Positions 1 to 64,000 of a stretch of 64,000 nucleotides of DNA are shown here, one piece after another. Within the stretch, counting starts at the first letter, position 1, and the number at the start of each line of letters is the position of its first letter. The DNA is from a virus. Under the pieces are notes generated by a model. It worked only from the letters and a program-made list of their open reading frames with translations. It made no database searches and was not told the DNA's origin. The position numbers and the translations under genes were made by a program. The stretch lies in the IMG/VR virus record IMGVR_UViG_3300018080_005419; one strand, given 5' to 3'.

Positions 1-2
1 TT

Positions 3-437
3 GTTTTGTGGATGAAATTTGACACCTGGATCTGGAACCAAAGAACTAGCAAATAAAGTAGTATTTCTTAATAAATTAATTCTTTCCTGATTTAATTTCT
101 TTCTATCTATAGCTCTCTTATATTTTGGAGTTTTCTTTTTATTTTTATTCGGTGTTTCAGAATCAAAGAATTTTTTATCATTTTCGATTACCTCAACTGG
201 AACCTCAATACCATTATCTGTATAGTATTTTCTCTGAATTAAACGAATAACGGCTTTCCTAATCCATTCTTTTGTAGTTTCAGGTGGTTGTTTTCCAGTA
301 AGAGATGAGTATTTTTCGTTAAGTTGAATATCTGTTAAATTAGGAACATCTTTAGCAAGTTCAAAAATTGCTTCCTTTGCTTTGTTTAGTGTTTCTTTTT
401 GCGTATTGTCTTCTTGTGGTTGATTATTACTTGTCAT
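3..437 (-). CDS. Hypothetical protein, N-terminal part; runs off the left edge of the window
   Basis: Not in the ORF track. Manual translation from ATG at 437 (AGGAG upstream) gives MTSNNQPQEDNTQKETLNKAKEAIFELAKDVPNLTDIQLNEKYSSLTGKQPPETTKEWIRKAVIRLIQRKYY..., open to the window end. The LNEKYSSLTGKQPP...WIRKAVIRLIQ stretch loosely recalls DUF2924. Confidence 0.75.
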   Translation of the reverse strand, partial: MTSNNQPQEDNTQKETLNKAKEAIFELAKDVPNLTDIQLNEKYSSLTGKQPPETTKEWIRKAVIRLIQRKYYTDNGIEVPVEVIENDKKFFDSETPNKNKKKTPKYKRAIDRKKLNQERINLLRNTTLFASSLVPDPGVKFHPQN

Positions 438-476
438 GAAAATATTCTCCTTTCTACATCAGAATCAAAACAAGAA

Positions 477-1184
477 TTAGTCTGGTAATTTAACTTCTAT
501 CCTATCAAATTCATTATCGATAAGATTTTCACCATTCCATTCCTGTTTGTTGTTTTCCGATGAGTAAACTTCAATAGATTCTTGTTGTTCATCGTTTATT
601 GTTCCTTGTTCTTCTTCGATATGATCTTCCTGTTGTGATTCTTCTGTGTTTATTTCGGTTTTAAACCCATAAAGAATTTCTACTCTATCTACATCTAACA
701 ATAAAGCCATAAGTTCATCAACTGCATCTTCTTCTTCCATTCTATTTTTTCCATATCCCAATGGTGGCAAATAAATGGTGCCAGGAATAAGATGTAAATT
801 TCTTTTTAAAATATCCACAGTTTCTTCAATAACTTCCCAATCTGTTTTTTCTGTATCTTTTTTTTCTTCTCTTGATCCAGCCTCATCAGGAGTAAGTATT
901 ATTCCAAAATCGTCAGAACATAAAGGAATTCTCAAATCACTATAAGAAAGAATTTTTTGAGGTTCGTCCTCCCTTGTCAACTTACTTGCAAAAACTGCAA
1001 ATTTTCCTCTGCCAACTTTACACAATCTTTCGTAATTTTTCTCTAAGCCAGGAAACTTAGATACCATATACCTTCCTACTTCTGATGGAAATTTGTTGTT
1101 TGGATTTTCTGGAGCAGTTGGCATACAAATCCAGCCCTTTGACCAGAACTTCCATATTTCATCACACTTATATTTGACAGCCAT
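477..1184 (-). CDS. Divergent macro-domain-like (Poa1p/A1pp-type) protein with acidic tail
   Basis: WICMPT, KFPGLEKNYERLC, TDWEVIEETVDIL and IYLPPLGYG follow the order of macro-domain elements. The canonical GCGxGG loop is altered. Confidence 0.45.
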   Translation of the reverse strand: MAVKYKCDEIWKFWSKGWICMPTAPENPNNKFPSEVGRYMVSKFPGLEKNYERLCKVGRGKFAVFASKLTREDEPQKILSYSDLRIPLCSDDFGIILTPDEAGSREEKKDTEKTDWEVIEETVDILKRNLHLIPGTIYLPPLGYGKNRMEEEDAVDELMALLLDVDRVEILYGFKTEINTEESQQEDHIEEEQGTINDEQQESIEVYSSENNKQEWNGENLIDNEFDRIEVKLPD

Positions 1185-1276
1185 ACATTGTCCAATACCA
1201 GAAACGAGATCTGTATTCTAGATATTATACCGCAAGATTATCGACTAAAGGTAGGAAAAGTTATTTTTATTCTTTT

Positions 1277-1801
1277 CTAAGCGTTCCAAGAATCCCAACC
1301 AAAGTTAATCCCATATCTTAAATCACCATACTGACCGCTATAAGTGAATGGATCAAAAGCGCCTTCGGCTTCTGCTCTTCCGTCAGAAAAAGGATCTCCG
1401 AGCCCTAAACCATCTTGATCATAATCTTCAGGAGGTAACGGAGGAAAGTCAACATTCCATGATTCACATCCTATTCCTATGCGAGAACCATAGGTTAATC
1501 GTCCGCCTAACGTACCATCTCTTGTAATATGACCAAAATTGCGATTCCAATAAAAAACTTTGCATGAACCATTCCATTTACAAGAAGAACATCCTTGTCC
1601 TGGTTGCCTTGGTGTATTGATTGTTCTTGGATAATGTATGCGAGGATCGAGTGGACCTACATCTCCTGGCCCTGGCTTATTTCCTGTATTTTTACGAGGA
1701 GTTGGTTGCGAAGATGTTGTTCGATCAAAAGATTCAGGAATAGGAGGATGACTGTGTATAGCAGGAACATATCTTCTATAAACTGATTCGTATTCTGCCA
1801 T
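1277..1801 (-). CDS. Hypothetical Pro-rich protein with CxxC...C motif
   Basis: 174-aa ORF in the minus-strand gene run, containing CSSCKWNGSC. No family recognised. Confidence 0.6.
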   Translation of the reverse strand: MAEYESVYRRYVPAIHSHPPIPESFDRTTSSQPTPRKNTGNKPGPGDVGPLDPRIHYPRTINTPRQPGQGCSSCKWNGSCKVFYWNRNFGHITRDGTLGGRLTYGSRIGIGCESWNVDFPPLPPEDYDQDGLGLGDPFSDGRAEAEGAFDPFTYSGQYGDLRYGINFGWDSWNA

Positions 1802-1807
1802 AATTTT

Positions 1808-2407
1808 TTACGCCTCATCTAAAATTAAATCAACTTCTTTAACTTCTAACTCAGGGTTGATTTCTTTTAGTTTTTCTACTATCCATTTCACTGATTCGTC
1901 ATTGTCTAAATTATCAGGCAACGAAAGAAGTTCTATCTGCCATAAGCCAGATAATCTAAAAATTATAGAATCAATTATTAGCTGAAACCAAGGATTTGTT
2001 GTTCTAGTCCCATCAGGAGTTAATGGTTGTCTTCCCCATGGTATGTGAACAATAACATCATATTTCTCAGCTTCTAATTTGCAATTTTCGACATAGGATG
2101 TTATGTCGAAATTCTCGTCTACATGCATTCCCTGAATACAATAGGCTGCAAGATCAATCCAGGATCTATCCGTCACAAAATTTTCATAGTGTGATTCCAT
2201 AACGCTTTTGTTATCAAATAGCATGTTTTGTCGTTTAGGAGTGCATAGAAATTGTTCTACTGTTTGCCCCATACCATATTGAAATCCAAAATCTTTCAGG
2301 ATAGTTTTCGCTAAATTTGTAAGTGAAGGATGTGCAATGACTTCTGACAATTTTCGAGCAATTGTGGTTCTGCCTGTGCCTGCTGATCCCGCCAATGCTA
2401 TTTTCAT
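1808..2407 (-). CDS. P-loop NTPase, NadR/AAA_28-like or nucleoside monophosphate kinase-like
   Basis: N-terminal MKIALAGSAGTGRTT (Walker A-like), FVTDRSWIDLAAY and YDVIVHIP. Confidence 0.7.
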   Translation of the reverse strand: MKIALAGSAGTGRTTIARKLSEVIAHPSLTNLAKTILKDFGFQYGMGQTVEQFLCTPKRQNMLFDNKSVMESHYENFVTDRSWIDLAAYCIQGMHVDENFDITSYVENCKLEAEKYDVIVHIPWGRQPLTPDGTRTTNPWFQLIIDSIIFRLSGLWQIELLSLPDNLDNDESVKWIVEKLKEINPELEVKEVDLILDEA

Positions 2408-2601
2408 TGTAAATCCTTATAAAATAAAAATTTAAAACATACAAACCATAGAAATATTATAGTCTTATGGAGCAAAAGTTCGTTCTCTTTTTCTTATAAT
2501 TTTGCTTCCTAGTAGATCTAAAAGTCTTACTACATACTAATAGGGGAATTATATAATTTTTTGGAATAGAGTCAAGCAGTTTGTTTCAGGAGGACAATAA
2601 A

Positions 2602-2958
2602 ATGGCTGCCTCACAAACTACAACCTTTATGCTGGCTAACGGGAAAGAAGAAATAAAAGTAAATTGGGATAAATCTAATGGTGAAATACAACTTATGCGT
2701 GTTAAACTCCCCGATCCAGATGTTACAGATACCGAACCCCCTACTAAACAATGCTTTATGCTTAGAACTACCGATCTAAAACCACAAGAATGGGTTGAAC
2801 TTACAGAAACTATTCTCAGGGCACTACAAAAATTATTTCATCTTCCTGGCTATGGTGCTGAAATGGAATATGATAGCATACAAGAAGCAATTTCAACTTT
2901 CAAACAAATGATAGGCGACGATGACGATGAAGATGAAGAGGATGAAGAAGAGTTTTAA
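2602..2958 (+). CDS. Hypothetical protein with acidic C-terminus
   Basis: ATG at 2602 follows GGAGG (the track starts at TTG 2581). Ends DDDDEDEEDEEEF. Confidence 0.7.
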   Translation: MAASQTTTFMLANGKEEIKVNWDKSNGEIQLMRVKLPDPDVTDTEPPTKQCFMLRTTDLKPQEWVELTETILRALQKLFHLPGYGAEMEYDSIQEAISTFKQMIGDDDDEDEEDEEEF

Positions 2959-3020
2959 AAACACAAGCTATATTTAAAAATTAAGACTATAATAGAATAG
3001 AGCCATGAGAAGAGAGAAAA

Positions 3021-3368
3021 ATGGATAGAAAATCACAAGTAAGAGTGTTAATTCCCAATCAGTTAGATGTGATTTTTAATAATAAAGTCGTAACATCTGA
3101 CAAAAAAATCCTTATGTATATCGAAAATAATAATGGCATTGAAAAAATTGTCCGTGGTTCTCGTGTTGTTCCATATATCGGAGAACAACCAATTGAGACA
3201 AGCATAAAATTTAAAAATGGACCTAATGGCTGGGTAGAGTTTAAAGATAGCGAAGGGAATAAACAAAAATTAACCGGAAACATCTTCGCGTATTTATCTG
3301 TTCCTTTTGAGTCAGGAGAAACACCTCCAAAAGTCAAATTATATGTTTCGGATCTGCAAGACAACTAA
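3021..3368 (+). CDS. Hypothetical protein
   Basis: 115-aa ORF between two plus-strand genes, with a purine-rich RBS. Confidence 0.65.
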   Translation: MDRKSQVRVLIPNQLDVIFNNKVVTSDKKILMYIENNNGIEKIVRGSRVVPYIGEQPIETSIKFKNGPNGWVEFKDSEGNKQKLTGNIFAYLSVPFESGETPPKVKLYVSDLQDN

Positions 3369-3386
3369 TCAGGATTACAAACAATC

Positions 3387-4076
3387 ATGTCAGATTCTAA
3401 AAAATTAGATGAACGGATTGAGCTAGTTCACGATTATTGGATTGATCCTGATAGTCGCGAAATTTGGATACATGGAATTGATAATACAGGTGATGAAGAA
3501 GGAGAGCCCGGTGTTGATCATCAAATGGCAACTCGTGTAATTAAAAATCTTCACTATCTCCGCAAACAATCTACAAGAGCAACTGTTACAATCCATCTCC
3601 ATACTTGTGGTGGATATGTAGGAGAAGGATTTGCTATTTACGATACTATCAGATTAATGCCTTATCCTGTAACAATCATCAGTTACACTCATGCCAGAAG
3701 TATGTCGTCAGTTATACTTCAAGCAGCAGCAGGACCAGATGATACAAGATTGCTTTTACCCAGTAGTCATTTTATGTTTCATTTTGGGTCATACGAAACA
3801 CATGGAATTTCTCAACAAGTTTATAGCGAAATTGATTTCTTTAAAAAGTATGATGAATTAATGATAGATATTTATATAGAATCTGTTAAAAATGGTAAAA
3901 AATTTAAAGGAGTAACAGATAAAAGAATCAGAAAAGAATTGATAGATAGAATGAACAGCAAAGTAGATGTTTATTTAACTGCTGAAGAAGCGGTTGAATG
4001 GGGATTTGCTGACGGAATACTTGAAACTTGGCCGAATACATGCAAATGGAAAAGAGGAAACACTAAGAAGGTTTAA
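3387..4076 (+). CDS. clpP: ClpP-like serine protease (S14 family)
   Basis: HTCGGYVGEGFAIYD, catalytic Ser in ARSMSS, His in HFMFH, Asp in DVYLTAEEAVEWGFAD. Confidence 0.85.
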   Translation: MSDSKKLDERIELVHDYWIDPDSREIWIHGIDNTGDEEGEPGVDHQMATRVIKNLHYLRKQSTRATVTIHLHTCGGYVGEGFAIYDTIRLMPYPVTIISYTHARSMSSVILQAAAGPDDTRLLLPSSHFMFHFGSYETHGISQQVYSEIDFFKKYDELMIDIYIESVKNGKKFKGVTDKRIRKELIDRMNSKVDVYLTAEEAVEWGFADGILETWPNTCKWKRGNTKKV

Positions 4077-4179
4077 ATTCAACGATTGTCAAATCTTCAT
4101 TTTCAAGCTCTTCTTCTATAATTTCCAAAACCTTATTCCAATCGCCACCTGCTAAACCACAACCTATTATCGTTTTCAT
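4063..4179 (-). pseudogene. 38-codon macro-domain remnant
   Basis: Manual translation gives MKTIIGCGLAGGDWNKVLEIIEEELENEDLTIVEFKPS. The ATG overlaps the stop of the upstream nuclease (ATGA). IGCGLAGGDW is the signature C-terminal loop of phage Poa1p-like macro domains. Confidence 0.65.
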
Positions 4180-5195
4180 GCTGATGGCCTTTTAGACAAA
4201 ATATAAGTAATTGTATCATCTGGTAATCCTACTTCTATTGCTCTTTTTTCAAGCATATCCCACACATCAATTCTGGATATTCCGATATTTGCCAAACTTT
4301 TTGCAACCTCTTCAAATTCAGCTTCTGTTACTTCCTTATCGTCAAATGAAACGCCAACCTTCTCGTCAATAAATGGCGCTCCTTCTTTAAATACCTCTTC
4401 TTGGGTTAATGCAGATTCAACATTCCACATTTCCCACTTATATTTTTTAGTTTTGGGATCGATTAATATATCAACTCCACGAATAGGTCTGTCTACATCA
4501 TATTCGTTCTTTTGAGTTCTTGCTAGCGATCCAGGATTTATAAAAAGTGTGCCAATATCAGTAATAGTAGGATTAAAGCCCTGATGAAGATCTCCGCATA
4601 AAACAACATCTATAGATCTTTTTCCGTCGTTTTCTGTTTTAAACTCTCTTAAATCAATACCATAATGTTCATCTAATTTATCCATTAACAAATGATGTAC
4701 AAGAACAACACGAATATCGATATCTTTTGGGCGTTTTCTACTTGAAACTCGCATAGACCATTTAATCGGGTCAGAACTATTAGGACAAGCCAAAAATCCA
4801 ATTTTTAACCCTTGAATGTCTTTAACTAAGTCTTTATCTGTAGGAATTTCTTCAATGTTTTCAATAACACGAGAAGCCTGTCTGAATATAAAAGCTTGAG
4901 TGGATAAATGTCGCGTTCCATAGTCTTTGCCGTATAGATCGTGTTGGCCCCATGTATATAAAAATGGAACTTTAAGATGTTCATCAAAAATATGGATAGC
5001 TTTTTCTTTAACTTGATCCGCATTAAGTCTATATGTATGACAAAAATCACCTCCGAACAGTGCTAAGTCTGATTCGGAGGCGTGTTGAATACAATCTTTT
5101 AATTTTCCTAGAATAGTTTCAGGGTAATCGTCTTTTCTGCTGATAGGACCCTGACCACGCAAATGAAGATCGGTAAAGAATGAAAGTCTAATCAT
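4176..5195 (-). CDS. SbcD/Mre11/gp47-like metallophosphoesterase nuclease
   Basis: FTDLHL, GGDFCH, WGQHD, LVHH, CGDLH, then INPGSLAR. Confidence 0.8.
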   Translation of the reverse strand: MIRLSFFTDLHLRGQGPISRKDDYPETILGKLKDCIQHASESDLALFGGDFCHTYRLNADQVKEKAIHIFDEHLKVPFLYTWGQHDLYGKDYGTRHLSTQAFIFRQASRVIENIEEIPTDKDLVKDIQGLKIGFLACPNSSDPIKWSMRVSSRKRPKDIDIRVVLVHHLLMDKLDEHYGIDLREFKTENDGKRSIDVVLCGDLHQGFNPTITDIGTLFINPGSLARTQKNEYDVDRPIRGVDILIDPKTKKYKWEMWNVESALTQEEVFKEGAPFIDEKVGVSFDDKEVTEAEFEEVAKSLANIGISRIDVWDMLEKRAIEVGLPDDTITYILSKRPSA

Positions 5196-5246
5196 TGTTT
5201 TTTCCTTGTTAATTATGTCGCAAGATAGCGGGTAATGTTTTAATTA

Positions 5247-5555
5247 TTATATAGCGGGAACTCCATGTTGGTATCCGTAAATAACGCCAAACTTTGTTGT
5301 GAATCTTTCCTGGATCATTTGCGTATAGCCAGCAGTAGTAGGAGCAGAATATAGATCCTTATAATACAGACGTTTGTAGTTTTCTCCTTCTCCATCAGGA
5401 AGTGTAGAAGGTATATCCAAATACCGAATAATTTGATTTCGATAATCAGCGTCAGCCTCAGCAATAGGTACATTTACATATGGATTTGGGTCATTTGCTC
5501 GAATATCGTTTGGAACAGTAACAGTAAAATCATAATCTTGTGTATAAACAGGCAT
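5247..5555 (-). CDS. Hypothetical protein
   Basis: 102-aa ORF with AAGGAGG RBS, directly downstream of the DnaE C-half. Confidence 0.7.
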   Translation of the reverse strand: MPVYTQDYDFTVTVPNDIRANDPNPYVNVPIAEADADYRNQIIRYLDIPSTLPDGEGENYKRLYYKDLYSAPTTAGYTQMIQERFTTKFGVIYGYQHGVPAI

Positions 5556-5577
5556 AATTTGACCTCCTTAAATTGTA

Positions 5578-7035
5578 CTACTCTATGGCCGTTAAGTCCA
5601 GTAAATGTCTGCTCTTTCCATTATAAAAGCAACCATCACTGTCAATATCAAACTTCCTTAACGGCACTGTCATAATATGCCCAGTTATCAAAGTTTTTTC
5701 AAGATCGTCAAAATGCTTCTCCCAAACAAAGAAAGATATGTCGTCAAAGTCGTCTGAAAATTCCACTATCCACATAGGATTCCCAGACTTTTTGGACACT
5801 GTTTTCTTAATTTTTCCTATAACTCCAAGGAAAACGCCCTCTTCCGTGTTCTTCAATTCTTCTATCTTTGAGATTCCATATTCGTCTAATTTATCGTATG
5901 TTTCCATAGGTATTAACGAATGGCTTAATGAAATTCCTAATAATTCTTCTTCTGCGCTTTTTCTTTCTTCTTCTCCAAAATGCACATACTCATAAGTTTT
6001 TTCTTTCCTTATTTCTCCTAAAAATTGATTAATCATAAATTCACGGTCGCCAAAACAATCAAAAGCGCCAGATTTAATCAGAGCCATAATTTTAGATTTA
6101 TTACACTTTCTTTTTTCAACCTTATCGTAAAAATCTTTGAGGGAGTTGAACGGCCTTTTAGTAAGAACTTCATTGGCACCAGCAGGACCTAAATTCTTAA
6201 TCATACTCAGGCCCCATCGAATAGTGTTTCCTTCTAAGGTGAATTTGTTTTCAGAATTGTTTACATCAGGGGGAATAATAGAAATACCCATCTTTCTAGC
6301 ATATTGAATATATTTTTTAAGAATGCTGCCACCTCTCTTATCCTTTTTGGCAATATCTGTAAAGTTTAAGAGAGCAGCCATAAATTGTATAGGGAAATGA
6401 ACTTTAAGGAATAATGACCAATATGCTACCATTGCATAAGATGCTGCGTGGCTTAAGTTGAAACCGTAGCCCCCATAATTTTTAAGAGTTTCAACAAAAG
6501 TATCTAATTGATCTTGCGTTATAAGTCCGTCTTTGACAGATTTTTGCGAACGTTTTTTAAAGTCTTCTAATAAAACTTGTAGTTTCTTCATTGTTTCAGC
6601 ATTATCTTTTCCCTTTGCTAATCCTTTTCTTAGAGCATTAGCTTCAGCACCAGAAAATCCTGCTAAACGTCTAGCAATTGCCATTGCACTTTCTTGGTAG
6701 ATTGGGAGATTGTAGGATCTATCCAGAACATCAGCAACAGCAGGAATCGACTCCCATCTTTCATATCCCTTCTTTCTCTTACCGTAAGTAACATGTAAAT
6801 TACCACTCAAAGGATCTGGTCTTCCCAAAGTAGTAGCAGCATACATATCAGCGAATGAATCAATCCCTATCTCTTTAATAATCCCAATAGCAACATCTGT
6901 CTCAAATTGAAAAATGCCAAATACATCTAATTTGTTCAAACGCTTAAAGCATTCTTGATCATCATCTGGAACTTTAGCCATATCAAGTGGTTCTGGAGAT
7001 ACATTTTCTACAATACCAGGGTCAATTTTAAGCAT
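5578..7035 (-). CDS. dnaE: DNA polymerase III alpha (family C), C-terminal fragment (fingers, HhH, OB-fold)
   Basis: EPLDMAKVPDDD, GIFQFE, LGRPDPL, LPIYQE, GYGFNLSHAASY, IRWGLSMIKNLG, LIKSGAFD, EEELLG and an OB-fold region. Confidence 0.92.
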   Translation of the reverse strand: MLKIDPGIVENVSPEPLDMAKVPDDDQECFKRLNKLDVFGIFQFETDVAIGIIKEIGIDSFADMYAATTLGRPDPLSGNLHVTYGKRKKGYERWESIPAVADVLDRSYNLPIYQESAMAIARRLAGFSGAEANALRKGLAKGKDNAETMKKLQVLLEDFKKRSQKSVKDGLITQDQLDTFVETLKNYGGYGFNLSHAASYAMVAYWSLFLKVHFPIQFMAALLNFTDIAKKDKRGGSILKKYIQYARKMGISIIPPDVNNSENKFTLEGNTIRWGLSMIKNLGPAGANEVLTKRPFNSLKDFYDKVEKRKCNKSKIMALIKSGAFDCFGDREFMINQFLGEIRKEKTYEYVHFGEEERKSAEEELLGISLSHSLIPMETYDKLDEYGISKIEELKNTEEGVFLGVIGKIKKTVSKKSGNPMWIVEFSDDFDDISFFVWEKHFDDLEKTLITGHIMTVPLRKFDIDSDGCFYNGKSRHLLDLTAIE

Positions 7036-7105
7036 TTCTCTATTTTCCTTTATATTTTTCCTAACAAGTGTGAATCTATTTTTACTTCAAACGGAGAATA
7101 ATAAA

Positions 7106-7375
7106 ATGGAAGAAAGACAAGATGAAGTTATTTTTCAAACCGCAGAAGAAGCTTTCCAAAAACTTGCCGATTTAACAGGCAAGAAAATAATGGTTCCTGA
7201 TAAGGCTGAACCAACAGTAGCAGAAGAAAATCAAGAAGAAGAAGCTGTTACTGGAGGCACAACAAAAGAATTAGCCGACAAGCTTAGAGAACAAGGTGAA
7301 AAATACGGAGAAGCAGCTGACAAATTAGAAGACATTGATTCTGAAATTGAATCTTTCGGAACAGCAATTGAATAG
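7106..7375 (+). CDS. Small acidic protein with AFQxLADxxGKKI motif, inserted antisense between the dnaE halves
   Basis: ATG at 7106 follows GGAG (the track starts at GTG 7070). Contains EEAFQKLADLTGKKIMV. Confidence 0.75.
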   Translation: MEERQDEVIFQTAEEAFQKLADLTGKKIMVPDKAEPTVAEENQEEEAVTGGTTKELADKLREQGEKYGEAADKLEDIDSEIESFGTAIE

Positions 7376-7378
7376 CAA

Positions 7379-9976
7379 TTAATCTAAACTCATCTCTAAA
7401 GCTGTTTCAGGAATTCCAATTAATTGATGTCCTGGCTCTAAGTCCCTAACTGTTGTTTCGTATATTTCTCCTTCCCAGTCTACTTCTACAATATCGTCTT
7501 CCTTTAAACGTATTAATCGACCGTCTTCTAATTTGATGACGGTCGTAGTTTTTTCAATTAGATCTAAAGCGTCTGAAATAATAGAAATCGTTCTTAATCC
7601 AAGAATGTCATATTTAACCAATCCAACTTCCTGAAGTTCTTTTAATGCTAATCCTTCAGTCCAACAAGCAACAACTTCTGCTTCGTCTTTGCCATCTTTT
7701 TTAGTTGTTAATTTTCGTACAGGAATCCATTTAGTAAGATCAACAGATGCTACAATCATACCTGCCGGATGTTTACCTATATTTCTAATTTGACCTCTTA
7801 AAGCTTTACATGCATTACTCATATAAGGATGTGCGTCAATTAGTCCTTTAATTGTTGGCTCTTTTTCTAACAAAGAACCCCAATCCATTTTATCAAGAGC
7901 GTCACCATCACTATCCGGATCATCATCATCTTTATATTTATCGTTCAATCCTTTAGTAATTGCATTTAAAAATCCAGGCTCAATACAAAAAACTCGTCCA
8001 ACATCTTTAATTGCTGTCTTTGTCCAAATTAATTGATAAGATCCAATACTACAAACGTGCTCTTCTCCAAATAATTTTCCCATTGCTTCTTTTACTTCTC
8101 GTCTATATCTTGGATCAACGTCCCAATCAATATCAGGAGGGTCAGATCTAGATTCGTCTAAAAATCGCTCGAAAAGAAGATTATACTTAATAGGATCAAG
8201 TTTTGTAATTTCTAAACAATACGATATTAAAGAACCAGCAGCACTTCCACGGCCAGGACCAGTCAATATCTTATGTTCTTTGCAATATTCAACAATCTTT
8301 CTGAAAATTAAAAAATAATCAGCAAAGTCAAGGTTTTCAATAACAGATAGTTCATGTTCCAATCTTTCTTCATATTTTGATTTGCCTGAAAGTTTAAATT
8401 TATCCATACCTTCTCGACAAAAAGATTTTAAATCAGCATTAGAATTATCACTCATCTTTGGTAATTTAATGGACGTATCAATGTCAAAGTTTTCAATAGA
8501 TCTAGCTAAACTTCTTGTGTCTCGAATAGCTTTCCAAAATATTTCCTCTGTAAAAACATCATCTTCGGGACCATGCATATCTTTCCAAGACTCGTATAAT
8601 TCATCTAATGTCTTAAAGTAGAAATCCTTTCCTTCAAACTCCCATACAGCATCTTCATTCAGAGACTTATCTAAATTACCTTCCCCTTTCATGATTCTAT
8701 CGGCATTTTCATCAAATACAGGAAGACAAGCCTCATATCCATTATCTTCTAAAAATTTACGAGCATATAAAAGACCATCTTGCAATATTGCTTGTTTACT
8801 TTCTAATTCGTTTTCTTCCTTCCATCTATCTGTTTTCGGATCTATTTCAAAACCTTCAGATGTTAATTTGGGCTTCATATATCCAGCAGCAACAGACATG
8901 GCTTTATCAACCATTGTTTTATTGTCTCGTATCATCAACAAAATATCGTGAACTTCTGAGTCTTCTTTTCTTAAATAATGTACATCTGTTGTAATTACAT
9001 ATTTAGCACCAACCCACTCACCAAATGCAATGAGCTTCCTATTAATGTCTATTTGTTCTTCCCATTCAATTAGGTTTAACTCGATATAAAAATCATCAAA
9101 AATGCTCTTATAAAAATCGTATCTCTCTTTTGCTATTTCTAATCTTTTATCCCAGGACACTTTTTCGTCATTTAGGATAGTAGGAATTTCTCCAGCGCCA
9201 CCATCAGTAGAAGTTGCAATGACTCCTTCTCCATGTTCTGCTAAAAAGTCACAATCTGTTCTTGGTTTATAATAGAATCCGTTTAATTCAGCATCGTTTT
9301 GAATTTGAATTATATTGAACCATCCCTTTAAATTTTTAGCCAATAGGATTTGATGAAAATTCCGACGATACTTCAACTTCATTTCGCCATCCATGTCTTT
9401 ATATGTTTCTTTCGGCAATTTTCTATATTGATTTAAATAAGCTTCAACTCCAAAGACGGGTTTCATTCCCAATTTTTTAGCCAGAATATATTGTTTTACC
9501 CATCCTCCAAGCGAACCATGATTTGTTGCTGTAAGATAAGTCCATCCCCTTTCCATCATTAGGTCTGCTCTTTTTTGTGCTGTTCCTAATCCATCACGCA
9601 AACTATATTCGTCATGTAAATGGAAATGAGCAAAATCTTCTAATGCTACCCTCTCAATAGTAGACAAAGTATCGTCGTCAATTTCGTCATCAATTCGAAC
9701 TGTTAAGTAATCCTTTATAGTTGGAGGATTGTCGCAATGGGAAAAGATTACAAGATTCGGATTGCAAATTTCTAATTCTTCTTGGAGAATTTCGGCATAA
9801 TTTTCATGATCCTTCAAGGTCACAAAAATGCACTGTTCTTTATCCAGATCAAGTCGTTCAAGGGTATAATCACAGTATTCTTGAGATGGTTCACTTTCTG
9901 TAACTATAACAAAATTATAGGACTTACGCTGAGGAGTTACAGGTTCAATATCTGGCAAATCAAGATAGGTAGGCAT
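7379..9976 (-). CDS. dnaE: DNA polymerase III alpha (family C), N-terminal fragment (N-extension, PHP, palm) with a 56-aa non-DnaE tail
   Basis: HFHLHDEYSLRDG, TNHGS, FGVEAY, ITTDVHY, GPGRGSAAGS, PPDIDWD, KHPAG, LVKYDILGLRT. Confidence 0.93.
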   Translation of the reverse strand: MPTYLDLPDIEPVTPQRKSYNFVIVTESEPSQEYCDYTLERLDLDKEQCIFVTLKDHENYAEILQEELEICNPNLVIFSHCDNPPTIKDYLTVRIDDEIDDDTLSTIERVALEDFAHFHLHDEYSLRDGLGTAQKRADLMMERGWTYLTATNHGSLGGWVKQYILAKKLGMKPVFGVEAYLNQYRKLPKETYKDMDGEMKLKYRRNFHQILLAKNLKGWFNIIQIQNDAELNGFYYKPRTDCDFLAEHGEGVIATSTDGGAGEIPTILNDEKVSWDKRLEIAKERYDFYKSIFDDFYIELNLIEWEEQIDINRKLIAFGEWVGAKYVITTDVHYLRKEDSEVHDILLMIRDNKTMVDKAMSVAAGYMKPKLTSEGFEIDPKTDRWKEENELESKQAILQDGLLYARKFLEDNGYEACLPVFDENADRIMKGEGNLDKSLNEDAVWEFEGKDFYFKTLDELYESWKDMHGPEDDVFTEEIFWKAIRDTRSLARSIENFDIDTSIKLPKMSDNSNADLKSFCREGMDKFKLSGKSKYEERLEHELSVIENLDFADYFLIFRKIVEYCKEHKILTGPGRGSAAGSLISYCLEITKLDPIKYNLLFERFLDESRSDPPDIDWDVDPRYRREVKEAMGKLFGEEHVCSIGSYQLIWTKTAIKDVGRVFCIEPGFLNAITKGLNDKYKDDDDPDSDGDALDKMDWGSLLEKEPTIKGLIDAHPYMSNACKALRGQIRNIGKHPAGMIVASVDLTKWIPVRKLTTKKDGKDEAEVVACWTEGLALKELQEVGLVKYDILGLRTISIISDALDLIEKTTTVIKLEDGRLIRLKEDDIVEVDWEGEIYETTVRDLEPGHQLIGIPETALEMSLD

Positions 9977-10100
9977 ATGTGTATCTTCTCCTTTCGTATA
10001 TCTTCTTTTATTCTACCTTTAGATCAAGAAAAAACTTCTATATTTCTTTATATTTTAGCCGTTTATGTAAGACGATTACTTTCTATAAGGAGTGAACACA

Positions 10101-11660
10101 ATGAATATTACTGGTGGACAGCTTAGGCTTCTCACAAAGGTTCTCCCAAGATTAAAGTTTGCTACAGTAGTCGGGCTTTCTCAATTTTTAGGGTTTGATC
10201 TTAATGGTTTGCTTAGTATCCGAACAGCAGGTAGAACCGCAGCTGTTGAGGATGAAGAAGCAAGAGAACAAGAAGACGTTGCACTAGAAGATATTATGGA
10301 GGGAAAAAGAGAGGAAGAAGAAACCCCCGCCAAAGATTATATTGAAGATCACTCAGATCCTACTATTGCTGCTTTTAATTCATATGTTGAAAATGATCTT
10401 GTTCGTAAAAAATATTTCCCAGATACAAAATTAAAACTACAAAAAGCCCTCGCAAATAATCCGAATGCCAACGAAATTATGCAAAAATTAAGTAGTCCTG
10501 AATTTACCAAATCAAGCAAAAAGCATACTGATATTAAAAAGGATGTCAGATCATATGCAAAGGAAGTTGGATTAACCGGGACAGAGATTGATTTAGCAGA
10601 TTCATATGTTTCACTACAAAGAATTCTTAACGGTAAATTTAGAACAGATTTTAAATCAATTATTATGAATCATGCTAAAAAAATAGTAAGTGCAAAAGTT
10701 CTTGAATCTTTAGAAGATGCTGTTGGTTGGATTATTACTGCTATAATACAAGGTCGAAAGATTCTGAACAAAAGTTTTTTACAGGGAGAGAGCGATCCCG
10801 AAAAGAGTTATTCATTAGAAGAACAAATTGATTTAAAGTATTTCGGAGAAGGAAAATACGTAGGTGCTCAAAGCATTATTGAAACACTTACACATCTTTC
10901 AAGGACAACAGCTGGAAATACTATAAAACTACTTAAAGGTGAAGAACATAGCAGTATACATGAGAGTGTAGGAGATGAAGAAGATTCTACAATGGGAGAT
11001 TTAATACGCGATAAAAGAACTGAAAGTCCTGATGAAGCTGAAATGAGAAGAGAAGTTAAAAAGATATTAGAAGAAGTTGTTAAAGAAAATGCAAAATCTA
11101 AAGAAGAAGCAGATACGATTTTATGGGCAATGGATTATGCTGAAAAGGCTCCCATTGAAAGAAAGGGAACCGGAGAAGGCGTAGGACTAGAAAGTACTTC
11201 ATATTATACTTCAGATCCAAAAGCATGGGAAGAAATTGGCATTATGTCGCAAAATGATTATAATAACCGAATAAGAGGTCCCATGCAAAGACTAAGACCG
11301 TTGATTGATGCACGTTTACGAAGCGAAATGGGAATTAGAATTTCATCTATTCTCAGTCAACAATTGTTAATTCGTGCAGCTGGAGGAGGCAAATTAAAAT
11401 TAGCATCTAAGATTTCTAACGTATCACCTTGGAGAAATTTTGGCAACGTTAAGGTATACGAAGCTGGCAAACCACAATTTGCTCACGAATTTTATTGGGA
11501 AATTGACGGTAACAAGGTTAAAATAGCAGATGTGCAGGATGTTGACGAAGAACATATCGATGAAGCATATCAGTCAGCACTGCAAGCTGTTCAACAAGAA
11601 GCATTTCGATCTAATTTAGAAGAAAAAGAGAAAAATAGTGTTGAAGGAAATATGGGCTAA
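10101..11660 (+). CDS. Large divergent sigma-70-like protein
   Basis: ATG at 10101 follows AAGGAG. SIHESVGDEEDSTMGDLIRDKRTESPDEAEMRREVKKILEEV closely matches sigma-70 region 3.2. Weaker region-2-like (LEDAVGWIITAI) and region-4-like (WEEIGI...RGPMQRLR) segments are present. Confidence 0.55.
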   Translation: MNITGGQLRLLTKVLPRLKFATVVGLSQFLGFDLNGLLSIRTAGRTAAVEDEEAREQEDVALEDIMEGKREEEETPAKDYIEDHSDPTIAAFNSYVENDLVRKKYFPDTKLKLQKALANNPNANEIMQKLSSPEFTKSSKKHTDIKKDVRSYAKEVGLTGTEIDLADSYVSLQRILNGKFRTDFKSIIMNHAKKIVSAKVLESLEDAVGWIITAIIQGRKILNKSFLQGESDPEKSYSLEEQIDLKYFGEGKYVGAQSIIETLTHLSRTTAGNTIKLLKGEEHSSIHESVGDEEDSTMGDLIRDKRTESPDEAEMRREVKKILEEVVKENAKSKEEADTILWAMDYAEKAPIERKGTGEGVGLESTSYYTSDPKAWEEIGIMSQNDYNNRIRGPMQRLRPLIDARLRSEMGIRISSILSQQLLIRAAGGGKLKLASKISNVSPWRNFGNVKVYEAGKPQFAHEFYWEIDGNKVKIADVQDVDEEHIDEAYQSALQAVQQEAFRSNLEEKEKNSVEGNMG

Positions 11661-12057
11661 GCTTTTTGGTAGCAAAGAAAAAGAAGCTACATTAAATATC
11701 AATCTCAATATTAAAGTGAAAGACCTCGACAGATTTGTCGAGGTTCTTTCAAAAATATCTCATAACTCGAATAACAACTTCAATAATAGGGATATAATAG
11801 AAGAAAGAGAAGTCAATAATAAAAATCAATCTGAGGAAAGACAAATTATTAATAAACCCATATCTGAAAAGAAAAAACATTTAAGTGAGGATCCTATTAC
11901 AGCAAAAGATGTAGCTGAAATATTTAATTCAACTGGCATCCAAAAAGGAGTTGATAAAACAGGATCTGACCTTTATAGTCACTCAAAAGGATCTAGTACA
12001 GATAACCAAGTTTCATCTTTAAAGAAACTCAAGAAAAAAGGAAATCAAAATGGTTAA
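11638..12057 (+). CDS. Hypothetical protein with putative N-terminal amphipathic helix
   Basis: Starts MLKEIWAKLFGSK and overlaps both neighbours, suggesting translational coupling. Confidence 0.7.
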   Translation: MLKEIWAKLFGSKEKEATLNINLNIKVKDLDRFVEVLSKISHNSNNNFNNRDIIEEREVNNKNQSEERQIINKPISEKKKHLSEDPITAKDVAEIFNSTGIQKGVDKTGSDLYSHSKGSSTDNQVSSLKKLKKKGNQNG

Positions 12058-13210
12058 AGAGAAAAAAGAAATTGCAGAAGTTCAAGACATTACAGATGAA
12101 GTTTTAAAGGCTGCTGAAAAACCAATTCAAAGAAAAGCTGTTACTGATGAAAATACAAAATATGGTGTTGGTCTAGATGTAGGAACAGCATTTGTTGTAG
12201 GTTCACGTCAAATCGATGATAAGGTTGAATTCAGATCGATCCGAAATGCTTATTATGCAATGCCCCCAAATCCGGTTATGCAAAAATTATTAACTGACGC
12301 AAGTAAAAAAGACAATGATTCTGAAAATGATCATGGTGGAACGGGTTATCTAGAAATGAATGGCGAAATTATTGTTATTGGAGAAAAAGCTTTAGCCTAT
12401 GCTGCAAGTAATCATTCTAATACTCGTAGACCAATGCAAAAAGGTGTTCTTTCACCCGATGACAATGCGGAAGCAATCATGTCTGTTCTGGTACAAAAGG
12501 CATTAGGAGAACCAAAAAAGAAAAATGAAGTTTGTCGTTTTTCTGTTCCTGCTGAGCCTTTTGATGACAAAGATATCGACATTATTTTCCATGAAGGTAT
12601 GGTTTCGGCTATTCTTGAAGATCTGGGTTATTCTGCACAAGCTATTAATGAAGGTGAAGCAATCTGTTATAGTGAATTGTCATCGGAAGAAGATCGTTTG
12701 ACTGGTGGCGCTTTTTCTCTTGGTGGCGGACAAAGCAACGGTTGTATTATGTTTGAAGGTCGTCCTGTGATTAGCTTCAGTGTTGCTCGTGGTGGTGACT
12801 GGATAGATGAAAAGAGCTTCAAGCATGCAAGAATGCAAAGTGCTGCCGAAATGACCTATTTTAAAGAGAATAATAAAGTTGATCTAATAAGTCCTAAAGG
12901 TTGCACAGATAATGATAGAGCAGCAGCAGCATTAGCTATGTATTATCGTTATCATATTCGATCTCTAGTTGAAGCTGTATCTGATCTGATCTCTAAAGAA
13001 AAAGTAGTGCCGACATTTGATAAACCAATTAAGTGGGTTGTTGGTGGTGGAACTTCGAGGGCAGTAAACTGTGTTCAAATGATAAAAGACGAGTTTTCTA
13101 AACAAAAATTGCCATTTGTCTTAGAAGATGTTGTCCAGGCAGAAAATCCAATGACATCTGTTTCAAATGGATGTTTGATTGCTGCAAGGCTGGATGAAGA
13201 TGAAGAATAA
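12050..13210 (+). CDS. Actin-like ATPase (MreB/ParM/FtsA superfamily)
   Basis: Phosphate-1 GLDVGT, connect-1 INEGEA, phosphate-2-like SLGGGQS, GGDWID, adenosine VVGGGTS, connect-2 NPMTSVSNG. Confidence 0.8.
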   Translation: MVKEKKEIAEVQDITDEVLKAAEKPIQRKAVTDENTKYGVGLDVGTAFVVGSRQIDDKVEFRSIRNAYYAMPPNPVMQKLLTDASKKDNDSENDHGGTGYLEMNGEIIVIGEKALAYAASNHSNTRRPMQKGVLSPDDNAEAIMSVLVQKALGEPKKKNEVCRFSVPAEPFDDKDIDIIFHEGMVSAILEDLGYSAQAINEGEAICYSELSSEEDRLTGGAFSLGGGQSNGCIMFEGRPVISFSVARGGDWIDEKSFKHARMQSAAEMTYFKENNKVDLISPKGCTDNDRAAAALAMYYRYHIRSLVEAVSDLISKEKVVPTFDKPIKWVVGGGTSRAVNCVQMIKDEFSKQKLPFVLEDVVQAENPMTSVSNGCLIAARLDEDEE

Positions 13211-13358
13211 ACAACAGCCAATAAAAGGCATTAATTTAGATTTACTTAAAAAGAAATTGCAAGATGCAGAGGATGACGAAAACGATTATCCTTCCTCTTC
13301 TTTGATTTTAAAGCTCGTCAGAGGAATTAAGCCGCATGCCAAACAACGTGAGCGGTGA
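13200..13358 (+). CDS. Putative 52-aa small protein
   Basis: Manual translation gives MKNKQQPIKGINLDLLKKKLQDAEDDENDYPSSSLILKLVRGIKPHAKQRER. It overlaps the end of the actin-like gene and fills the gap to the next gene. Confidence 0.45.
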   Translation: MKNKQQPIKGINLDLLKKKLQDAEDDENDYPSSSLILKLVRGIKPHAKQRER

Positions 13359-14007
13359 GGACTATGACGAAGATATAACCATAGAACTTGCTCAATATAC
13401 TGAACCTGCCCTTAGCTCTGCATTGATGATTCGTCGCAGACTTGATTCAACTAATAAGAAAAACTTTAATCAAGACAGTTTTAATAAAAAATTTCCAGGC
13501 CAAAGAAATTTAGATATTGGTTGCGGGAACTGTGTAGAAAAAGGCTGGATTCGTTTAGATTGCAATGAAAGATATAAACCAGATTTATTAATGGATGCAC
13601 ATAATATTTTATTAGGAAATAATTGTATAGATTTAGCCAGAATGCATTATGTTCTAGGATATGTAATAGAGCCGTCTAAAGTATTGTCAGAAGTATGGAG
13701 AATCTTAAAACCGAATTCATTATTGTATCTAGTAAATGGCGCTCCTGCATCTGATATTCAACTAATGCCAGGAGTTCGTCACTCTTTTCCTAAACTTTTT
13801 TGGGAAGATGTTAATAAAAATAATCCAAGACTCTATATTCCTGAAGATTCAAAAGGAAAATGGGAATTAGAAGATGAGAGATACGATTGGTCGCAAACCG
13901 CAAACAAACTCGCATCAAAATTAAAACTAACAAGAGAATTGGTCGTTACTACATTCAGAAATGTAGTAAGTAAGCAATATATAACTCTTCGAAAAATTTC
14001 AAAATAG
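13336..14007 (+). CDS. Class I SAM-dependent methyltransferase-like protein
   Basis: Motif I LDIGCG, GWIRLD, MDAH, VLSEVWRILKP. The true start may be downstream. Confidence 0.75.
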   Translation: MPNNVSGEDYDEDITIELAQYTEPALSSALMIRRRLDSTNKKNFNQDSFNKKFPGQRNLDIGCGNCVEKGWIRLDCNERYKPDLLMDAHNILLGNNCIDLARMHYVLGYVIEPSKVLSEVWRILKPNSLLYLVNGAPASDIQLMPGVRHSFPKLFWEDVNKNNPRLYIPEDSKGKWELEDERYDWSQTANKLASKLKLTRELVVTTFRNVVSKQYITLRKISK

Positions 14008-14009
14008 AA

Positions 14010-14192
14010 TTAAACAAAACCACTTTCAGCATCAAGAAATTTTTGATTTTGTTTCATAATCATATCTACAGTTTCTTTGTCAATGTTTAAATATTTTATC
14101 ATTAACTCTCTGGTTTTAGGACTTTGTCTTGGTATTACACTCATTAACAATTTTAACTGACCTTTTGAAAGACTATTTTTGTTAATATCCAT
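14010..14192 (-). CDS. 60-aa protein homologous to the N-terminus of the 10101 sigma-like protein
   Basis: GQLKLLMSVIPRQSPKTRELMIKYLNID aligns with GQLRLLTKVLPRLKFATVVGLSQFLGFD. AGGAG RBS. Confidence 0.7.
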   Translation of the reverse strand: MDINKNSLSKGQLKLLMSVIPRQSPKTRELMIKYLNIDKETVDMIMKQNQKFLDAESGFV

Positions 14193-14244
14193 TTTATTTT
14201 CCTCCTTATTACAACATAATAAATCATCTTTCGCCTATATATAC

Positions 14245-14274
14245 AAAACCCCACAATAAAATTTGTGAGGTTTT
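14245..14274. terminator. Probable bidirectional intrinsic terminator
   Basis: aaaaccccacaa...ttgtgaggtttt hairpin, with A-rich left flank and T-rich right flank on the plus strand. Confidence 0.55.
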
Positions 14275-14307
14275 TTATTTTTTAATAAAGATTTTTGTTA
14301 GATGAAA

Positions 14308-14763
14308 TCAAGGTTGGACGATTTTGCTCGTATCTCCTTGAGGAACAATAATTTGTGATTGTTGTTCTCTTTGTTGCTGCTTTGCTTTTTCTTGTTCTAT
14401 TGCTATTCTTTGCCTTGTTTTATCAAGTTCTTTATCCATTATTGTATCAAATTTGTCTATAGCTTCTCTGGCATTTTTAATACCAGTCATTTGGAAGCTA
14501 TATGGTGTTAGTTGACCCATTGCCATTACGTGAGTTTTGCCAATGAACTTTCGAGGTTTATCTTTATCAATTGAAATTTTACCAGATTGAGAAATACTTA
14601 TAGGTACTAACATATCAATAGCAACCAATTGGCTATCTGTAATACACTCTAACTTATACAATTGACGATCTGACGTAGAAATACGGCTAATGTCTTCTTT
14701 TGGTTGTTCTTCTTTCTTTTCTTCTTCTTGTTTCTTGTCATCTTCTTTTCTTTCTTCTTCCAT
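14308..14763 (-). CDS. Hypothetical protein
   Basis: 151-aa ORF with charged termini. No family recognised. Confidence 0.7.
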   Translation of the reverse strand: MEEERKEDDKKQEEEKKEEQPKEDISRISTSDRQLYKLECITDSQLVAIDMLVPISISQSGKISIDKDKPRKFIGKTHVMAMGQLTPYSFQMTGIKNAREAIDKFDTIMDKELDKTRQRIAIEQEKAKQQQREQQSQIIVPQGDTSKIVQP

Positions 14764-14781
14764 TGCTTTCCCTTTCTTGGT

Positions 14782-15936
14782 TTAATTCCCAGCTACAACA
14801 TGAAATATTCTATGAAAAATAGAAATCTTTAAAGCATCCCACATTTTATCTCTAATTTCTGACGGCACATCGGAAACTTTAAATATTCCTAAAGGCACAG
14901 TAGCTCCAGCAGATCCCATTTTTCCGCCGCCATGTTGTTTACCAAAAACAGCTTTGGCAAACCCATTAACATCTAGAGAGGTATTAGCAGATCTTATACT
15001 AGCAACAAGATTATCAGATACTATACCAAAAACAACAGCAGTTTCAATACCTTCCATACGAACTACTTTATCTGCTAACATAGGTATTGCATCTCGTTTA
15101 GCAGCAGTGGTTATCCCAATACACCCGACTAAACATGACCCTTTAGATTTTTGATTAACGAAATTGCCCTCATGATCTACCTTATTTATCTCTCTTTCCG
15201 CTTCAAAAAAATAACTAGGAAGAGGATAATCAATAATACCAGCAAGTTTTTTACGATTAACAAAATTTGCTAATTCTTTAAATGCATCAAAATCTTTATC
15301 CGTGGTGTTTTCGCTTATCATATCTTGAGTATCAATTCGAATACCTAAGAATAATGCCGTTGCTACATCTTGATCTATTTCTTCTTCGAATTCAATCTGT
15401 AATTCTTTTATCAGTTCCCATATCAAAGTTGATGTAGACCCTATTGGTTCGATCCATGACAATTCTGCATTACTAGTAACTCTATGATGATCAATAACAA
15501 GGTTTGGATTTTCAGAAGCAGAGTTCTTTTCAGTGCAATCAAGACAAATTTGAATATTAAACTCATCGTTTATTTCTTCAGTCTTATGTAAACGAATATC
15601 TAAAATATTTACCATTGTTTTGTTTTGAGGATGGCTTATATCTCCATCATAATATATGTTTGATACTAATGCATGTTTTTTAGCCAAAAGCCATTGTAAT
15701 GCTCTTGCCGAACCAATAGCGTCTGGATCTGGTGCGTTATGAATTATAATTGCAACTTTATTGGGTGGTTTTTCCTTGTCTTCATTTATAGCAATGTTTT
15801 CCAAAAATTCAGAAACATCATTTATAATCCCACGTTGTTCTTCTAGGGTTTCTTTGGGAGAAATATCATTTTGATTTTCTTCTATCAATAAATCTTTAGA
15901 AATAATCTGACTAGTCTTTTTTGGATTAGAAGTCAA
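14782..15936 (-). CDS. DHH/DHHA1 phosphoesterase (NrnA-like)
   Basis: HNAPDPDAIGS, CLDC, VIDHH, IRIDT, SIRS and GGGKMGSAG. TTG start after GGAGG. Confidence 0.85.
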   Translation of the reverse strand: MTSNPKKTSQIISKDLLIEENQNDISPKETLEEQRGIINDVSEFLENIAINEDKEKPPNKVAIIIHNAPDPDAIGSARALQWLLAKKHALVSNIYYDGDISHPQNKTMVNILDIRLHKTEEINDEFNIQICLDCTEKNSASENPNLVIDHHRVTSNAELSWIEPIGSTSTLIWELIKELQIEFEEEIDQDVATALFLGIRIDTQDMISENTTDKDFDAFKELANFVNRKKLAGIIDYPLPSYFFEAEREINKVDHEGNFVNQKSKGSCLVGCIGITTAAKRDAIPMLADKVVRMEGIETAVVFGIVSDNLVASIRSANTSLDVNGFAKAVFGKQHGGGKMGSAGATVPLGIFKVSDVPSEIRDKMWDALKISIFHRIFHVVAGN

Positions 15937-15957
15937 TATTTATTCCTCCAAATATAA

Positions 15958-15983
15958 AACCATGAGACTTTTATCTCATGGTT
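15958..15983 (-). terminator. Intrinsic terminator
   Basis: Perfect aaccatgaga/tctcatggtt stem followed by a T-rich tract on the minus strand. Confidence 0.6.
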
Positions 15984-16014
15984 GTTATTATATCTTCATT
16001 TTGTAGAAAAGTCG

Positions 16015-16431
16015 CTAGTTTATTATATTTTTTATGTGCATAGGTATCTCATGGGAAGAAAAATTAGCACATTTTTTATCTGGATTTTCTGGATTCGGAA
16101 GCGGAATCTCCTTATGACCATAAAAAGAACATTCTCCGTCTTCATTGAACAAACATTCTGAACATTGAGAACATAGCTTTAAATAAGCATTATACCACCT
16201 CATCAGATAATTTGTTCTTTTCTTAATTATTTTTTCTAATCTACGAATGGTCAAATTAAGCTTCTTTGCTTCCTTTTCATTCACTAAATTATTTTCTAGA
16301 AGATGATTCAAAAGAGATTTAGAAGCTATATGTTGAAATATCAAATCATCCAGTAATCCACAATCTTTCCCAAATTTTCTTTGAAGAAGTTGGCGAGCTA
16401 AACCAATAGGAATGTCTTGTTGTGTATTCAT
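16015..16431 (-). CDS. Hypothetical protein with C-terminal Cys cluster
   Basis: CSQCSECLF...GECSFY...KKCANF. Confidence 0.65.
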   Translation of the reverse strand: MNTQQDIPIGLARQLLQRKFGKDCGLLDDLIFQHIASKSLLNHLLENNLVNEKEAKKLNLTIRRLEKIIKKRTNYLMRWYNAYLKLCSQCSECLFNEDGECSFYGHKEIPLPNPENPDKKCANFSSHEIPMHIKNIIN

Positions 16432-16447
16432 AGTTATACTCTTTTCT

Positions 16448-17428
16448 TCATGTCGAGGCTCTTCTAGTTAAGAGCCCGGTACTAGGAAGTATAGACGCAA
16501 ATCCTAAATTAGCAAACCATTTTTTAAGAGTTAATGGATCAGATTGGGTATAAGTTATTGGTTTTAAGCCATTTATGTTTTTATTAATTTTCTTCAAATC
16601 ATAGGCTAAATGAACAATATCAACCTGATCTAGTACGTTTTGCTCTTTTTTCTTCTTTTTCTCTTTTGAATCTATCCATGAAATCAAATCTTTATATGTT
16701 GCTTTTCCACTATCTATCCCCAATTCCTTCTGAGCTTCTAAGAGCATTTTTATAGCTGTTTTTTCTCCTACTCCTTTTACACCGATAATATTGTCTCCGC
16801 TATCTCCTGCCAATGCTCCTATATCAATCCATTGTTGCGGAGAAAGATTAAACTCACCGCCAAAACTATCATATGTCATTGCTCCTTTTCCACTAATAGA
16901 TAGAATACTAACATTCTCGGAAAGCAATTGGTACATATCTTTATCAGAGGAGATTATTTTGATAACATCCCCTCTTTCTTCGTGAATCCTAGCAAGTGTT
17001 CCAATTACATCGTCTGCTTCGTGTCCTTCTATTTGAATTTGATCGACAAGAGTAAGATCAAGTATTTCCTTAAGAGTTGGTTTTTGTATATCAATTGCTT
17101 CTACTAAATCGTTTGTCTTTCCTTCTGCTTCTTCCTTTGCTCTTTTTCTTTCTCTATTTTGTTTGTAATAACCTTGTTCTTCTGTTAAAATTCCTTTAGC
17201 AATGGCTTCTTTACTAATCCTTAAACGTTCTTCTGTTCCTCCATCCCAAATAATGGCAATTTTAGCATCTCTCCATCTTTGCCAAACAGCTAATAATTCT
17301 TTGAAAACGCCAAAAATTACTCCTGTAGGTTCACCATTATTTGTTAAATGTCTATTTGTCCAACCAACTCGAAAACAAGTATTATTTGCATCAATAAGCA
17401 CAATAAGATCAGAAGGCTTTGCTGTCAT
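16448..17428 (-). CDS. 5'-3' exonuclease / flap endonuclease (PolA N-terminal, RNase H-like)
   Basis: LIDANN, WDGG, YKQNR, HEADDVIGTLA, SSDKDMYQL, LAGDSGDNIIGVKGVGEKTA. Confidence 0.92.
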   Translation of the reverse strand: MTAKPSDLIVLIDANNTCFRVGWTNRHLTNNGEPTGVIFGVFKELLAVWQRWRDAKIAIIWDGGTEERLRISKEAIAKGILTEEQGYYKQNRERKRAKEEAEGKTNDLVEAIDIQKPTLKEILDLTLVDQIQIEGHEADDVIGTLARIHEERGDVIKIISSDKDMYQLLSENVSILSISGKGAMTYDSFGGEFNLSPQQWIDIGALAGDSGDNIIGVKGVGEKTAIKMLLEAQKELGIDSGKATYKDLISWIDSKEKKKKKEQNVLDQVDIVHLAYDLKKINKNINGLKPITYTQSDPLTLKKWFANLGFASILPSTGLLTRRAST

Positions 17429-17451
17429 TTTATTAGACTCTCCAAAAAGAT

Positions 17452-17484
17452 AAAGGCTCTAGCTATATTATAACCAGAGCCTTT
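17452..17484 (-). terminator. Intrinsic terminator with an embedded TATAAT
   Basis: aaaggctct/agagccttt stem extended by G-U pairs on the minus-strand RNA, followed by a T-rich tract. Confidence 0.6.
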
Positions 17485-17511
17485 CCAAATTAAGTTGATA
17501 AATTTAAAATT

Positions 17512-18633
17512 CTATTCTACAAAGATGGGCCAATCACAAATTTTGCCTTTTTCTTGATCAATTACAAAAAACGACTGTCTTGGTTCTTCATATGGGGCTT
17601 TAATAGAGATAGCATAAGCATTCCATCCAATAAGGCTACCATTAAGAACAAATGGTCCTGCATCCATCATTTGTTGATGGAAATGACCAAAAACATCTAA
17701 ATAAACCTTTTCAGACTTATTCCATTGTGCAATAGCCTTATTTGTAGGAATTGTCACGCCGCCTACACCACCAGCATATCTGATAGCATCTCCGTGGTGG
17801 AATCTTAATTTGAATCCATACAGAGGAAGATATGTATGATAACCATTTTCAATAATAAAGTGAACTCTTGAGTTTTTAGCATAGATTTTCTCAAGAGTTT
17901 TATACATCATCCATTCATATGAATTTTTATGCGATGTTGAGATACGTTTCTTTAGTGTGGTTCGACCGTGATTTCCTGGACAACACGGAATAATAATCTT
18001 CTCAAAGTTCCCTTCTTTTAATAAGAAATCAATTCCCTGGCAAAGAAGTTCCTGAATGAATAAACTTGCTTCTGTAGGACTAAGATAATTATCCTCCTGT
18101 AATTCTTCATGAATATATCCAGAAATCATATCGCCAAGAATAGCAAGAACTAAATTTTTAATTCTAATTCCATTTCTCACAAGATTGGTTAAGAACAATC
18201 CTTTTCTGAAGAATCTTGCTGCTCGTGCTTCTGCAATTTTAAGATTAAATTCGTTTTTATTGTTTACTGTTGATGGATCTACTTTCTCTTCTACATGCCA
18301 ATCGGAAGCAACCATAATAGCAGTTGCATTTCCTACTTTGCCAGATGACTTTTTAACGAGAGCAGGCACTTTGGTTTCTGATGATTCTTTTAATGCAAGT
18401 AAATGTTCAATGGTTTGGTCTTTGTCTTCCATTTCTTTTAGAGTGGACTTATATCTACGCTCTAACTCTCCTAGCCTATCTTTAAGTTTTGCAAAAGATA
18501 AGTCAGAACGAATCAAATACTCATCAGGAATAATGCCAGTCTCACGCAATTCCATAAGTAGCTTGTGTTCTTCGGGGGAAAGAGTTACGCGAGGATTGCT
18601 GCTTGACTTTTTCTTCTTTGCCATTACTTTCAC
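17512..18633 (-). CDS. Calcineurin-like metallophosphoesterase with N-terminal coiled coil
   Basis: ASDWHVE, LGDMISG, PGNHG, HHGD, FGHFH. Confidence 0.8.
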   Translation of the reverse strand: MKVMAKKKKSSSNPRVTLSPEEHKLLMELRETGIIPDEYLIRSDLSFAKLKDRLGELERRYKSTLKEMEDKDQTIEHLLALKESSETKVPALVKKSSGKVGNATAIMVASDWHVEEKVDPSTVNNKNEFNLKIAEARAARFFRKGLFLTNLVRNGIRIKNLVLAILGDMISGYIHEELQEDNYLSPTEASLFIQELLCQGIDFLLKEGNFEKIIIPCCPGNHGRTTLKKRISTSHKNSYEWMMYKTLEKIYAKNSRVHFIIENGYHTYLPLYGFKLRFHHGDAIRYAGGVGGVTIPTNKAIAQWNKSEKVYLDVFGHFHQQMMDAGPFVLNGSLIGWNAYAISIKAPYEEPRQSFFVIDQEKGKICDWPIFVE

Positions 18634-18760
18634 TCCTTTATTTGAATTTCTACTTAATCTCTACCACTTCTATTATAGTGGCAGAATATAAAAAAGTATT
18701 TAAATATTTGATAAGAAAATATGTTATGTCGAAAATTGGGATGTAATAAACTATTTTAAT

Positions 18761-19570
18761 TTATGACTTGATTTTGAATTTTTTTTCGAGTTTGCTACGA
18801 TTAGTTCTTTTTATATGGCGAATTTCTTCTTTAGAAAGAGTTGCATTAAATGTTGTTTTGTGATTATGAAAAACATATGAACCTAAAGATACTCTAATTT
18901 TATATTCATTATTATATATTCGAAGACATAAATCATCATCGTCTCCATAGCCCAATCCATAAATAGGATCTAAAAGTCCCACCTTTTGAAAAATTTCTTT
19001 GCGGAAAATTGTACAGAAAAAAGCAACCATAGGACAGGATATCCCCATAGGAGCTTCAATATGTTTAGTATTAAAATAAGAATCTAAAATTTTACCTCTT
19101 GCATCAGTATCTAATTCTTTCAAGTTTGGATATTGTTGAATACCTGAACTTTTAAATAAACGCTTCCATCCTTGAAGTGACGATTCGGCTGATGAAACAG
19201 GACCGATAGCACCTATTTTGTTATCACTTTCAAGAATGAAAGTCATCTTATCTAACCATGTTGCAGAAACTTCTATATCGTTATTTAAAATTGCAAAATA
19301 TTCACAATCTTTTCCATAAGGAGTATTCAATAATATTTCTATACCATTATTTACACCTTTAACGAATCCTAAATTTGTATCGGACCATATAGATAAACGA
19401 TTTTTATGCTGTTTAAAAGAATTTATCACTGATTGTTTAGATTTTTCTGTAGATCCATTATCCATCCATACTAATAAATAATCATCTGTATGTTTTAAAA
19501 TAGAATCAAAACAACGAATTGTAAATTCTTCTTGACCATATGTTGGAATAATAAGAGCCGTTTTAGGCAT
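18761..19570 (-). CDS. Glycosyltransferase family 2
   Basis: IIPTYG, MDNGS, NLGFVKGVNNG, ILNNDI, GYGDDDDLC. Confidence 0.88.
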   Translation of the reverse strand: MPKTALIIPTYGQEEFTIRCFDSILKHTDDYLLVWMDNGSTEKSKQSVINSFKQHKNRLSIWSDTNLGFVKGVNNGIEILLNTPYGKDCEYFAILNNDIEVSATWLDKMTFILESDNKIGAIGPVSSAESSLQGWKRLFKSSGIQQYPNLKELDTDARGKILDSYFNTKHIEAPMGISCPMVAFFCTIFRKEIFQKVGLLDPIYGLGYGDDDDLCLRIYNNEYKIRVSLGSYVFHNHKTTFNATLSKEEIRHIKRTNRSKLEKKFKIKS

Positions 19571-19577
19571 TTTAATA

Positions 19578-21029
19578 TTATCCTTGATGACTCGACTTTA
19601 AAAAAGTTTGTGTTAAATTGGTAGTTGGGTCTATTGTTTGATATTGTAAATTATTTTTATATGCTACATAATTAAAACTCAATTGATCTCGCTTGCTATG
19701 AGCTTTTACTTCTCGCCACCATAATTCCATAACATTGATTATTTCATTGTCATTGTGTTCTCGAATAATTGTTCCCGTCATAGCTAAACCTATATTCTTA
19801 GGAAATCCTTCATTTTCATACTTTTCTATTTGTATCCTCATAGTCTTAGCTTGATCTTTTCTTAAGTCTATACATGCTTGCAATTCATCATAAAGACAGT
19901 CTCTTAAATCATGCTTCATTAACATAATTTTTTGTGTGCGTTTTTGAAAAAGTTGGTTCATATTACTATTAATTTTTAAATTCCCATCAATCCACAAACT
20001 CGTTTCATATTCGGTTAAAAATCTATGAGGAAGGATTTTATACATTCTTGCTGTTTTAGCATGATTGCAGTCAATAGTATCCACATATCGAATATCCCAA
20101 GTAGAAGACTTAATACTATTGTTATCAGTAAAGCAAATATAGTCTATACCATTTTCTTTATTTGGAACTTCATTTAATTGATCATAGTCTCCCATTATCG
20201 CAGTATAAATAACTAATCTATTTTGTTTATTTTCTGATGATTTATAAAAATAAGGATTTGTAGTATTAGCAGACCATCTTCCATCCAAATAAAGATTTCG
20301 TTCTAATGGTTTATGTACGGATTTTGCAATTATTAATGGTCCTTCATTCAAACACACATATGAAGAAAGCTCATCCTTTTGCAATTCTATTAAAGCATTG
20401 GATATCATATCTTCAGGAAAAACATATTTTTCTAAATCGTAATTTTCATCTAAACTAAATAATATATATTGCCCTTGTATGTCTTTGGCATCTTTAGTAA
20501 ATTCGAAACAATTATAAATTTGGTTTGCCAGTTTATCTTTAAAAATAGACAAATTACTTTCAGAATCAAAAATAGATATTAAACCGTTATATCCAAATAT
20601 TTCTGTATGAGGAATTAAATTCTCTTCGTTAAAATTAAAATCATAAACTATTGATCCTTGATATTTTTGATAATTTATATAAAAATCACTTTCGATTTCA
20701 TCATCACAAAATAATGCTATCGAATTTCTTGTGTCGGGAGATAAACAACAAACTGAAAACTTGGCTTGTAATTCAGTCTCTAAAAATATAACATCTTTAA
20801 ATAATAATTCGTAAAACGCATTATCTTTTAATTTTCTACCATCTATTGTCCAAGATTGGTTCAAATTGTTTTGATTATCTATTTCAAATTTTACAATTAT
20901 TGTTGTGCGATTTTTTCGACAATATGTTCCAAATTTTATACATAGAGAATTAATCTCTTTTTTAGCTGGCAAAATAATCTCTTGTTTAACAAGACTTTTA
21001 GCTGTTAATGGACCTACTGGTTTTTCCAT
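19578..21029 (-). CDS. Glycosyltransferase, DUF616/TOD1-like C-terminal domain with an extra N-terminal domain
   Basis: VIYTAIMGDYD, CFTDN, YKILPHRFL, LWIDGN, RDQLSFNYV. Confidence 0.75.
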   Translation of the reverse strand: MEKPVGPLTAKSLVKQEIILPAKKEINSLCIKFGTYCRKNRTTIIVKFEIDNQNNLNQSWTIDGRKLKDNAFYELLFKDVIFLETELQAKFSVCCLSPDTRNSIALFCDDEIESDFYINYQKYQGSIVYDFNFNEENLIPHTEIFGYNGLISIFDSESNLSIFKDKLANQIYNCFEFTKDAKDIQGQYILFSLDENYDLEKYVFPEDMISNALIELQKDELSSYVCLNEGPLIIAKSVHKPLERNLYLDGRWSANTTNPYFYKSSENKQNRLVIYTAIMGDYDQLNEVPNKENGIDYICFTDNNSIKSSTWDIRYVDTIDCNHAKTARMYKILPHRFLTEYETSLWIDGNLKINSNMNQLFQKRTQKIMLMKHDLRDCLYDELQACIDLRKDQAKTMRIQIEKYENEGFPKNIGLAMTGTIIREHNDNEIINVMELWWREVKAHSKRDQLSFNYVAYKNNLQYQTIDPTTNLTQTFLKSSHQG

Positions 21030-21033
21030 GGTT

Positions 21034-21510
21034 TTATTCCAGCATCTCTTCCAATCTTTTAAATTCTTTTTCTTGATCTTCTATGATCTTCTTAATGTTT
21101 GGAGGTTGATGAGAAGGAGGTTTGACCCACTTACCATCATCTCGTCTGTATCCACCAGGACCAAATTTATTCAAGTTATTTAAATCTACAGCTGTTTGTA
21201 ATTCGTCATCGTCAATTCCACAAGCTGTTAAGGTTCCTGTAGTTACAACCTTAATGTCAGCACAACCATCGGCAATTTCGATAAGATCAACGTCAAATGC
21301 TTCTTGAAATTCCACATTATTAATTTCTATGCTTTCATCATTAACCCTAATATAAAATCCTAGCGCTTTAATTGTCTCTAATGATTCTTCTAAAATCAAC
21401 CTAGCACGAAGTTCTCTTGTTTCGTAATCAGGAATAATGGGTGATTTAGGCACATCTTGACCAGCCAACTTCATAAACAAATCAACTCTTTGTTGATGTG
21501 TACTTCTCAT
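21034..21510 (-). CDS. MazG-like / all-alpha NTP pyrophosphohydrolase
   Basis: LILEESLE, EIADGCADIKVV, NLNK, RRDDGKWVKP. Confidence 0.8.
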   Translation of the reverse strand: MRSTHQQRVDLFMKLAGQDVPKSPIIPDYETRELRARLILEESLETIKALGFYIRVNDESIEINNVEFQEAFDVDLIEIADGCADIKVVTTGTLTACGIDDDELQTAVDLNNLNKFGPGGYRRDDGKWVKPPSHQPPNIKKIIEDQEKEFKRLEEMLE

Positions 21511-21512
21511 TT

Positions 21513-22679
21513 TTAAATCTCCTCCACGGCCACTTCTTCATTTTCAATAGTTTCTGTTTCTTCTGAGCTTTCCTCTTTATCTTCTGGTTCTTTATCTACC
21601 TCAGGAGGAATAGGATCTTCCTTTTTTATATCACCCTTCAAATTATCAACAATTTGACTATATAAACTATTCTGTAAATCTTTATTGTCGTGTATTGCTT
21701 CGTAAAGATTTTGACGACCTTGGAATTTTTCATCTAATTCTTTAACAACAAACCAAGCACCAGATTTATCAATCATTTCCATATCAAGACCAAGATCAAT
21801 AATTTGTTCGACTCTATCAATACCTGTGCCGAAACGAATTTTAAATGTACACACTTTAAATGGAGGGGCGATTTTATTCTTAGCAACTTTAGCTTTAACA
21901 ATATTGTTCACAATTTCTTCACCACTCTTATCAGAACCAATACGGCGCAATTCCAATCTTTGACTGGCATAAAATCTAAGTGCTTTACCGCCAGTTGTGC
22001 CACTTCCCATTGCTGCATTTGTTTGGCCAATTTGGGTCCTGATTTGATTTGTAAAGATAACTGTGGACCTTTTCTTAGCTAACAATGTGTTAAGATTCCT
22101 TAAACCCTCGCTCATCATTTTTGCATGCTTACCCATTGTTACTGTTCCAATAGCAGCCTCAAACATATCTCTTGGAGTTAAGGCCGCTACAGAATCGACA
22201 ACAACGAGTTTAACATCGTTTTTGACAAGTTCCATCATAATATTTAATGCATGTTCGCCACTATCAGGTTGGCTAACAAGCAGATTTTCTACATTTACAT
22301 TTAATTGTTGAGCATAGATTGGATCAAATGAGTTTTCTGAATCAATAAGAGCACACAACTCACCGCCATTTTGAACAGAACTTAGAGCATGTAGAGTAAG
22401 TGTTGATTTTCCAGCAGATTCAGGACCATAAATTTCAACAATTCTTCCCCATGCATAACCACCACCCATTTTTTGATCCAACAATAAACAACCAGTAGAA
22501 AATGTAGGAATTTTAGAGATTTTATCAGCCTTCAGAGTCATAATTGGATCGTCACCAGACCACTCTGATGGACAAGCTTTTGAAACAGCCACACAAATTG
22601 AATCTAAACGCTTACGAAGATCGGAATCTCCACCTTTTGCAGCCTTTCTTTCAACTTTCTTTTTTCTTCCTCTTGGCAT
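21513..22679 (-). CDS. recA: RecA recombinase
   Basis: GRIVEIYGPESAGKST, IDSENSFDP, LLVSQPDSGE, VDSVAALTP, GGKALRFYASQRL, KNKIAPPF. Confidence 0.97.
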   Translation of the reverse strand: MPRGRKKKVERKAAKGGDSDLRKRLDSICVAVSKACPSEWSGDDPIMTLKADKISKIPTFSTGCLLLDQKMGGGYAWGRIVEIYGPESAGKSTLTLHALSSVQNGGELCALIDSENSFDPIYAQQLNVNVENLLVSQPDSGEHALNIMMELVKNDVKLVVVDSVAALTPRDMFEAAIGTVTMGKHAKMMSEGLRNLNTLLAKKRSTVIFTNQIRTQIGQTNAAMGSGTTGGKALRFYASQRLELRRIGSDKSGEEIVNNIVKAKVAKNKIAPPFKVCTFKIRFGTGIDRVEQIIDLGLDMEMIDKSGAWFVVKELDEKFQGRQNLYEAIHDNKDLQNSLYSQIVDNLKGDIKKEDPIPPEVDKEPEDKEESSEETETIENEEVAVEEI

Positions 22680-22713
22680 TTTATAATCCTTTTAAAAGTA
22701 ATAAGTATAAAGA

Positions 22714-22746
22714 AGGGTCGGATGTAGAATAAACTACTCCGACCCT
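22714..22746 (-). terminator. Intrinsic terminator downstream of the SSB-like gene
   Basis: GC-rich stem agggtcgga...tccgaccct followed by ttctttatactt on the minus strand. Confidence 0.7.
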
Positions 22747-22780
22747 CCACCCTAACCAAATCGCCTACCTTTAATTAACT

Positions 22781-24121
22781 TTATTTAGAAGTGCTTTCGG
22801 ATTTACACTCATCCGATTTCTTGCACTTTTTACATTCTCCATCACTATCATCATAGTAACCAAAACAACTCGGCTTAATGTCCCCAGTATCTTCATCAGA
22901 TTCAGATTCTAAATCGTCTTCTGGGGCTTCTTTGGTCGGTGCTTCTTCGGCGGGTTCTTCCTCCTTAGCCTCTTCAGTTGGCTTGGCCGGTTTTGAAGGT
23001 GGTTTTGGCTTAGAAGGAGCTTTTGGAGGTTTTGGCGGAGAAGGTTTTTTACTAAAGGTTTCGTTTTTTGGTTCAGGCTTTTCTTCAACTTCAGATTCAG
23101 TTTCTGGCTCGGGATCGGCCTCTGGCTTTTCAGGAGATTCTGAGGCATCTTCGAATTCATCTGCTACACTTGCTGCTCTACGTTTGGGAGCAGCAGCACG
23201 ACGAACAGGAGGCTTAGGTTTATCTTCAGACGATTCTTCCGATTCGCTTCCAGAATCAGTTTTTATTGTCTTTTGAACAGGAGAATCCGAAGGATAATCT
23301 TCAGAAGTTTTACCTAATACATCAGTAATTAATTCTTGATATGCGGGTTTAAGAGATTCAAACAATGTTCTTGGAGACATATGGCTTGCAATATAACGAA
23401 TGAGATCCAAAGGAGCCATACCCTTTTCTTCATCGGTCAATGGTGTTACTTTAATATTAGGACCATCCAGAGCAAAGGCAGCACCGTAAGTAATTCTAGT
23501 TCCTTGATGTTTTGAAACAACAACATCACATCCTTCATCCGGATCGGCAATTTGAGGATATTGTTTTGCAAGTGCCTCAATTGCTTCAGTTCCTTCAGTT
23601 CCAAGATTTAAAATTTTCCAGCCTAGACCCTCGGTTTCGTTTCCATCAGGATCTTTTGTCTTGACAATGGGATCTGCGCGTGAAATTGCATCCCAAGAAT
23701 ATCTACTGCGAGGGAAAGATTTGCCAGAAATTTCCTTCATTTTCTTTTCTAAATCTTGATCTTCACTTTCTTTAGCTTCTTTCCTGCGAATATTCGAAGC
23801 TAAACGAAGATCACAAATAGGACAACAATGCAGTTCTTCTTCGCTACGGGATTGATTGTCAATATCCCAATTCATACATGTTACATTTGTTGATACAGCT
23901 GCTCTTTCTTCACCTTTGGGCTTTAGGGCATCGGCAGAAACAAGATCTTTAATATAATGCCTTTCACAAACAGCAACATTTCCACCCAAACGAACAACAT
24001 TATCACCCTCTTCCAATTGCACCCATAAACCCGACATTGTTGAAAAGCTTTTGGCCTTTCGGTTGGACCCAGAAGATCCAGTTGCTGCTTTTGCTTTCTG
24101 AAGCTTTGCTAAAACGTCCAT
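22781..24121 (-). CDS. Phage single-stranded DNA-binding protein (gp32-like), long acidic/Pro-rich linker, C-terminal 4-Cys motif
   Basis: WVQLEEGDNVVRL, CPICD, RYSWDAI, KILNLG, DPDEGCDVVVSK..GTRITY. Adjacent to recA. Confidence 0.6.
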   Translation of the reverse strand: MDVLAKLQKAKAATGSSGSNRKAKSFSTMSGLWVQLEEGDNVVRLGGNVAVCERHYIKDLVSADALKPKGEERAAVSTNVTCMNWDIDNQSRSEEELHCCPICDLRLASNIRRKEAKESEDQDLEKKMKEISGKSFPRSRYSWDAISRADPIVKTKDPDGNETEGLGWKILNLGTEGTEAIEALAKQYPQIADPDEGCDVVVSKHQGTRITYGAAFALDGPNIKVTPLTDEEKGMAPLDLIRYIASHMSPRTLFESLKPAYQELITDVLGKTSEDYPSDSPVQKTIKTDSGSESEESSEDKPKPPVRRAAAPKRRAASVADEFEDASESPEKPEADPEPETESEVEEKPEPKNETFSKKPSPPKPPKAPSKPKPPSKPAKPTEEAKEEEPAEEAPTKEAPEDDLESESDEDTGDIKPSCFGYYDDSDGECKKCKKSDECKSESTSK

Positions 24122-24243
24122 TGTGACTTTCCTTTCCTACTTGTTCAAACGGCTAACCAAGACAATTTCGTCTCTACAAATGAGCCAACGTACTCTTTGT
24201 AGGCAACAATTATTATATCCTCATTAAACGCAAAAATTAAAAA

Positions 24244-24762
24244 TTAACTGTGAAATTTTTGCGGTTGAGTAACACTTGTAAGTCCATTCAGGCTAAAACC
24301 TTTCTTCTCCCATACTTCCACCCACGACTTTAAATCTCTTACTGCAGCCTTATAATATTTAATAGATTCATGAAAATATTTAAAATCAGTTCTAAGTGGG
24401 CCATCTTCTATTTCGCTCAAAACAATAGCTAAATTTTGAATATCCTCTTTGCTTGGTCTGGACATTCCATATTCTTCCTTGGCATATCTCGTGATAATTC
24501 CCTTTTCTCTAATAATTCCTTGGTTAAGTTGCGCCTCTAAATCTTCTAATTCCGTTTGAGCCATATTATACATATGAGAGAAATAAGCCAATGCTGCCGC
24601 GTGAATTTTCCAATGCTCATGTACAGTTTCTTCCATAATTGCCAAAAGCTGTTCCGCATCTACTTCTGAAATAGCAGTATCGCCAATACGGAAATCGCCA
24701 GCTTTTGTCATACAGGATCTTATTTTTTCAAGAATACCATCAAATTCATCTTCGCTACTCAT
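24244..24762 (-). CDS. Helical hypothetical protein, possibly UvsY-like recombination mediator
   Basis: All-helical pattern and position next to SSB/recA. The family call is weak. Confidence 0.35.
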   Translation of the reverse strand: MSSEDEFDGILEKIRSCMTKAGDFRIGDTAISEVDAEQLLAIMEETVHEHWKIHAAALAYFSHMYNMAQTELEDLEAQLNQGIIREKGIITRYAKEEYGMSRPSKEDIQNLAIVLSEIEDGPLRTDFKYFHESIKYYKAAVRDLKSWVEVWEKKGFSLNGLTSVTQPQKFHS

Positions 24763-25444
24763 CTTTGGATTCCTCTTCTAATCCTGATTCATATTCGCTA
24801 AGATAATTTTCCAGGTCACTCGTAGTCATGCTGCCATTATCTTCGCGAATTAACATTCTTTGTATTTCTTCATTCCCAGTTTTTTCGAATAACATTTCTC
24901 CGCTTTTTCGTATTGATTCTCTCTTACTTATTCTATCCTCTTCGTTTGTTCTTTTTCTAATTTTATCTCTATTGGTCATAAAAAATCTTGACATTACCCA
25001 AGTTCCACATACTACTTTTACAACTGGACTAAACTTTCTCCTAATGTTATCGTCATCAAAGAAAACATCAAAAACCCATGACAAATATTCTTTTATAGAA
25101 ATATTTTTGTCTTTCAATTTTTTAATTGAAGCTTTAATAACTCCTATTTCATCAGGCGGTATTTTCGTCTTATATTCAATATCTGTTTCTTGAACATATC
25201 TATCACGAAAATAAGCAATAAAATAACGTATTTCTTCACCTTCTGAGTATTCTATTTCATCGCCTTCTTTTATAACCCTTTTTGGCAATTTTCCATCTTT
25301 TTTGTTTAACTCTTCCTGTAACATCTCACCTAATATATTCATTTGAAACCGAATTTTTTTATTTGTAATCTTCGGCCAGCAAATGCCAATAGTATTCAAT
25401 AAATAAGTCTCTATACGTACTGGAGACCTTCTTGGTCCTGCCAT
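24755..25444 (-). CDS. Hypothetical protein
   Basis: 229-aa ORF overlapping both neighbours. Confidence 0.7.
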   Translation of the reverse strand: MAGPRRSPVRIETYLLNTIGICWPKITNKKIRFQMNILGEMLQEELNKKDGKLPKRVIKEGDEIEYSEGEEIRYFIAYFRDRYVQETDIEYKTKIPPDEIGVIKASIKKLKDKNISIKEYLSWVFDVFFDDDNIRRKFSPVVKVVCGTWVMSRFFMTNRDKIRKRTNEEDRISKRESIRKSGEMLFEKTGNEEIQRMLIREDNGSMTTSDLENYLSEYESGLEEESKDE

Positions 25445-26571
25445 TATTCGTCTCCAAACTCATCGCGTCCTCTACTTCGACGTTTCTTCCCTTTATATGA
25501 TACCGTTGAATCTCCTTCTTCATCCTTTTTTTCTGTTAATTTTGCTTTCTTATAATGGGTTATAGCTCTTTTAACTGATGGACTTCCTTCGCTATAAATC
25601 ATGTCAATTTTTTCGACAAAATCTTTTTCAGAAGTTATGTCGAAATCCTCGTATAAATGTTTGGCAACTGTTTTCCCTATGCCTGAAATACCAACTAATC
25701 TTGTAAGTTTAGTAGGAACCCCATATTTATATCGCATTTCCAAAGCATTAACAAAACCACTCATATCGCCCCACATTCTCCGACAACAATTGCACATAGC
25801 ACTAATTGCAGCAAACATTCTTGGCATATCGCTCTTTACAGAATAAAAACATGGAAGCTCCACCCTAGGATTTCTACCCATTAAAGCACAATGTACAGCC
25901 AAAAGTCTACTAATAGATCCTTCTCTTATGCTTAAACCTCGACCTATAATATTTTCACACAATGTTGTTGCCTGACTCCTTACCATTTCAGAGTCCCATT
26001 CTTGCGCCATATATAAATTAGCAATAGCCCATGCTTGACAATAATCATTAAAAAGCAAATCTTTCTTGTGCAATGTAGAAATATTAGAAAACCAATCTCG
26101 AACATCATAAGGAGAAAAATAAAATGCTGCACAAATTTTTCCTAATGGTTTTGCCTTTATTTTTCCAGTTTCAGGATCAAATTCGGCAGATCCAGTATCG
26201 TGTAATTCCTGTGCAATATCTTCATAAACAGGAATTTTTTCTCCCCTAGATGTTCTTTGAAATTTATCCAATGTAAAATCATACCAGTTTAAAAATGATT
26301 TTTTATCATATATAATTTTACGTACAACTTGAGAAATTACATGGAAGGCAAATGTAGATATGTCGTTTAAAGTTGATCTGGTCTCATATGAACTATCATC
26401 GGAGAATTTCTTTTTCCATATTATTGCATCATCATTGGCAAGAACAATGTGTACATCTGCTTCATCTTGACCATGCATCCTTCCCGCTCTCCCAGCCATT
26501 TGCTTAGTGTCTCTTGGTCTTAGAGAGCTACCAGCACGTCTTACATCAACAATAATTACACGATCTGCCAT
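25444..26571 (-). CDS. Ski2/Hel308-like SF2 helicase, C-terminal fragment
   Basis: Begins MADRVII (end of motif V), then motif VI QMAGRAGR, a winged-helix-like region and HhH-like LVGISGIGKTVA. Confidence 0.85.
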   Translation of the reverse strand: MADRVIIVDVRRAGSSLRPRDTKQMAGRAGRMHGQDEADVHIVLANDDAIIWKKKFSDDSSYETRSTLNDISTFAFHVISQVVRKIIYDKKSFLNWYDFTLDKFQRTSRGEKIPVYEDIAQELHDTGSAEFDPETGKIKAKPLGKICAAFYFSPYDVRDWFSNISTLHKKDLLFNDYCQAWAIANLYMAQEWDSEMVRSQATTLCENIIGRGLSIREGSISRLLAVHCALMGRNPRVELPCFYSVKSDMPRMFAAISAMCNCCRRMWGDMSGFVNALEMRYKYGVPTKLTRLVGISGIGKTVAKHLYEDFDITSEKDFVEKIDMIYSEGSPSVKRAITHYKKAKLTEKKDEEGDSTVSYKGKKRRSRGRDEFGDE

Positions 26572-26628
26572 CTTATTAACAAATCCCTTTTAAAAATTTA
26601 AAATGCAAGAATGAAACAGAGGAGAGAT

Positions 26629-27558
26629 TTATAGATTGACGCCCATCGCCAAAGCAGATGTAGTTACTAATACATTTAAATCACATATTTGATTTTTAAA
26701 TTGAGCTTCTAAAAATTTTCTTTCGTCGGGCTTTAAACCAGCATGATAAAATGCAGCTTTAATTTTTCTCTTCATTAGGGCCTCTGTTACATTACGTCCT
26801 ATTCTTTTCGAATGGACAAACACAAGTATCTTATCCACCGGGTTCTTTCTTATTATTCTAACCGTCTCATCAATCATATTTTCTTCAAATTCCCAACGAT
26901 CTTTAGATTTCCTTACTCCCTTCCAATGAATATTCAATGTAACAGGTCGCCAATCAGAAGAAATACAATAAGTAGGTTTCCCATTTAAACTTTTGAGCCA
27001 TGCAGCTATCTCTTTAGCATTAGACATAGTTGCAGATAAACCAACAATTCTCGCTTTTTTGTTAATCTTTGTAAAATTAACAAGGCCGACCTCTAAAGCG
27101 GCCCCACGTACAGGCTCATCTAATAAATGCATCTCATCTAAAACCAGAACTCCTACATCAGCCAACCATTTTCCGTGCATACCAGGATTACGAGATTTGC
27201 TGTCCAATGTTTCACTAGTAACAATAATAAGCCTAGCTCTCTCAAAATCCTCTGCACGAGCCATATAATCGCCTGTATTAATAATTTTAGGAACTTCAGA
27301 CCATTCTTCTATTGTATTAAATTGGGCCATTCTTTCGTCAGATATGGCCTTGAGAGGAGATGCATATACGCATTTTGTATCGCTCACTGTTGCAATCTCA
27401 TGAGCAAAAAAACACATCGCCACAGCTGTTTTTCCAGTGGATGTGTTTAAAGCAACAATTAAATTACAATCTTTATCTGCGAATTGTACTGCTTCTGATT
27501 GTGGCTTGTTAAATTCTTCAAATGGAAATGATAAATGCTTAAATTCAGATGTTTTCAT
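26629..27558 (-). CDS. Ski2/Hel308-like SF2 helicase, N-terminal fragment
   Basis: FNKPQ, NTSTGKT, SPLKAI, LDEMH, LSATM, ILVFVHSK, YHAGL. Ends TTSALAMGVNL-stop, inside motif V. Confidence 0.88.
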   Translation of the reverse strand: MKTSEFKHLSFPFEEFNKPQSEAVQFADKDCNLIVALNTSTGKTAVAMCFFAHEIATVSDTKCVYASPLKAISDERMAQFNTIEEWSEVPKIINTGDYMARAEDFERARLIIVTSETLDSKSRNPGMHGKWLADVGVLVLDEMHLLDEPVRGAALEVGLVNFTKINKKARIVGLSATMSNAKEIAAWLKSLNGKPTYCISSDWRPVTLNIHWKGVRKSKDRWEFEENMIDETVRIIRKNPVDKILVFVHSKRIGRNVTEALMKRKIKAAFYHAGLKPDERKFLEAQFKNQICDLNVLVTTSALAMGVNL

Positions 27559-28082
27559 TTATAATGTTGCTCAACAAATGGTTTAATCAATTCTTTTATA
27601 TGTTTATCGTCGCTTCCCATATTGATATTCATTGAAGGACCACCTTTATTGCGTCCTCCAATTTCAAAATAAACAAAATTTCTTTTCTTAGCCAAAAAAG
27701 ACATAACTCTTCCACCAATTTTTAAAGATGCTGTGGTACGACCAGGATTATATTTAATAGAATCATGTTTAATTAGACCTGCCGCAGCATTCACACAATG
27801 ATCAAAGAAGGCTTGTTTTCCTAATTCTGCCATTTCTTTATTTTTTGCCTTCTTCTCTTGTGGAGTATTGGGGATTACTTTTTCTTCCTGGCCAAGTTCA
27901 TCAATATCTTTTTTCATACTTTGTTCTGATTCATTGGCTCTACTAATAGTGTATGTTCTGCACCATTCTGATCTCGCGCAACTAGAAGGATGACAATCAG
28001 AAGCCACGTTGCTAAACCACCCAAAACATGCTCCCGGCTCCAATACTATATCTTTTTCATCCACCAATGATTTGCTACTCAT
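27555..28082 (-). CDS. Hypothetical protein with N-terminal CFG 4-Cys motif
   Basis: GACFGWFSNVASDCHPSSCARSEWC. Confidence 0.65.
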   Translation of the reverse strand: MSSKSLVDEKDIVLEPGACFGWFSNVASDCHPSSCARSEWCRTYTISRANESEQSMKKDIDELGQEEKVIPNTPQEKKAKNKEMAELGKQAFFDHCVNAAAGLIKHDSIKYNPGRTTASLKIGGRVMSFLAKKRNFVYFEIGGRNKGGPSMNINMGSDDKHIKELIKPFVEQHYK

Positions 28083-28095
28083 AAAACTCTCCCTT

Positions 28096-29010
28096 CTAGT
28101 TGTTATTAATTATGTCCCAAATATCAACCACATCATTATGCAAAATTGATGTCAATTTCTTCTCAGAAAATACTTCAAATGGGCGAGGAGGAACAATTTG
28201 ACTTGAGAGAATTAAAGGAATAAAATCGTGTTTCTTAAGCCAAGGATCAACACGATCAACAATACGTTTAACAACTCCTGGAGAAACATCAAATTTTTCA
28301 GCAACAATTTCGATGCATTTCTTATTTCTGCCGGTTTTTGGTTTAGGAAGTTTCTTGATATCCAAAAGCATATTGAGAATGCGATAATCTTTTAATGTTT
28401 TGCATACCGATTTATAAAGTTTCATTCTCATTTGCTCAAAAACAATCATATCCTCACTCTTTTGTCGCTCTTTATCCATTACTTCAAGGCTGGGAGGTTC
28501 ATACTCTTTGTTTTCTTCATCAACAAAATTGTGGATTGAAATTGGATTGAAATTTGCTTCAATAAATTCAATATCACCATCATTATTCCGCTTTGTTGTA
28601 ATTCCTGTTATCATTCGCGCCTCTTTATGTTTAATCAATTTAAGATATGTTGAACGTAGAATGACACCAATATAAGTAGAAGGTAAAATTGGTTTTTTCT
28701 CTCCATCTTTATTTAATCGATATGGCTGATATTTCTTTAATCTTGTCCATACACTTATCATGCCATATTGAACAAGGTCGCTAAGAGAGAAAAATTCCTT
28801 AAGACTTGAATGAAAATTTTGAGCCATTTTAATCGCAAACCTATGATAACTATTTGTAAGTTGTAGATCTTCTTCTTTAGTAATTGTATCATTCTGCAAT
28901 TTTTTAATAAGTTTCTTTTGTAGTTTATTTCTCTCTTTTGAATTTAAATCTTCATATGTTGAGTCTAAGTAAATGTACTCGTACTGTTTTTCGTTTTTTT
29001 CTCGTAACAT
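28096..29010 (-). CDS. Phage sigma-70-family transcription factor
   Basis: Region 2-like LTNSYHRFAIKMAQNF...SLSDLVQYGMISVW...STYI, and region 4 HTH IEIVAEKFDVSPGVVKRI. Start moved to ATG 29010, which has an RBS. Confidence 0.7.
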   Translation of the reverse strand: MLREKNEKQYEYIYLDSTYEDLNSKERNKLQKKLIKKLQNDTITKEEDLQLTNSYHRFAIKMAQNFHSSLKEFFSLSDLVQYGMISVWTRLKKYQPYRLNKDGEKKPILPSTYIGVILRSTYLKLIKHKEARMITGITTKRNNDGDIEFIEANFNPISIHNFVDEENKEYEPPSLEVMDKERQKSEDMIVFEQMRMKLYKSVCKTLKDYRILNMLLDIKKLPKPKTGRNKKCIEIVAEKFDVSPGVVKRIVDRVDPWLKKHDFIPLILSSQIVPPRPFEVFSEKKLTSILHNDVVDIWDIINNN

Positions 29011-29046
29011 GCTTCTCCACCCTCCCCAGAACAACCTGCTATCAAC

Positions 29047-30180
29047 TTAGGACCGTCCCAAGTCGAGATCACCATATGTGAATACTTCTTCAGTTTTGTT
29101 TTTGAGATAGTAGAGAATTTCACTGCGATTTAAATCTTTCGGGTCTCTGCCTTTTGCTAGTTTAGTTATATATACGGAATTAAATATAGAAAGCAAGTCT
29201 TTTATTATTTTTTCTGTTCCTCTTTCTCCTCCCTCATCCCCATCAAGCATTATAACTACTTTACGTGGATGAAGTTTACTGAGAATTAAGAGTTGATCGT
29301 TGCTCAAATTTGTTCCCCCAATTCCTAATGTTCCTGGGAAACCTTCTTGACGTAATTTCATCAAATCTCTACATCCCTCAACCAAAATAGCTACTTCATT
29401 TTTAGGACAAGATTCCGCGCCAAATAAACATTTTCCAACCTTAAATCCTTTTGGATATCTTACTTTTCTATAATCATCTGGCCTACTTCTTCTTAGTTGT
29501 TTAGTATTCATATCGACAACTTTATTATTTTTCTTTAACCAATCATCTAAACCCAATACATCTGTTGCAACAAATCCTATAAGATCATAATCGCTATTTC
29601 TAATTGGAAAAATCAATCTATCTTTGTAAAATCCGTGGGTAAACTCAACACAACCAAAATCTAAAGCAGTCTTAGGTAATATGTTATTTTTAGCAAGAAG
29701 AGAAATAGCCCCAGAGTGCAATTCTCCTTCTTCTATATAACTTTCAAATTTGTCAATGTCTAAAGCAGAAATTTCTCTAATTGGTTCAGATGTTGGATTG
29801 ATAAGATTTTTGATTCGTTTGTATTTTGCCTCTATAGAATTAATAGGTGTTCCAAGTATCCATTCTATTGCTTCTATTTTTGAAATTTTACGAATTCTTG
29901 CTGTTTCATATACCAAATTGCTTCCGCGTGATTCTGTAAAACAATTTGTCTTACCAGTTCTAACATTGATTGTCCATTTGGGATGACTTGGTTCTCTACC
30001 CGTAAAAGACATATGTGTGGGACAATAACCCCATATTTGATCGCCTCTTCTTGAAACAATTTGAATATTTAATCTATCCAATACAGATTCTACATCAATC
30101 GAATCCATGATCCAACTGATGTCAGAACAATCCAAATCGCTAAGCGAAATGTCGCCCATTGATGATTCTAAGTGATACAT
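29047..30180 (-). CDS. dnaG: DnaG-like DNA primase
   Basis: Zn-finger-like CPTH...CFT, RLIFPIR, KVRYP, TOPRIM LVEGCRD, LDGDEGG, RDPKD. Confidence 0.85.
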   Translation of the reverse strand: MYHLESSMGDISLSDLDCSDISWIMDSIDVESVLDRLNIQIVSRRGDQIWGYCPTHMSFTGREPSHPKWTINVRTGKTNCFTESRGSNLVYETARIRKISKIEAIEWILGTPINSIEAKYKRIKNLINPTSEPIREISALDIDKFESYIEEGELHSGAISLLAKNNILPKTALDFGCVEFTHGFYKDRLIFPIRNSDYDLIGFVATDVLGLDDWLKKNNKVVDMNTKQLRRSRPDDYRKVRYPKGFKVGKCLFGAESCPKNEVAILVEGCRDLMKLRQEGFPGTLGIGGTNLSNDQLLILSKLHPRKVVIMLDGDEGGERGTEKIIKDLLSIFNSVYITKLAKGRDPKDLNRSEILYYLKNKTEEVFTYGDLDLGRS

Positions 30181-30225
30181 GAACCGCCTTCGTTGTCAGC
30201 CAATTTGTTATCCTGATTGTTCTCC

Positions 30226-30253
30226 ATTATAGAAATCTGGCTGAAGTTGTCAA
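30226..30253 (-). promoter_or_regulatory. Consensus sigma-70 promoter upstream of primase
   Basis: Minus strand reads TTGACA-16 bp-TATAAT, about 45 bp upstream of the primase ATG. Confidence 0.75.
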
Positions 30254-30270
30254 CAAAAATCGGGAATTTT

Positions 30271-31329
30271 TTAACTTATTAACCAGTCAGGCTTTAGGAA
30301 CCTTCTTCTTGTTGAAAAATCCCAAGGAGTAAACGGATCATTTGGATCGCAGTTAGCAAGTTCTGTGGCTTTGATTGCATCATAAGTCTGCGCAACACGG
30401 TCATCTGAAAGGAAGCATTGGGATAAAATCATAGATTCCAGACTTTGCGGTAATGTTGCTCCCATACGTTCATCTTTATTCCCAGGATTAATATTACCAC
30501 TCCTAGAAGAAAGAATTAAATGGGTTAGCTGAAGAATAATATCCTCATCTAATGACCAACTATCATCTTCTTCGGGAATACCTGCATATGATTTGCACTT
30601 CTTTGGATTTTGCTTTAAGTTGATAATTCCAAGCATTAAACGGTTATACGATAAAGACACATCTCCATATAATGATCCTTTTAATGTAACAGTTGGGATA
30701 TGATCAACTAAATCAAAAGCATAAATTTTCCCACTATTAGAAATAAAAGATGCAGCAATCAATAACTCTTTTGAAATATCTTTTAGATTATAGACATATG
30801 CCATTTGTTCAGCAGCAGCAGATACACGACAAGACTGCATCAAAGCACCACCCATAGATCCATATCGTGCGCCTTCTGAAGCTGGAGTGTTGAAAAACAA
30901 TTCTTTAATCTTATCAGTAAAAACAGCTTTAAAAATTGCTTTAAGAGTTGGGTTGTTGATTTGAGAAGCGGCATCGTCAAAGGTAGATTTGTATTCATCA
31001 ATATTATCAACTACCAAAACAAAGTCATCAATATCGACATCATCTTCATTTATATTGACAATTTCTTTTGCGATTATGTTAGTAGCGCCACCATATTCCT
31101 GACTATGGCCTTTAATAAAAACATAAGAACAAGTCTCAAATCCCTCAAAGGCACTCCAATATTTTGCAATTCTGGCCCCTGTCTTATCACGAAGCTTCAA
31201 ATCACAATAGGGTTTACCTGTTTTGGTAAGCTTTTCAGATGCTTCGCACAAATAATAAGCAGATTCAATCGTCATCCCAGGAACGATTGTGGCAAGAGGT
31301 GTGTTGTTATAAGTGGATTTGCCGCTCAT
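30271..31329 (-). CDS. YhaM/Cbf1-like OB-fold + HD-fold protein with degenerate HD motif
   Basis: KLTKTGKPYCDLKLRDKTG and VFIKGHSQEYGG (OB-fold). Where HH...GGL.EH and HDIGK are expected it has YGSMGGALMQS and SNSGK. Confidence 0.7.
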   Translation of the reverse strand: MSGKSTYNNTPLATIVPGMTIESAYYLCEASEKLTKTGKPYCDLKLRDKTGARIAKYWSAFEGFETCSYVFIKGHSQEYGGATNIIAKEIVNINEDDVDIDDFVLVVDNIDEYKSTFDDAASQINNPTLKAIFKAVFTDKIKELFFNTPASEGARYGSMGGALMQSCRVSAAAEQMAYVYNLKDISKELLIAASFISNSGKIYAFDLVDHIPTVTLKGSLYGDVSLSYNRLMLGIINLKQNPKKCKSYAGIPEEDDSWSLDEDIILQLTHLILSSRSGNINPGNKDERMGATLPQSLESMILSQCFLSDDRVAQTYDAIKATELANCDPNDPFTPWDFSTRRRFLKPDWLIS

Positions 31330-31415
31330 AATCTTTTCTCCTTCTTGGCAAATAAACGAGTTGTTCTATCATTATAGCCAGAAGGATTTAATTCTTTCCT
31401 TTAAATGTTTAATTT

Positions 31416-33089
31416 TTATTCTATCGCTTTCCTGACAATCTTCTTTTTGGATAGATCTTCTTCGGAAATATCTTCCATTTCCTTGGTCTCTTCGGCAATT
31501 GAAGCAGGTTTTTCCTCTGTTTTTTCTGGTTCTTTGGTCCCTATTTCTTCTTTAAGTTTCGACACATCTTTTTCGGTTGGGCCTGACTTTTTCTTACCAT
31601 ATTTCGATTTTGTTGCCGATTTAAAGTGTTCTATTTCTTTTTCCATATATTCTTTATCTTTTTCGCTCATTCTTTCGTCATCTCTTTCTCTAATTGTTCC
31701 TGTTCCCTTATGAAATCTACAATAGAAAACAAATTTATTGCCGTCTCTATTTTTTGTAATTTTAACGCGCCAAGTTGTATTAAAACCTCCCTTATCGTCA
31801 CCTAAACCTTCTTCTCCAACAACGGATTCTAATTCTTTGATAGCCATGACAATATTTGCGGCACCACTTTTTTGTTTTGATCCGCGAACATTGTAAGCAC
31901 TCATATCATCCATTTCTACAGACGCAGTATCGGCCTGTGTTGCTGTTACTCCTGCTACTCGAAATTGCATACAGATATTTTTGAATTCGGCAACAGCTTT
32001 ATTTTGCTCGTCTATTTCTGACCAAGCTCTTTCCATGGGTTTAAGGTGATCCAAATAGTCCAACATAACTACATCAATACGATTTCCCATTTGTTCCAGT
32101 TCTACTAATACTTCTTCAATTTCGGCACAACTATGGAACTGTGGAAATTCTTGTATGAATATTTCCCCACACGTTTCTCCAAAATTTTTCAAGCCTTCTG
32201 TGTAATTATCAATATCTTTCTCTGTAAGCTCATCCTTATTAGCCTTTTTAAGAACTCGATATGAAACCCCTGTAAACATGGATCCAAACTTATTTCCAGC
32301 CTGTTCTTCAACTTCTTCGTTTACAACAAATAAAACATTTAATCCTACCTCTGCACACCCCATTGCCATTGAACGCATTAAGGTTGATTTGCCCACACCA
32401 GTATGTGCAGTAATTAGTGTTAATTCACCCTTATATAGACCAGCATAAGAATCAAATGTTTTAAGGCCGGTTTGTAAGCAGGAATAAAACTCAGGATTTT
32501 CAAGTTTGTTTCTAATTACTTCTAATTGCCATTCTGGATCTGACAAACGACGAACTGGTTTTCTTGTAAATACTCCAGATTTGATTTTGATCAGATCAGA
32601 GTTTAGTTCTTGAATAGCTTCGTCACTTTCTCCTTTTAGAATTTTATGAACAGTTTTTTCAATTGCATCCATTGAACTCTTAGCTCTGAATTTCCTTTCC
32701 AGATCTTGCATTAAATATTCAGGAGTATGTGGAATAGAATCAGCGCCGGTAATCATATGCCATTCGGCTCTGATTTTGGTATGATCTAGCTTTTTTAATG
32801 TTTTCTTTTTACCTGATAATATTTCTACACTAATATCTTTAATACGATCTAATTCAGCCTCTAATACTGATTCTTTAAGGAGAGTGCCAGATTCTCTAAA
32901 AATATTATACCCGAGTCTAAAAAGCCAGAGACGAGTATGGCTGGTGAATAATTCTTCTTTGACTTTAGAAAAATACTTACGCGAAACAATGATATTCGTA
33001 AATAAATACTTAAGTAGATATCTTTCTTCTTCTAATGTATCGTATATTTCTCTTTCTTCTTCTCTTTCTACATCACTCAATTCTGTCAC
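31416..33089 (-). CDS. dnaB: DnaB-like replicative helicase
   Basis: GELTLITAHTGVGKST, VMLDYLDHL, ATQ, SGAANIV, ITKNRDG. Confidence 0.85.
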   Translation of the reverse strand: MTELSDVEREEEREIYDTLEEERYLLKYLFTNIIVSRKYFSKVKEELFTSHTRLWLFRLGYNIFRESGTLLKESVLEAELDRIKDISVEILSGKKKTLKKLDHTKIRAEWHMITGADSIPHTPEYLMQDLERKFRAKSSMDAIEKTVHKILKGESDEAIQELNSDLIKIKSGVFTRKPVRRLSDPEWQLEVIRNKLENPEFYSCLQTGLKTFDSYAGLYKGELTLITAHTGVGKSTLMRSMAMGCAEVGLNVLFVVNEEVEEQAGNKFGSMFTGVSYRVLKKANKDELTEKDIDNYTEGLKNFGETCGEIFIQEFPQFHSCAEIEEVLVELEQMGNRIDVVMLDYLDHLKPMERAWSEIDEQNKAVAEFKNICMQFRVAGVTATQADTASVEMDDMSAYNVRGSKQKSGAANIVMAIKELESVVGEEGLGDDKGGFNTTWRVKITKNRDGNKFVFYCRFHKGTGTIRERDDERMSEKDKEYMEKEIEHFKSATKSKYGKKKSGPTEKDVSKLKEEIGTKEPEKTEEKPASIAEETKEMEDISEEDLSKKKIVRKAIE

Positions 33090-33101
33090 TAATTTTCTCT
33101 C

Positions 33102-33326
33102 CTACAACTGATAATTAAACCTTGTTTTGAGCCATTGATTAAATAGCTTTCTGCTCTTTGAAGATAGTGCGTGATTTCTATCAAATACCACTATCCCATT
33201 TACAATCACAGCCTTTATCCAAGGTTCCCAATTTTGCCCATCAAAGCCTATATCAGACAGATCATTTTCCAAAAATTGATCCATCGTTAGTTCTATTATA
33301 CCATTATTGTCTAAAAATTTTTCCAT
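33102..33326 (-). CDS. Hypothetical protein
   Basis: 74-aa ORF tightly packed between the SNF2 and DnaB genes. Confidence 0.55.
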   Translation of the reverse strand: MEKFLDNNGIIELTMDQFLENDLSDIGFDGQNWEPWIKAVIVNGIVVFDRNHALSSKSRKLFNQWLKTRFNYQL

Positions 33327-33331
33327 ATCTT

Positions 33332-36300
33332 TTATAAATATTTAAGTGCTTCTTTCGCTCCAAAGGATTTAATAGCGCAAACTTGATCTACATTGTCTCC
33401 AATAGCCGCAGCAGAAAGAACATCCTTATCTTTTAATACCTTTCTTACATGGTCTTCTATTGTATTCAAACAAATAAAATTAATTACATTTACCACATGT
33501 TTTGTCGTAATTCTGTGCGCTCTATCCGTTCTCTGTTTCATAATAGCCGGAGACCAATTGTCATCGTAATGTAAAACATAAGATGCTTCCTGGAAATTAA
33601 GTCCTGTTGATCCTGCTTCATCCATAACACAGATATTTACTGTTGGATCTTCATTGAATTCTTTAGCAATTTGAGGGCGCTTTTTCTTGGATACTCTCCC
33701 TGTAATTTTAAAAGTTTTCCAACCATTCTTTTCAAATTCTACATACAATCTGTCTACCATTTGTTCAAACATAGAAAACACTAAAACCTTATTATTATTA
33801 GCAATAACTTCTTCTAATAATTCCATACAAGCATTAAATTTAGATCCAAATTCGGGATATTCATCGACAAGAAAAGGAGCATTACAAAATTGTCGCGCTC
33901 TTAAAACTGCTGTAATTACTTCTGCTTCTTCGGTGACTTTATGGGCTTGATTACGAATAGCATTATATATTTTTCTTTCCTCTGTTGACAATTCCACATA
34001 TACATTTTTAAAGATCTTTTCAGGCAGTTCTTTTGCTACTTCTTCTTTTAATCTTCTCAGAAAAAATGGCTCTATTGTTTTTCTTACCTCATCAACATTC
34101 ATATACCCAACAACTGCATTCCATTCATTTCTAATAGCATACTTGTCTAAGAATTTTCCTCTTGTCATAAATAAACCAGGAACAAGAAATTCAAAAATGC
34201 TATGTAGATCTTCTAGTTTTCCATCAATTGGAGTTCCTGACAATCCTATTCTAATGCCGTTTTCTGAAAGCTTAAGTTTCTTCATTACTTTGGATCTAGT
34301 TGATTTCCAATTTTTAAGCATATGAATTTCATCAACAATAATAATATCAAAATCATCACGTAAAACATCAGCATCATCAAAATCTCTTACTATTAATTCT
34401 GGATTAACAACAATAAAAAAGGCATCTGTATTCCAAAGCGTATCTCGTTTATCAGGAGAACCATCAACAATTACAAAATCTTCATTTGTCCAGAATTCCA
34501 GTTCTTCTTTCCAGTTATATTTAACAGAAGCAGGAGCAACAATTAAACATTTTTTTGCTTTATTAAATTTCTTTCTCCAGAGCGCCATTGCTATTGATTG
34601 CATACTATTATGCCCGAGAGCTAAATCTACCACATAATTAGATTCACCACTAATTTCAAAATCATATACATAATCATTATATTTTTCTTCTTTTATATCT
34701 TGAATTTGTAGCCATATATAATCTTCATAAATCATAGATTCTAATTCTTTAAGTGTTTCTTTAATTTCTTTTTTGTTATCTTTTAAATTCTTTTTCATAG
34801 CTTCTCGTCTAGCACTCCATTTGGATCGTGTAATATCAGGAATGCCATTTTTAATCACATTTTTAATTGTTTTTATAATTTTAATAACTGTTTCTGTTGA
34901 GGGATTTTGAGGTATGACTTTTTCCGAAACATGTACATATTCAATTCCACTAAGATTGTATGTAAAATCGCTAATTTTTAATAGTTTCCTTAATATGTGT
35001 CTGCATGGAATACTATTGGCAATATTTGTATTTTCTGTTTTGGAACATAGTTTATTTAATCTTTCATTTTTTCTTTTCGAAATAAATCCTATTTTTTCTT
35101 TAAATATCCTTGCATATTTTCCTCCTATGGTGATTCTCCAATATAATGCATTTCCCCACCTCGGAGTATATATTGTTTTATTATTTATAACTCCAACTAT
35201 TCCAAAACGTCTTAACATATAGTGCATAGATCTAATTATACTTTCTGATTTTGAAGATAATTCAATATTGTCCTTGTTACAACACCCCTCTGCTTCAAAA
35301 TAGTGTTGAATAAATGCCTTAGCAACACTTTCATTAGAATTAGTAATTTTTTCAGGAATAATTTTATCCCCCGAAAGAGAACCCCAACAATAATCTGGAA
35401 ATTTTTTCTTCAACCAATTTTTATATATTTTAGAAGTAATTCTTAAATAAGAACAATGATTTCTGTCTTCTTTGATAAGATGTATATTTGGATTTTCTTC
35501 AAATTTTAAGTCTTTAAAAATTTTTCGAAGTTTGATAAGAATAGATCTTTCTTTTTGAGAAATTGTAAAAGTGCTTGATTTATATTCGTGACCCTCTGCA
35601 ATTTGCCAAGCTAATAATATTGCACAATTTTTATTTATTTCCTCTTTACTATTACATGATGGAATTATTTTTGGAACTAATATCCAATCTCCAATTTTTA
35701 GATTTTTAGCTTTAATCCATTTATTTTCATTGTTCCAAAATAAATGTCTCAATCCGACCTCTATTTTAGATCCATCCTGAAGAGTAATCGATCTTATTTT
35801 TCTTACCTTTTCTCTATAAATATTTATCGCTTTTTGATATTTTGATTTTTGTTTTTTAATTCCCAAAACTTTAATTTTTGATAATTTTCTCCATTCTCCT
35901 CTTCCTTCTTTAATCGATGTATTTGGATCGCTATAGTTATCCCATATTTCTTCTAATGTTGTAGATCCGATATTTTTAACACAAACTCTACTATTTTTAG
36001 AGGCGCATTTGCCGAGTCCCATGGTATCCCCAAGAAGCAAACCATATTTTACCAGGGTGAAGAATTGTACACCTAGTTTTTGATAATTTCTTAGAGATAT
36101 TCCTTCTGGGGGACTAATACCTGGGATTCTTAAGGATATGGGATGATCTTTGAGTGCTGCCTTTTTAACTTTTTTAAGCTCTTCTATTCTTGCTACTTCT
36201 TGTTCTGTTATATCACCTATTCTTGGATCTAAAAAATCAAAGGGGATTTTATCTAATAACATTTCAAGATTAGGAATAGTAAAGAACCAAGCCCATCCTT

Positions 36301-36478
36301 TTGGCTCTCCCGGATGCCATGTACCTCCCAATCTTTTTAGGTTTTCCTTATCTGCAAATGGACTTTCTACAATAAGCAGATTTTCTTCTTCTAAATAAAA
36401 TAAACTTCTTGTGCCTGGAGCGTCGAATTTAATAGGCAATAATCCGCTCTTGGCCATCTTTTTGGGAGGCTTAGCCAA
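33332..36478 (-). CDS. SNF2/SWI2-family helicase with one intein
   Basis: LRNYQ, GDTMGLGK|intein|SMQ, VAPASVKYNW, VDEIH, LSGTPI, FLRRLK, KVLVFS, STGLNFQ, QRTDRAHR. Confidence 0.92.
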   Translation of the reverse strand: MAKPPKKMAKSGLLPIKFDAPGTRSLFYLEEENLLIVESPFADKENLKRLGGTWHPGEPKGWAWFFTIPNLEMLLDKIPFDFLDPRIGDITEQEVARIEELKKVKKAALKDHPISLRIPGISPPEGISLRNYQKLGVQFFTLVKYGLLLGDTMGLGKCASKNSRVCVKNIGSTTLEEIWDNYSDPNTSIKEGRGEWRKLSKIKVLGIKKQKSKYQKAINIYREKVRKIRSITLQDGSKIEVGLRHLFWNNENKWIKAKNLKIGDWILVPKIIPSCNSKEEINKNCAILLAWQIAEGHEYKSSTFTISQKERSILIKLRKIFKDLKFEENPNIHLIKEDRNHCSYLRITSKIYKNWLKKKFPDYCWGSLSGDKIIPEKITNSNESVAKAFIQHYFEAEGCCNKDNIELSSKSESIIRSMHYMLRRFGIVGVINNKTIYTPRWGNALYWRITIGGKYARIFKEKIGFISKRKNERLNKLCSKTENTNIANSIPCRHILRKLLKISDFTYNLSGIEYVHVSEKVIPQNPSTETVIKIIKTIKNVIKNGIPDITRSKWSARREAMKKNLKDNKKEIKETLKELESMIYEDYIWLQIQDIKEEKYNDYVYDFEISGESNYVVDLALGHNSMQSIAMALWRKKFNKAKKCLIVAPASVKYNWKEELEFWTNEDFVIVDGSPDKRDTLWNTDAFFIVVNPELIVRDFDDADVLRDDFDIIIVDEIHMLKNWKSTRSKVMKKLKLSENGIRIGLSGTPIDGKLEDLHSIFEFLVPGLFMTRGKFLDKYAIRNEWNAVVGYMNVDEVRKTIEPFFLRRLKEEVAKELPEKIFKNVYVELSTEERKIYNAIRNQAHKVTEEAEVITAVLRARQFCNAPFLVDEYPEFGSKFNACMELLEEVIANNNKVLVFSMFEQMVDRLYVEFEKNGWKTFKITGRVSKKKRPQIAKEFNEDPTVNICVMDEAGSTGLNFQEASYVLHYDDNWSPAIMKQRTDRAHRITTKHVVNVINFICLNTIEDHVRKVLKDKDVLSAAAIGDNVDQVCAIKSFGAKEALKYL
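34607..36007 (-). mobile_element. 467-aa intein with LAGLIDADG homing endonuclease, inserted in the Walker A motif
   Basis: Starts at Cys (GK|CASKNSRV) and ends HN|S. Block F YVYDFEI. LAGLIDADG-like helices LLAWQIAEG and FIQHYFEAEG. Confidence 0.9.
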
Positions 36479-36505
36479 TTTCTTATACTCCTAATTTTTA
36501 TTTTC

Positions 36506-36847
36506 TTAAGCTATGATTTCAATAATTCCGTCATGAAAAGTATATACATGTTCGGAATCTTTGGTTACCTTTGCACGGTAGGGGTATTGAGCAGGTTCAA
36601 GATTTGTTGTTTGAGATGTTAAAATGTAATAATGCACAATGCCTTTCGTTCTATCGTAAAATATCGCTTCAGTTGGATTATCAGAACTCCATGTAATAAT
36701 AGGGTTGTCATAATCGGTTGGAAGTGTACTATCATATAAATACATTTCACAGGAAGCATAACCGCCAAGATCTAATGGTCCTGTTACAGTATTAATTTGA
36801 AAACATAAAGTTCTTGCATCGCCTTTTCTGATCACCTCTGTCTGCAT
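36506..36847 (-). CDS. BppU-N-like / Ig-like phage structural-type domain protein
   Basis: IRKGDARTLCFQI, LDLGGY, KGIVHYYILTSQT.NLEP.QY pattern. Confidence 0.45.
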   Translation of the reverse strand: MQTEVIRKGDARTLCFQINTVTGPLDLGGYASCEMYLYDSTLPTDYDNPIITWSSDNPTEAIFYDRTKGIVHYYILTSQTTNLEPAQYPYRAKVTKDSEHVYTFHDGIIEIIA

Positions 36848-36863
36848 CTAAATACTCCTAAAA

Positions 36864-37079
36864 TTAACCTGGATAATACGGGTTTCCTTTGTAGTCGTCC
36901 GAGATACTATGTCTTTCAAGAATCCAAGACCTTTCTGTTACTGGATCAAATCTCAACACATAATGTACAATAGGTTCTGCAAAAAACGACCTATTAATTG
37001 TAGTTGGATCCTCTGTTGTTCGAATATAAATAGTAGAATTGGAATAAATATCCTTTTCCTCTGGTGTCATAAAATCCAT
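36864..37079 (-). CDS. Hypothetical protein
   Basis: 71-aa ORF in the gene run. Confidence 0.5.
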   Translation of the reverse strand: MDFMTPEEKDIYSNSTIYIRTTEDPTTINRSFFAEPIVHYVLRFDPVTERSWILERHSISDDYKGNPYYPG

Positions 37080-37084
37080 TGTGA

Positions 37085-37612
37085 TTATTTCCCGAATGTG
37101 ACTTTAGAAGTGTTAGGAGTTCTATCAACACTACGTTCTACAAGATTAACAGCATCACTCCCTGAAGCCATCTTTCTTCGTTCTTTAAGCCAAGCTGTTA
37201 AAAGTCGAGCATCAAATTTTGGCTGAATATCGTCTTCAAATAATTCGCTATACATTTCTCCCAATCGTTCTTTTACTTTCCTTAATGTAATTCCAGGTCT
37301 AAGTTTGACTCCTTCTTCTGCTTTTACGATTTCGGGACCAAGCAATGCCTTTACTCTTAAAATATCAGTTGTAGATAAATCTTCTTTAATTTTGAAACTA
37401 TCTTCTGATAAATTTACCTTTGCCTTATGAACATTGCCGTAAAGCTCCACCGTTTCTCCTGAAGCTTTTACGGCATTGGGTTCGTTCTCAGCTGCAACTC
37501 TAAGCTTCTTTTTAATTTCGTCGCTTTTCTTAGTGAACTCTTTGATTTTAACTTTTAGATCATAACCTTCATCAATTTCATTAGCAAGTTGATGTGCTTG
37601 TCTTAATGCCAT
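37085..37612 (-). CDS. Hypothetical protein
   Basis: 175-aa ORF with AGGAG RBS. Confidence 0.7.
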   Translation of the reverse strand: MALRQAHQLANEIDEGYDLKVKIKEFTKKSDEIKKKLRVAAENEPNAVKASGETVELYGNVHKAKVNLSEDSFKIKEDLSTTDILRVKALLGPEIVKAEEGVKLRPGITLRKVKERLGEMYSELFEDDIQPKFDARLLTAWLKERRKMASGSDAVNLVERSVDRTPNTSKVTFGK

Positions 37613-37653
37613 TTTCTATCTTCTCCTTTTTATCCGGAATTAGATATTTAATA

Positions 37654-38487
37654 TTATATCTCTTCCGGTGGCGTTTCTTCTGTTTCAATTGTCTCTGTTT
37701 CGACAATTTCTTCTTTTTGTGGCTTGTTTTCCATAGGTATAGCATTCCATCTAGAAGCTGATACCATACTCATCCACTCTTGATATTTACCTTTTTTAAC
37801 CTGAAATGTAAAAGCATTTGCAGGTCCGACTCTTTCGGCTACCTTATTTTGAATTGCTCTGTCTACTAAAGATTGGTCGAAAACTTCATCTGGCATTGAA
37901 TGTTTTGCTAATTCTATAAAACCATTAGAAAGTTCGCTGGGCATAAATTTCTTCTGAATTCCTGTACATACTACAGGAAGAGGGGCCTGAGTTCTTGCTG
38001 CTATCATTTGTGCCACAGGAGAAGTTACAGGGCGATAATTTGAAGGATAATTGCCATTATATTTGGTAATCTTTGTCCATAGCTCTTCAAATATCTTTTT
38101 ACTTTCGGGGGTGCTTGGATCTTCGTTTATTGGACCTTCTGATCGAGTGTCATTTATCTCTGTAAGCTCTCCTGAGACCTCTTTAAGGCTAAGGCTGAAC
38201 TCTGGACCTCTTTTTGTAATAATTAAGCTTGTGCCCTCTGTAAATGGCACAGAAAGGGTGTCTTCGCCAGCATCACCCCATACTATCCAGAGTTGTTGAC
38301 GTAAATTCTTTCTGACTTCATTGTTTTTAGAGGAATCATCAAGAAAACGCCAAAATTCTCGTGTAAATGTGCTAACTACTCCACCTCCAGAGTTGTTTTT
38401 TAAACTATTTGCGAATTCATTAGTTAACACAAAATGAATACTGCGCTTAACAGAAAAACGCATTCTTTTATGACTGTGTATTGGCAT
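37654..38487 (-). CDS. Hypothetical protein
   Basis: 277-aa ORF. No family recognised. Confidence 0.7.
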   Translation of the reverse strand: MPIHSHKRMRFSVKRSIHFVLTNEFANSLKNNSGGGVVSTFTREFWRFLDDSSKNNEVRKNLRQQLWIVWGDAGEDTLSVPFTEGTSLIITKRGPEFSLSLKEVSGELTEINDTRSEGPINEDPSTPESKKIFEELWTKITKYNGNYPSNYRPVTSPVAQMIAARTQAPLPVVCTGIQKKFMPSELSNGFIELAKHSMPDEVFDQSLVDRAIQNKVAERVGPANAFTFQVKKGKYQEWMSMVSASRWNAIPMENKPQKEEIVETETIETEETPPEEI

Positions 38488-38496
38488 TTCTGTTTC

Positions 38497-38787
38497 CTAA
38501 GAAGCTGCAATCCCCGTAGAAATAGGTTCTGCTAGCGAAATAAAACTTTTGACGGTATTTTCGTCAATAAATCCTTCTATACTTTCTATTAATTCTCCAT
38601 CTGTGTCCAACAAAACAAAAGTTGGCATAATATTAACATTAAATTTCTGTGCCAATTCAATTTCGTTTGTTGGATCTAATTCTCGTACTTCGATTCCTGC
38701 CTGGGTTGCTACTTTTTTGACAATTGGTTTGGCCACGTCACATGCAGGGCAGTCTTCAGTAGAAAAAGCAAGAATCTCACACTTCAT
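38497..38787 (-). CDS. Thioredoxin-like protein
   Basis: FSTEDCPACD (CxxC), cis-Pro motif IMPTFVLL. AGGAG RBS. Confidence 0.88.
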   Translation of the reverse strand: MKCEILAFSTEDCPACDVAKPIVKKVATQAGIEVRELDPTNEIELAQKFNVNIMPTFVLLDTDGELIESIEGFIDENTVKSFISLAEPISTGIAAS

Positions 38788-39037
38788 TGTTATGCTCCTT
38801 TTTCAGGTACGAAACAAATAGCAGAAATGAATAGATCTAAAGTCTCCAATCTATTGTAGGGGACGTACCTTTGGACAAGATATAAATATTTTTAGAATAC
38901 TCTCCTTTCCAATTGCTAATTAAATAACCTATGTCTTTGTTTGATTATACTTTGCAAGAGTCTTAATTTTTTCTCTTTTTTGTTTATTTTTCTATTTTCT
39001 TTTTAAAATTTTTAAAGACAATATTTTCATCTATTCT

Positions 39038-39660
39038 TTAAGAAGAAGAGCTAGAAGAAGAACTCGAACTTCCTGTAATTATTTCACTTGAACTTGAGGA
39101 ACTTGCTTCGGGTTGTAGCAATAAATCTAATTCTGGATCTGGATCATAATCTGGTTCTAACAACAATACCAATTCAGTTTCAAGCGTTGCAATAGAAGAA
39201 CTTGAAGAAGATGAGCTTGGTGTTGGTGGTATTATTGGAGAACTTGAAGAACTCGAACTTTCAGGAATTATTTCACTTGAGCTTGAAGAAGAACTCGAAG
39301 AACTTGGCTCTGGCGGAATAATTTGAGAACTTGAAGAACTCGAACTTTCAGGAATTATTTCACTTGAGCTTGAAGAAGAACTCGAAGAACTTGGCTCTGG
39401 CGGAATAATTTGAGAACTTGAAGAACTGCTTGAGCTTTCAGGTGGTATAAATTGTGAAGAAGAGCTTGAAGAAGAACTGCTTGAGCTTTCAGGCGGTATA
39501 ATTGGAGAACTTGAAGAACTCGAACTGCTTTCGGGTGGTGCAGGCTGTTCTGATGAGCTTGAAGAACTTGAACTCTCAGGAGGCACAAATTGTGAAGACG
39601 ACGATGAAGAAGAACTTTCAGGAATTATATAACTTGAAGATGAAGATGAACTTGAAGAGA
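39038..39660 (-). repeat. Coding poly-Ser/IIPPE repeats, including an about 87-bp direct repeat (39241 and 39328)
   Basis: Units of (Q/E/P)IIP(P)E followed by 6-10 Ser, encoded by mixed TCN/AGY codons. Confidence 0.9.
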
Positions 39661-40888
39661 ATCCATAAGGAAGACCATGACCATCAACCCATTGAACACC
39701 ATCCCACCAATATGATTGTCCTGTTGTTGTATCATATTTCATTTCTCCTACAACAGTGCCAGTAGGAGGAGGAGACCAATCATCTGAAGAAGCACTTTGA
39801 GACGCTGTTACATTGTGTGGATTGTTTGTATTGATCCTATGAGCATTATTAGAAACAACATCACTATGATCTGTTCCTACACTTCCTCTATGAGTATTAT
39901 TTGAAACTACATCACTATGATCTGTTCCTACACTTCCTCTATGAGTGTTATTTGAAACTACATCGCTATGATTTGTTCCATCACTAGTTCTGTGTGTTGT
40001 ATTCAAAGAAATTGCAGATGTATTAGTTCCTATGTCTGTTGTGTTTTTATTGATAGCTCCGACTATAGAATCTTTTCCGTTAATAAAATATGTTTCAGCA
40101 AAAGAACTGGAAGAAGAGGATGAACTTCCAAATATAATACTTACTTCACTTAATTGTGTAGATGTTCTAGTATCTTCAAAAACAAATTCGCCTTGTGATT
40201 TAATAAGAGAAATAGACGAATTGGCATGAGATAAAGTTATTAAAGGAGAGGCAGAAGAACTTGAACTAGAAAATAAACTATAGACATCTACTGTCTCTGA
40301 TACGTCTAATCCTACTTCCATAGAATCAGTGACGATTAAATTGGTCTGAGTCCAAGTTGTGCTATGTGGATCTTCTGTTGTTCTTACATGTGCTGCCATT
40401 CCTATTACATATAATTTCCCAGTAGGATCAGTATTTAAATCTCCAGGATATCCACCTGTCAAATCATATGTCGCAATAAGAATATAATTTTGATTTGTAG
40501 CGTCAACAGGAGTAGTAGATGAATAAGTTTCAAATGCTTCGGGATCTTTATATAAACCGTTTGTAAATTTAATATAAAGATAATAAAAATTACCAGTTGA
40601 TAAACCTGTCCATTGTACCGAAGAAGAACTCTGAACCAAACCATCTCTTAATACAGCTTCCATTGAAATGCCATCTACAGGATTTAATAGAATAGAATAA
40701 CCAGATCCTACATTGTCTAATTTATAATATTCACCCTCTGCAATGACACCATTATTTACAATAGCAACACTTGCTTGAAGCAGATAATCAATAATATTCA
40801 TCTGCTCAATATTATTTTCCTGCAACAGCCGTTCCCCATCTGTTGCGATTGGAATACTGTATTTTTGACTACTTCCGTTATACGACAT
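39038..40888 (-). CDS. Tail/baseplate-associated protein with His repeats and a poly-Ser C-terminal tail
   Basis: Paralog of 40909..42087 over about 400 aa. Contains NTNNPHNVTA and about 200 aa of Ser/Pro repeats. Confidence 0.55.
   Translation of the reverse strand: MSYNGSSQKYSIPIATDGERLLQENNIEQMNIIDYLLQASVAIVNNGVIAEGEYYKLDNVGSGYSILLNPVDGISMEAVLRDGLVQSSSSVQWTGLSTGNFYYLYIKFTNGLYKDPEAFETYSSTTPVDATNQNYILIATYDLTGGYPGDLNTDPTGKLYVIGMAAHVRTTEDPHSTTWTQTNLIVTDSMEVGLDVSETVDVYSLFSSSSSSASPLITLSHANSSISLIKSQGEFVFEDTRTSTQLSEVSIIFGSSSSSSSSFAETYFINGKDSIVGAINKNTTDIGTNTSAISLNTTHRTSDGTNHSDVVSNNTHRGSVGTDHSDVVSNNTHRGSVGTDHSDVVSNNAHRINTNNPHNVTASQSASSDDWSPPPTGTVVGEMKYDTTTGQSYWWDGVQWVDGHGLPYGFSSSSSSSSSYIIPESSSSSSSSQFVPPESSSSSSSSEQPAPPESSSSSSSSPIIPPESSSSSSSSSSSQFIPPESSSSSSSSQIIPPEPSSSSSSSSSSEIIPESSSSSSSQIIPPEPSSSSSSSSSSEIIPESSSSSSSPIIPPTPSSSSSSSSIATLETELVLLLEPDYDPDPELDLLLQPEASSSSSSEIITGSSSSSSSSSS
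39815..39994 (-). repeat. 51-bp (17-aa) coding repeat HRxSxGTDHSDVVxNN
   Basis: Three units plus the NPH cap. The same array lies at about 41065-41244. Confidence 0.85.
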
Positions 40889-40908
40889 CTATTTAAAAAC
40901 CTTTATTT

Positions 40909-42087
40909 TTATGCATGTGGATTTCCATCACAATCAACCCACTGAGAACCATCCCACCAATATGGTCTTCCTAGAGTGGTATCAAAGTTCATTTCTCCTA
41001 CAGTAGAACCAGTTGGAGGAGAAGTCCAATCGTTAGATTGTGCTGTTTGGGCTGCTGTTACGTTGTGAGGATTGCTTGTGTTAACTCTGTGTGCATTATT
41101 TAAAACAACATCTGAATGATCTATTCCTGCGCTTCCTCTATGCGTATTGTTTAAGACAACATCTGAGTGATCTGTTCCATCACTAGTTCTGTGTGTATTA
41201 TTTAAAACAACATTGCTATGATCTGTTCCGTTGCTTGTTCTGTGTATCGTATTTAAAGAAATTGCAGAGATATTTGTTCCTATATCTGCTGTATTTTTAT
41301 TGATAGCTCCGACTATAGATTCTTTCCCGTTATCAAAATCAGTTTCTCCAGTTTCGCTTAACTGGGTTGACATTCTTACATCTTCTAGAATAAATTCATT
41401 TGTCGCTTTTATTGAAGATGCTAAAGGATTTGCATGTGTTAAAGTTAATAATGGTTGAGTAGAAGAAATATCGGATTGTGTAATTGCCAAGCTATTGCCA
41501 ACATCTAATCCTACCTGTAACGAACCAGAAACTACTAAATTTGTTTGTGTAAGTGTAGAACTATGTGGATCTACCGTTTGATTAATATGCGTCAAAACAC
41601 TAGAGGTATAATTTTTGCCTTCAGGATTTGAATTTAAAGTTCCAGGATATCCACCTGTTAAATCATAAGTTGCTATATATAGATAGTTTGTATTATCTAA
41701 AGAAACTGGGGAAGTTAAAGACACCACATCAAAACTGGTAGAATCAGTATATAAAGTAGTGGTATATTTCAAATATAAATAATAAAAGTTCCCTGTAGAT
41801 AATCCTCCCCATGAAACTGTCGAAGCTGTATATGCCAATCCTCGTCTTAGTACTCCCTTAATTCCAACACCACCTACAGGATTTAGCAAAACAGAATAAC
41901 CAGCGCCGAGATCGTCACCTAAAGTAAAATTACCTTCTGCAATTACTCCATTATCAACAACGCTGGTTGCTGCTTGAATAACCCAATCAACCATATTTAT
42001 CTGCTGAATATTATCTTCTTGTGTTAACTCATCTCCGTCAATAGCAATAGGAATACCATAATATGGACTAGAACCATTATATGCCAT
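40909..42087 (-). CDS. Tail/baseplate-associated protein, paralog of 39038..40888
   Basis: YNGSS.Y.IPIA.DG..L.QE.NI, NGVIAEG, GLSTGNFYYLY, INGKxSIVGAINKNT-type segment, His repeats, W-rich C-terminal motif PYWWDGSQWVD. Confidence 0.55.
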   Translation of the reverse strand: MAYNGSSPYYGIPIAIDGDELTQEDNIQQINMVDWVIQAATSVVDNGVIAEGNFTLGDDLGAGYSVLLNPVGGVGIKGVLRRGLAYTASTVSWGGLSTGNFYYLYLKYTTTLYTDSTSFDVVSLTSPVSLDNTNYLYIATYDLTGGYPGTLNSNPEGKNYTSSVLTHINQTVDPHSSTLTQTNLVVSGSLQVGLDVGNSLAITQSDISSTQPLLTLTHANPLASSIKATNEFILEDVRMSTQLSETGETDFDNGKESIVGAINKNTADIGTNISAISLNTIHRTSNGTDHSNVVLNNTHRTSDGTDHSDVVLNNTHRGSAGIDHSDVVLNNAHRVNTSNPHNVTAAQTAQSNDWTSPPTGSTVGEMNFDTTLGRPYWWDGSQWVDCDGNPHA

Positions 42088-42092
42088 TTTAT

Positions 42093-42344
42093 TTATACCT
42101 CCTCAATATTCATTTTTTGTTGTACACCTACTACATCTCCATCACCTATCGTGCTTTCTCCTATAACTGCGATAAAAGATCCGTTTCTTGTAATATAGCT
42201 AACACCTTGTAAATTTGTTGCTATATTTAATAAAGCAGGATTATTTGCTGATTGTCCAGCAACTACTTTTTCCATATCATCAATTAAATTTCTTCTAAAT
42301 GATGGCCGTCTTAGTCTTAAAGTGTTTCCAGATCCAAAACCCAT
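42093..42344 (-). CDS. Small hypothetical tail-module protein
   Basis: 83-aa ORF packed between the hub-like and fibre-like genes. Confidence 0.6.
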   Translation of the reverse strand: MGFGSGNTLRLRRPSFRRNLIDDMEKVVAGQSANNPALLNIATNLQGVSYITRNGSFIAVIGESTIGDGDVVGVQQKMNIEEV

Positions 42345-42360
42345 TTGTTAACTCCTTTTA

Positions 42361-45300
42361 TTATGGTACGTATGGCTCTATGCCACTAGTAGGAGGAATA
42401 ATAATTGGATTATCATTAGAATCGTATGTAATAGTTCCAGGAGCTTTTAATGTAGCCAATTGCAAATCAGTTGTAAATGATTTGGTAGTTGCATCAAATG
42501 TGTGCGTTATCCCCTGTATCCAATATAAATCATTAAATTTATCCCACAGTCTTATTCCCAAATTTCCAGGAATACTTGTAGTTCCTGTATAAAATATTTG
42601 TAAGGCTTGTCTGGCGAGAACTTTTGCATATTTTGCAAGCGCCTCTTTAGTCCAAAAAGAACTAGCAAGCGGATAGATAATCAATTTTTCCCAAGGAATA
42701 TGAGGAATTGTTTGTTGTGTCAGATCTGCGCCAACTGCAATGGGGAATAATGGGATTTGATCGCTACTTTTTTCATAATCTAAAGGATTTCTGTCTCCAT
42801 TATTGGCAACTGCAGCGGCATTATTTTGCTGAGCCAAAACTACTATTTTATTATAGAATTGTGAAAAGTCGGGGTTTTTAGATGTATTTATAATCCTAGC
42901 ATTAGGATAATCCCAATTAATAGGAGTAAAATACGAACTATCTGGTTGCCCGTATTGATCAAATTTATACAAATATAATTTTCCATCAGGTTGAACAATT
43001 GCATAATGTGTTGTATCTTCTGATGCTTCTTGGATTGCATCCCACAGAGAAGTTCCCGCTTTAAATTCATGTAAAACCTGTCCTAGTTCCGAAGAAGAGC
43101 TTAATTTGTCATCTGTTTTAGCATATGAATAATCTGGCTCTACATTTCCATATCCGCACATAAAATCAACAGTTTTTTTAACTGTTTCTCCATCAAAGAA
43201 AGGAGAATTGAGCAATTTCATTTCGTTTAATTTTTTATCTATTCCAAATATTGGTATTTTAAGAGTATGAGAATCAGAACTTTGATCATATCCGAAACCA
43301 TATCCGAATCCTTTAAAAAATGTTCCTTGATTTGATTCAATGTTTCTTCCTAACTTAAATCCGTATTTTTGAGTTCCTATAGCGTCAATTCCACTTTTTG
43401 ACATAATCATATCTAAGTCGATTTGGCCAATTTGCTGCAAACCAAAATCAGAACTGTTTCCATATATTTGATTAAGAGCAAATCTATCTAAAGTTAAAGA
43501 CCCACTTACGCTATCTAAATTATATGAAATTTGAGCATTAAGAATACAATCGGTCCAATTTGTCCCAAGATTAAAAAGAGGAATATTATCGTTGTGAATA
43601 TTATCAAAATTAATTTCTTCTTTTCTAACAACTGTGCATCCAAACATTATAATTGGATATCTTGAATAATTACATTCATTGAATCTTTCTATAATAGCAT
43701 TAAACCTTTTTTCTGCAGTTGGAGCGTTATCCTCATCAAAATTATATGTAGATCTATTACCCGATCTAATTGTAAATTTATATTCTAACATTGAGCCTTT
43801 TTTGTCGCTTATCATTTGTACTTTTGAAGCAGATACTGGTTCGCTAGGGTAATCAGTAAGATTTGTACTTTGCCATTCAAGAACGTTTCCTGCAGAATTT
43901 GTTAAATCAACGATAGGGCTTCCAATTGGCAAATTTGTTATTTTAACCTGATCTCCTGCAGAAAATGGGTTAGTCCCTGAAATGGTTACTTGGTTGATCG
44001 AAAATTCACTTATTCCATCCCAAGTTCTAGAATAACTTGTTGCATTTCTTTTAATATCTTCTTGTGTATAATCTGCAATACTTGCACTTTGTTTTTGAAT
44101 TTCCGCAGTCATACCATTTTTGCACCATAAAGGCCAAAAGACAAATGATGTATTTCCTGCTTCTTCAAGATCACTTTCTATAGGTAAATAAAGTGTTGCT
44201 TCAGAATGCGTTTGGAAAAATAGAGGAATATATGATATATGACCAGTTACATTAAATAAATCTACAGAAACCATGTCGCCAATAGCTATTAATCCATTTT
44301 TAGAGTCGTTTTCAGCTGTAGACATTATTTCAACAGATGGACCTACCTCAGTATCGCTTCCCCAATCAGAATCAGCAAAAGGACTTGTTCTCTCTCTATC
44401 GTTTTCTGGATAATCTGGATTAACTTGTTCACTATATAATGTCTCAATATTTAAAGCCGGATTTCTTTCGCAAAATTGAGACATTCTACCACTAACTTTT
44501 TTATCAAGACCATTCCAATTACCAACAGAAATATATAAACCATTAAATGAAGGAATAAAAGACAAAGCTATAACATTAGGATCTTCACCACCTGCTCCTT
44601 GTCCGCTTGTTGACACAGGAGGAGCGGGAATGTTAAATTCAGTTTCTTGATCAAATATTTTTAATTTTGCCGTATTGTTTTTATTAAGTTTTAAAACAAT
44701 ATTACTTGTTGCTTCTAAGTCACCCTTACTTGTTCCGGGATTTTTATTTTCGCCTAACCTAATTGTTACATCCCAAGGAGGGCTTTTAGTGGCGTTATCT
44801 CCTGAAATTTGTTCTTCTTGTCTTAAAGAAAGCAACAACATAAAAGAACCAAGTCTAGCATATGCATTGTCATCTTCATTGACAAAAGTTCCAACACTTG
44901 ACAATGCTACTTCATCTGCTGGCATTTCTAAACAAATTCCTTCGTCAATTCCAGAAGTAGCATTAGGAGTAACAAATATTTGATTCATTTTTTGTCGCAT
45001 GTCTGTACGAGCAACTAAAGGAGTTGTTTTATCTTTAGTGTCAAAATATTTTGGATCATATTCTTCTTCGTCATATTGAATAATTGCGGGATTTTCCTCT
45101 TGAGCTATTTTGGTTATTTTTCTTGCTCTCCAGGTCCATAGATTATTATTTAAAGTTGTTCCTGATGTTCCATCATTAGCAGCAGATGATTTCATTACAT
45201 TATTAATCAACTCTGCACGATCTGGAACTAACAGTGCATTAATGAGAGCACCATTTGATAATATTGAAAAACTGCCATTATATAAAATTCCTGTATCGCC

Positions 45301-45573
45301 ATTAAGCCAACTAGGAAAGTTTATAAAAGGAGGGATATGTTGCGAACTTACTTGTATTGGAGTTAGTCCATCCTGTTCTTTTTCCGTATCATAAATAGGA
45401 TCAACAAATAAAGTTTGCAAACCTCCTGCATCGCCTACAGTTTTATCTCTTCCATTAATAATTCTTAAATTATTATCATTAAAATTAATAGTATCAACTT
45501 TAGTTCTATATGCAACACTAACACCAGTAAAGTCTGGCAATTGAGAACCTGTTGTTAAATATGGATTTGACAT
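42361..45573 (-). CDS. Baseplate hub / tail-tip-like protein
   Basis: Immediately downstream of the tape measure. The C-terminal third has a hub-like pattern (LWDAIQEAS...VQPDGKLYL...YNKIVV...YWIQGITHTFD...FTTDLQL). Confidence 0.5.
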   Translation of the reverse strand: MSNPYLTTGSQLPDFTGVSVAYRTKVDTINFNDNNLRIINGRDKTVGDAGGLQTLFVDPIYDTEKEQDGLTPIQVSSQHIPPFINFPSWLNGDTGILYNGSFSILSNGALINALLVPDRAELINNVMKSSAANDGTSGTTLNNNLWTWRARKITKIAQEENPAIIQYDEEEYDPKYFDTKDKTTPLVARTDMRQKMNQIFVTPNATSGIDEGICLEMPADEVALSSVGTFVNEDDNAYARLGSFMLLLSLRQEEQISGDNATKSPPWDVTIRLGENKNPGTSKGDLEATSNIVLKLNKNNTAKLKIFDQETEFNIPAPPVSTSGQGAGGEDPNVIALSFIPSFNGLYISVGNWNGLDKKVSGRMSQFCERNPALNIETLYSEQVNPDYPENDRERTSPFADSDWGSDTEVGPSVEIMSTAENDSKNGLIAIGDMVSVDLFNVTGHISYIPLFFQTHSEATLYLPIESDLEEAGNTSFVFWPLWCKNGMTAEIQKQSASIADYTQEDIKRNATSYSRTWDGISEFSINQVTISGTNPFSAGDQVKITNLPIGSPIVDLTNSAGNVLEWQSTNLTDYPSEPVSASKVQMISDKKGSMLEYKFTIRSGNRSTYNFDEDNAPTAEKRFNAIIERFNECNYSRYPIIMFGCTVVRKEEINFDNIHNDNIPLFNLGTNWTDCILNAQISYNLDSVSGSLTLDRFALNQIYGNSSDFGLQQIGQIDLDMIMSKSGIDAIGTQKYGFKLGRNIESNQGTFFKGFGYGFGYDQSSDSHTLKIPIFGIDKKLNEMKLLNSPFFDGETVKKTVDFMCGYGNVEPDYSYAKTDDKLSSSSELGQVLHEFKAGTSLWDAIQEASEDTTHYAIVQPDGKLYLYKFDQYGQPDSSYFTPINWDYPNARIINTSKNPDFSQFYNKIVVLAQQNNAAAVANNGDRNPLDYEKSSDQIPLFPIAVGADLTQQTIPHIPWEKLIIYPLASSFWTKEALAKYAKVLARQALQIFYTGTTSIPGNLGIRLWDKFNDLYWIQGITHTFDATTKSFTTDLQLATLKAPGTITYDSNDNPIIIPPTSGIEPYVP

Positions 45574-45579
45574 ATTTCC

Positions 45580-48500
45580 TTATCCCATTTTTGCAGATAA
45601 TTGTTCTATTGATTGTTTTATTTGAGGAAGGAATCCGAGATTTTCTTGACTTACTACTAATAACGGATTTAAAATATCATAAATACTTATTAAACTTTCT
45701 GCTTGTTCTTGAAGTTTTGCCATTTGTTCTTCAAATTTTTCTCGATCTTCTTCTCTATTTTTATCTTCTTCCTTTTTAACATCATCGGGGGTAACTGGTT
45801 TCTCTTCCTTAGGGGCAATTGGACCTACTGGTGCTGTTGGCGCTGTTTCTGCTGGAACCATTGAACCTGCTGCTGTTGCTCCTGGTTTTTTCGCAGCAAG
45901 AACGTTAACACCTGTAACGCCTGCTGTTGGAACTCCTTCTGTTGCTCCTGTAGTTGCAACACCATATGCAAGTTGTTTTTGTTTGTTTGCCGGTACTACT
46001 TCTCCTGGTGCGACTTTTTCTGCCTTTTTACCTTTTCGTCCTTTATATGTTCCTCGCATTCTTTCTGCAAAAACTGTTTCAGTTCCAGCTGCTAATTGCT
46101 TTTTATAATCCTCGGAAGTTTCAAATTTTCCGTATCGTTCAGTAGCCCTTCCTAAAACATTTTCTCCTAATCCGGCTAATTGTTTTTCTAGTTCGGCCTT
46201 TTTAGCTGGATCGGTTTCAGCAGCAATTTGTTCCTTAAGTGACTTCTTTTTCTCTTCATCTTCTTTTTTAATTTGAGTAGTAAATTCCTTCATTTTTTCC
46301 TTTTTGATATCTCTTCCAGCTGTCATTCTTGCACCTTCCTTAAGTGCAAGTCTTCTGCGATCACGAATATGTCCAATGCCACCCTTGGCTTTTCCTTTAA
46401 GTACTTCAGATTTTGCCAAAGCTTCGTCGTATGATATTTCTCCTCTTTGGGCTGATTCTAATAATTTGTCAATTTCTCCAGCAGCACCTCTATGTGATAA
46501 AAACAATCCACTTCCTTGTGCCTCTGAAAAATCCTGAGTTTTAGCAGCAAGTTTTTTTGCTTTATTTTGTGCTTCAGCTGCCTCTTTCTTTTTTCTTCCT
46601 TCTTTTTGTCTTCCTAACGCTAATCTCGTTTCATCAGCAAGAGCTTTAGCCTCTAAAGATCCTAATATTCCTGATTCAGATAATGTTTCTCCTGTCATTT
46701 CATCCACAGTAGACAAACCAACCTCACTAGCAGCATGTTGAGCTTCCATATTAATATTTACATCTTTATCAATTTCTTTTTCTCTTTTATTTAATTTTGC
46801 AAGTTTTGTTTCTTGTGTTTTTTGTTTCTTTTTAGTTTCTTCTTGTTTTTTGTCTATATCCGGAGTTCCTTTAGATAATAATTTGACAGATTCTTCAGCC
46901 TTTTTTAACTGTTCCCAAACAATTTCGCCTTCTTTTAATTTTTTCTGAGCAATTTTTAAAACTGGTTCTAACAAACCTCCCCCCCCTGACTCTTTTACTC
47001 TATTTTTTATTTCGTCTACTTTTTTCTTAAGTGGTCCAAGCACATCTGATTTTGACTTTCCTTGTTTAATTCCAGAAACTATAGATTCTAATTGTTTAGG
47101 AGACACAAACCCCTTAATCCCCTCAGAAAATTCCGAGAGAGATTTTTCCGCAATTTTTTTGTTTTCTTCTGCTTTTTTGGTAAGTTCTTCCTTTTTTGCT
47201 TTTTCTTGCTGATCTAAATCTCTTGCTTGTGCATCTAATGCTATAAGTTCTTTTCTCGCTTTATGTCTTTCTTCTATAATTTTTGTTCTTTCTGCCTCTC
47301 TTTTTACCATTTTATCTTTAATTGCTGCAATTTTCTTTTTAAGTGCTACTAACTTTTCATCTCTTTTATTATTTTCTTCCGATATTTGCATGGCTTCTTC
47401 TGATAATTTTTGCGATTTATCTGTAAATTCTCCTATCACTCCTTCAGCACCTTCTGGAACTATCATTGGAGCCGCTGCTGTTCCTCCTCCTGTCATATTG
47501 GTATTCTTTCTTGGTTTTGTTGCTGGTTTTGTTGCTGGTTTTGTTCCTGTGGAGACACCAGCTATAGATTTCCAAGTTGAAGACAATGTGTTTTTGACTT
47601 GATTCGCCATATTACCCAAAAAGCCCGTTATATTACCACCTCTAGCCTTTTTAGTAACACGTTCAGGAGTTGCTCCTCCTAATGTTGCAGGCTTTCCTCT
47701 AGGAGGAGTAATTTGAAATGGTCTATTTGCTCGCACACCAGCTAAATTACTCATTTCATTTCTAAGATCTTGAACATCAGTTCTTAACCCTTTATTGGTT
47801 TCATTTAATGCATCAGTAGAAGATACAGATTTGTCAGTAGCTTCTTTAAGATCTTTGCTTGGCTTTTTTGTATCTTTCATTGCTGATTTAATAGCAGCAG
47901 CTGTCTGTATACTTGCTGCTTGTTGAGATTTTGTTTTAGCAGTTCCAGCACCACCAAGAACAATACCTCCAGGTCCAATTGTTAATCCTGTTCCTTTTCT
48001 TTGCGCTAATAAGTTTCTTTTAAATCCTCCAATTTTTCCAAGTTCTCCAATTGCGGTTCCTAACATCTTTTCCATTGTTGATCTTTGTGCCTGAAGAGTT
48101 TTCTTCGTGACTTCTGCTCTGGCCTTTACAAAATCTAATTCTCTTTCTCTTAATGCTGTAAGATTCATTCTTCCAGCAGCATATTCTTGTTGAGCAAAAT
48201 TAAATCTTTCTTGAGCTAATCCCGCTTGTTCCTGTGCATAACCAACAATTTCAGCTTGTTTCTCTAATACTAAAGCATAAGGAGCACCCATTTGTTCTAA
48301 AACATCTAATTGAACTTCTGACATTCCTCTTTCAGCAGCAACACGTTTATTTTCCAGTGTTAATAAATTTTCAAATGCCTGAACTCTCTTTTGAGCTAAT
48401 TCGTTCATTTTATTTTCTTTATCTAATCGTTTTTGCGTAATGGCAATTTCAGTTGCTCCTATTGCTTCTGTTAGTCTTCTTCTTTCATTAGGATCTTCTG

Positions 48501-51500
48501 TACCTTTTAATGATGCTTCTAATTTCTTTTTAGTATTTATAGCGTCATTGATTTGTATGTTTGCTTGCTCTTCTTCTATTCTTGCCCGTTTTTCAAGCAT
48601 TCTAACTGAATTTATAACCGCTTCGTCCATATTACCAAAACCAGCTTGCGCAAGACTTATTTGTTTCTCAAATCCTCCAACTGTTACATCTAATAATTTT
48701 GCTTCTCTATTTATATCTGATACTGATTTTGTTATGTAATCTAAATATGTTCCTAAAGATTTCATAGTATCTGTAAACGTTGCTTGTTTCGCCTTTTCAA
48801 ATCCAATTTGTTCAAAAGCATCTACACTTACTGTTGTTTGTCCGGTTTCTTTCATATAATTTAAAGCTTCTCTAGCTTGAGCCTTTTCGGGTTCTGCAAT
48901 ATCACTTTTTTCTAAATCTTTCAAGGCTTTATCAATACCAATTTCTGCCTCTCCCCACACATCTTTTAATTTCGAAGACAGTTTTTTAGTAAGCGCCCTC
49001 ATATTTTTTTCTTTAGTAGAGGCAAATTCAAATGATGATTGCATATTTTTACGAGTAGCATCCATTCCTTCCGACATTGCCATAAACGTCATTCCAAATC
49101 TAGATCCCATATCTTGAAATATTTTTGATGTTTCCAATTTAGTTGCAGAAATTTGCATTGCTTGACTAGAATCTTTTGCCATAGCATTTAAAAGATCCAT
49201 TGAAGATTTGACTTGTGTTTTTAAATTATCATAAAAGCCCTTACCTGCATCTAGTATTGGCTTAACAACATCTTTAGTATTTGTTGCTGCAATGCCTGCC
49301 GCACTTGCTTTAGCTAAGCTAGAAGCTTTTCTTTTAATTTCATCATATTCACCTTTTAATTCTGTTGTCCTTTTTGACATTTTATCAACAATATCTTTCC
49401 CTAATCTTTTGGTTAGAAATTCTTGAATCTGTTTCGGAGAAAATTTTCCAACTTTTTTCTCTGCTTTATTTAATTCCGCAAAAGCTTGTTCCACTTTGCC
49501 AGAATCAGCACCTATATCTGCATAAAACATATCCATTTTCTGTGTTAGTTTTTCGTTTTCGGATAGTCTTTTTTGTAACTCTTTCATTTTTGCTTGTGCA
49601 TTCTTGAGATTTTCACCCGTTGCAGATTTTAATATCTCTCTTTGTATACTTATTTCTTTTTGAATGTCTTCTCGTTCAGTATCAAGACTTATTGTGCTAC
49701 CTTGACTGCTCAAAGTGGACGACATAATTGCTTCAAATGCTGCTAACTCTTTCTTTTTGCTTTCCATCTCTTCTTGTGCTGCATCTGAACTTTTATTTAA
49801 ATTAGAACTTAAATTTTTTAAATTATTAATTTGCTCTTTCGTTAAAGATCCACTTTGTTTTGTTAAAGAAATAAATTCTTTAAATTCTTTTTCTCCTCCC
49901 AATGCTTCTTTAACTGATCCTTCATCTTTAAAACCCTTCGAAACTATCTGTTTTGCTGTTTCTTGACTTGCTTTATTTGCATCACTAAGACCTTTTGCAA
50001 GATTGACAGATTCTTCAACTGCAACACTAAAAGATTTACCCAACTCGTCTAATTTTTTACCAGCTTGCTCTATTTGTTTACCTCTTAAATTTTCAAATTG
50101 TCCTGCGTCCAAACCAACACCTAAAATTCCAGAAATATCTATAGGAGCACCAGCAAGACTAGATTTTATCTCCGCCATAATTAATCCAGGAGTTTTTCCA
50201 ATCATTTGAACTAACTTATCGAATTCTTGAGACAGTTTTAATGTTTCTTCATTAATTGATTTTTGTGCTTCTTGAAATGATGCATTTATAGCCCCCGGAT
50301 CCATATCGTCCATTTCATCTATATTTCTTTGTAAAACATTATTAATATCAGTTATTCTTCTGGCAAATCTAGATCTTACCGCCCTAGCAGAATCAGACAA
50401 AGAATCCAAAAATAACTTAGTGGATCCACCTAATTTTTGTTGAATTTCTGCACTAGTTTTTCCTAGGGCGGTTCTCATTTCATACATTTTAACAATAGGG
50501 CTTTTTGCTGCTGCATCTAAAGCTCCAATAATTGCTTGAAAATTACGAGCCGATTTAATTCGAGATTTCCCTATCTCTCTTAGTTTTTTAGCACTTTCAT
50601 CTATTGTTTCTTGAAAATCTCTCATGTTTAATTCGCCAAATGCTCTGCCCCCTTCTTCACTTTCAACTGCTCCAAATGCAACCATGGCACCCTTTAAATT
50701 TTCAACAGTTTGCGTTGCTCTAGTTTTGTAAATTGTTTCTAATTCTTTTTTAGCAGCCTCAAATTGTACATTATAAGAAAATAAAGATGTAGCAAGTCCT
50801 ATCAATCCTCCAGCAACTGCTCCGATAGCAGTACCTACACCAGGAGCAATTAAAGTCCCGACAAAAGCACCAGCACCGGCAAAACTTGCTGCTAAATGCA
50901 TACTGTTAGATATTAAATCTTTACTTGTTTTTTCCCACAGGTCTGCAGTTACAGAAACTTTGCCAGATAAAACATCTAAAGCTGTTCCATACGAATCAGC
51001 AACCCTTTGAAGTGTTGCCCCTGTTCCTAATCCTGCAGAAAATTTCTTAATGTCATCTGCTGATGCGCCCATAATAAATGAATGAGATCTTACAATTGCA
51101 GCATCCTTTTTAAGTTCATCAGTTACAGAATCAAATTTTTCTCCCATTGCTTTTATAACATTATAAGCATCCCATGCAGCCGCACCAACTGCTGCAAGAC
51201 CAGCACCAACTTTTGCAACTCCTACTGCAATTTTTCCAAATTTCCCCATTCCACCAACTGCTGGTCCTCCTTCTCCTCCATCTCCACTTTGTCTTACTGC
51301 ACTTTCGACCCTTGACAAACCTGCGGAATTACTTCTTGAAAATCCCCCAATTAAAGTATTAGCTAACCCTAAAGCAACTAAAGATCTTCCTGTAATATCT
51401 CCTACAGCTGTTAACGCTGTTAAAGATCCAGACATAGGAGTAAGCATTTTTCTAACAGTATCAGCAATATCTTCTTGAACCCTTATTGATTTTTGAATAT

Positions 51501-52515
51501 CTGTTTGTACTTCTGCCGCTTCTCCCCCTTCAATTCCTCCTAAAAATCCAGCTTTTATTGCTAAATCTACCTTTCCTTCTTTAGCAAGTGCATATAAAGC
51601 GGATGTCTGATCGTCAATTGAAGAAGAAAATTTCAAATCTTGTTCAACAGTTGGCATTTGCATCATTAATTCGCCAACTTGTTTTATTGCACTTTGCGCA
51701 GCAGAACCTTCTCCATATAAATTAACAATATTTTGTGCAGCAGTTTCAAGGTTAGAAGTATCTAATCCGCGTTTACCCATTGCTTCTAATGTAGGCAAAA
51801 AAGTTTGAAACTCTTTTCTTGTAGTTCCAATTGTACTACGAAGATTTTCTAAATCTCGAATTCCCCCAGGGGCAACTGTTGATACTTTTGAAACAGCGCT
51901 AAGTTGAACTTGATATTGGTTAAGTGTAGAGATCGAATCTCTGATACTTCTTGAGAGATTTCCTGCTTCTTTCCCTAAATATAAGATAGCCCCTGCTGTA
52001 ATAGAAGCCCCCACACCAGCTTTTTGTAAAGAACCACTTACAGAGTCTATTTGACTTTTAGCAGTACCCAATGTGCCAATAAATGTTCTAAAACTTCCGT
52101 TACCAGTTAAAACAGCATTAGCAAATTGACCCTGGAAAGAGCTTGCCCTTTCTACAGCTTCAGCATAATCTTGGTTTAATTGAATTGCTTCTTTTAAAGG
52201 TTTGTTGGCAGCGGATAATGCACCTCTAACATCGCCAAATGTTTTATATTGGTCGTTTAATTTTTTCTGGGAATTTTCAGCTGCATCAGCTAATTTATTT
52301 AATTGGTCTATTTGTGAACCTGTAGCTTTTCCTGATTTTCCTAATGCAGTAGCTTGATCTTTTATAGCTTTTTGAAAATCTGTTAATGATTTGTTGATTT
52401 TATCAATATTGTCAGCATTATCGCCCAAATGAGATATGGACTGAGATATTTGTTTTAGACGGTCATTGAATTTGTCTAAACTATCACTCTCAAAAATTTC
52501 TTCAGCCATATCCAA
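45580..52515 (-). CDS. Tail tape measure protein
   Basis: 2311 aa, mostly helical/coiled-coil, with Ala/Gly-rich hydrophobic segments (AGAFVGTLIAPGVGTAIGAVAGGLIG). Follows the tube and chaperone genes. Confidence 0.8.
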   Translation of the reverse strand: MDMAEEIFESDSLDKFNDRLKQISQSISHLGDNADNIDKINKSLTDFQKAIKDQATALGKSGKATGSQIDQLNKLADAAENSQKKLNDQYKTFGDVRGALSAANKPLKEAIQLNQDYAEAVERASSFQGQFANAVLTGNGSFRTFIGTLGTAKSQIDSVSGSLQKAGVGASITAGAILYLGKEAGNLSRSIRDSISTLNQYQVQLSAVSKVSTVAPGGIRDLENLRSTIGTTRKEFQTFLPTLEAMGKRGLDTSNLETAAQNIVNLYGEGSAAQSAIKQVGELMMQMPTVEQDLKFSSSIDDQTSALYALAKEGKVDLAIKAGFLGGIEGGEAAEVQTDIQKSIRVQEDIADTVRKMLTPMSGSLTALTAVGDITGRSLVALGLANTLIGGFSRSNSAGLSRVESAVRQSGDGGEGGPAVGGMGKFGKIAVGVAKVGAGLAAVGAAAWDAYNVIKAMGEKFDSVTDELKKDAAIVRSHSFIMGASADDIKKFSAGLGTGATLQRVADSYGTALDVLSGKVSVTADLWEKTSKDLISNSMHLAASFAGAGAFVGTLIAPGVGTAIGAVAGGLIGLATSLFSYNVQFEAAKKELETIYKTRATQTVENLKGAMVAFGAVESEEGGRAFGELNMRDFQETIDESAKKLREIGKSRIKSARNFQAIIGALDAAAKSPIVKMYEMRTALGKTSAEIQQKLGGSTKLFLDSLSDSARAVRSRFARRITDINNVLQRNIDEMDDMDPGAINASFQEAQKSINEETLKLSQEFDKLVQMIGKTPGLIMAEIKSSLAGAPIDISGILGVGLDAGQFENLRGKQIEQAGKKLDELGKSFSVAVEESVNLAKGLSDANKASQETAKQIVSKGFKDEGSVKEALGGEKEFKEFISLTKQSGSLTKEQINNLKNLSSNLNKSSDAAQEEMESKKKELAAFEAIMSSTLSSQGSTISLDTEREDIQKEISIQREILKSATGENLKNAQAKMKELQKRLSENEKLTQKMDMFYADIGADSGKVEQAFAELNKAEKKVGKFSPKQIQEFLTKRLGKDIVDKMSKRTTELKGEYDEIKRKASSLAKASAAGIAATNTKDVVKPILDAGKGFYDNLKTQVKSSMDLLNAMAKDSSQAMQISATKLETSKIFQDMGSRFGMTFMAMSEGMDATRKNMQSSFEFASTKEKNMRALTKKLSSKLKDVWGEAEIGIDKALKDLEKSDIAEPEKAQAREALNYMKETGQTTVSVDAFEQIGFEKAKQATFTDTMKSLGTYLDYITKSVSDINREAKLLDVTVGGFEKQISLAQAGFGNMDEAVINSVRMLEKRARIEEEQANIQINDAINTKKKLEASLKGTEDPNERRRLTEAIGATEIAITQKRLDKENKMNELAQKRVQAFENLLTLENKRVAAERGMSEVQLDVLEQMGAPYALVLEKQAEIVGYAQEQAGLAQERFNFAQQEYAAGRMNLTALRERELDFVKARAEVTKKTLQAQRSTMEKMLGTAIGELGKIGGFKRNLLAQRKGTGLTIGPGGIVLGGAGTAKTKSQQAASIQTAAAIKSAMKDTKKPSKDLKEATDKSVSSTDALNETNKGLRTDVQDLRNEMSNLAGVRANRPFQITPPRGKPATLGGATPERVTKKARGGNITGFLGNMANQVKNTLSSTWKSIAGVSTGTKPATKPATKPRKNTNMTGGGTAAAPMIVPEGAEGVIGEFTDKSQKLSEEAMQISEENNKRDEKLVALKKKIAAIKDKMVKREAERTKIIEERHKARKELIALDAQARDLDQQEKAKKEELTKKAEENKKIAEKSLSEFSEGIKGFVSPKQLESIVSGIKQGKSKSDVLGPLKKKVDEIKNRVKESGGGGLLEPVLKIAQKKLKEGEIVWEQLKKAEESVKLLSKGTPDIDKKQEETKKKQKTQETKLAKLNKREKEIDKDVNINMEAQHAASEVGLSTVDEMTGETLSESGILGSLEAKALADETRLALGRQKEGRKKKEAAEAQNKAKKLAAKTQDFSEAQGSGLFLSHRGAAGEIDKLLESAQRGEISYDEALAKSEVLKGKAKGGIGHIRDRRRLALKEGARMTAGRDIKKEKMKEFTTQIKKEDEEKKKSLKEQIAAETDPAKKAELEKQLAGLGENVLGRATERYGKFETSEDYKKQLAAGTETVFAERMRGTYKGRKGKKAEKVAPGEVVPANKQKQLAYGVATTGATEGVPTAGVTGVNVLAAKKPGATAAGSMVPAETAPTAPVGPIAPKEEKPVTPDDVKKEEDKNREEDREKFEEQMAKLQEQAESLISIYDILNPLLVVSQENLGFLPQIKQSIEQLSAKMG

Positions 52516-52546
52516 TTCCTCTACTTACAAATTTGATTCTGTTAAT

Positions 52547-53266
52547 TTATTGTCCTGCAGAATCAAATAATATTAACAATGTCTTTTCAAATAGGGTCAT
52601 AACAACATCCAATAATGCTGGTAATGTTCTAAATAATTTTTCTGCTGTTTCTGAATCCATTATTCCTGTTTCTGGGTCTTTTGTTATTTCTACCGGATTT
52701 CCTTCTCCGTCAACCATATCTGTTTCATTTAAGTGATTCATAAGGAAAAGATTTCTCAACATCATTCTGTTAATTACAAGCTCGCCAGATTGAGGAGCAT
52801 AAAACGATGCTGCTCTTCTGTATTTTTGCATATCATCGTAACAAATAGGTCTAAATTTAAATGTATAAGTGACAAAATTTAAAACTTCTAATTTATCTGT
52901 GTTAACCATTCCACTTTGAGTTACGCTATAAACAGAACCATCTTCAGAATCGAAAACAATATCTACTTTGATTTCCGTTAATTCTTCTCGATCAATAAAT
53001 AATTTTGGGAATTTAACTTTAGGCTTATTACTTTCTGTTTTTCCTTCTTGTTCTTTAAGAGAAATTCCATCAAAATTAGCAACCCCTTCTACTTTAGGGG
53101 CCGCAGAAACAGCATCTCCACTTTCAACAGAATTAACAGCCATTTCTCTGTCTTGATCGTGATTGCTTTCTGAAACATTGGGAGTAGAAATTTCTGGTGC
53201 TGCTGCTTCCGCTTCGTGTGCTTCTTTTCCTAAAACTTTTTCTTCATTTTTTTCTTCTGCTGACAT
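52547..53266 (-). CDS. Tail assembly chaperone-like protein
   Basis: Directly upstream of the tape measure. FKFRPI.Y resembles 55224 and 54209. Confidence 0.4.
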   Translation of the reverse strand: MSAEEKNEEKVLGKEAHEAEAAAPEISTPNVSESNHDQDREMAVNSVESGDAVSAAPKVEGVANFDGISLKEQEGKTESNKPKVKFPKLFIDREELTEIKVDIVFDSEDGSVYSVTQSGMVNTDKLEVLNFVTYTFKFRPICYDDMQKYRRAASFYAPQSGELVINRMMLRNLFLMNHLNETDMVDGEGNPVEITKDPETGIMDSETAEKLFRTLPALLDVVMTLFEKTLLILFDSAGQ

Positions 53267-53287
53267 TTCTTTTTCTCCTTTTTTAAA

Positions 53288-54205
53288 CTACGCCAAACTT
53301 AAACTATATGGTATTTGTTCTGAAGCATTATCTGTGTAACTAGAAGGAACTCCTGCAAGTGTCACAGCAATTGAATAATTACCCATAGCATCTATACCAC
53401 CATAAGAAATCGAGGAACTGATTTGTATACTATTATCTAAAGTCATAGTAAGAGGAGAAAAAGATTCTGTTATTGCTAATTGAACTTTATCGTATTCTTT
53501 CAATTCAGTTAACATTTGTACAGTTAAATTAAAATCCCAAGGTCCTGTTCTAAAATAAGCAGGCAAATCAAAATCTTCATTGTTTAAATATTGAGGAGTT
53601 AGTGCTTGAGACACTGTAATTTCCCAACTAATAGTTTTTAAAGGATCTGTTCCATCTAAAGCTCCAGTATGCCAATAAGGAATTAAATCGGAAGTTTTAT
53701 AGATTTCGTTAAATTGTCCAGTTGCTGTAGGATGTTCTAATTCACCTTTTACATTTGTCATAAAACTAAGAGAAGCAGTTAATAAGGCTCCTTCTCCACA
53801 CGATAAAGTAAAAGAATTCCATCTACAACTAGGAATTTTCACATAAGAAAATTGTTCAGTTCCGATATAAACAGTAAAACTTTCTTTTCGCGCAGTTAAA
53901 ATCCAATTTAACAAACTTAAAGCATATTTTTTATCGCAATCAAAGCTTAAACTACCATTAATCGCTTCTACTCCGTCTGACAATAATACTTTAATTTTGC
54001 TAGAATTATCGTCAATCTCACCAATAGACGCCATATTCTGAAAAAATGAGGTTCTAGCTGTTGAATATTCTCCTGCTGTCATTAAAACATCTAATTGAGT
54101 GTGTCCCGATCCTTCTTCCCAATTAATGTTTGGATAATAGGGATTCGTGCCAAGGATTATCTTTCCTCCAACACTGTGTCCTAATCTATATGCACTAATA
54201 GCCAT
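53288..54205 (-). CDS. Tail tube-like protein, paralog 3
   Basis: INGSLSFDC, LSCGEGALLTASL, IPYWHT, WEITVSQ. Confidence 0.5.
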   Translation of the reverse strand: MAISAYRLGHSVGGKIILGTNPYYPNINWEEGSGHTQLDVLMTAGEYSTARTSFFQNMASIGEIDDNSSKIKVLLSDGVEAINGSLSFDCDKKYALSLLNWILTARKESFTVYIGTEQFSYVKIPSCRWNSFTLSCGEGALLTASLSFMTNVKGELEHPTATGQFNEIYKTSDLIPYWHTGALDGTDPLKTISWEITVSQALTPQYLNNEDFDLPAYFRTGPWDFNLTVQMLTELKEYDKVQLAITESFSPLTMTLDNSIQISSSISYGGIDAMGNYSIAVTLAGVPSSYTDNASEQIPYSLSLA

Positions 54206-54208
54206 TTT

Positions 54209-55249
54209 TTATCTCTTACCTCTTCTTGCACCAATTACTTTGGCACCTTTTTGTGAAGGTTTAGAACCACTATCCATTTGCCTGATATGAATCTCGTTAC
54301 CCTTATTTGCTACAAATCTTATCATTGTTGAAACTCGATACGGTAAATTCTCTAAATCACCTCCAGATAAATAAAACTCCTTAGCCATAGCACTAGCTTC
54401 ACAATATAGTCTAATTCCTTCTGCTGGATTTGATACACCCTTACTATTCTTGGAAAATAATCTCTCACATTGCTGATCTAATACTTTTGTCTCATCATCA
54501 CTAATATCATTTAAGCGCACAAATTCACCAGCAATTATATCAAATAATCTGGGATGTATACTATGTTCAATCATATCTATAGATTTTTGAGTTAATCTTC
54601 CGTCTTCAAATTCTAGATCAATAGGTAAATTCCAAGATTTAAAACAACAAGAAAATGATAACTTCTTATATTCATCGTAATTCATTAAAAGTCTCATATC
54701 ATTATCGCTATTTGGTTCATAGATAAAGTGGTCTATTCTATTTTTAACTCCAACTGTAATGGGTTTAAATATGGCTTTGACTACTATTTCGTTTTCGTCT
54801 TCATATCCATCTATAGGTAAAATAGGCAAACTTTCATCTAAAGAAATTGTTAAAGGTCTAACTATAACCTGAGGCCAATTATTTTTAACATAACAATAAA
54901 CAACCACATCTCCATTTAAAGAATAATGCCTTTTCTTCCTTTCGTTAACCCTCTGTATAATCTTTAATTCTTGATGAGATACATGTTCTCTAAGAGCAGT
55001 TAATTCTCCAATAATACTTGAATGTTGTGATCTTCCTTGTTGTTCTGATACAAATTGTTCGTGTTGGCCAAATCTCTCTTTCAATTCTTTCTTAAATAGA
55101 TAATCCTTTTTAGCGTCTTCTCTAATTTGTTTTGATCGTGATTGTATTTCTTCACGAGTCATTTGTCTAGGTGGTGGAGGATTTAAACTCTCACCCATTA
55201 GAGATTCAGATTTTCTATTTGGTTTATTCGGCATTTTGTTTAATCTCAT
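54209..55249 (-). CDS. Tail assembly chaperone-like protein with N-terminal extension
   Basis: IFKPIT, KSWNL, GRLTQKSIDMI resemble 55224. Confidence 0.4.
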   Translation of the reverse strand: MRLNKMPNKPNRKSESLMGESLNPPPPRQMTREEIQSRSKQIREDAKKDYLFKKELKERFGQHEQFVSEQQGRSQHSSIIGELTALREHVSHQELKIIQRVNERKKRHYSLNGDVVVYCYVKNNWPQVIVRPLTISLDESLPILPIDGYEDENEIVVKAIFKPITVGVKNRIDHFIYEPNSDNDMRLLMNYDEYKKLSFSCCFKSWNLPIDLEFEDGRLTQKSIDMIEHSIHPRLFDIIAGEFVRLNDISDDETKVLDQQCERLFSKNSKGVSNPAEGIRLYCEASAMAKEFYLSGGDLENLPYRVSTMIRFVANKGNEIHIRQMDSGSKPSQKGAKVIGARRGKR

Positions 55250-55673
55250 ATCCTTCTAAAATTGCGTTCATTCTGGCTATAATTTCACTTACAACCCATG
55301 GATATAAATTCCTAAATAATTGAAAAGATTCGTCTACCAATGCTCCTTTATTGTGCGTTAATTTCATTTGTGGATCTATTTGAGAAAATGACCAATCCTT
55401 TAAAAGAAACTTAATTTTTAGATCATTAAATTTATCCGTATCAACATAAAATGTTCCGCTTTCTTTATGATATGTTGTTGCCATCTTTCTTAAATTGACC
55501 ATTGCGTTATAATCCCACATCCGAAACTCAACCCAATGCTCAACATTATTTCTAGATTCTTCAACTACGAATTTGACTCTCTTTCCGTCTGTCTCATTTA
55601 ATTGAAACCTTATCCTGAATGTTTCATCCTTTTGAAGTTGCCATTTAGACTTATAAACCGGAATATCAGCCAT
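55224..55673 (-). CDS. Tail assembly chaperone-like protein
   Basis: VEFRMWDY, LKDWSF, GALVDESFQLF. Lies between tube-like genes. Confidence 0.4.
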   Translation of the reverse strand: MADIPVYKSKWQLQKDETFRIRFQLNETDGKRVKFVVEESRNNVEHWVEFRMWDYNAMVNLRKMATTYHKESGTFYVDTDKFNDLKIKFLLKDWSFSQIDPQMKLTHNKGALVDESFQLFRNLYPWVVSEIIARMNAILEGYEIKQNAE

Positions 55674-55705
55674 CTTATTGTTCTCCTTGTTAATTTAATT
55701 AATTT

Positions 55706-56713
55706 CTATACCCCAACAATATGAGGCATAGTAAAGTAACCATTTGCTTGGTAACTCATTTCTTGAATAGCACCAATACCACTAATATTTAATCCATCAG
55801 TAATTTGTTGCAATGGTTCGCTATATTCATCACCATCAATAGAGGCATCCATACGACCTAAATTAATAGACCTTGTTGTTGAAGGTCCCTTTATATTTAT
55901 ATTAGCGTTACGAAATTTTTCCGGCACAGAATATTGCCGAGAACCTGCATTTAATGGAGTTACAACAGTTACAAAGGTTACATTCAACACCACGGATGCT
56001 AGACCAATTTGTATCAAAGTTGGTCCAGGGTGTTGATCATCTCCTGATGCAGCAGCACAAGTCATTCTTCTAGTTACAGAATTATTCATTTCTAAAGACC
56101 AATTTTGAATTTGAATTTCTTCAGGTAATTCATCTCCATTTTCATCTTCAAATGTTAAATATGTCTGCCAATAAGGAATAGGTAATTGATATTCGGGGAA
56201 AGCAAAAGATATTGGTGATGTTCTATTTCCATCAATTTCGAATCCAAATCGTTGTCCTATATAATCTTCCCCCAATTCTAGATATCTAGTTGGAAGGTTG
56301 TATTTGTCAGCTTCCGGAGTAATACCGGGAATTAAATTTATATCAATAGATGCACTTAAAAAATTTCCTGGTCCTGTTGATAAAGAAATTCTACTCCAAT
56401 AAGCATCCCCATATTCCAATTCATTTTCTTTATTTGAATACCATAAAAATTCTTTACTTTGATCTCTATTAGGTATCCAGCCGTTTTCTTCTTCAAAAAG
56501 AACATCTATTAAATCAAAATTACAATCTATATTAAATCCACCCGTAATCTCATCGAAGTCAAAAGTGTGGACTCGATTTACGGCTTCACTTAGTGTAGGA
56601 GCAGCATAAGTACCTTCAGAAGCAATTTCTGGACGAGCATGATCAACAGTACCATCAGTTATTAGGTACTGTTTATTATCTAAAAGAATAATTCCTTCAT
56701 ATCCAAGTGCCAC
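55706..56713 (-). CDS. Tail tube-like protein, paralog 2
   Basis: GTG start after GAGGAG. MALGYEG, ITGGFNIDC, PIPYWQT, NWSLEMNN. Confidence 0.5.
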   Translation of the reverse strand: MALGYEGIILLDNKQYLITDGTVDHARPEIASEGTYAAPTLSEAVNRVHTFDFDEITGGFNIDCNFDLIDVLFEEENGWIPNRDQSKEFLWYSNKENELEYGDAYWSRISLSTGPGNFLSASIDINLIPGITPEADKYNLPTRYLELGEDYIGQRFGFEIDGNRTSPISFAFPEYQLPIPYWQTYLTFEDENGDELPEEIQIQNWSLEMNNSVTRRMTCAAASGDDQHPGPTLIQIGLASVVLNVTFVTVVTPLNAGSRQYSVPEKFRNANINIKGPSTTRSINLGRMDASIDGDEYSEPLQQITDGLNISGIGAIQEMSYQANGYFTMPHIVGV

Positions 56714-56866
56714 TTACATCTCCTCTATGGGGATTTTAACAAAACTCAAATAGGTAGGAAGGAAGGAGGTTTTTTGTCAGAGAGGGGATGGATTTATTCA
56801 CCCCCTCTCTGTTTGTTGTAAATATCATAATTCCTTAATTTCTAGTTTTATTTAACTAGTTTTAGT

Positions 56867-58114
56867 TTATGCCTCGGTCATGATCATTGGGGGCAGAGAA
56901 AGATCAGTTCCACCAGCATAACCAGTAGGAGTATATGGAATATTGGGGTCAAGATTTGCAAGCAATCTGCCGCCAAGACCTTTCATGCCATAAGTTCTGT
57001 TAGTAACGTCATTCTGACCTCTAATGCCGTAGTCATCACTTTCAACAACAACAGCAGGAAGAGCAATTGTCAGATAATCACCACTACCAGCACCCGTACC
57101 AACAATCTCTGCTGTAAACTCTGTATTTTCTGCAGTTAAGTAAGGAGTAAATTCATCATATGCGCCACTGCCATCACCAAAGATCGGGTCAACAAGACCG
57201 TATGGATGGTAAAGTGTAACTGAACCTGTTGCATCAATTGATCCCTGAAGAACCGCAGAAGCACCACGAACACCACGACAGGTATACAGGACTTGAGTAT
57301 TATTAGTCTGATCGATTGACCATTCTACAGTTTCTGTTTCAATTCCTTGAATCGTAATCGGATCCCAGGTTACTCCACCGTAACGTTTCAAGTATGCGCG
57401 TGTTCTCCAATAAGGAATTGGGTCGAAGTTTGGCTGATTGTTATACTCAGGGTGAACTGGGTTCAGAGGATTGTTAGGACCTGAAATGCCAAATCTATCG
57501 TCAATGTAAGAAGCTTCACCAGGAGAAGTAAATGTTCTAAAGTCGGGATTTGCTTGCTGGAAAGGATCTGCCCAGGAAACTCCATATGGATTCGTGTTGC
57601 CAGGACCAAAGACCTGACGGAAAAGACCCACACTATTTAGAGAACCAGTAACAAATGATCCTGCACTTGTTGTCAGTGACATTCCCTGGTTCCATAGACC
57701 CATACGGCCACGACCTTGATTTACAACAATATCGGAACCTGTTCCTGTTCCATGATCGTTGTAATCTGCTGTTGTGTTTTGGCTAGGTCCATAGTAGTAG
57801 ACCCATGAGGCATCTGGCGTAATACGAGCGGCCCTTGAATATGCTCTGTATTCAATTACCCAGTCTCGAATAAGATTCCAGATATTTGCAGAAGCCTGAA
57901 GCTGGAAGTCCAATGAGCCTTCGTAACGAACAGCATTATCTGCATAGTTTACGTTCGTTGCGGCATTGTACCAACCAGCACCCCAAATCGCTTCGGAGTA
58001 GATAGGCTCCAGTACTAAGTTGATTGATGAACTCTCAATCAACAACGGCACGAAACCCTGTGTACCGTCTCGGTTGATTTCAATTTGGGCTAGGCCCTGA
58101 TATCCCATTGCCAT
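56867..58114 (-). CDS. Probable major tail tube protein, paralog 1
   Basis: MAMGYQG, YEGSLDFQL, PIPYWRT, EWSIDQTN. Visibly more GC-rich than its neighbours, consistent with high expression. Confidence 0.55.
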   Translation of the reverse strand: MAMGYQGLAQIEINRDGTQGFVPLLIESSSINLVLEPIYSEAIWGAGWYNAATNVNYADNAVRYEGSLDFQLQASANIWNLIRDWVIEYRAYSRAARITPDASWVYYYGPSQNTTADYNDHGTGTGSDIVVNQGRGRMGLWNQGMSLTTSAGSFVTGSLNSVGLFRQVFGPGNTNPYGVSWADPFQQANPDFRTFTSPGEASYIDDRFGISGPNNPLNPVHPEYNNQPNFDPIPYWRTRAYLKRYGGVTWDPITIQGIETETVEWSIDQTNNTQVLYTCRGVRGASAVLQGSIDATGSVTLYHPYGLVDPIFGDGSGAYDEFTPYLTAENTEFTAEIVGTGAGSGDYLTIALPAVVVESDDYGIRGQNDVTNRTYGMKGLGGRLLANLDPNIPYTPTGYAGGTDLSLPPMIMTEA

Positions 58115-58162
58115 AGTGGTGATCTCCTTCTATTCCGTAAGCGGAAGAATTTAATTTATTTT

Positions 58163-59062
58163 TTAGAGTTCAATGACTCTTTCAAATACGTTCTGAACCA
58201 TCAACACTTGGTTAAGAGTTGTTGTGCCATCAGTTACAGTTACGCTGTTGATCTTGGTATATCTATCAGTATCAGCAGCACCAATATAAATTTCATCGCC
58301 TGCTGTCATTGCTGGTACAATAACACTAACCGTAGTAGTATCACCATTGGGTTCTGTGACCATCGTAAATTCAAGCGTTGTAGTAGCATCCCAATCTGTA
58401 TAAGCATGAATTTTCATACGAGTGGCAGCAAAATTACTTCCATCGGCATTTACGGCTGATGTGCCAGTACCGAAATCTCCAAGATTGTTTAAAACAACCT
58501 GATTACTTGCTGCACCTGTAACTGTTGCAAAGGTAAATGGTGTTGGTGAATCGTAAAAAACATTTCTTGCTCTGAGTGTTGGACCGCCAGCATTGCTAAA
58601 TACTCTACGGAAATATTCTGAAACTCTAACGCCAGTACCAGCACTGACGATAGTAGGAATATTTGCATAGATGGTGCCTGTTCCATCAGATTCTTCAAGA
58701 TACTGGTTCCAACTTCCGGTAATTGCTCTTGTCCCAGCAGTTGTTGTTGCAGTATTGAAGTGAGTTGTCAAAGCTCCAATAATGCTGTACGAACTACTGA
58801 GCGCACCCATTGTACTTGTAGCTAAAGTAAATGGATCAGAAGTTGTGTTCCAAGCTTGGTCTGATGCTTCTGCTTGCGTCAGAGTGCTGGTTTCAATTTC
58901 TGCATCGCCATCAGGACAAACATGGCAAAATTCATAGAAATCTGTACCCCGAGTAGAGCCACTATCAGGAGATCCACTAACGGCAGCAAGCAGATTAAAA
59001 TAATAACGCTTGCCAATTCGATCACTGATGGCTAGAACATCTTTAGGATCAATTAAACCCAT
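58163..59062 (-). CDS. Virion structural protein, Thr/Ser/Gly-rich
   Basis: ATG at 59062 after AAGGAGG. Composition and position fit a structural protein. Confidence 0.5.
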   Translation of the reverse strand: MGLIDPKDVLAISDRIGKRYYFNLLAAVSGSPDSGSTRGTDFYEFCHVCPDGDAEIETSTLTQAEASDQAWNTTSDPFTLATSTMGALSSSYSIIGALTTHFNTATTTAGTRAITGSWNQYLEESDGTGTIYANIPTIVSAGTGVRVSEYFRRVFSNAGGPTLRARNVFYDSPTPFTFATVTGAASNQVVLNNLGDFGTGTSAVNADGSNFAATRMKIHAYTDWDATTTLEFTMVTEPNGDTTTVSVIVPAMTAGDEIYIGAADTDRYTKINSVTVTDGTTTLNQVLMVQNVFERVIEL

Positions 59063-59132
59063 TTCCAATCCTCCTTAAAATTTACAAAGTTGCTTCTTAA
59101 CAAAGGAATAATAATAAAAGAAAAATGAATAA

Positions 59133-59741
59133 TTACGATTTTGCAGCACCATAAAATCCTGGAACTCTTGGATCGTATATGTGAGGCCAATGATCTAAGA
59201 AATAATGAGCAGGCAAAGGTTCGTGAATTTTACAGAACCAAGACATTGTAGCCTGTCTCAAAGTTCCAGCTTGAGCCGTTTTGTAGTTAATCGTCGTAAT
59301 TAAAGAATCTAAAAAGTTAATCGGCAGTAAAGTACCGTCAAAGTTATACTTATATTGTTGCTTGCCATACACATCAACAACAGCTGACTGCAATCTACGT
59401 GGATCATTTAGTACAATTTTTATCCTTCTCACAAGTCCGGTCGAAAATTCCACCGCCAAATCCCTATTCGCATTAATAACATTAAGTCGCAAATTTAGAT
59501 TAAACTGAGGTCTTTGGGCTTGAGTTGCGGCCCATTCATTATCTTCTGATTCTGGTTCAATTTCTAACAAAGGCATTACAGACATTGGCCTGTTATCGAA
59601 AATTCCTTTTTCTATAGATAATGGAAATTCTCTATCGGCAACCTCAAAATCGTATTGCCGAATATAATCTCTAAAAAATTCCTGCTCGTTGTAGAGAATA
59701 TGCATCAAGGTATCTACAACGTGCCCAGCATCTGTATACAT
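59133..59741 (-). CDS. Tail terminator / tail completion-like protein
   Basis: Position upstream of the tube genes. PLLEIEPESE..EW...Q..FNLNL...TINY pattern. Confidence 0.4.
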   Translation of the reverse strand: MYTDAGHVVDTLMHILYNEQEFFRDYIRQYDFEVADREFPLSIEKGIFDNRPMSVMPLLEIEPESEDNEWAATQAQRPQFNLNLRLNVINANRDLAVEFSTGLVRRIKIVLNDPRRLQSAVVDVYGKQQYKYNFDGTLLPINFLDSLITTINYKTAQAGTLRQATMSWFCKIHEPLPAHYFLDHWPHIYDPRVPGFYGAAKS

Positions 59742-59756
59742 TCAATTTTGTCCTCT

Positions 59757-60254
59757 TTAGGTATAACTTGGAGGTTCTGGTCTAACCATCGGAATTGCTC
59801 CAGGTGGCAAGAATCTACTAACATCTGCTCTCCACCTTTGTCCTTCCAATCGATCTGTCATTGATTTTGCTTGTTCTATAATTGTTAAAGCGTAATCGAT
59901 ATAATTTTGAACTGCTTCGTTAACATTGGCATCTAATTGTTGATATTCTGATTTTATCAATAAACCGGCAGTCCAATAACGAGCAGCTTCTTGTACTCTT
60001 CCTGGATATGTTAAAACCCAAACATTGTCTCTCCGGTTATAGACTCTCATTCTGGCAAGGGGAACAACATATAAAGGCATTAAGTGGTTATCAATTAATC
60101 TATCTACCTGTTCTTGATATCTTTGAACTTGTGCTGCATCTACTGTGCTTAATCTTCCACCTCCTATTTTTAAAGCTTTGACGAGTGGTTTAATGTGTGT
60201 ATCCCATTCGCCAGAGTAATAAGGTTCGCCGGTTGTAGGAGAAATAGTTGCCAT
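59757..60254 (-). CDS. Head-tail connector-like protein
   Basis: Helical. IDNHLMPLYVVPL, AARYWTAGLL. Neck-module position. Confidence 0.4.
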   Translation of the reverse strand: MATISPTTGEPYYSGEWDTHIKPLVKALKIGGGRLSTVDAAQVQRYQEQVDRLIDNHLMPLYVVPLARMRVYNRRDNVWVLTYPGRVQEAARYWTAGLLIKSEYQQLDANVNEAVQNYIDYALTIIEQAKSMTDRLEGQRWRADVSRFLPPGAIPMVRPEPPSYT

Positions 60255-60260
60255 AATTAT

Positions 60261-61043
60261 TTATTCCTCAATTAAGATTTTACACCCTGTTTTATCAGCT
60301 AAAAACTGTATTAATTCATCTTTGCTTGCTTTTCCTAAACCATACATTCTTGAAGGCAGAGTCGCTTCTGATTCTTCTGTTTGTGTAAATTTCTTTCTTA
60401 CCTTTTTAGCTCTTGCAGGATTCTTTTTAACTCTCTTTTTCATCTTCTCAAACTCTTCTTCTTTCATGCGCTTTTCTTCTTCTTCTCTATCTTTAATTCG
60501 TTGAGCTTCTGAAACAAGAGCGCCAACACTTGAAGACATAGCATGATATTTTCTATCTTTATATTTTCCTCCACGGCCATATGTACTTATTTGTCCTCCC
60601 TTAATTCCAAAACTAATATCTCCAGCAGGAACATCTTTATCGCTTGGAATTGTTTCAGCAAGGTAAAAGCTTTTAATATCTTGTTGTCTGATTTGTTTCC
60701 GCTTTTCAACTTGAGCGTGTACACCAAAAAGCGCATCCAAGAAAAGCGCAATTTGTTCAAGTTTATCAGAACCCTTAAAAGTAAGAGGCTGACTTAGATT
60801 CATTGGGTTTTTAATTAAATCTTTTTCAGTAAAGACAGCACCACCTTCTCTGTCTTCTCCTGGGCCACCACTTGCTAATTTAGGAAATTCAAATGTGTAG
60901 AATTTATTTTCTTTTGGATGCAGAACAACGACAATATCACCTGGATCTGGAGTAATAGCCGCAATTACTACTCGTTTTCCAAGAATATCGGCAAGCATCT
61001 GAAAGGCGTCTTGTTTTGATGCAAGTTTAAGGGTGCCAGACAT
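60261..61043 (-). CDS. Neck-region protein carrying two LADxxGK motifs
   Basis: N-terminal DAFQMLADILGKRVVI and C-terminal ELIQFLADKTGCKILI. Confidence 0.65.
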   Translation of the reverse strand: MSGTLKLASKQDAFQMLADILGKRVVIAAITPDPGDIVVVLHPKENKFYTFEFPKLASGGPGEDREGGAVFTEKDLIKNPMNLSQPLTFKGSDKLEQIALFLDALFGVHAQVEKRKQIRQQDIKSFYLAETIPSDKDVPAGDISFGIKGGQISTYGRGGKYKDRKYHAMSSSVGALVSEAQRIKDREEEEKRMKEEEFEKMKKRVKKNPARAKKVRKKFTQTEESEATLPSRMYGLGKASKDELIQFLADKTGCKILIEE

Positions 61044-61120
61044 TTACGTACTCCTTGCTCTCTGAAATACTTAGAAGACTACAAAATTTCTCATTCCTCC
61101 TTGTTAAATAGCAAAAATAT

Positions 61121-61162
61121 AAAGAAAAAAAGAACCTGCTCGCTATTTAAAGCAAGCAGGTT
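61121..61162 (-). terminator. Intrinsic terminator
   Basis: Minus strand reads aacctgcttgctttaaatagcgagcaggtt followed by ctttttttcttt. Confidence 0.7.
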
Positions 61163-61203
61163 TAATATCCTTCCCCAACAAGCGTTTTCTTGAGGATTTT
61201 AAT

Positions 61204-61959
61204 CTATCTTCCGAACCATCTATTAATTCTAATTCCTCTTGTTTTTCCATATCCTACGAATTGTCCATGGAAACTACTTCGTCCACCACCCAATCGAATC
61301 GCATCGTAATAAACCCAAGTAGGAACGCTGACATAGGGCTCTTTCTTTAGTCCAGGAAGAACAACATCATTTAATCTAGAGACAGCATTTGATTTTGCCG
61401 TTTCTAATTGAGATAAAACGTTATCTGGGTCTGCAAATATAAGTCTAGTTCTCCATAACAACTCATCTATCATAAGCTTTTCAAGAGCCATAATATATGC
61501 TTGTTCTGCTAATGCTCCGTCCCATTTAGCCGGAGCACTTTCAAGAGTATAATTAGTTCCTGGTTCTGCAGCATTTAAAATATCTACTGAAATTTCTAAT
61601 AAAGCTGAAAGAATAGGATCAGGAAAATAATCAAATAAATAAGTAATATAAAGGGTTTCGCCACGTTCTAGGGTTGGATCTACATTAAACTTACCAAATT
61701 CTGTATCTACTACTGTTAATGTTCCAGCAGCAGCATCAACTCCTACCTGAAGAGCGTTTCTTGTTGCTTCAATTGGTGCATCAGGAAGCCAAGGAAACCA
61801 GATGCTTTGAAGAGCATTTGGATGATGATTTATCTCTTCATCATGCACCTTTAATTGACGATATCTCTCTAAGCGATAAGAGAGCATTTCATCAATTATT
61901 TTATTCTTCCTAGCACTACCAGTATCAGCACTAGGAATATAAGAGCCACTAAGAGCCAT
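61204..61959 (-). CDS. Head-neck (adaptor-like) structural protein
   Basis: YITYLFDYFPD.IL..LLE.SVD.LN pattern. Position in the neck module. Confidence 0.4.
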   Translation of the reverse strand: MALSGSYIPSADTGSARKNKIIDEMLSYRLERYRQLKVHDEEINHHPNALQSIWFPWLPDAPIEATRNALQVGVDAAAGTLTVVDTEFGKFNVDPTLERGETLYITYLFDYFPDPILSALLEISVDILNAAEPGTNYTLESAPAKWDGALAEQAYIMALEKLMIDELLWRTRLIFADPDNVLSQLETAKSNAVSRLNDVVLPGLKKEPYVSVPTWVYYDAIRLGGGRSSFHGQFVGYGKTRGIRINRWFGR

Positions 61960-62233
61960 TCTGGCTATTCCTGACTTGAATCATAAGTGAATACATACGT
62001 TCACGTTCTTGGAAAAATTTATGTGCTATTACTTTAGATTCTTCTAAGTGTCCAAAATAGGTATCTTTATGTCTTTTAAAATCGTCGGCATCAACAGAAA
62101 AATCAAACCATACTCTTGGTCTTCCATTTTCTGTTGTTACTGAAGTTCCTAAAAGTGGCACTTCTTTGTAGGCCAGATAAGCTGCAAAGTTTACGTCTGA
62201 GGTGCTGTGCTTATCTCCATCTGTTTTAGGCAT
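61949..62233 (-). CDS. DUF5659-like small protein
   Basis: TSDVNFAAYL...GRPRVWFDF. Confidence 0.45.
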   Translation of the reverse strand: MPKTDGDKHSTSDVNFAAYLAYKEVPLLGTSVTTENGRPRVWFDFSVDADDFKRHKDTYFGHLEESKVIAHKFFQERERMYSLMIQVRNSQNGS

Positions 62234-62238
62234 TACAT

Positions 62239-62574
62239 TTACTCCTTATCTTCGTCTTTGTCTGCTAAATTTGAAGCTTCGTCCCAAGAATCGCAAACTT
62301 CCCCTTTATAATTAGGAACTACCTTTTTAGGATCACCCCATGTACTTTTAGTTCTCCTTCCGGCAGCAACATTATTTTGGGTCATTTGTTCCTTACGTTT
62401 TGCATCCTGAGATGGCCAGCCACCACCTTTTAAACAAAAAGACTTACCAGATAGTTCAGCATCTAAATCTCTTTTATACTGAACTCCATCAATCGTTTTC
62501 TTACTAGGGGCTTTACCTATAGGAAAATTTAAAATAATTCTTTCACCATCCTTGTTTTTATAGATGTATTCCAC
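62239..62574 (-). CDS. FmdB-like small protein lacking cysteines
   Basis: GTG start. MEYIYK...FPIGKAP...YKR, then FCLKGGGW, follows the FmdB layout. Confidence 0.35.
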   Translation of the reverse strand: MEYIYKNKDGERIILNFPIGKAPSKKTIDGVQYKRDLDAELSGKSFCLKGGGWPSQDAKRKEQMTQNNVAAGRRTKSTWGDPKKVVPNYKGEVCDSWDEASNLADKDEDKE

Positions 62575-62587
62575 CTTGATCCTCCCC

Positions 62588-63844
62588 TTATTTTCTTCTT
62601 CTTAATAATTTACTTGCTGCATTTGATTTAGGGGGATCTTTTGGAGCAGGCGGCTCTATTCTTTCAATGGGCTCAACACCTTGGTCGCTGACACCCATAC
62701 CAGGAACTACTTCTTGTGGCATAATGGTTTCAAGATTAGGATTGTTTACTTGTGGATCTGCTATAGGAGCATTATTTCCAGATTTTGATCTTCGTTTTCC
62801 AACATCAGCATGTTTTTCACTTCTAATTTGTTGGATTCTTTGACTTCTTTCTTCTTTTGATACAGAAGTGACCAATCCTTCATTTAGAGAAGGTCCACTT
62901 ACTTCAGAATCATCACGAATTACAGGAAGTCCACGAATATATTGTTGTCCATTTTCATCCACTTTAATACTAGTATCTGCAATCTTTTGTCTGATTTCAT
63001 TTTGAATTTGACCAGACTTTTTAATATCCCAACTCTTTTGACCTGCCAATACTGGACTGAGAGGTTTTCCTGTTGCCGTTCTTGTTCTAACCTCTTCTCG
63101 CATCAAAGGAGAAGGATTAGAAGAACGGACAATCTGACCTTGTTGTGGACTGTCAGAATAATGCACTTCCATTTCTCTTTTCTCAGTTGGCTTCATTACA
63201 CTTACTTCGCTTGTAGGTGTAACATTAATAGGAGCTTCTTTTCTTGGTTTGGCCTTATGTGTATGTGAGATATCGATACTTTGAACGATATCTTGGTCAG
63301 AACGGTCAATCATATTTCTAACTCTTTGATCTTTTTCATCTCTAGTTTCAATATGTCTTCTTAATTGTGCTGCCTTCTTTTCTTGTTCAATTACTTGTTG
63401 TTGCTCGTATGCCTGACTTTCTTCTCCATATGGTTCAGCAGCACCGATACGAGCAGCAATTTCTAGATCTTTAACATTGTTGTATACTTCACCGTTAGAC
63501 TCACAACGCATTACTTTGTTTGCCCAGTCTACAGTAAAAATAGTACCAACAGAGAATCCTTCATTGATTAAACCAAATTGCATTTCTTTTGTTAGAATCC
63601 ACTGTGTTGGTTTTTCATCAGCACGGATAATAGATGATTGTTTAGGCATATTTTCCTTTTGTTCTAGGGTGTCTTCTTCTATAGATGTAGTTTCAGACTT
63701 ACGAGGTCTGCCTCTACGACGACCTGTTTTTTTCTTGGTCGTTTTCTTTTTGGTAGACTTTTTCTTGGAAGCTTTCTTTTTGCGGCGAGCTTTCTTCTTT
63801 GTTGTCTTTACTTCTTCATTTTCTTCTTTTTTCTTTCTTGGCAT
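62588..63844 (-). CDS. Hypothetical protein with Lys/Arg-rich N-terminus and AT-hook
   Basis: KKKARRKKKASKKKSTKKKTTKKKTGRRRGRPRKS. Confidence 0.7.
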   Translation of the reverse strand: MPRKKKEENEEVKTTKKKARRKKKASKKKSTKKKTTKKKTGRRRGRPRKSETTSIEEDTLEQKENMPKQSSIIRADEKPTQWILTKEMQFGLINEGFSVGTIFTVDWANKVMRCESNGEVYNNVKDLEIAARIGAAEPYGEESQAYEQQQVIEQEKKAAQLRRHIETRDEKDQRVRNMIDRSDQDIVQSIDISHTHKAKPRKEAPINVTPTSEVSVMKPTEKREMEVHYSDSPQQGQIVRSSNPSPLMREEVRTRTATGKPLSPVLAGQKSWDIKKSGQIQNEIRQKIADTSIKVDENGQQYIRGLPVIRDDSEVSGPSLNEGLVTSVSKEERSQRIQQIRSEKHADVGKRRSKSGNNAPIADPQVNNPNLETIMPQEVVPGMGVSDQGVEPIERIEPPAPKDPPKSNAASKLLRRRK

Positions 63845-63918
63845 TTCAATTCTCCTTTTTTCTTTTTACTTTTATTTGCTAATCTATGTTAATTTCCCTA
63901 AAAATAAATTAGGGTTAT

Positions 63919-64000
63919 TTATTTTTCTTCGTCTCCAATTTCCTCCATATTGGTATGAAGCAATGTATATAATTCTGGATTGCTTTCAGAAATTTTGTTC
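63919..64000 (-). CDS. C-terminal end of a gene entering from the right edge
   Basis: Manual translation gives ...NKISESNPELYTLLHTNMEEIGDEEK-stop. Confidence 0.5.
   Translation of the reverse strand, partial: NKISESNPELYTLLHTNMEEIGDEEK

Follow-up and report, generated by a model that had tools for sequence, protein, structure and literature searches.

The two phage genes described here encode, in our main reading (probability roughly 40%), a very divergent jumbo-phage sigma factor and a small protein acting as a lineage-specific, sigma-derived anti-sigma factor or modulator. Both originate from an uncultured phage with a genome of about 280 kb and were found in a 64-kb stretch of its DNA, the whole of which was analyzed and is called the window in the following. 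The larger gene (10101–11660, plus strand) encodes a sigma-like protein of 519 aa, the smaller one (14010–14192, minus strand) a protein of 60 aa. The plus-strand island extends to 14007, and the small gene terminates on the opposite strand at 14010, in accordance with the convergent arrangement noticed in the sequence-only reading. Between a 151-aa gene and the 60-aa gene a terminator-like hairpin is found (14241–14278, minus strand), which is flanked by an A-run at one end and a U-run at the other and is possibly bidirectional. Its minimum free energy of −15 kcal/mol (z = −5.07) was reached by none of 200 shuffled sequences.

The open reading frame of the sigma-like gene can be read from GTG 10092 or ATG 10101 to 11660. 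We regard the ATG as the true start because the sequence AAGGAG (10087–10092) lies 8 nt upstream of it and because the relatives in the family begin with MNLSK or MKLSK. The reading frame, earlier given as 520 aa, is real with 519 aa from this ATG, the length at which the gene is called in three assemblies. Residue numbers follow the 522-aa version from the GTG, which lies inside the Shine-Dalgarno spacer. With about 20 representatives, found in metagenomes only, the protein belongs to a small, unannotated sigma-like family in which two accessory domains, one at each end, are the best-conserved parts.

The earlier assignment of about 200 aa of N-terminal sequence as non-sigma could not be maintained. 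Residues 80–415 align with sigma regions 1.2 to 4.2, so that no more than about 85 residues at the N-terminus and about 105 at the C-terminus fall outside the core, the latter in agreement with the approximately 100 aa proposed before. Genuinely non-sigma are a helical N-domain of 47 aa, an acidic linker and the C-domain of about 105 aa. Alignments place the basic N-domain at residues 5–50 (10104–10241, plus strand, as all following segments), with the family consensus LSxxxLxxLxxxLPKM...IRxAG. Its three helices (8–20, 23–33 and 37–55) are predicted at low pLDDT (47–65), and the domain is not confidently docked onto its own protein in the monomer model. The subsequent acidic linker (residues 51–88, 10242–10355) is disordered (pLDDT 25–38) and varies in length across the family. 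According to structure alignments and hhalign, residues 89–283 (10356–10940) appear to form a helical domain similar to region 1.2 and sigma-2, with an AKK motif resembling that of region 2.1, a helix at 207–220 resembling region 2.2, and a pLDDT of about 90 across residues 90–200. Profile, Pfam and hhalign comparisons assign residues 284–315 (10941–11036) to an acidic linker similar to region 3.2, the ‘sigma finger’. A sigma-4-like helical region with an insertion (residues 316–415, 11037–11336) is based on structure alignments, its sequence signal being weak. Regions 1.2, 2.1–2.4, 3.2 and 4 thus appear to be present in order, and sigma-3 appears to be missing. The C-terminal domain (residues 416–522, 11337–11657) consists of a helix, a four-stranded antiparallel sheet and a long helix. 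It is the most conserved part of the family, with invariant G451, V455, P461, H465 and H488, and in the PDB even its closest matches, SpoVG and the Aha1 N-domain, do not exceed Z 6.0.

The small protein resembles the N-domain. BLASTP aligned the 60-aa reading frame to the N-terminus of the sigma-like protein with 12 of 36 positions identical (E 4e-4), and residues 6–52 (14037–14177) align with the N-domain ungapped, at about 27% identity over 47 aa. With an N-domain HMM built from 16 relatives, the window's own protein being left out, the 60-aa frame was the only other significant match among the 922 six-frame reading frames of the window (E 6.4e-4). The resemblance also persisted in an ungapped profile of 47 columns (z = 6.1; none of 5000 shuffles as good), in which it scored 21.8 compared to 3.2 for the next reading frame. 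The repeat of the sigma-like N-terminus proposed in the sequence-only reading is hence significant as a resemblance, but its strong part is confined to the 15-aa motif LSKGQLKLLMSVIPR (14127–14171). The remaining 30 columns contribute little (p = 0.02 in the fixed register), and the family's conserved IRxAG end motif is missing from the small protein.

With so short a strong segment, the match could have arisen by chance or convergence, the 60-aa frame being unrelated or non-functional and the sigma-like factor independent of it. The distribution of the gene would fit this explanation as well. No homologue of the protein was found among 5.8 billion proteins, the gene is absent at the matching position of a syntenic locus (L002), and its copies in three assemblies are identical, offering neither conservation nor population variation that would indicate selection. 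We nevertheless consider this explanation unlikely. Against it stand the independent profile match, the wide distance to the next-scoring frame and a strong ribosome-binding site, AAGGAGG (14201–14207, minus strand), correctly spaced at 8 nt before the ATG and similar in style to that of the sigma-like gene. Together with the calls in three assemblies, this site supports the 60-aa frame as a probable real gene. In addition, the interface predicted by co-folding (see below) coincides exactly with the similar segment, every control giving 0.00. The best explanation appears to be an old, diverged and lineage-specific copy of the N-domain. Since homologues are lacking and the gene is absent from the syntenic relative, the two genes do not form a conserved pair. 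The earlier suggestion of an undescribed regulatory pair, understood as two genes conserved together, is therefore not supported, and the search for co-occurrence in other phages likewise yielded no stand-alone N-domain copy in 45 kb of four related loci (L001–L004).

The proposed role of the small protein as partner of the sigma-like factor gained computational support. Co-folding of the two proteins gave a confident interface with an ipSAE of 0.66–0.68 in three runs (0.67 in the comparison with the controls), the best of three controls reaching 0.00; this score expresses how confident the model itself is, and close relatives of a genuine partner may also pass. Of 80 solved complexes 58 reached the ipSAE mark applied, compared to 2 of 110 mismatched pairs. 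The runs have at least 81% of their contacts in common, with a partner pLDDT of at least 72. The interface is formed by residues 8–37 of the small protein, precisely the stretch that is homologous with the N-domain, and by residues 90–102, 204–225 and 280–281 of the sigma-like protein, that is, by its region 1.2-like and 2.2-like helices. On the 2.2-like helix, contacts are predicted to D209, G212 (N in most relatives) and T216, the residues of its conserved polar face. Overall, conservation of the interface residues on the sigma-like side does not exceed that of the remaining domain (p = 0.83).

This last observation would also suit a decoy directed at a third party, in which the free 60-aa copy competes for a conserved partner of the N-domain, which could be RNA polymerase, a co-factor from the phage, or DNA contacted by a helix-turn-helix. 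Such mimicry would follow the example of PhyR, NepR and sigma-EcfG, where a sigma-derived domain serves as decoy (PMC4814048, PMC4551977). The N-domain is conserved far above the core (score 1.55 compared to 0.7–0.8), which suggests a conserved external partner. Furthermore, both proteins resemble three-helix bundles of the helix-turn-helix type, as indicated by HTH_Tnp_1-like clusters for the small protein (TM 0.56) and a DUX4 homeodomain match for residues 1–59 of the sigma-like protein (Z 4.8). In the co-fold, however, it is the sigma-like protein itself to which the small protein is confidently docked, and a decoy for the N-domain's partner would have to do without the IRxAG motif. We regard a third-party decoy as unlikely, too.

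The assignment of the 519-aa protein as a very divergent factor of the sigma-70 superfamily is supported by sequence and model comparisons that are consistent and individually weak. For the region 3.2-like stretch, a four-member family profile matched RpoD and SigA of the PDB with E 0.03–0.04 and found genuine RpoD at E 3.4e-4 in a search of 1.84 billion representatives; hhalign against an RpoD alignment gave P 3.4e-5 and a probability of 72%. The resemblance of this stretch to RpoD and SigA, claimed from the sequence before, can thus be upheld. Sigma70_r3, the sole Pfam sigma model scoring, attains only 13.2 bits (E 0.1) with a cut-off of 25.3. The hhalign comparison with RpoD furthermore extends over 153 columns from region 2.1 on (P 7.8e-4), pairs the AKK motifs and runs to region 4 in the correct order.

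On the structural side, the best 50 matches of a Foldseek search of the PDB were all sigma factors (best E 0.015). After re-alignment of the chains, sigma factors accounted for 48 of the 50 best, the model spanning region 1.2 through 4.2 with residue 185 opposite residue 381 of E. coli sigma-70 and residues 413–416 opposite 611–613. In a search independent of Foldseek (48,161 chains), 13 of the 50 best matches were sigma factors. An independent ESM Atlas model pointed in the same direction. All six of its structural rows are sigma clusters, including Sigma70_r3/r4 clusters, and 8 of its 30 feature matches lie in a viral sigma-factor cluster. In two independent models the neighbors are therefore nearly all sigma factors. 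The matches themselves are weak, with Foldseek E values of at least 0.015, an rmsd of about 21 Å over the multi-domain alignment and Z values of at most 6.2, and a Z of about 6 is often reached by chance with helical models.

These values leave some room for a helical protein whose acidic loop resembles region 3.2 by chance and whose function resides in the N- and C-domains. In accordance with this, the gathering scores of the Pfam models Sigma70_r2, r3 and r4 were not reached, no match to Sigma70_r2 or r4 was obtained at E ≤ 1 in any of 15 family members, and with the broader profile of 15 sequences the sigma signal was gone, no sigma factor of the PDB being matched. The region 2.3 aromatics responsible for −10 melting are not conserved either: YVGAQSII stands opposite ATWWIRQAI in a low-confidence stretch of the hhalign alignment, and the family has no aromatic pair there. 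A protein that is not a sigma factor is nevertheless quite improbable given two independent structure predictions that match almost only sigma factors, in order, and the ordered hhalign match. In addition, the same phage carries a second weak sigma-like gene, which indicates that it uses sigma-type regulation. Very improbable is an N-terminal address shared by the two proteins (for the capsid interior or another compartment) or a removable pro-sequence, which would suit the N-terminal position before a disordered acidic linker and a Clp-type protease gene nearby (3387–4076), but not a folded 47-aa domain on one family, unlike short tags with many carriers, nor the lack of a conserved cleavage motif after the N-domain in the family alignment, nor the finding of just two carriers, without further copies in the window and 10 kb upstream (74 kb of the ~280-kb phage), by which the earlier idea of a targeting tag remains unsupported.

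In our main reading, the 519-aa protein would be an initiation factor whose sigma-like core is placed between the N-domain, attached by the acidic tether, and the C-domain. The 60-aa protein would bind it at the surface of the region 1.2-like and 2.2-like helices. The equivalent surface of sigma-70 is the one at which it meets the beta-prime clamp helices of RNA polymerase. Judged by the structure alignment and this knowledge of sigma-70, the predicted interface probably matches the core-binding face. A protein bound at this site would most likely block holoenzyme formation or tune it, and with this face covered the small protein would be a minimal anti-sigma factor or modulator made from the sigma factor's own domain; its effect might be inhibition or activation. 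The N-domain may use the same site in cis. A more far-reaching version appears distinctly unlikely: the N-domain would be a cis anti-sigma on the 1.2/2.2 face, and one lineage would have freed a trans copy, antisense in the 3′ end of the sigma operon transcript, resulting in a toggle at the levels of protein and transcription. If true, an anti-sigma factor that stems from its own sigma factor would have been found for the first time.

Phage sigma factors and small proteins that steer RNA polymerase switch phage development and are useful orthogonal parts for synthetic biology. The findings suggest duplication of a sigma factor's own regulatory domain as a possible simple origin of an anti-sigma factor or modulator. 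If our main reading is true, it would add a new origin of anti-sigma factors and a compact, portable sigma/anti-sigma pair. Should the predicted binding not hold, the case would reduce to an ordinary divergent phage sigma factor beside an orphan gene.

Several known systems share single features with the present one. Region 1.1 of sigma-70 is a small N-terminal helical domain that is connected to region 1.2 by an acidic flexible linker and autoinhibits free sigma. Position and acidic tether of the N-domain are similar, whereas region 1.1 is acidic and the N-domain basic, and Pfam Sigma70_r1_1 gave no match at E ≤ 1 in 15 family members. N-terminal extensions are also known from Bacillus pro-sigma-E and pro-sigma-K, where pro-sequences of 20–27 aa hold sigma inactive until removed by proteolysis, and in phage T4 the small protein AsiA binds a sigma factor, as is predicted here, namely region 4 of host sigma-70. 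We know of no free paralogues of region 1.1, of no stand-alone paralogue for the Bacillus pro-sequences or AsiA, and of no free paralogue of an ECF extension acting in trans.

ECF sigma factors likewise combine a sigma-2/sigma-4 core lacking sigma-3 with cis-regulatory terminal domains (PMC8999054). The extensions found there belong to unrelated domain types, such as the SnoaL-like C-terminal SnoaL_2 (PMC7730460), and in contrast to ECF factors the present family retains a helix similar to region 1.2 as well as a long acidic tether. Small helical sigma-binding proteins are precedented by NepR (PMC4551977) and by gp79 of phage phiEco32, which binds gp36 (PMC12276001). Similar to our case, the NepR/PhyR/sigma-EcfG system comprises a helical anti-sigma factor of about 60 aa and a sigma-homologous domain as binding competitor, PhyR mimicking the sigma-2/sigma-4 core and titrating the anti-sigma factor (PMC4551977, PMC4814048). 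Here, in contrast, the free protein copies the N-domain outside the core, and the system is that of a phage, with neither a phosphorylation module nor homology. In phiEco32 a divergent phage sigma factor, gp36, and a small phage partner occur together, as predicted here; gp79 controls the use of RNA polymerase by gp36, binding the polymerase first, displacing host sigma-4 and stabilizing gp36 (PMC12276001; PDB 9m7y). Chain F of 9m7y is among the structural neighbors of the sigma-like protein (Z 6.0, a value to be read with the above caution), and no sequence similarity to gp36 or gp79 was found. The two systems differ in that gp79 is unrelated to any part of gp36, whereas the small protein described here copies the sigma factor's own N-domain and is predicted to lie on its sigma-2 face.

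The window belongs to a 280,011-bp metagenomic contig (ena:ERZ27256796:k141_362108; G+C 34%), which is attributed to a jumbo phage because of its replication and tail gene content. Encoded in the window are a split DnaE, RecA, a DnaB-like helicase, a primase, a 5'-3' exonuclease, a Clp protease, a tail-tube protein and an SNF2 helicase with an intein. Nearly all genes lie on the minus strand, including the two dnaE parts (5578-9976; PHP domain and polymerase core in one, fingers and HhH in the other) and the SNF2 helicase gene (33332-36478), whose intein contains a LAGLIDADG endonuclease domain. The plus-strand island at 10101-14007 comprises four main genes for the sigma-like protein, a 139-aa ORF, an actin-fold protein of the Volactin family (12050-13210, Pfam E 7e-56) in the same operon, and a methyltransferase; the gene caller of one assembly adds a 52-aa ORF between the last two. 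The gene of the 60-aa protein (14010-14192, minus strand) is convergent with the island, only 2 nt separating its end at 14010 from the last stop codon at 14007. A second sigma-like gene (312 aa, 28096-29034, minus strand) sits between the primase and helicase genes and matches Sigma70_r2 below threshold (E 9.6e-4, 19.3 bits compared to 24), suggesting that this phage has two or more divergent factors of sigma type.

In the region upstream of the window (L011), a metallo-beta-lactamase-fold gene at 14794-15642 shows precomputed matches to the Anti-Pycsar Apyc1 family (PF23023), and its product is a candidate counter-defence enzyme degrading cyclic nucleotides. Proteins of the same region that are unrelated to each other, an aldo/keto reductase among them (12476-13447, 13605-13781, 19241-19678), share a similar terminal peptide EEAIQYL..GK.V.I, which is unrelated to the N-domain.

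The start of the sigma-like gene was placed at ATG 10101, with AAGGAG 8 nt upstream; GTG 10092 falls within the spacer between these two elements, and the relatives begin with MNLSK or MKLSK. Residue numbers given here refer to the 522-aa translation and exceed those of the 519-aa protein by 3. The ATG of the 60-aa gene is preceded at 8 nt by AAGGAGG, and the gene was called in three assemblies, all identical in sequence over 11-21 kb. Since no terminator-like site was found between the convergent stop codons (14007/14010), plus-strand operon transcripts probably run antisense across the small gene as far as a hairpin at 14241-14278. This hairpin, the only strong one, lies beyond the small gene, upstream of its start, and its stem stands between an A-run and a U-run (-15 kcal/mol, z = -5.07). 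A consensus promoter scan of 9800-14900 gave 22 sites compared to 18.6 ± 4.6 in shuffled sequence, and with no such excess we claim no promoter there.

The sequence-only reading had described the N-terminus of the sigma-like protein as repeated in the 60-aa gene. This repetition is real, but the strong match is confined to a 15-aa motif. BLASTP aligned the two proteins with 12 identities in 36 positions (E 4e-4). In an N-domain HMM of 47 columns, built from 16 relatives with the window's own protein left out, the 60-aa ORF was the sole significant additional match among 922 six-frame ORFs (E 6.4e-4), aligned through the motif LSKGQLKLLMSVIPR; the count of N-domain copies covers the 64-kb window plus 10 kb. 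An ungapped profile of the full domain scored 21.8 for this ORF and 3.2 for the next (z = 6.1), the 30 columns beyond the motif adding marginally (p = 0.02). Because the 60-aa protein is about equally similar to several family members (26-30% identity) and does not possess the terminal IRxAG motif, its sequence marks it as an old, diverged copy of the N-domain and not as a recent duplication. That the ORF is an unrelated orphan would fit the shortness of the motif and the searches of 5.8 billion proteins, in which the 60-aa protein matched only itself at near and longer lengths; given the HMM and full-domain profile scores, we consider this unlikely. An ESM Atlas feature search with the 60-aa protein gave no usable match.

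As to its role, the sequence-only reading had suggested a partner of the sigma-like factor, a proposal that gains computational support only. Co-folding of the 60-aa protein with the full-length sigma-like protein and its alignment gave an ipSAE of 0.66-0.68 in three runs, compared to 0.00 for the best of three controls; among solved complexes 58 of 80 attain this mark, among mismatched pairs 2 of 110, and the score expresses the model's own confidence and is no proof of binding. At least 81% of the contacts were common to the runs, with a partner pLDDT of at least 72. The predicted interface is formed by residues 8-37 of the 60-aa protein, the segment homologous to the N-domain, and by residues 90-102, 204-225 and 280-281 of the sigma-like protein. 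In the structural mapping onto E. coli sigma-70, whose numbering is offset by about 196, helix 207-220 is the counterpart of region 2.2 and helix 90-119 that of region 1.2. In sigma-70 it is mainly region 2.2 that contacts the beta-prime clamp helices, and docking on its equivalent would therefore imply competition with core binding. Among the contact residues, D209, G/N212 and T216 line up as a polar stripe that is conserved; taken together, the interface residues showed no greater conservation than the remainder of the domain (0.59 vs. 0.83, p = 0.83).

On these models we propose, with a probability of roughly 40%, that the 60-aa protein is a sigma-derived anti-sigma factor or modulator occupying the face with which the sigma-like factor would bind core. 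In cis, the conserved N-domain on its acidic tether may occupy the same face. The N-domain resemblance would also suit a decoy for a third partner; the co-folds place the protein on the sigma-like factor itself, and a decoy appears rather doubtful.

For the sigma-like identity claimed from the sequence alone, Pfam returned Sigma70_r3 alone, at E 0.1. A four-sequence profile found region 3.2 of RpoD/SigA in the PDB (E 0.03-0.04) and a genuine RpoD in a library of 1.84 billion proteins (E 3.4e-4). With a broader 15-sequence family profile the sigma signal in the PDB was lost, leaving a chance match (E 0.43), the alignment probably being degraded by many insertions. Comparison by hhalign with an RpoD alignment built from 15 loci recovered region 3.2 (P 3.4e-5, probability 72%) and, over 153 columns (P 7.8e-4), region 2.1 (AKK on AKK), 2.2-2.4, 3.2 and region 4 in order, with the entire sigma-3 domain of the template opposite a gap. 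This alignment shows no conservation of the region 2.3 aromatic residues in the family.

The AF2 model (pLDDT 62.7 overall, about 90 at residues 90-200) had sigma chains exclusively among its best 50 Foldseek matches in the PDB (best E 0.015). After re-alignment sigma factors made up 48 of the 50 best chains, residues 80-415 being placed onto region 1.2 to the end of region 4.2. In a search independent of Foldseek they accounted for 13 of the best 50, including phiEco32 gp36, and the independent ESM Atlas model retrieved sigma clusters only. Structural Z-scores did not exceed 6.2. The sequence evidence is weak yet one-directional, and the structural evidence concurs. Sigma-superfamily ancestry of the 519-aa protein is very probable; we see in it a two-domain (ECF-like) core plus a region 1.2 helix, with uncertain promoter-melting chemistry. 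That it is not a sigma factor at all, an alternative cutting across the others and compatible with the Pfam result and the low Z-scores, is improbable in view of the in-order alignment and the sigma neighbours.

A word-indexed search returned only three relatives of the sigma-like protein. With their alignment, an exhaustive HMMER search gave 24 family representatives, none annotated; for 15 the E-value was 1e-30 or lower. Searching 50,697 phage records by tblastn with the 522-aa protein gave no match, and pattern scanning of IMG/VR viral contigs gave no relative. Four metagenomic loci of relatives (L001-L004) were fetched for comparison. L002 is syntenic with the window: the N-half of DnaE, the sigma-like gene, a 144-aa ORF and actin-sized and methyltransferase-sized ORFs follow the common operon order, and the opposite strand carries a 141-aa gene homologous to the 151-aa gene of the window (E 8e-26), then DHH-sized and exonuclease-sized ORFs. 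The small gene is absent from the matching position in L002, and L001-L004 contain no counterpart. Co-occurrence of the pair in other phages, put forward as a check in the sequence-only reading, is thus not borne out.

L004 holds two tandem full-length paralogues (8265-9989, 10001-11797), each with N-domain and C-domain. In two samples (L006 1716-3301, also L007) a TAA stop and frame change after 114 aa split the sigma-like gene; the downstream frame of L006 has no C-domain and continues stop-free into another N-domain (MKLSSLQLEEF...), resembling two tandem copies that had fused or were decaying. Two apparent stand-alone homologues were rejected as clean counterparts of the 60-aa gene. P0022 (114 aa) comes from the 5' part of a sigma-like gene that a frameshift has split near residue 147, within the sigma-2-like domain, in two samples; P0019 (76 aa), on a contig of 974 bp, is followed downstream by a body fragment that matches weakly.

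Conservation scores were 1.55 for the N-domain and 2.08, the highest, for the C-domain (residues 416-522), compared to 0.7-0.8 for the sigma-like core. H465 and H488 are invariant residues of the C-domain. An isolated model of this domain, based on 18 sequences (pLDDT 73), was compared with 48,161 chains and best matched SpoVG, a salivary protein and Aha1; as the best Z of 6.0 is within noise, no fold or function is assigned. In P0013 (2660 aa), 40 separate stretches match positions 398-440 of the family profile, and the amphipathic helix opening the C-domain is therefore also a long tandem repeat elsewhere. That the N-domain is a shared address or pro-sequence would agree with its terminal position ahead of an acidic linker; with two carriers in the 74 kb covered, this is the least credible explanation.

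The observation is real but modest, consisting of a 15-aa motif and an orphan gene in a single phage lineage. Pfam thresholds are unreached, and co-occurrence of the two genes in other genomes is not seen. In behaviour it resembles a sigma/anti-sigma pair, the three closest systems being phiEco32 gp36 with gp79 (PMC12276001), ECF sigma factors with regulatory extensions (PMC8999054) and the NepR/PhyR mimicry switch (PMC4551977, PMC4814048). We met no description of a sigma partner copied from the sigma's own accessory domain in literature that was not specifically searched for this; compared to these systems, the new element is precisely this origin of the small partner.

Follow-up and report, generated by a model that had tools for sequence, protein, structure and literature searches.

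A gene for an actin-like ATPase that overlaps a small gene of no named family, in the DNA of a large virus, raises the question of whether the two encode a cytoskeletal module, and what its filaments would be attached to. We analysed a window of 64,000 nt, to whose first base all positions refer, from a ~280-kb contig of sediment origin; the G+C content of the phage is 34%. The sequence-only reading had taken the element for a phage, and this is supported by the replication module, the tail-like genes and the split DnaE in the window together with the 280-kb contig, for which no cellular genome was found. DNA of this phage is present in public sediment and seawater metagenome runs, and no RNA runs carrying it are listed among the public runs. 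Only two huge-phage matches, with 31–32% identity, were found in the INPHARED phage records, with neither a close isolate nor a clue to the host, and a peptide-pattern scan of viral_contigs found no relative. The cassette with the actin gene adjoins, in the window, genes for the split DnaE, DHH, FEN, DnaB, primase and UvsX. The answer that we favour, with somewhat better than even confidence, is a phage two-component cytoskeletal module made up of a Volactin-family actin and a dedicated membrane-tethering adaptor.

The actin gene and its nucleotide-site motif of interest are located as follows:

12050–13210, plus strand: Volactin-family actin-like ATPase, 386 aa (Pfam PF25216, AF2 and Foldseek)
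12713–12739, plus strand: phosphate-2 motif of the actin, with Ser223 replacing the usual Asp (18-sequence alignment A2)

The protein matched Pfam Volactin PF25216 with 190.4 bits (E 7.3e-56; gathering cut-off 35 bits) over profile positions 3–321 of 321, and the profile is specific, only 1 of 14 control genomes scoring above the cut-off. All five actin motifs claimed for it were located, namely phosphate-1 (residues 41–46), connect-1 (199–204), phosphate-2 (222–230), adenosine (330–336) and connect-2 (373–379), and together with the full-length Pfam match they confirm an actin-fold protein. When the AF2 model (pLDDT 84.5, pTM 0.84) was compared with the PDB by Foldseek, MreB, MamK and BeeR ranked first, and the best 50 PDB matches listed were all MreB, MamK, BeeR, actin/Arp, ParM or crenactin, a ParM structure appearing only at rank 28. 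Of the solved structures, MreB comes closest (Foldseek E ~1e-14, TM 0.6–0.7), at a sequence identity of 15–19%. A profile search against PDB sequences returned MamK at 1.4e-6 and MreB at 3.5e-5, and Pfam MreB_Mbl PF06723 gave a local match only (17 bits, below its cut-off of 27). Thus the Volactin match and these best 50 Foldseek matches bear out a grouping with polymerising actins, not with kinases or chaperones, and from its family and fold the protein most likely polymerises into nucleotide-dependent filaments. It also carries an acidic extension at residues 1–38, predicted to be disordered (AF2 pLDDT <50), and an insert at residues 88–100. The window holds no second copy of the actin or of its partner.

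Around the actin gene we found the following reading frames:

10092–11660, plus strand: sigma-70-like protein, 522 aa, heading the plus-strand island, with local RpoD region 3 matches
11638–12057, plus strand: partner protein, 139 aa, GTG start, conserved, of no named family
13179–13358, plus strand: ORF of 59 aa when read from TTG and of 52 codons when read from the ATG at 13200, a mechanical ORF
13336–14007, plus strand: class I SAM-dependent methyltransferase, 223 aa (Pfam Methyltransf_11 E 2.5e-6)

The order sigma-like protein, partner, actin and SAM methyltransferase is that of a conserved cassette. Residues 285–339 of the sigma-like protein resemble RpoD region 3 (TIGR02393 E 4.8e-6, far below cut-off; Sigma70_r3 E 0.1), and its homologues lie upstream in the related loci L001, L003, L088, L089 and L096. 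Downstream of the actin, a homologue of the methyltransferase is present in L003, L004, L089 (34% identity, E 3e-48), L094, L095 and L096; in L001 and L002 its orientation is reversed. Neither the sigma-like gene nor the methyltransferase had figured in the sequence-only reading. No promoters or terminators beyond chance expectation were found around the cassette. The partner gene is real: its ORF shares 23 nt with the preceding 522-aa ORF and 8 nt with the start of the actin gene, and it is under purifying selection (dN/dS ~0.25; pN/pS 0.21/0.54 in comparison with L088). A homologue lies directly upstream of the actin in L001–L005, L088, L089, L094 and L095, one other gene stands between the two in L096, and a partner is thus upstream in every related locus whose sequence extends that far, the most distant having an actin of 50% identity. 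The start and stop of the two genes overlap or nearly abut in most relatives. The earlier pairing of the two genes is supported to this extent: the small upstream gene is conserved next to the actin gene, points the same way and in most cases overlaps it. The downstream 52-codon ORF fared otherwise: it exists mechanically and overlaps the actin gene, but it falls outside the module. In its 59-codon form it spans the 125-nt spacer between actin and methyltransferase, and there is no space for it in L003, L004, L005, L094 and L096, in which the methyltransferase gene directly adjoins the end of the actin gene or overlaps it. Its sole protein-level match is in the closest relative and lies within the part that overlaps the actin frame, and one weak PHROG match was obtained (E 0.03). 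Because it is not conserved in relatives we rejected it as a third component of the module, and from these comparisons it is probably not a gene.

The partner had no family match in Pfam, PHROG or NCBIfam, ribbon-helix-helix and helix-turn-helix families included, no usable look-alike in the ESM Atlas, and matches in only 17 clusters among 1.84e9 representatives. It is mostly disordered, with three conserved modules, and its AF2 model is of low confidence (pLDDT 52). The two segments at its ends are these:

11638–11670, plus strand: candidate membrane-targeting helix, partner residues 1–11 (conservation, hydrophobic moment and AF2)
11890–12042, plus strand: candidate filament-binding peptide, partner C-terminal module, residues 85–135 (conservation and tail alignment)

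The helix is kept at the extreme N-terminus in 16 representatives of the partner family, and AF2 predicts it at residues 2–10. In 5 of 6 orthologues it has a hydrophobic moment of 0.55–0.68, a hydrophobicity of 0.74–0.93 and a net charge of +1 or +2, and in L088 it is displaced by 4 residues; the reference anchors of MreB, MinD and FtsA have hydrophobic moments of 0.55–0.66 and a hydrophobicity of 0.37–0.41. Hence the amphipathic start noted earlier for this overlapping 139-aa gene is both conserved in the homologues and matched in its physico-chemical profile to known membrane-targeting helices, and the helix is at least as membrane-like as the anchors of MreB, MinD and FtsA. Because it is more hydrophobic than these anchors, it could instead be a buried protein–protein motif. 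The candidate membrane-binding element is not on the actin, since the amphipathic helix sits on the separate 139-aa protein.

The middle of the partner and its setting bear on a different reading, in which the partner is a DNA-binding adaptor, linking phage genomes to the actin filaments, rather than a membrane anchor and the module is a DNA mover of the ParMRC/AlpAC type, serving segregation or transport in replication or in a plasmid-like carrier state. The module lies in the replication region, close to the genes named above, the partner is net basic (25 Lys+Arg versus 20 Asp+Glu), and its N-helix is followed by a strand-helix segment (residues 19–40 by sequence pattern; helix 30–43 predicted by AF2); moreover, actins paired with a small adaptor from the same transcript have precedents in phages and plasmids (PMC4446434). 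However, the short members of the family lack this segment or have it only in reduced form, yet retain the N-helix and the C-module, and the partner shows no ribbon-helix-helix or helix-turn-helix family match. There is also no iteron or centromere-like repeat array in positions 9700–14400, in and around the cassette, the partner is encoded upstream and not downstream of the actin, and the ParM family is absent from the Pfam matches of the actin up to E 1. We therefore regard a DNA mover as unlikely and retain the membrane-tethered module.

In ParMRC, crenactin/arcadin-2 and FtsZ/FtsA, binding between an actin-fold polymer and its partner is made via a short, conserved peptide at an extreme C-terminus, after a disordered linker. 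Residues 85–135 are the best-conserved part of the phage partner family and end in a basic tail of Leu-Lys-Lys-Leu-Lys type, and this tail aligns with the C-terminal tail of a protein encoded upstream of planctomycetal volactin-type genes. An HMM built from the phage partner C-termini only gave 16 sub-threshold matches outside the phage clade, and 11 of these fell on partner-type ORFs adjoining planctomycetal volactin-type genes, in each case at the very C-terminal end. The shared pattern Gly-x-Gly/Ser-Ile/Val/Thr-x3-Leu/Val-x2-Leu/Met-Lys/Arg-Lys-Leu, which was composed after seeing both groups, matched 30 ORFs in a set of 9074, and each of the 30 is either a planctomycetal upstream ORF (25 cases) or a phage partner (5 cases). 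The similarity is short, tail-to-tail comparison by hhalign gave P 0.011 and a probability of 3.8%, and a reciprocal planctomycetal tail HMM did not find the phage partners, so the proposed link between the two tails is suggestive only. The planctomycetal protein belongs to an unnamed coiled-coil family (alignment A6), whose gene is directly upstream of the volactin-type actin in 53 of ~80 cellular loci. It has no N-terminal amphipathic helix, and membrane anchoring by such a helix would thus be a speciality of the phage clade. We tentatively suggest, as something that may well prove wrong, that bacterial and phage volactin-type actins share a dedicated, as yet unnamed partner family marked by a basic C-terminal tail, of which the phage form would be minimal and would combine this putative filament-binding tail with a membrane-targeting helix at the N-terminus. 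A Rosetta-stone fusion was also considered, because partner-less planctomycetal loci have long, acidic, in-frame N-extensions on the actin, and was rejected, these extensions having no similarity to the partner.

The cellular loci also help to judge whether the pair reflects synteny only, the actin working by itself or through other factors while the small protein has an unrelated role, for example as a small membrane protein or as a regulator linked to the sigma-like protein or the methyltransferase. As all four cassette genes are conserved, linkage alone does not single out the partner–actin pair, and the low-confidence model of the partner leaves room for such a role. On the other hand, the start–stop overlap or near-abutment of the two genes in most relatives, and the independent parallel of those 53 cellular genes with a partner directly upstream and a similar tail, argue for a functional pair, and we give synteny alone only a slight chance.

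In a quick tree, as distinct from a careful maximum-likelihood one, the phage actins form their own deep-branching clade on a long stem (10 rows, SH-aLRT 99), which stands apart from the cellular sequences and does not arise from within any host group. The cellular relatives are 33–37% identical and are widespread in Planctomycetota and other bacteria of the PVC group. The phosphate-2 motif does begin with Ser instead of Asp, as the sequence-only reading had stated, and Ser223, Gly225, Gly227 and Asn230 are invariant in the 18 sequences of alignment A2. The change is no peculiarity of this phage, however, because Ser223 is common to 18 of 18 aligned nearest relatives, phage and cellular. The equivalent position is Asp in Haloferax volcanii volactin (Supplementary Fig. 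8, PMC10869688), as it is in MreB, ParM, FtsA and actin. Replacement of this Asp by Ser may cause weak ATP hydrolysis and atypical filament dynamics. These features could also be read as those of a takeover of the host, in which, in place of a self-contained cytoskeleton, the phage actin and/or its partner disrupts a volactin-type or MreB system of the cell and alters its shape or blocks its division. The routes proposed for this are co-polymerisation, capping of host filaments, and competition with the host partner via the shared tail. A Ser instead of Asp at the catalytic site could yield poorly hydrolysing, stabilising or capping subunits, and potential targets, at 33–37% identity and with a partner carrying a similar tail, are widespread in Planctomycetota and PVC bacteria. 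But since the Ser is shared with cellular proteins it is not a poison-specific change, the phage clade branches deeply and not within a host group, and the phage retains actin and partner as a conserved pair. We consider a host takeover distinctly improbable.

Returning to the membrane-tethered module, we propose that the 386-aa actin would form nucleotide-dependent filaments in the infected cell, and that the 139-aa partner would be a dedicated, largely disordered adaptor with two short functional elements. The C-terminal peptides known from ParR, arcadin-2 and FtsZ make the basic Leu/Lys tail, by analogy, the likeliest candidate for binding the filament. The N-helix of 10–11 residues would settle in the cytoplasmic membrane once a large number of copies is gathered along the polymer or at its end. 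The filaments would thereby be tethered to the host membrane and would impose order on some component of the infected bacterium. Because the module lies inside a region of replication genes, the likeliest cargo would be phage DNA under replication or else the sites of assembly. In this form the earlier proposal of a phage actin module with a membrane anchor supplied in trans holds for the family, the fold, the conserved pair and the helix profile, and falls for the 52-codon ORF.

H. volcanii volactin (VolA, HVO_2015) forms dynamic filaments whose tips touch the membrane, and its binding factors are still to be found (PMC10869688). The phage actin is like it in family (PF25216, 190 bits) and fold and unlike it in coming from a bacterial jumbo phage and not from an archaeon, in having Ser for the phosphate-2 Asp, in its 38-residue acidic N-extension and in belonging to a clade apart from the cellular sequences. 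With MreB the phage pair would share a short amphipathic helix that holds an actin-like filament on the membrane, whereas MreB carries its own helix or membrane loop and the candidate in the phage is on a separate protein; nor is there a RodZ-like helix-turn-helix partner. ParMRC differs from the phage locus, which has no ParM or ParR family member and no centromere repeats, and in which the partner is upstream and has an N-terminal amphipathic helix. In Corynebacterium prophage CGP3, the early-expressed actin AlpC and its small co-transcribed adaptor AlpA are needed for efficient phage DNA replication, and the DNA to which AlpA binds is a consensus within its own promoter (PMC4446434). Our locus resembles AlpAC in that a phage carries an actin gene and, beside it in the same orientation, a small gene of adaptor type, a likeness of design and not of sequence, but it showed neither repeats nor a DNA-binding fold, and the actin is of a different Pfam family. 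As in the nucleus-forming jumbo phages with their PhuZ spindle, a jumbo phage would supply its own cytoskeletal polymer, which is a tubulin in PhuZ and an actin here. The contrast drawn earlier with tubulin-like PhuZ was overstated, because AlpAC is already a precedent for a phage-encoded actin with an adaptor (PMC4446434). Moreover, the best viral structural match to the actin is gp506 of Bacillus phage G (BFVD, E 1.9e-10), 12% identical and uncharacterised, and thus actin-fold genes occur in other jumbo phages.

Among the papers that our literature search covered, none linked volactin to phages. The Volactin family was reportedly named only in 2024, from a haloarchaeon; to our knowledge, detailed knowledge of the cytoskeletons that phages encode concerns tubulins (PhuZ) and one prophage actin (AlpC), and the actin-like systems of Planctomycetota have been little studied. 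Inside the infected cell the two proteins probably make up a filament-plus-tether system, of a kind that is not known from phages for the Volactin family. Within the family, large environmental phages make up a deep-branching clade whose actin gene is always accompanied by a small partner gene in the related loci with upstream DNA, and Planctomycetota carry a chromosomal volactin-type gene with an upstream partner of its own. The natural change of Asp to Ser offers a way to probe the effect of hydrolysis on filament dynamics in the Volactin family, and the partner, at 139 aa, is small enough for direct biochemistry of filament binding and membrane anchoring. If the suggestion of a shared, tailed partner family is true, the partner would be the first filament-to-membrane tether to be identified among Volactin-type actins, and would give a compact handle on how volactin tips attach to the membrane and on how jumbo phages use an actin cytoskeleton.

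The actin gene lies in a short plus-strand gene island (10092-14007) of five ORFs that is embedded in a long minus-strand block.

ORFs of the gene island (window coordinates)
10092-11660, plus strand: 522-aa ORF, sigma-like (local sigma-70 likeness), heads the island
11638-12057, plus strand: partner, 139-aa ORF with a GTG start
12050-13210, plus strand: actin, 386-aa ORF matching Pfam Volactin (PF25216)
13179-13358, plus strand: 59-aa ORF (52 codons if read from the ATG at 13200)
13336-14007, plus strand: 223-aa ORF, SAM methyltransferase

The partner gene shares 23 nt with the 522-aa gene and 8 nt with the actin gene, the latter overlap as described in the sequence-only reading. The genes flanking the island are those of phage replication (split DnaE, DHH phosphoesterase, 5'-3' exonuclease, DnaB-like helicase, primase and UvsX-like recombinase), and tail-like and virion genes lie further away. 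Moreover, no cellular genome containing the window DNA was found, a protein identical to the window actin is recorded on a 280-kb contig, and the DNA is present in a sediment metagenome run; therefore the window is a piece of an environmental jumbo phage, and the earlier assignment of the module to a phage stands. The host is probably a bacterium, judging by the sigma-70-like gene and the DnaE/DnaB/DnaG-type genes. DnaE in the window (5578-9976, minus strand) is split into two genes with a small inverted gene in the gap, and its N-terminal piece in the related loci L001 and L003 matches Hint/intein families.

The Pfam Volactin match spans the whole profile on the 386-aa protein (190 bits, E 7e-56), MreB_Mbl reaches just 17 bits, under the Pfam cut-off, and PHROGs and NCBIfam hold no family for it. 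The AlphaFold model, made with an alignment of 18 relatives, is confident (pLDDT 84.5, pTM 0.84), less so at residues 1-38 and in the insert at 88-100. Its closest solved structures are MreB of several species, MamK and BeeR, then actin/Arp, ParM and crenactin, its top viral match is gp506 of jumbo Bacillus phage G, and a profile search of PDB sequences gave MamK (1.4e-6) and MreB (3.5e-5). Because MreB, MamK and BeeR are nearest and the top 50 structural matches listed include neither a kinase nor an Hsp70, the protein does not group with non-polymerising ASKHA proteins. All five actin-fold motifs proposed earlier are present, and phosphate-2 (12713-12739) does depart from the otherwise near-universal Asp, starting with Ser223. 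Ser223, Gly225, Gly227 and Asn230 are invariant in 18 of 18 aligned relatives, phage and cellular, Asn standing for the acidic residue at the end of the motif. Volactin of Haloferax volcanii, the type member of the same Pfam family, differs in having Asp at the position of Ser223, as do MreB, ParM, FtsA and actin (Supplementary Fig. 8, PMC10869688). An N-terminal amphipathic element like that of the partner is absent from the actin itself. Replacing the Asp at this site in MreB or ParM impairs hydrolysis, and thus volactin-type proteins with a phosphate-2 Ser may hydrolyse ATP slowly or by another way.

The window's own actin clade holds ∼25 clusters at 47-87% identity, all metagenomic, and beyond it identity falls to ∼36%. 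Actin relatives were found at 557 loci in 185,579 species genomes; the best 80 of these (33-37% identity) are nearly all from Planctomycetota, with a few from Omnitrophota, Lentisphaerota and bins of other phyla, and several lie on megabase chromosomal contigs. Two complete planctomycete genomes carry one copy each (271-279 bits). Of the phage genomes on deposit, just two, from huge uncultured phages of 485 and 595 kb, encode a relative (31-32% identity). In a quick maximum-likelihood tree the window's clade is a separate, well-supported group on a long stem (10 rows, SH-aLRT 99), a second group consists of PVC-type bacterial sequences with a second phage lineage including LR745208 nested within, and a third, taxonomically unassigned group is separate from both; we are unsure of the deep branching order because several long branches meet and the search was quick. 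In that second phage or phage-like lineage (LR745208.1, L006 and L007; 31-38% identity) the actin lies amid large structural-looking genes, not replication genes.

The partner gene is genuine and conserved, with a homologue upstream of actin at every related locus holding upstream DNA, and directly upstream in L001-L005, L088, L089 and also L094 and L095. The actin of L094 and L095 is only 50% identical, and in L096 one gene separates the two. The pN/pS of 0.21/0.54 against the closest relative indicates purifying selection on the partner. In an exhaustive search of 1.84 billion representative proteins its profile matched only 17 clusters (73-139 aa), none of them fused forms, and Pfam, PHROGs and NCBIfam contain no family for it. 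Three elements are conserved: an extreme N-terminal helix with Gly at its end; an alternating-residue strand, sometimes followed by a helix; and a C-terminal module of ∼50 residues ending in a basic tail, which a low-complexity linker of variable sequence precedes. The AlphaFold model has low confidence and is mostly disordered, with helices at 2-10, 30-43, 89-97 and 122-129.

Further conserved neighbours are the 522-aa protein upstream, whose homologues accompany the pair in related phages, and the methyltransferase 3' of actin, which retains 34% identity even in L089 and is inverted in L001 and L002. The sigma-70 likeness of the 522-aa protein is local, to region 3 (residues 285-339), and NCBIfam RpoD models give E ∼5e-6, far below their cut-offs. 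The 52-codon ORF had been noted as overlapping the actin gene downstream; it occupies a 125-nt spacer in the window and perhaps in L088, which stops inside the region. This ORF is probably not a gene: in L003, L004, L005, L094 and L096 the methyltransferase gene directly adjoins the actin stop or overlaps it, and the ORF's sole protein-level match is the stretch overlapping the actin frame. Hence the conserved unit is sigma-like protein, partner, actin and methyltransferase. Promoter-like and terminator-like sites around this cassette show no excess over chance. Between the sigma-like and partner genes, L001 carries an insertion element (3556-5197; serine-resolvase and TnpB/Cas12f-like genes), and L001-L004 have an 81-aa opposite-strand gene, absent from the window and L088. 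Residues 1-36 of the 522-aa protein resemble a 60-aa convergent ORF (14010-14192, minus strand; 33% identity, pairwise E 6e-6).

The amphipathic pattern noticed at the partner's N-terminus was confirmed and is conserved: residues 1-11 have a hydrophobic moment of 0.55-0.68, mean hydrophobicity of 0.74-0.93 and net charge of +1/+2 in five of six orthologues, the helix being displaced by four residues in L088. On the same scale the E. coli MreB, MinD and FtsA anchors, used as references, have moments of 0.55-0.66 and hydrophobicities of 0.37-0.41. The helix could serve as an in-plane membrane anchor acting via many copies together, and since it is unusually hydrophobic, it could instead be a buried protein-protein contact.

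At the other end of the protein, an HMM made solely from the C-terminal module of phage partners was run on the 9074 six-frame ORFs of all loci retrieved, and gave 16 sub-threshold matches beyond the phage clade (E 0.5-9). Eleven fall on ORFs adjoining planctomycetal or related volactin-type genes, eight directly upstream of actin (L020, L060, L077, L010, L073, L026, L008 and L022) and three partner-type by position or planctomycetal HMMs (L055, L065 and L087), and the alignments shown, for nine of the 11, all place the match at the extreme C-terminus of the ORF; well under 1% of the ORFs searched are partner-type. The product of the planctomycetal upstream ORFs is a coiled-coil protein of 230-300 aa that belongs to no Pfam family, placed by its HMM directly upstream of actin in 53 of ∼80 cellular loci. 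Examples are L082 (3031-3915) and L022 (3027-3869), with a strongly conserved, Gly-rich, Leu/Lys tail. Some 25 other cellular loci lack this gene; in ∼20 of them the actin frame stays open upstream for 340-640 mostly acidic codons, in high-G+C DNA where open frames can be chance products. A pattern composed after both groups had been seen (Gly-x-Gly/Ser-Ile/Val/Thr-x3-Leu/Val-x2-Leu/Met-Lys/Arg-Lys-Leu, last 60 residues) matched 30 of the 9074 ORFs, namely 25 planctomycetal upstream ORFs and five phage partners. Profile-profile comparison (hhalign) aligned the two families tail-to-tail over 24 columns (P 0.011; probability just 3.8%), the reciprocal planctomycetal tail HMM did not find the phage partners, and an amphipathic helix is missing from the N-terminus of the planctomycetal partner. 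Because of these three results and the post-hoc pattern, a tail motif common to both groups, by descent or convergence, is only suggestive. By eye, the L094 tail looks intermediate, and the genes upstream of actin in LR745208 and L006 (207-229 aa in the second lineage) have similar basic tails, L007 having a ferritin-like gene instead. The tails are basic and only weakly hydrophobic (moment 0.36-0.47, hydrophobicity -0.10 to 0.27), which suits a peptide that binds protein more than one that anchors in a membrane. A C-terminal peptide after a disordered linker is the usual grip on actin-fold polymers, as in ParR/ParM, arcadin-2/crenactin and the FtsZ C-terminal peptide/FtsA.

The best-supported reading, which we hold at slightly better than even confidence, is that the phage makes an actin filament and a small adaptor dedicated to it. 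By analogy, filament binding would fall to the adaptor's C-terminal module, and the adaptor's N-terminal helix might tie the filament to the membrane, a tentative step that we place below even likelihood. The genome position suggests that the module organises replication or assembly. CGP3 AlpAC is a precedent for a phage-borne actin with an adaptor, as proposed here (PMC4446434). A DNA-moving system like AlpAC or ParMRC, with a DNA-binding adaptor, appears unlikely, and no centromere-like repeat array was found around the cassette; interference with a host actin system is somewhat less likely still, and mere synteny of partner and actin seems very unlikely to us. Compared with the literature searched, a volactin-type clade in jumbo phages, the unnamed partner family invariably found with this clade, and a planctomycetal partner-actin gene pair in parallel with a similar tail, on which no paper was found, are new. 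Because volactin filament tips touch the membrane and volactin-binding factors are stated as unknown (PMC10869688), the partner hypothesis gains a concrete use.

Follow-up and report, generated by a model that had tools for sequence, protein, structure and literature searches.

A Hel308-type helicase gene split within motif V in an uncultured phage and its relatives

The split gene and its operon

The window, meaning the whole stretch of 64,000 nucleotides that was analyzed, belongs to an uncultured phage of roughly 280 kb. On its minus strand lie two neighboring genes, termed here the N-half and the C-half, across which the parts of a Hel308/Ski2-like helicase are divided (Table 1). Pfam searches matched the N-half to DEAD (6.5e-21), ResIII (6.8e-9) and Helicase_C (profile positions 5-81 of 110), and gave no match for the C-half. 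The profile of PHROG 6819 spans both proteins, with positions 18-302 aligning to the N-half and 305-471 to the C-half. On the basis of these positions and of alignment with fused forms, the split is clean, with neither loss nor duplication. All catalytic motifs are retained across the two proteins. Motifs IV-VI of the second RecA-like domain (RecA2), including the arginine finger of motif VI (QxxGRAGR), are complete only as the sum of both open reading frames. The Hel308/Ski2-like features that follow the motor core, namely the winged helix, the ratchet and the C-terminal helix-hairpin-helix (HhH), are all found in the C-half.

Table 1. Features of the split helicase locus, with positions given in the window
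Feature	Position	Strand	Details
N-half gene	26629..27558	-	309 aa; ends ...TTSALAMGVNL, then TAA at 26631-26629
N-half content			RecA1 with Walker A (STGKT), DExH (DEMH) and SAT; first part of RecA2 to motif V (TTSALAMGVNL)
C-half gene	25444..26571	-	375 aa; ATG at 26571-26569; begins MADRVII; same frame as N-half
C-half content			Strand after motif V (ADRVIIV), motif VI (QMAGRAGR), last RecA2 strand, winged helix, ratchet, HhH (GIGKT), basic/acidic tail
Spacer	26572..26628	-	57 nt, intergenic, without ORF; 60 nt when counted with the stop, which keeps the frame; another in-frame TAA inside
Shine-Dalgarno-like site	26584..26589	-	AAGGGA, 12 nt before the C-half ATG
Candidate weak hairpin	26579..26632	-	Arms AUAAAUCUCU (26632-26623) and AGGGAUUUGU (26588-26579); 10 bp, 2 G-U; would cover the UAA stop and the Shine-Dalgarno site
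Promoter	30226..30253	-	Perfect TTGACA-16-TATAAT (12/12 matches), upstream of the primase gene

The first-pass annotation had described a helicase cut in motif V, with both halves in one frame, and its sequence statements were all verified on the minus strand. When the proteins are aligned to fused homologues (GVNLP-ARRVII), the Met that opens the C-half falls on the canonical Pro, as had been proposed. The in-frame interval with its second TAA and the ribosome-binding site of the second half can likewise be read directly in the sequence. A proposed degenerate duplication fared less well: GTCAAT (26640-26635) and GTTAAT (26580-26575) do lie exactly 60 nt apart, but their resemblance is a coincidence, the second Val-Asn being absent in the closest relative. 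No repeat copies of the spacer were found within the window, and a repeated element was ruled out, both spacer halves being unique there.

On this strand, the spacer contains neither a sigma-70-type promoter nor a terminator. The promoter upstream of the primase gene is the sole full match within 24000-30400, a region in which no terminator was found on this strand. It likely starts an operon that encodes primase, a sigma-like protein, a 175-aa protein, the N-half, the C-half, and proteins of 229 and 172 aa. The synteny of this operon is the same in relatives.

Conservation of the break among relatives

Twelve loci, comprising that of the window phage and those of 11 close relatives, were compared. 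The break falls at the identical residue in all 12, and each spacer has a Shine-Dalgarno-like purine run 6-12 nt before the start codon; this distance is 12 nt in the window phage versus a shorter 6-10 nt in the relatives. The C-half starts with ATG, GTG or TTG, and the N-half ends with TAA, TAG or TGA. Spacers measure 12-47 nt in the close relatives and 57 nt in the window phage (lengths seen: 12, 13, 16, 40, 43, 47 and 57 nt), and those of eight loci are of 12-16 nt. The spacer is in frame at only half of the loci, and five of these six share one 12-nt spacer type. In the closest relative (L003, a 3.2-kb contig), the N-half is represented by residues 237-309 alone, next to unrelated DNA, which reflects either a rearrangement or an assembly chimera.

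The same break is found in relatives down to 23-45% identity, with intact open reading frames of constant length (309 and ~374 aa). Among the least saturated pairs, the N-half has a dN/dS of 0.055-0.12 and the C-half one of 0.09-0.14, values that indicate strong purifying selection on both. The residues of motifs V and VI are the best-conserved parts of the two halves.

In distant relatives, the gap often holds other genes. Locus scans were seeded by narrower alignments, a 63-row alignment being too diverse. At seven distant loci, a gene for a family-4-UDG-like protein of 190-240 aa lies between the halves and overlaps both. One relative (L031) has a 78-aa open reading frame and an endonuclease-VII gene (Endonuclease_7, 3e-20) between GINV, with its stop, and MARRVVV, the endonuclease standing directly before the C-half; in another (L007), ThyX adjoins the C-half. 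The gap measures 560-820 nt in relatives with inserted genes. Both halves were found at each of the 19 loci long enough to show them, and at one locus (L029) no N-half was found within 2.8 kb upstream of the C-half.

Inteins occur close to the break in further homologues. A full intein is inserted at one shared point, G/CNLPAR, in at least 12 fused homologues; L017 and L018 are of this intein-bearing form, like P0016. In a split-intein homologue (L008), the N-half ends in an IntN (ALAWG/SLHEDTMI...), an intervening gene follows, and the C-half opens with an IntC of ~37 aa ending ...VHN/CNTSAQ. Relative to the intein and split-intein insertion point of these homologues, the break is shifted downstream by 3 residues.

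The split is widespread, being carried by at least 61 protein clusters at 50% identity. In a full-library search, C-half-only proteins that begin at query residue 1 account for 65 of the best 150 cluster representatives (50% identity); there are also ~92 homologous N-half clusters of ~300 aa that end at GVN[LI](G). In a phylogenetic tree, 61 split forms and one fragment make up one clade with a support of 97, apart from the fused and intein-bearing forms. A 20-row subsample likewise makes up one side of a branch (support 96). Independent origins of the split were considered for P0033 and P0113, which FastTree and a quick IQ-TREE run place among fused forms, yet a single clade holding every split form is not rejected by the AU test (p 0.69), so that recurrence of the split is at most conjecture.

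The split was not found in cultured or deposited phages among 50,697 phage records. A tblastn search of these with the C-half and one distant C-half returned one record only, LR756511, an uncultured 595-kb phage in which the gene is fused (675 aa). No matches were obtained when the DNA of a 3-kb region was searched against GenBank phages or in a single-protein scan of IMG/VR. A literature search found no description of a split Hel308 or split helicase in phages.

Predicted fold and interpretation as a two-chain helicase

When read through as one chain, the two halves are predicted to fold as a single Hel308 (pLDDT 92.5, pTM 0.89). Only the tail and the spacer peptide (residues 311-324, a loop with pLDDT below 50) are disordered. 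The alignment used for folding was derived from 115 rows, with close C-half rows dropped where their first 30 residues were misplaced. Because fused homologues in this alignment helped, the single-chain model speaks for homology, not assembly. In the model, the N-half contributes RecA2 strands 244-247, 268-271 and 296-299, to which the C-half adds two more (333-337 and 366-374) and motif VI.

Full-length Foldseek searches with this model gave Hel308 (9b15/2p6r), Hjm (2zj8), Brr2 and Pol theta as best matches (E 5e-33, TM 0.66-0.68). In addition, the C-half profile matches residues 340-675 of Hel308 9b15/2p6r (E 3e-35). Archaeal Hel308/Hjm enzymes (2p6r, 9b15, 2zj8) share motifs I, II (DExH), III, V and VI with the phage pair and have the same five domains in the same order: RecA1, RecA2, winged helix, ratchet and HhH. 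They are single chains, whereas in the phage version the cut separates motif V (GVNL) from the strand that comes after it, and sequence identity is only about 24%. Brr2 cassettes and the helicase domain of Pol theta/HELQ are wider kin. As modelled, the sum of the two halves has the Hel308 fold, and 3'-5' unwinding or branch migration is a putative activity of the phage pair.

The locus very probably encodes a Hel308/Hjm-type superfamily 2 (SF2) DNA helicase made as two polypeptides, with an old and fixed motif-V fracture of the second RecA-like domain. A two-chain helicase had been raised as a possibility from the window sequence, and it is supported by the break residue kept across a deep clade, the separate Shine-Dalgarno site and start of each C-half, the genes between halves, and purifying selection. 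The N-half carries RecA1 and the first three RecA2 strands. The C-half has a Shine-Dalgarno site and a start codon of its own for translation; it provides the next RecA2 strand, the arginine-finger helix of motif VI and the last strand, followed by the winged-helix, ratchet and HhH domains. Both genes would be co-transcribed within a replication/recombination operon that includes primase, the sigma-like gene, the two halves and, further on, RecA. Motif VI is required for ATP hydrolysis, and we therefore infer that the motor works only once the chains dock non-covalently, completing the RecA2 sheet in trans. The 57-nt spacer would represent a lineage-specific long form of an ordinary intercistronic gap, and its in-frame state is an accident.

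This stable two-chain helicase is most likely the fixed relic of a fracture by a mobile element, which would have invaded at a hot spot in motif V. The homologues constitute a living series: fused, fused with an intein, split intein, an endonuclease between the halves, some other gene between them, and a bare gap. This series records the way in which essential phage genes are broken by mobile elements and the break is made permanent. A more detailed scenario is offered tentatively, at somewhat less than an even chance. It holds that a large clade of uncultured jumbo phages has an obligately heterodimeric Hel308 with RecA2 completed in trans; that the break is a fixed mobile-element scar at a motif-V homing hot spot; and that the gap later became a landing pad for UDG-like, endonuclease VII and possibly ThyX genes. 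If this scenario holds, the break may rank as the deepest intein-free fracture known from a helicase motor domain, and it would offer a natural blueprint for dividing SF2 motors.

As a rule, the motor domain of a helicase is a single-chain unit. In these phages, a motif-V cut between two strands of the RecA2 sheet is kept under purifying selection although their proteins have diverged to about 25% identity. The motif-V break is a natural split site for SF2 helicases and could serve split-protein engineering. In annotation, such pairs of open reading frames should be entered as the two subunits of a single helicase; labels such as pseudogene or "hypothetical protein" do not suit them.

Alternative explanations and other fractured genes

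A variant of the two-chain helicase gives the long spacer a regulatory role. The hairpin would pair the N-half stop region with the C-half Shine-Dalgarno site, and a terminating ribosome would melt the stem, resulting in tight 1:1 coupling. We consider this less likely than not. The pairing of spacer ends noted in the first-pass annotation is present in the minimum free energy (MFE) fold at -5.8 kcal/mol, and its 10-bp helix is also found in the centroid fold. The post-stop region is predicted to pair with the Shine-Dalgarno site in three of the four long spacers, including through a pyrimidine run in L003 (UUCCU/AGGAG) and L014 (UUUCC/GGAGU and CUCUA/UAGAU), and the spacer has no promoter from which the C-half could be transcribed on its own. 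However, 58 of 200 shuffles are as stable, and energies are no better than those of dinucleotide shuffles (z -0.51 for the spacer and +0.33 with flanks; also +0.96, -0.93 and -1.31). The fourth long spacer (L013) folds differently, and the 12-16-nt spacers of most loci cannot form such a stem. Long-spacer sequences are too few for covariation, and chance pairing is readily obtained in AT-rich sequence where a Shine-Dalgarno site lies near a CU-rich run. Judged from the sequences, the fold energy, the in-frame spacer and the second Val-Asn appear to be no more than chance.

It is improbable that the halves work apart, with the N-half acting on its own as an ATPase or loader and the C-half on its own as a DNA-binding factor (winged helix, ratchet and HhH). 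Each half has its own initiation signals, and in some relatives the two are separated by other genes or non-adjacent. Nonetheless, motif VI and two RecA2 core strands are missing from the N-half, and the C-half opens with an orphan strand followed by motif VI, neither of which has a function without the rest of RecA2. Conservation peaks in precisely these motifs, V and VI, and neither half is missing from any of the 19 sufficiently long loci.

The chance that the open reading frames are joined into one chain, through T4 gene-60-like bypass, stop read-through, a tiny intron or protein ligation, is very slim. The exact 60 nt of stop and spacer, the shared frame, the stop immediately after the last sense codon and the drawable hairpin speak for joining, and the first-pass annotation had considered a tiny excised or bypassed element. 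Comparative data already contradict such joining. Spacers of 13, 16, 40, 43 and 47 nt in relatives are out of frame, whole genes occupy the gap elsewhere, and GTG or TTG at the Met position make sense only as start codons. Two in-frame TAA codons would have to be passed, and since all three stop codons are used, no stop reassignment fits. For bypass, the take-off codon would be CUA, but no in-frame CUA or UUA precedes the ATG, and the sole nearby UUA (26579-26577) stands in another frame. A group I/II or archaeal bulge-helix-bulge intron would not fit into the 12-16-nt gaps of relatives, and an Rfam search of 26300-26900 (E <= 1) gave no match except a chance one of 18 bits outside the spacer. 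Finally, the window halves (GVNL with its stop, and MADR) have neither intein blocks, with no intein Pfam match, nor the Cys, Ser or Thr nucleophile at +1, and protein splicing is therefore impossible.

Recent pseudogenization, in which a formerly intact gene was lost to a nonsense or insertion mutation, is equally remote: the stop does lie inside a universally conserved motif with the rest collinear with intact homologues, but the same break persists in divergent relatives with intact reading frames of constant length, all catalytic motifs are kept, and the relaxed selection that it would call for is contradicted by a dN/dS of 0.06-0.14 in both halves.

Three known systems resemble the locus in part. 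In T4 gene 60 bypass and the T4 gene 39/60 split topoisomerase (bioRxiv 10.1101/2022.08.31.505936), as here, a phage replication enzyme has a short non-coding stretch after an in-gene stop and a drawable stop hairpin. In contrast, the helicase locus has no matched take-off and landing codons; it has a second in-frame stop, a Shine-Dalgarno site and a start codon, the spacers of relatives are variable and out of frame, and it is expected to yield two chains instead of one. Genes fractured with naturally split inteins are exemplified by gp41-1, NrdJ-1 and IMPDH-1 (Dassa et al. 2009, PMC2677866), an arrangement shown by L008 and not by the window halves.

The nrdA-a/mobE/nrdA-b locus of Aeromonas phage Aeh1, fractured by a free-standing homing endonuclease with no intein (PMC3045599; discussed in PMC2677866), is also comparable. 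Both cases involve a conserved gene of replication or nucleotide metabolism cut in a conserved region, with two translated open reading frames and expected non-covalent reassembly; signals for separate translation, and selection on both parts, are seen here too. An endonuclease stands between the parts in L031, whereas the window locus has only its 57 nt. The helicase split is far older and more widespread than that of nrdA, its cut passes through the middle of a RecA-like domain, and many of the relatives hold a UDG-like gene in the gap, not a homing endonuclease.

A helicase gene cut within motif V

The split gene is a naturally fractured phage replication gene, of a kind already known, whose two parts (the N-half and C-half) together make up a Hel308-type helicase broken in motif V of the RecA2 domain. 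The N-half matches the Pfam domains DEAD and Helicase_C (positions 1-81 of 110 for the latter), and a Pfam search of the C-half returned no match. PHROG 6819 ("Holliday junction branch migration helicase", 645 positions) is covered at positions 18-302 by the N-half and 305-471 by the C-half; the cut is therefore clean and has neither removed nor duplicated any of the gene. The interval between the stop codon and the ATG is 57 nt, such that stop and spacer sum to 60 nt and both ORFs share one frame. A second in-frame TAA lies within the spacer. All sequence details recorded in the first-pass annotation were found again: Met in place of the Pro of GVNLPA, an AAGGGA motif, a 10-bp pairing between the stop region and the Shine-Dalgarno (SD) site, and GTCAAT and GTTAAT 60 nt apart.

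The window is densely coding, one-strand phage DNA of 31-40% GC, from a parent contig recorded as 280,011 bp. Both halves lie within a replication and recombination block, in the order DnaB-like helicase, 352-aa protein, primase, protein with a weak sigma-70 region-2 match, 175-aa protein, N-half, C-half, proteins of 229, 172, and 446 aa, and RecA, with glycosyltransferases and a 5'-3' exonuclease farther on. The promoter ahead of the primase gene is the sole complete sigma-70 consensus match on this strand; no same-strand terminator was found after it, and a scan of the spacer found no promoter.

Coordinates of the helicase halves and associated features
Feature	Position	Strand	Details
N-half ORF, 309 aa	26629..27558	-	C-terminus ...NVLVTTSALAMGVNL, then TAA
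C-half ORF, 375 aa	25444..26571	-	N-terminus MADRVIIVDVRR..., QMAGRAGR further on
229-aa flanking gene	24755-25444	-	
175-aa flanking gene	27555-28082	-	
Promoter	30226-30253	-	Perfect TTGACA-16-TATAAT upstream of primase gene; sole 12/12 match in 24000-30400
SNF2-family helicase, 1048 aa	33332-36478	-	Intein in SNF2 domain; Intein_splicing 3e-18, LAGLIDADG_3 2.5e-16
Regions with UDG gene in gap, family-4-like, CxxC...GQxPG	L010 10001-12695; L023-L028 ~3200-4000		Between helicase halves throughout distant branch

Conservation and ancestry of the break

The break is constant among relatives, all of which are metagenomic contigs. A word-indexed search with the C-half retrieved 20 stand-alone proteins (348-377 aa, 45-70% identity), all beginning [M/V/L]ADRV. 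About 92 clusters of ~300 aa were retrieved with the N-half, at identities down to 33%, all ending GVN[LI], GVNIG, or GVNLGG. At all 11 close loci examined, the N-half terminates at GVNL* and the C-half begins at ADRV. While the break is thus held in 12 loci including the window, the length and frame of the spacer vary: 12 nt at five loci, 13 at two, and 16, 40, 43, and 47 nt at the others, against 57 nt in the window. Stop plus spacer is divisible by three at 6 of the 12 loci, five of which share the common 12-nt architecture, and three of these six in-frame loci contain a second in-frame stop. The C-half starts with ATG, GTG, or TTG at the same position, for which an initiation codon is the sole sensible reading, and every spacer carries a purine-rich SD site 6-12 nt upstream. 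The closest relative, L003 (positions 1-1050 of a 3.2-kb contig), retains only N-half residues 237-309, the last 73, at 93% identity; upstream is unrelated DNA in which an ORF on the reverse strand weakly matches an OB fold. Either the N-half was rearranged internally in this relative or the contig is a chimeric assembly.

Searched exhaustively with phmmer, 1.84 billion cluster representatives yielded 420 matches, the best 150 of which include 65 C-half-only proteins aligned from query residue 1 and 70 fused proteins of 600-1300 aa. A 160-row FastTree phylogeny of the C-half region, unrooted and with weakly supported deep branches, groups 61 split forms and a truncated fragment in a single clade (support 97), with every fused or intein-bearing form on the other side. 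An IQ-TREE subsample with the same limits places 20 main-clade rows on one side of a branch (support 96) and the pair P0033/P0113 among the fused forms. Monophyly of the split forms as a whole was not rejected by the AU test (p 0.69), so one ancient fracture is sufficient to explain them; recurrence is not demonstrated. Pairwise dN/dS ratios for the least-saturated pairs are low in both halves (N-half 0.055-0.12, C-half 0.09-0.14), which excludes the recent pseudogenisation that relaxed selection would have indicated.

Among 50,697 GenBank phage genomes, the split form was found in none, the sole match (LR756511) being fused. Full-text literature searches turned up no phage in which a Hel308-like helicase is described as split. 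What is unusual is that the cut falls inside a RecA-like domain, together with the age and breadth of the split.

Mobile elements and genes in the gap

Motif V of this family is also an intein site. At least 12 fused homologues carry an intein whose C-terminus reads ...HN, followed by CN[LTM]PAR; this junction places the insertion between G and V/C of motif V, three residues before the split point. Two homologues (P0030, P0057) have an IntC segment of ~37 aa at their N-terminus. The P0030 locus, L008 (1277-4313), is a textbook fractured gene: its N-half ends in an IntN with Ser as first residue (ALAWG|SLHEDTMI...), a reverse-strand gene of the pRha family (Phage_pRha) occupies the gap, and an IntC ending VHN|CNTSAQ... 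follows. Gene fractures with split inteins have published precedent (PMC2677866), as do those caused by free-standing endonucleases without an intein, with Aeh1 nrdA/mobE as an example, where the parts reassemble (PMC3045599; PMC2677866). The split in the window would be a stabilised remnant of such a fracture. This origin is inferred rather than established, since the cut lies three residues away from the intein site and the window locus has no endonuclease.

Close relatives from the subclade to which the window belongs, namely P0016, L017 (4001-5560), and L018 (3277-4779), have motif VI of their C-half interrupted by a ~145-aa mini-intein (QQM|CVGLNT...VTHN|CGRAGR), meaning that one half of an already split helicase was invaded again. 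The intein in the SNF2-family helicase is a further hit on the replication genes of the window's phage.

In a distant branch (C-halves 23-39% identical), a same-strand UDG-family gene of 190-240 aa separates the halves and always overlaps both neighbours, as at L023, where it runs across the stop of the N-half and the start of the C-half. Synteny otherwise matches the window: primase, sigma-like gene, small ORF, N-half, UDG gene, C-half, and later RecA and exonuclease. In L010, a tubulin gene follows 8 kb downstream. At L031 (3045-6038), the N-half bears an N-terminal Zn_ribbon_Top1 extension and ends STSTLAFGINV*; the gap holds a DUF4926-like 78-aa ORF and then, directly before the C-half (MARRVVVVG), an Endonuclease_7-family gene (3e-20) that may encode a free-standing homing endonuclease. 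At L007, the C-half start and a ThyX gene overlap by 8 nt, and no N-half was found in the 2.8 kb upstream of the L029 C-half.

Translation and predicted assembly of the two halves

With genes between them in relatives, the halves are separate polypeptides. The first-pass annotation had proposed either two chains or a tiny excised or bypassed element; the former stands, and the latter falls with the whole genes in relatives' gaps. Coupling by simple proximity in one operon is the default reading of their expression. It is possible, though on balance unlikely, that a hairpin instead couples their translation in the window's phage. The proposed helix is present in both the MFE and centroid structures, but its energy is unremarkable (-5.8 kcal/mol, z -0.51); the spacer with flanks has a fold-energy z of +0.33, compared with +0.96, -0.93, and -1.31 for three other long spacers. 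At L003 and L014, a run of pyrimidines directly behind the stop codon is predicted to pair with the SD site, as a coupling hairpin would, yet the long spacer of L013 has no such pairing, the pattern is expected by chance in AT-rich spacers with an SD site, and no hairpin can form in spacers of 12-16 nt. The spacer matches no Rfam family and has no second copy within the 64-kb window.

Bypass, read-through, and a tiny intron are irreconcilable with the genes between the halves in relatives. In a gene-60-type hop, the landing codon must match the take-off codon, here CUA, and the one UUA close by (26579-26577) is not in frame. Stop-codon reassignment is ruled out, as TAA, TAG, and TGA all terminate N-halves across the 12 loci.

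The locus was also folded as translated straight through, with the TAA read as Gln as a device only, from an alignment containing 96 homologues, fused or half-length. The model (pLDDT 92.5, pTM 0.89) has low confidence only at residues 311-324, the spacer peptide, and in the charged tail. Its top structural matches are Hel308 (9b15, 2p6r), Hjm (2zj8), Brr2, and the Pol theta helicase domain, in agreement with a C-half sequence profile matching Hel308 residues 340-675. In the modelled RecA2 sheet, the N-half contributes strands 244-247, 268-271, and 296-299, and the C-half strands 333-337 and 366-374 plus the motif-VI helix 348-355. Since fused homologues guided the folding, the model is in itself no evidence of assembly. 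The main argument is that the N-half alone has no arginine finger and the C-half alone opens with an orphan strand, so on this predicted fold the two chains would have to assemble into one helicase. The pair is flanked by genes for proteins of 229 and 175 aa that returned no Pfam or PHROG match; every close relative also has them beside the halves (228 aa and 181 aa in L001/L002), and their products may be helicase partners.
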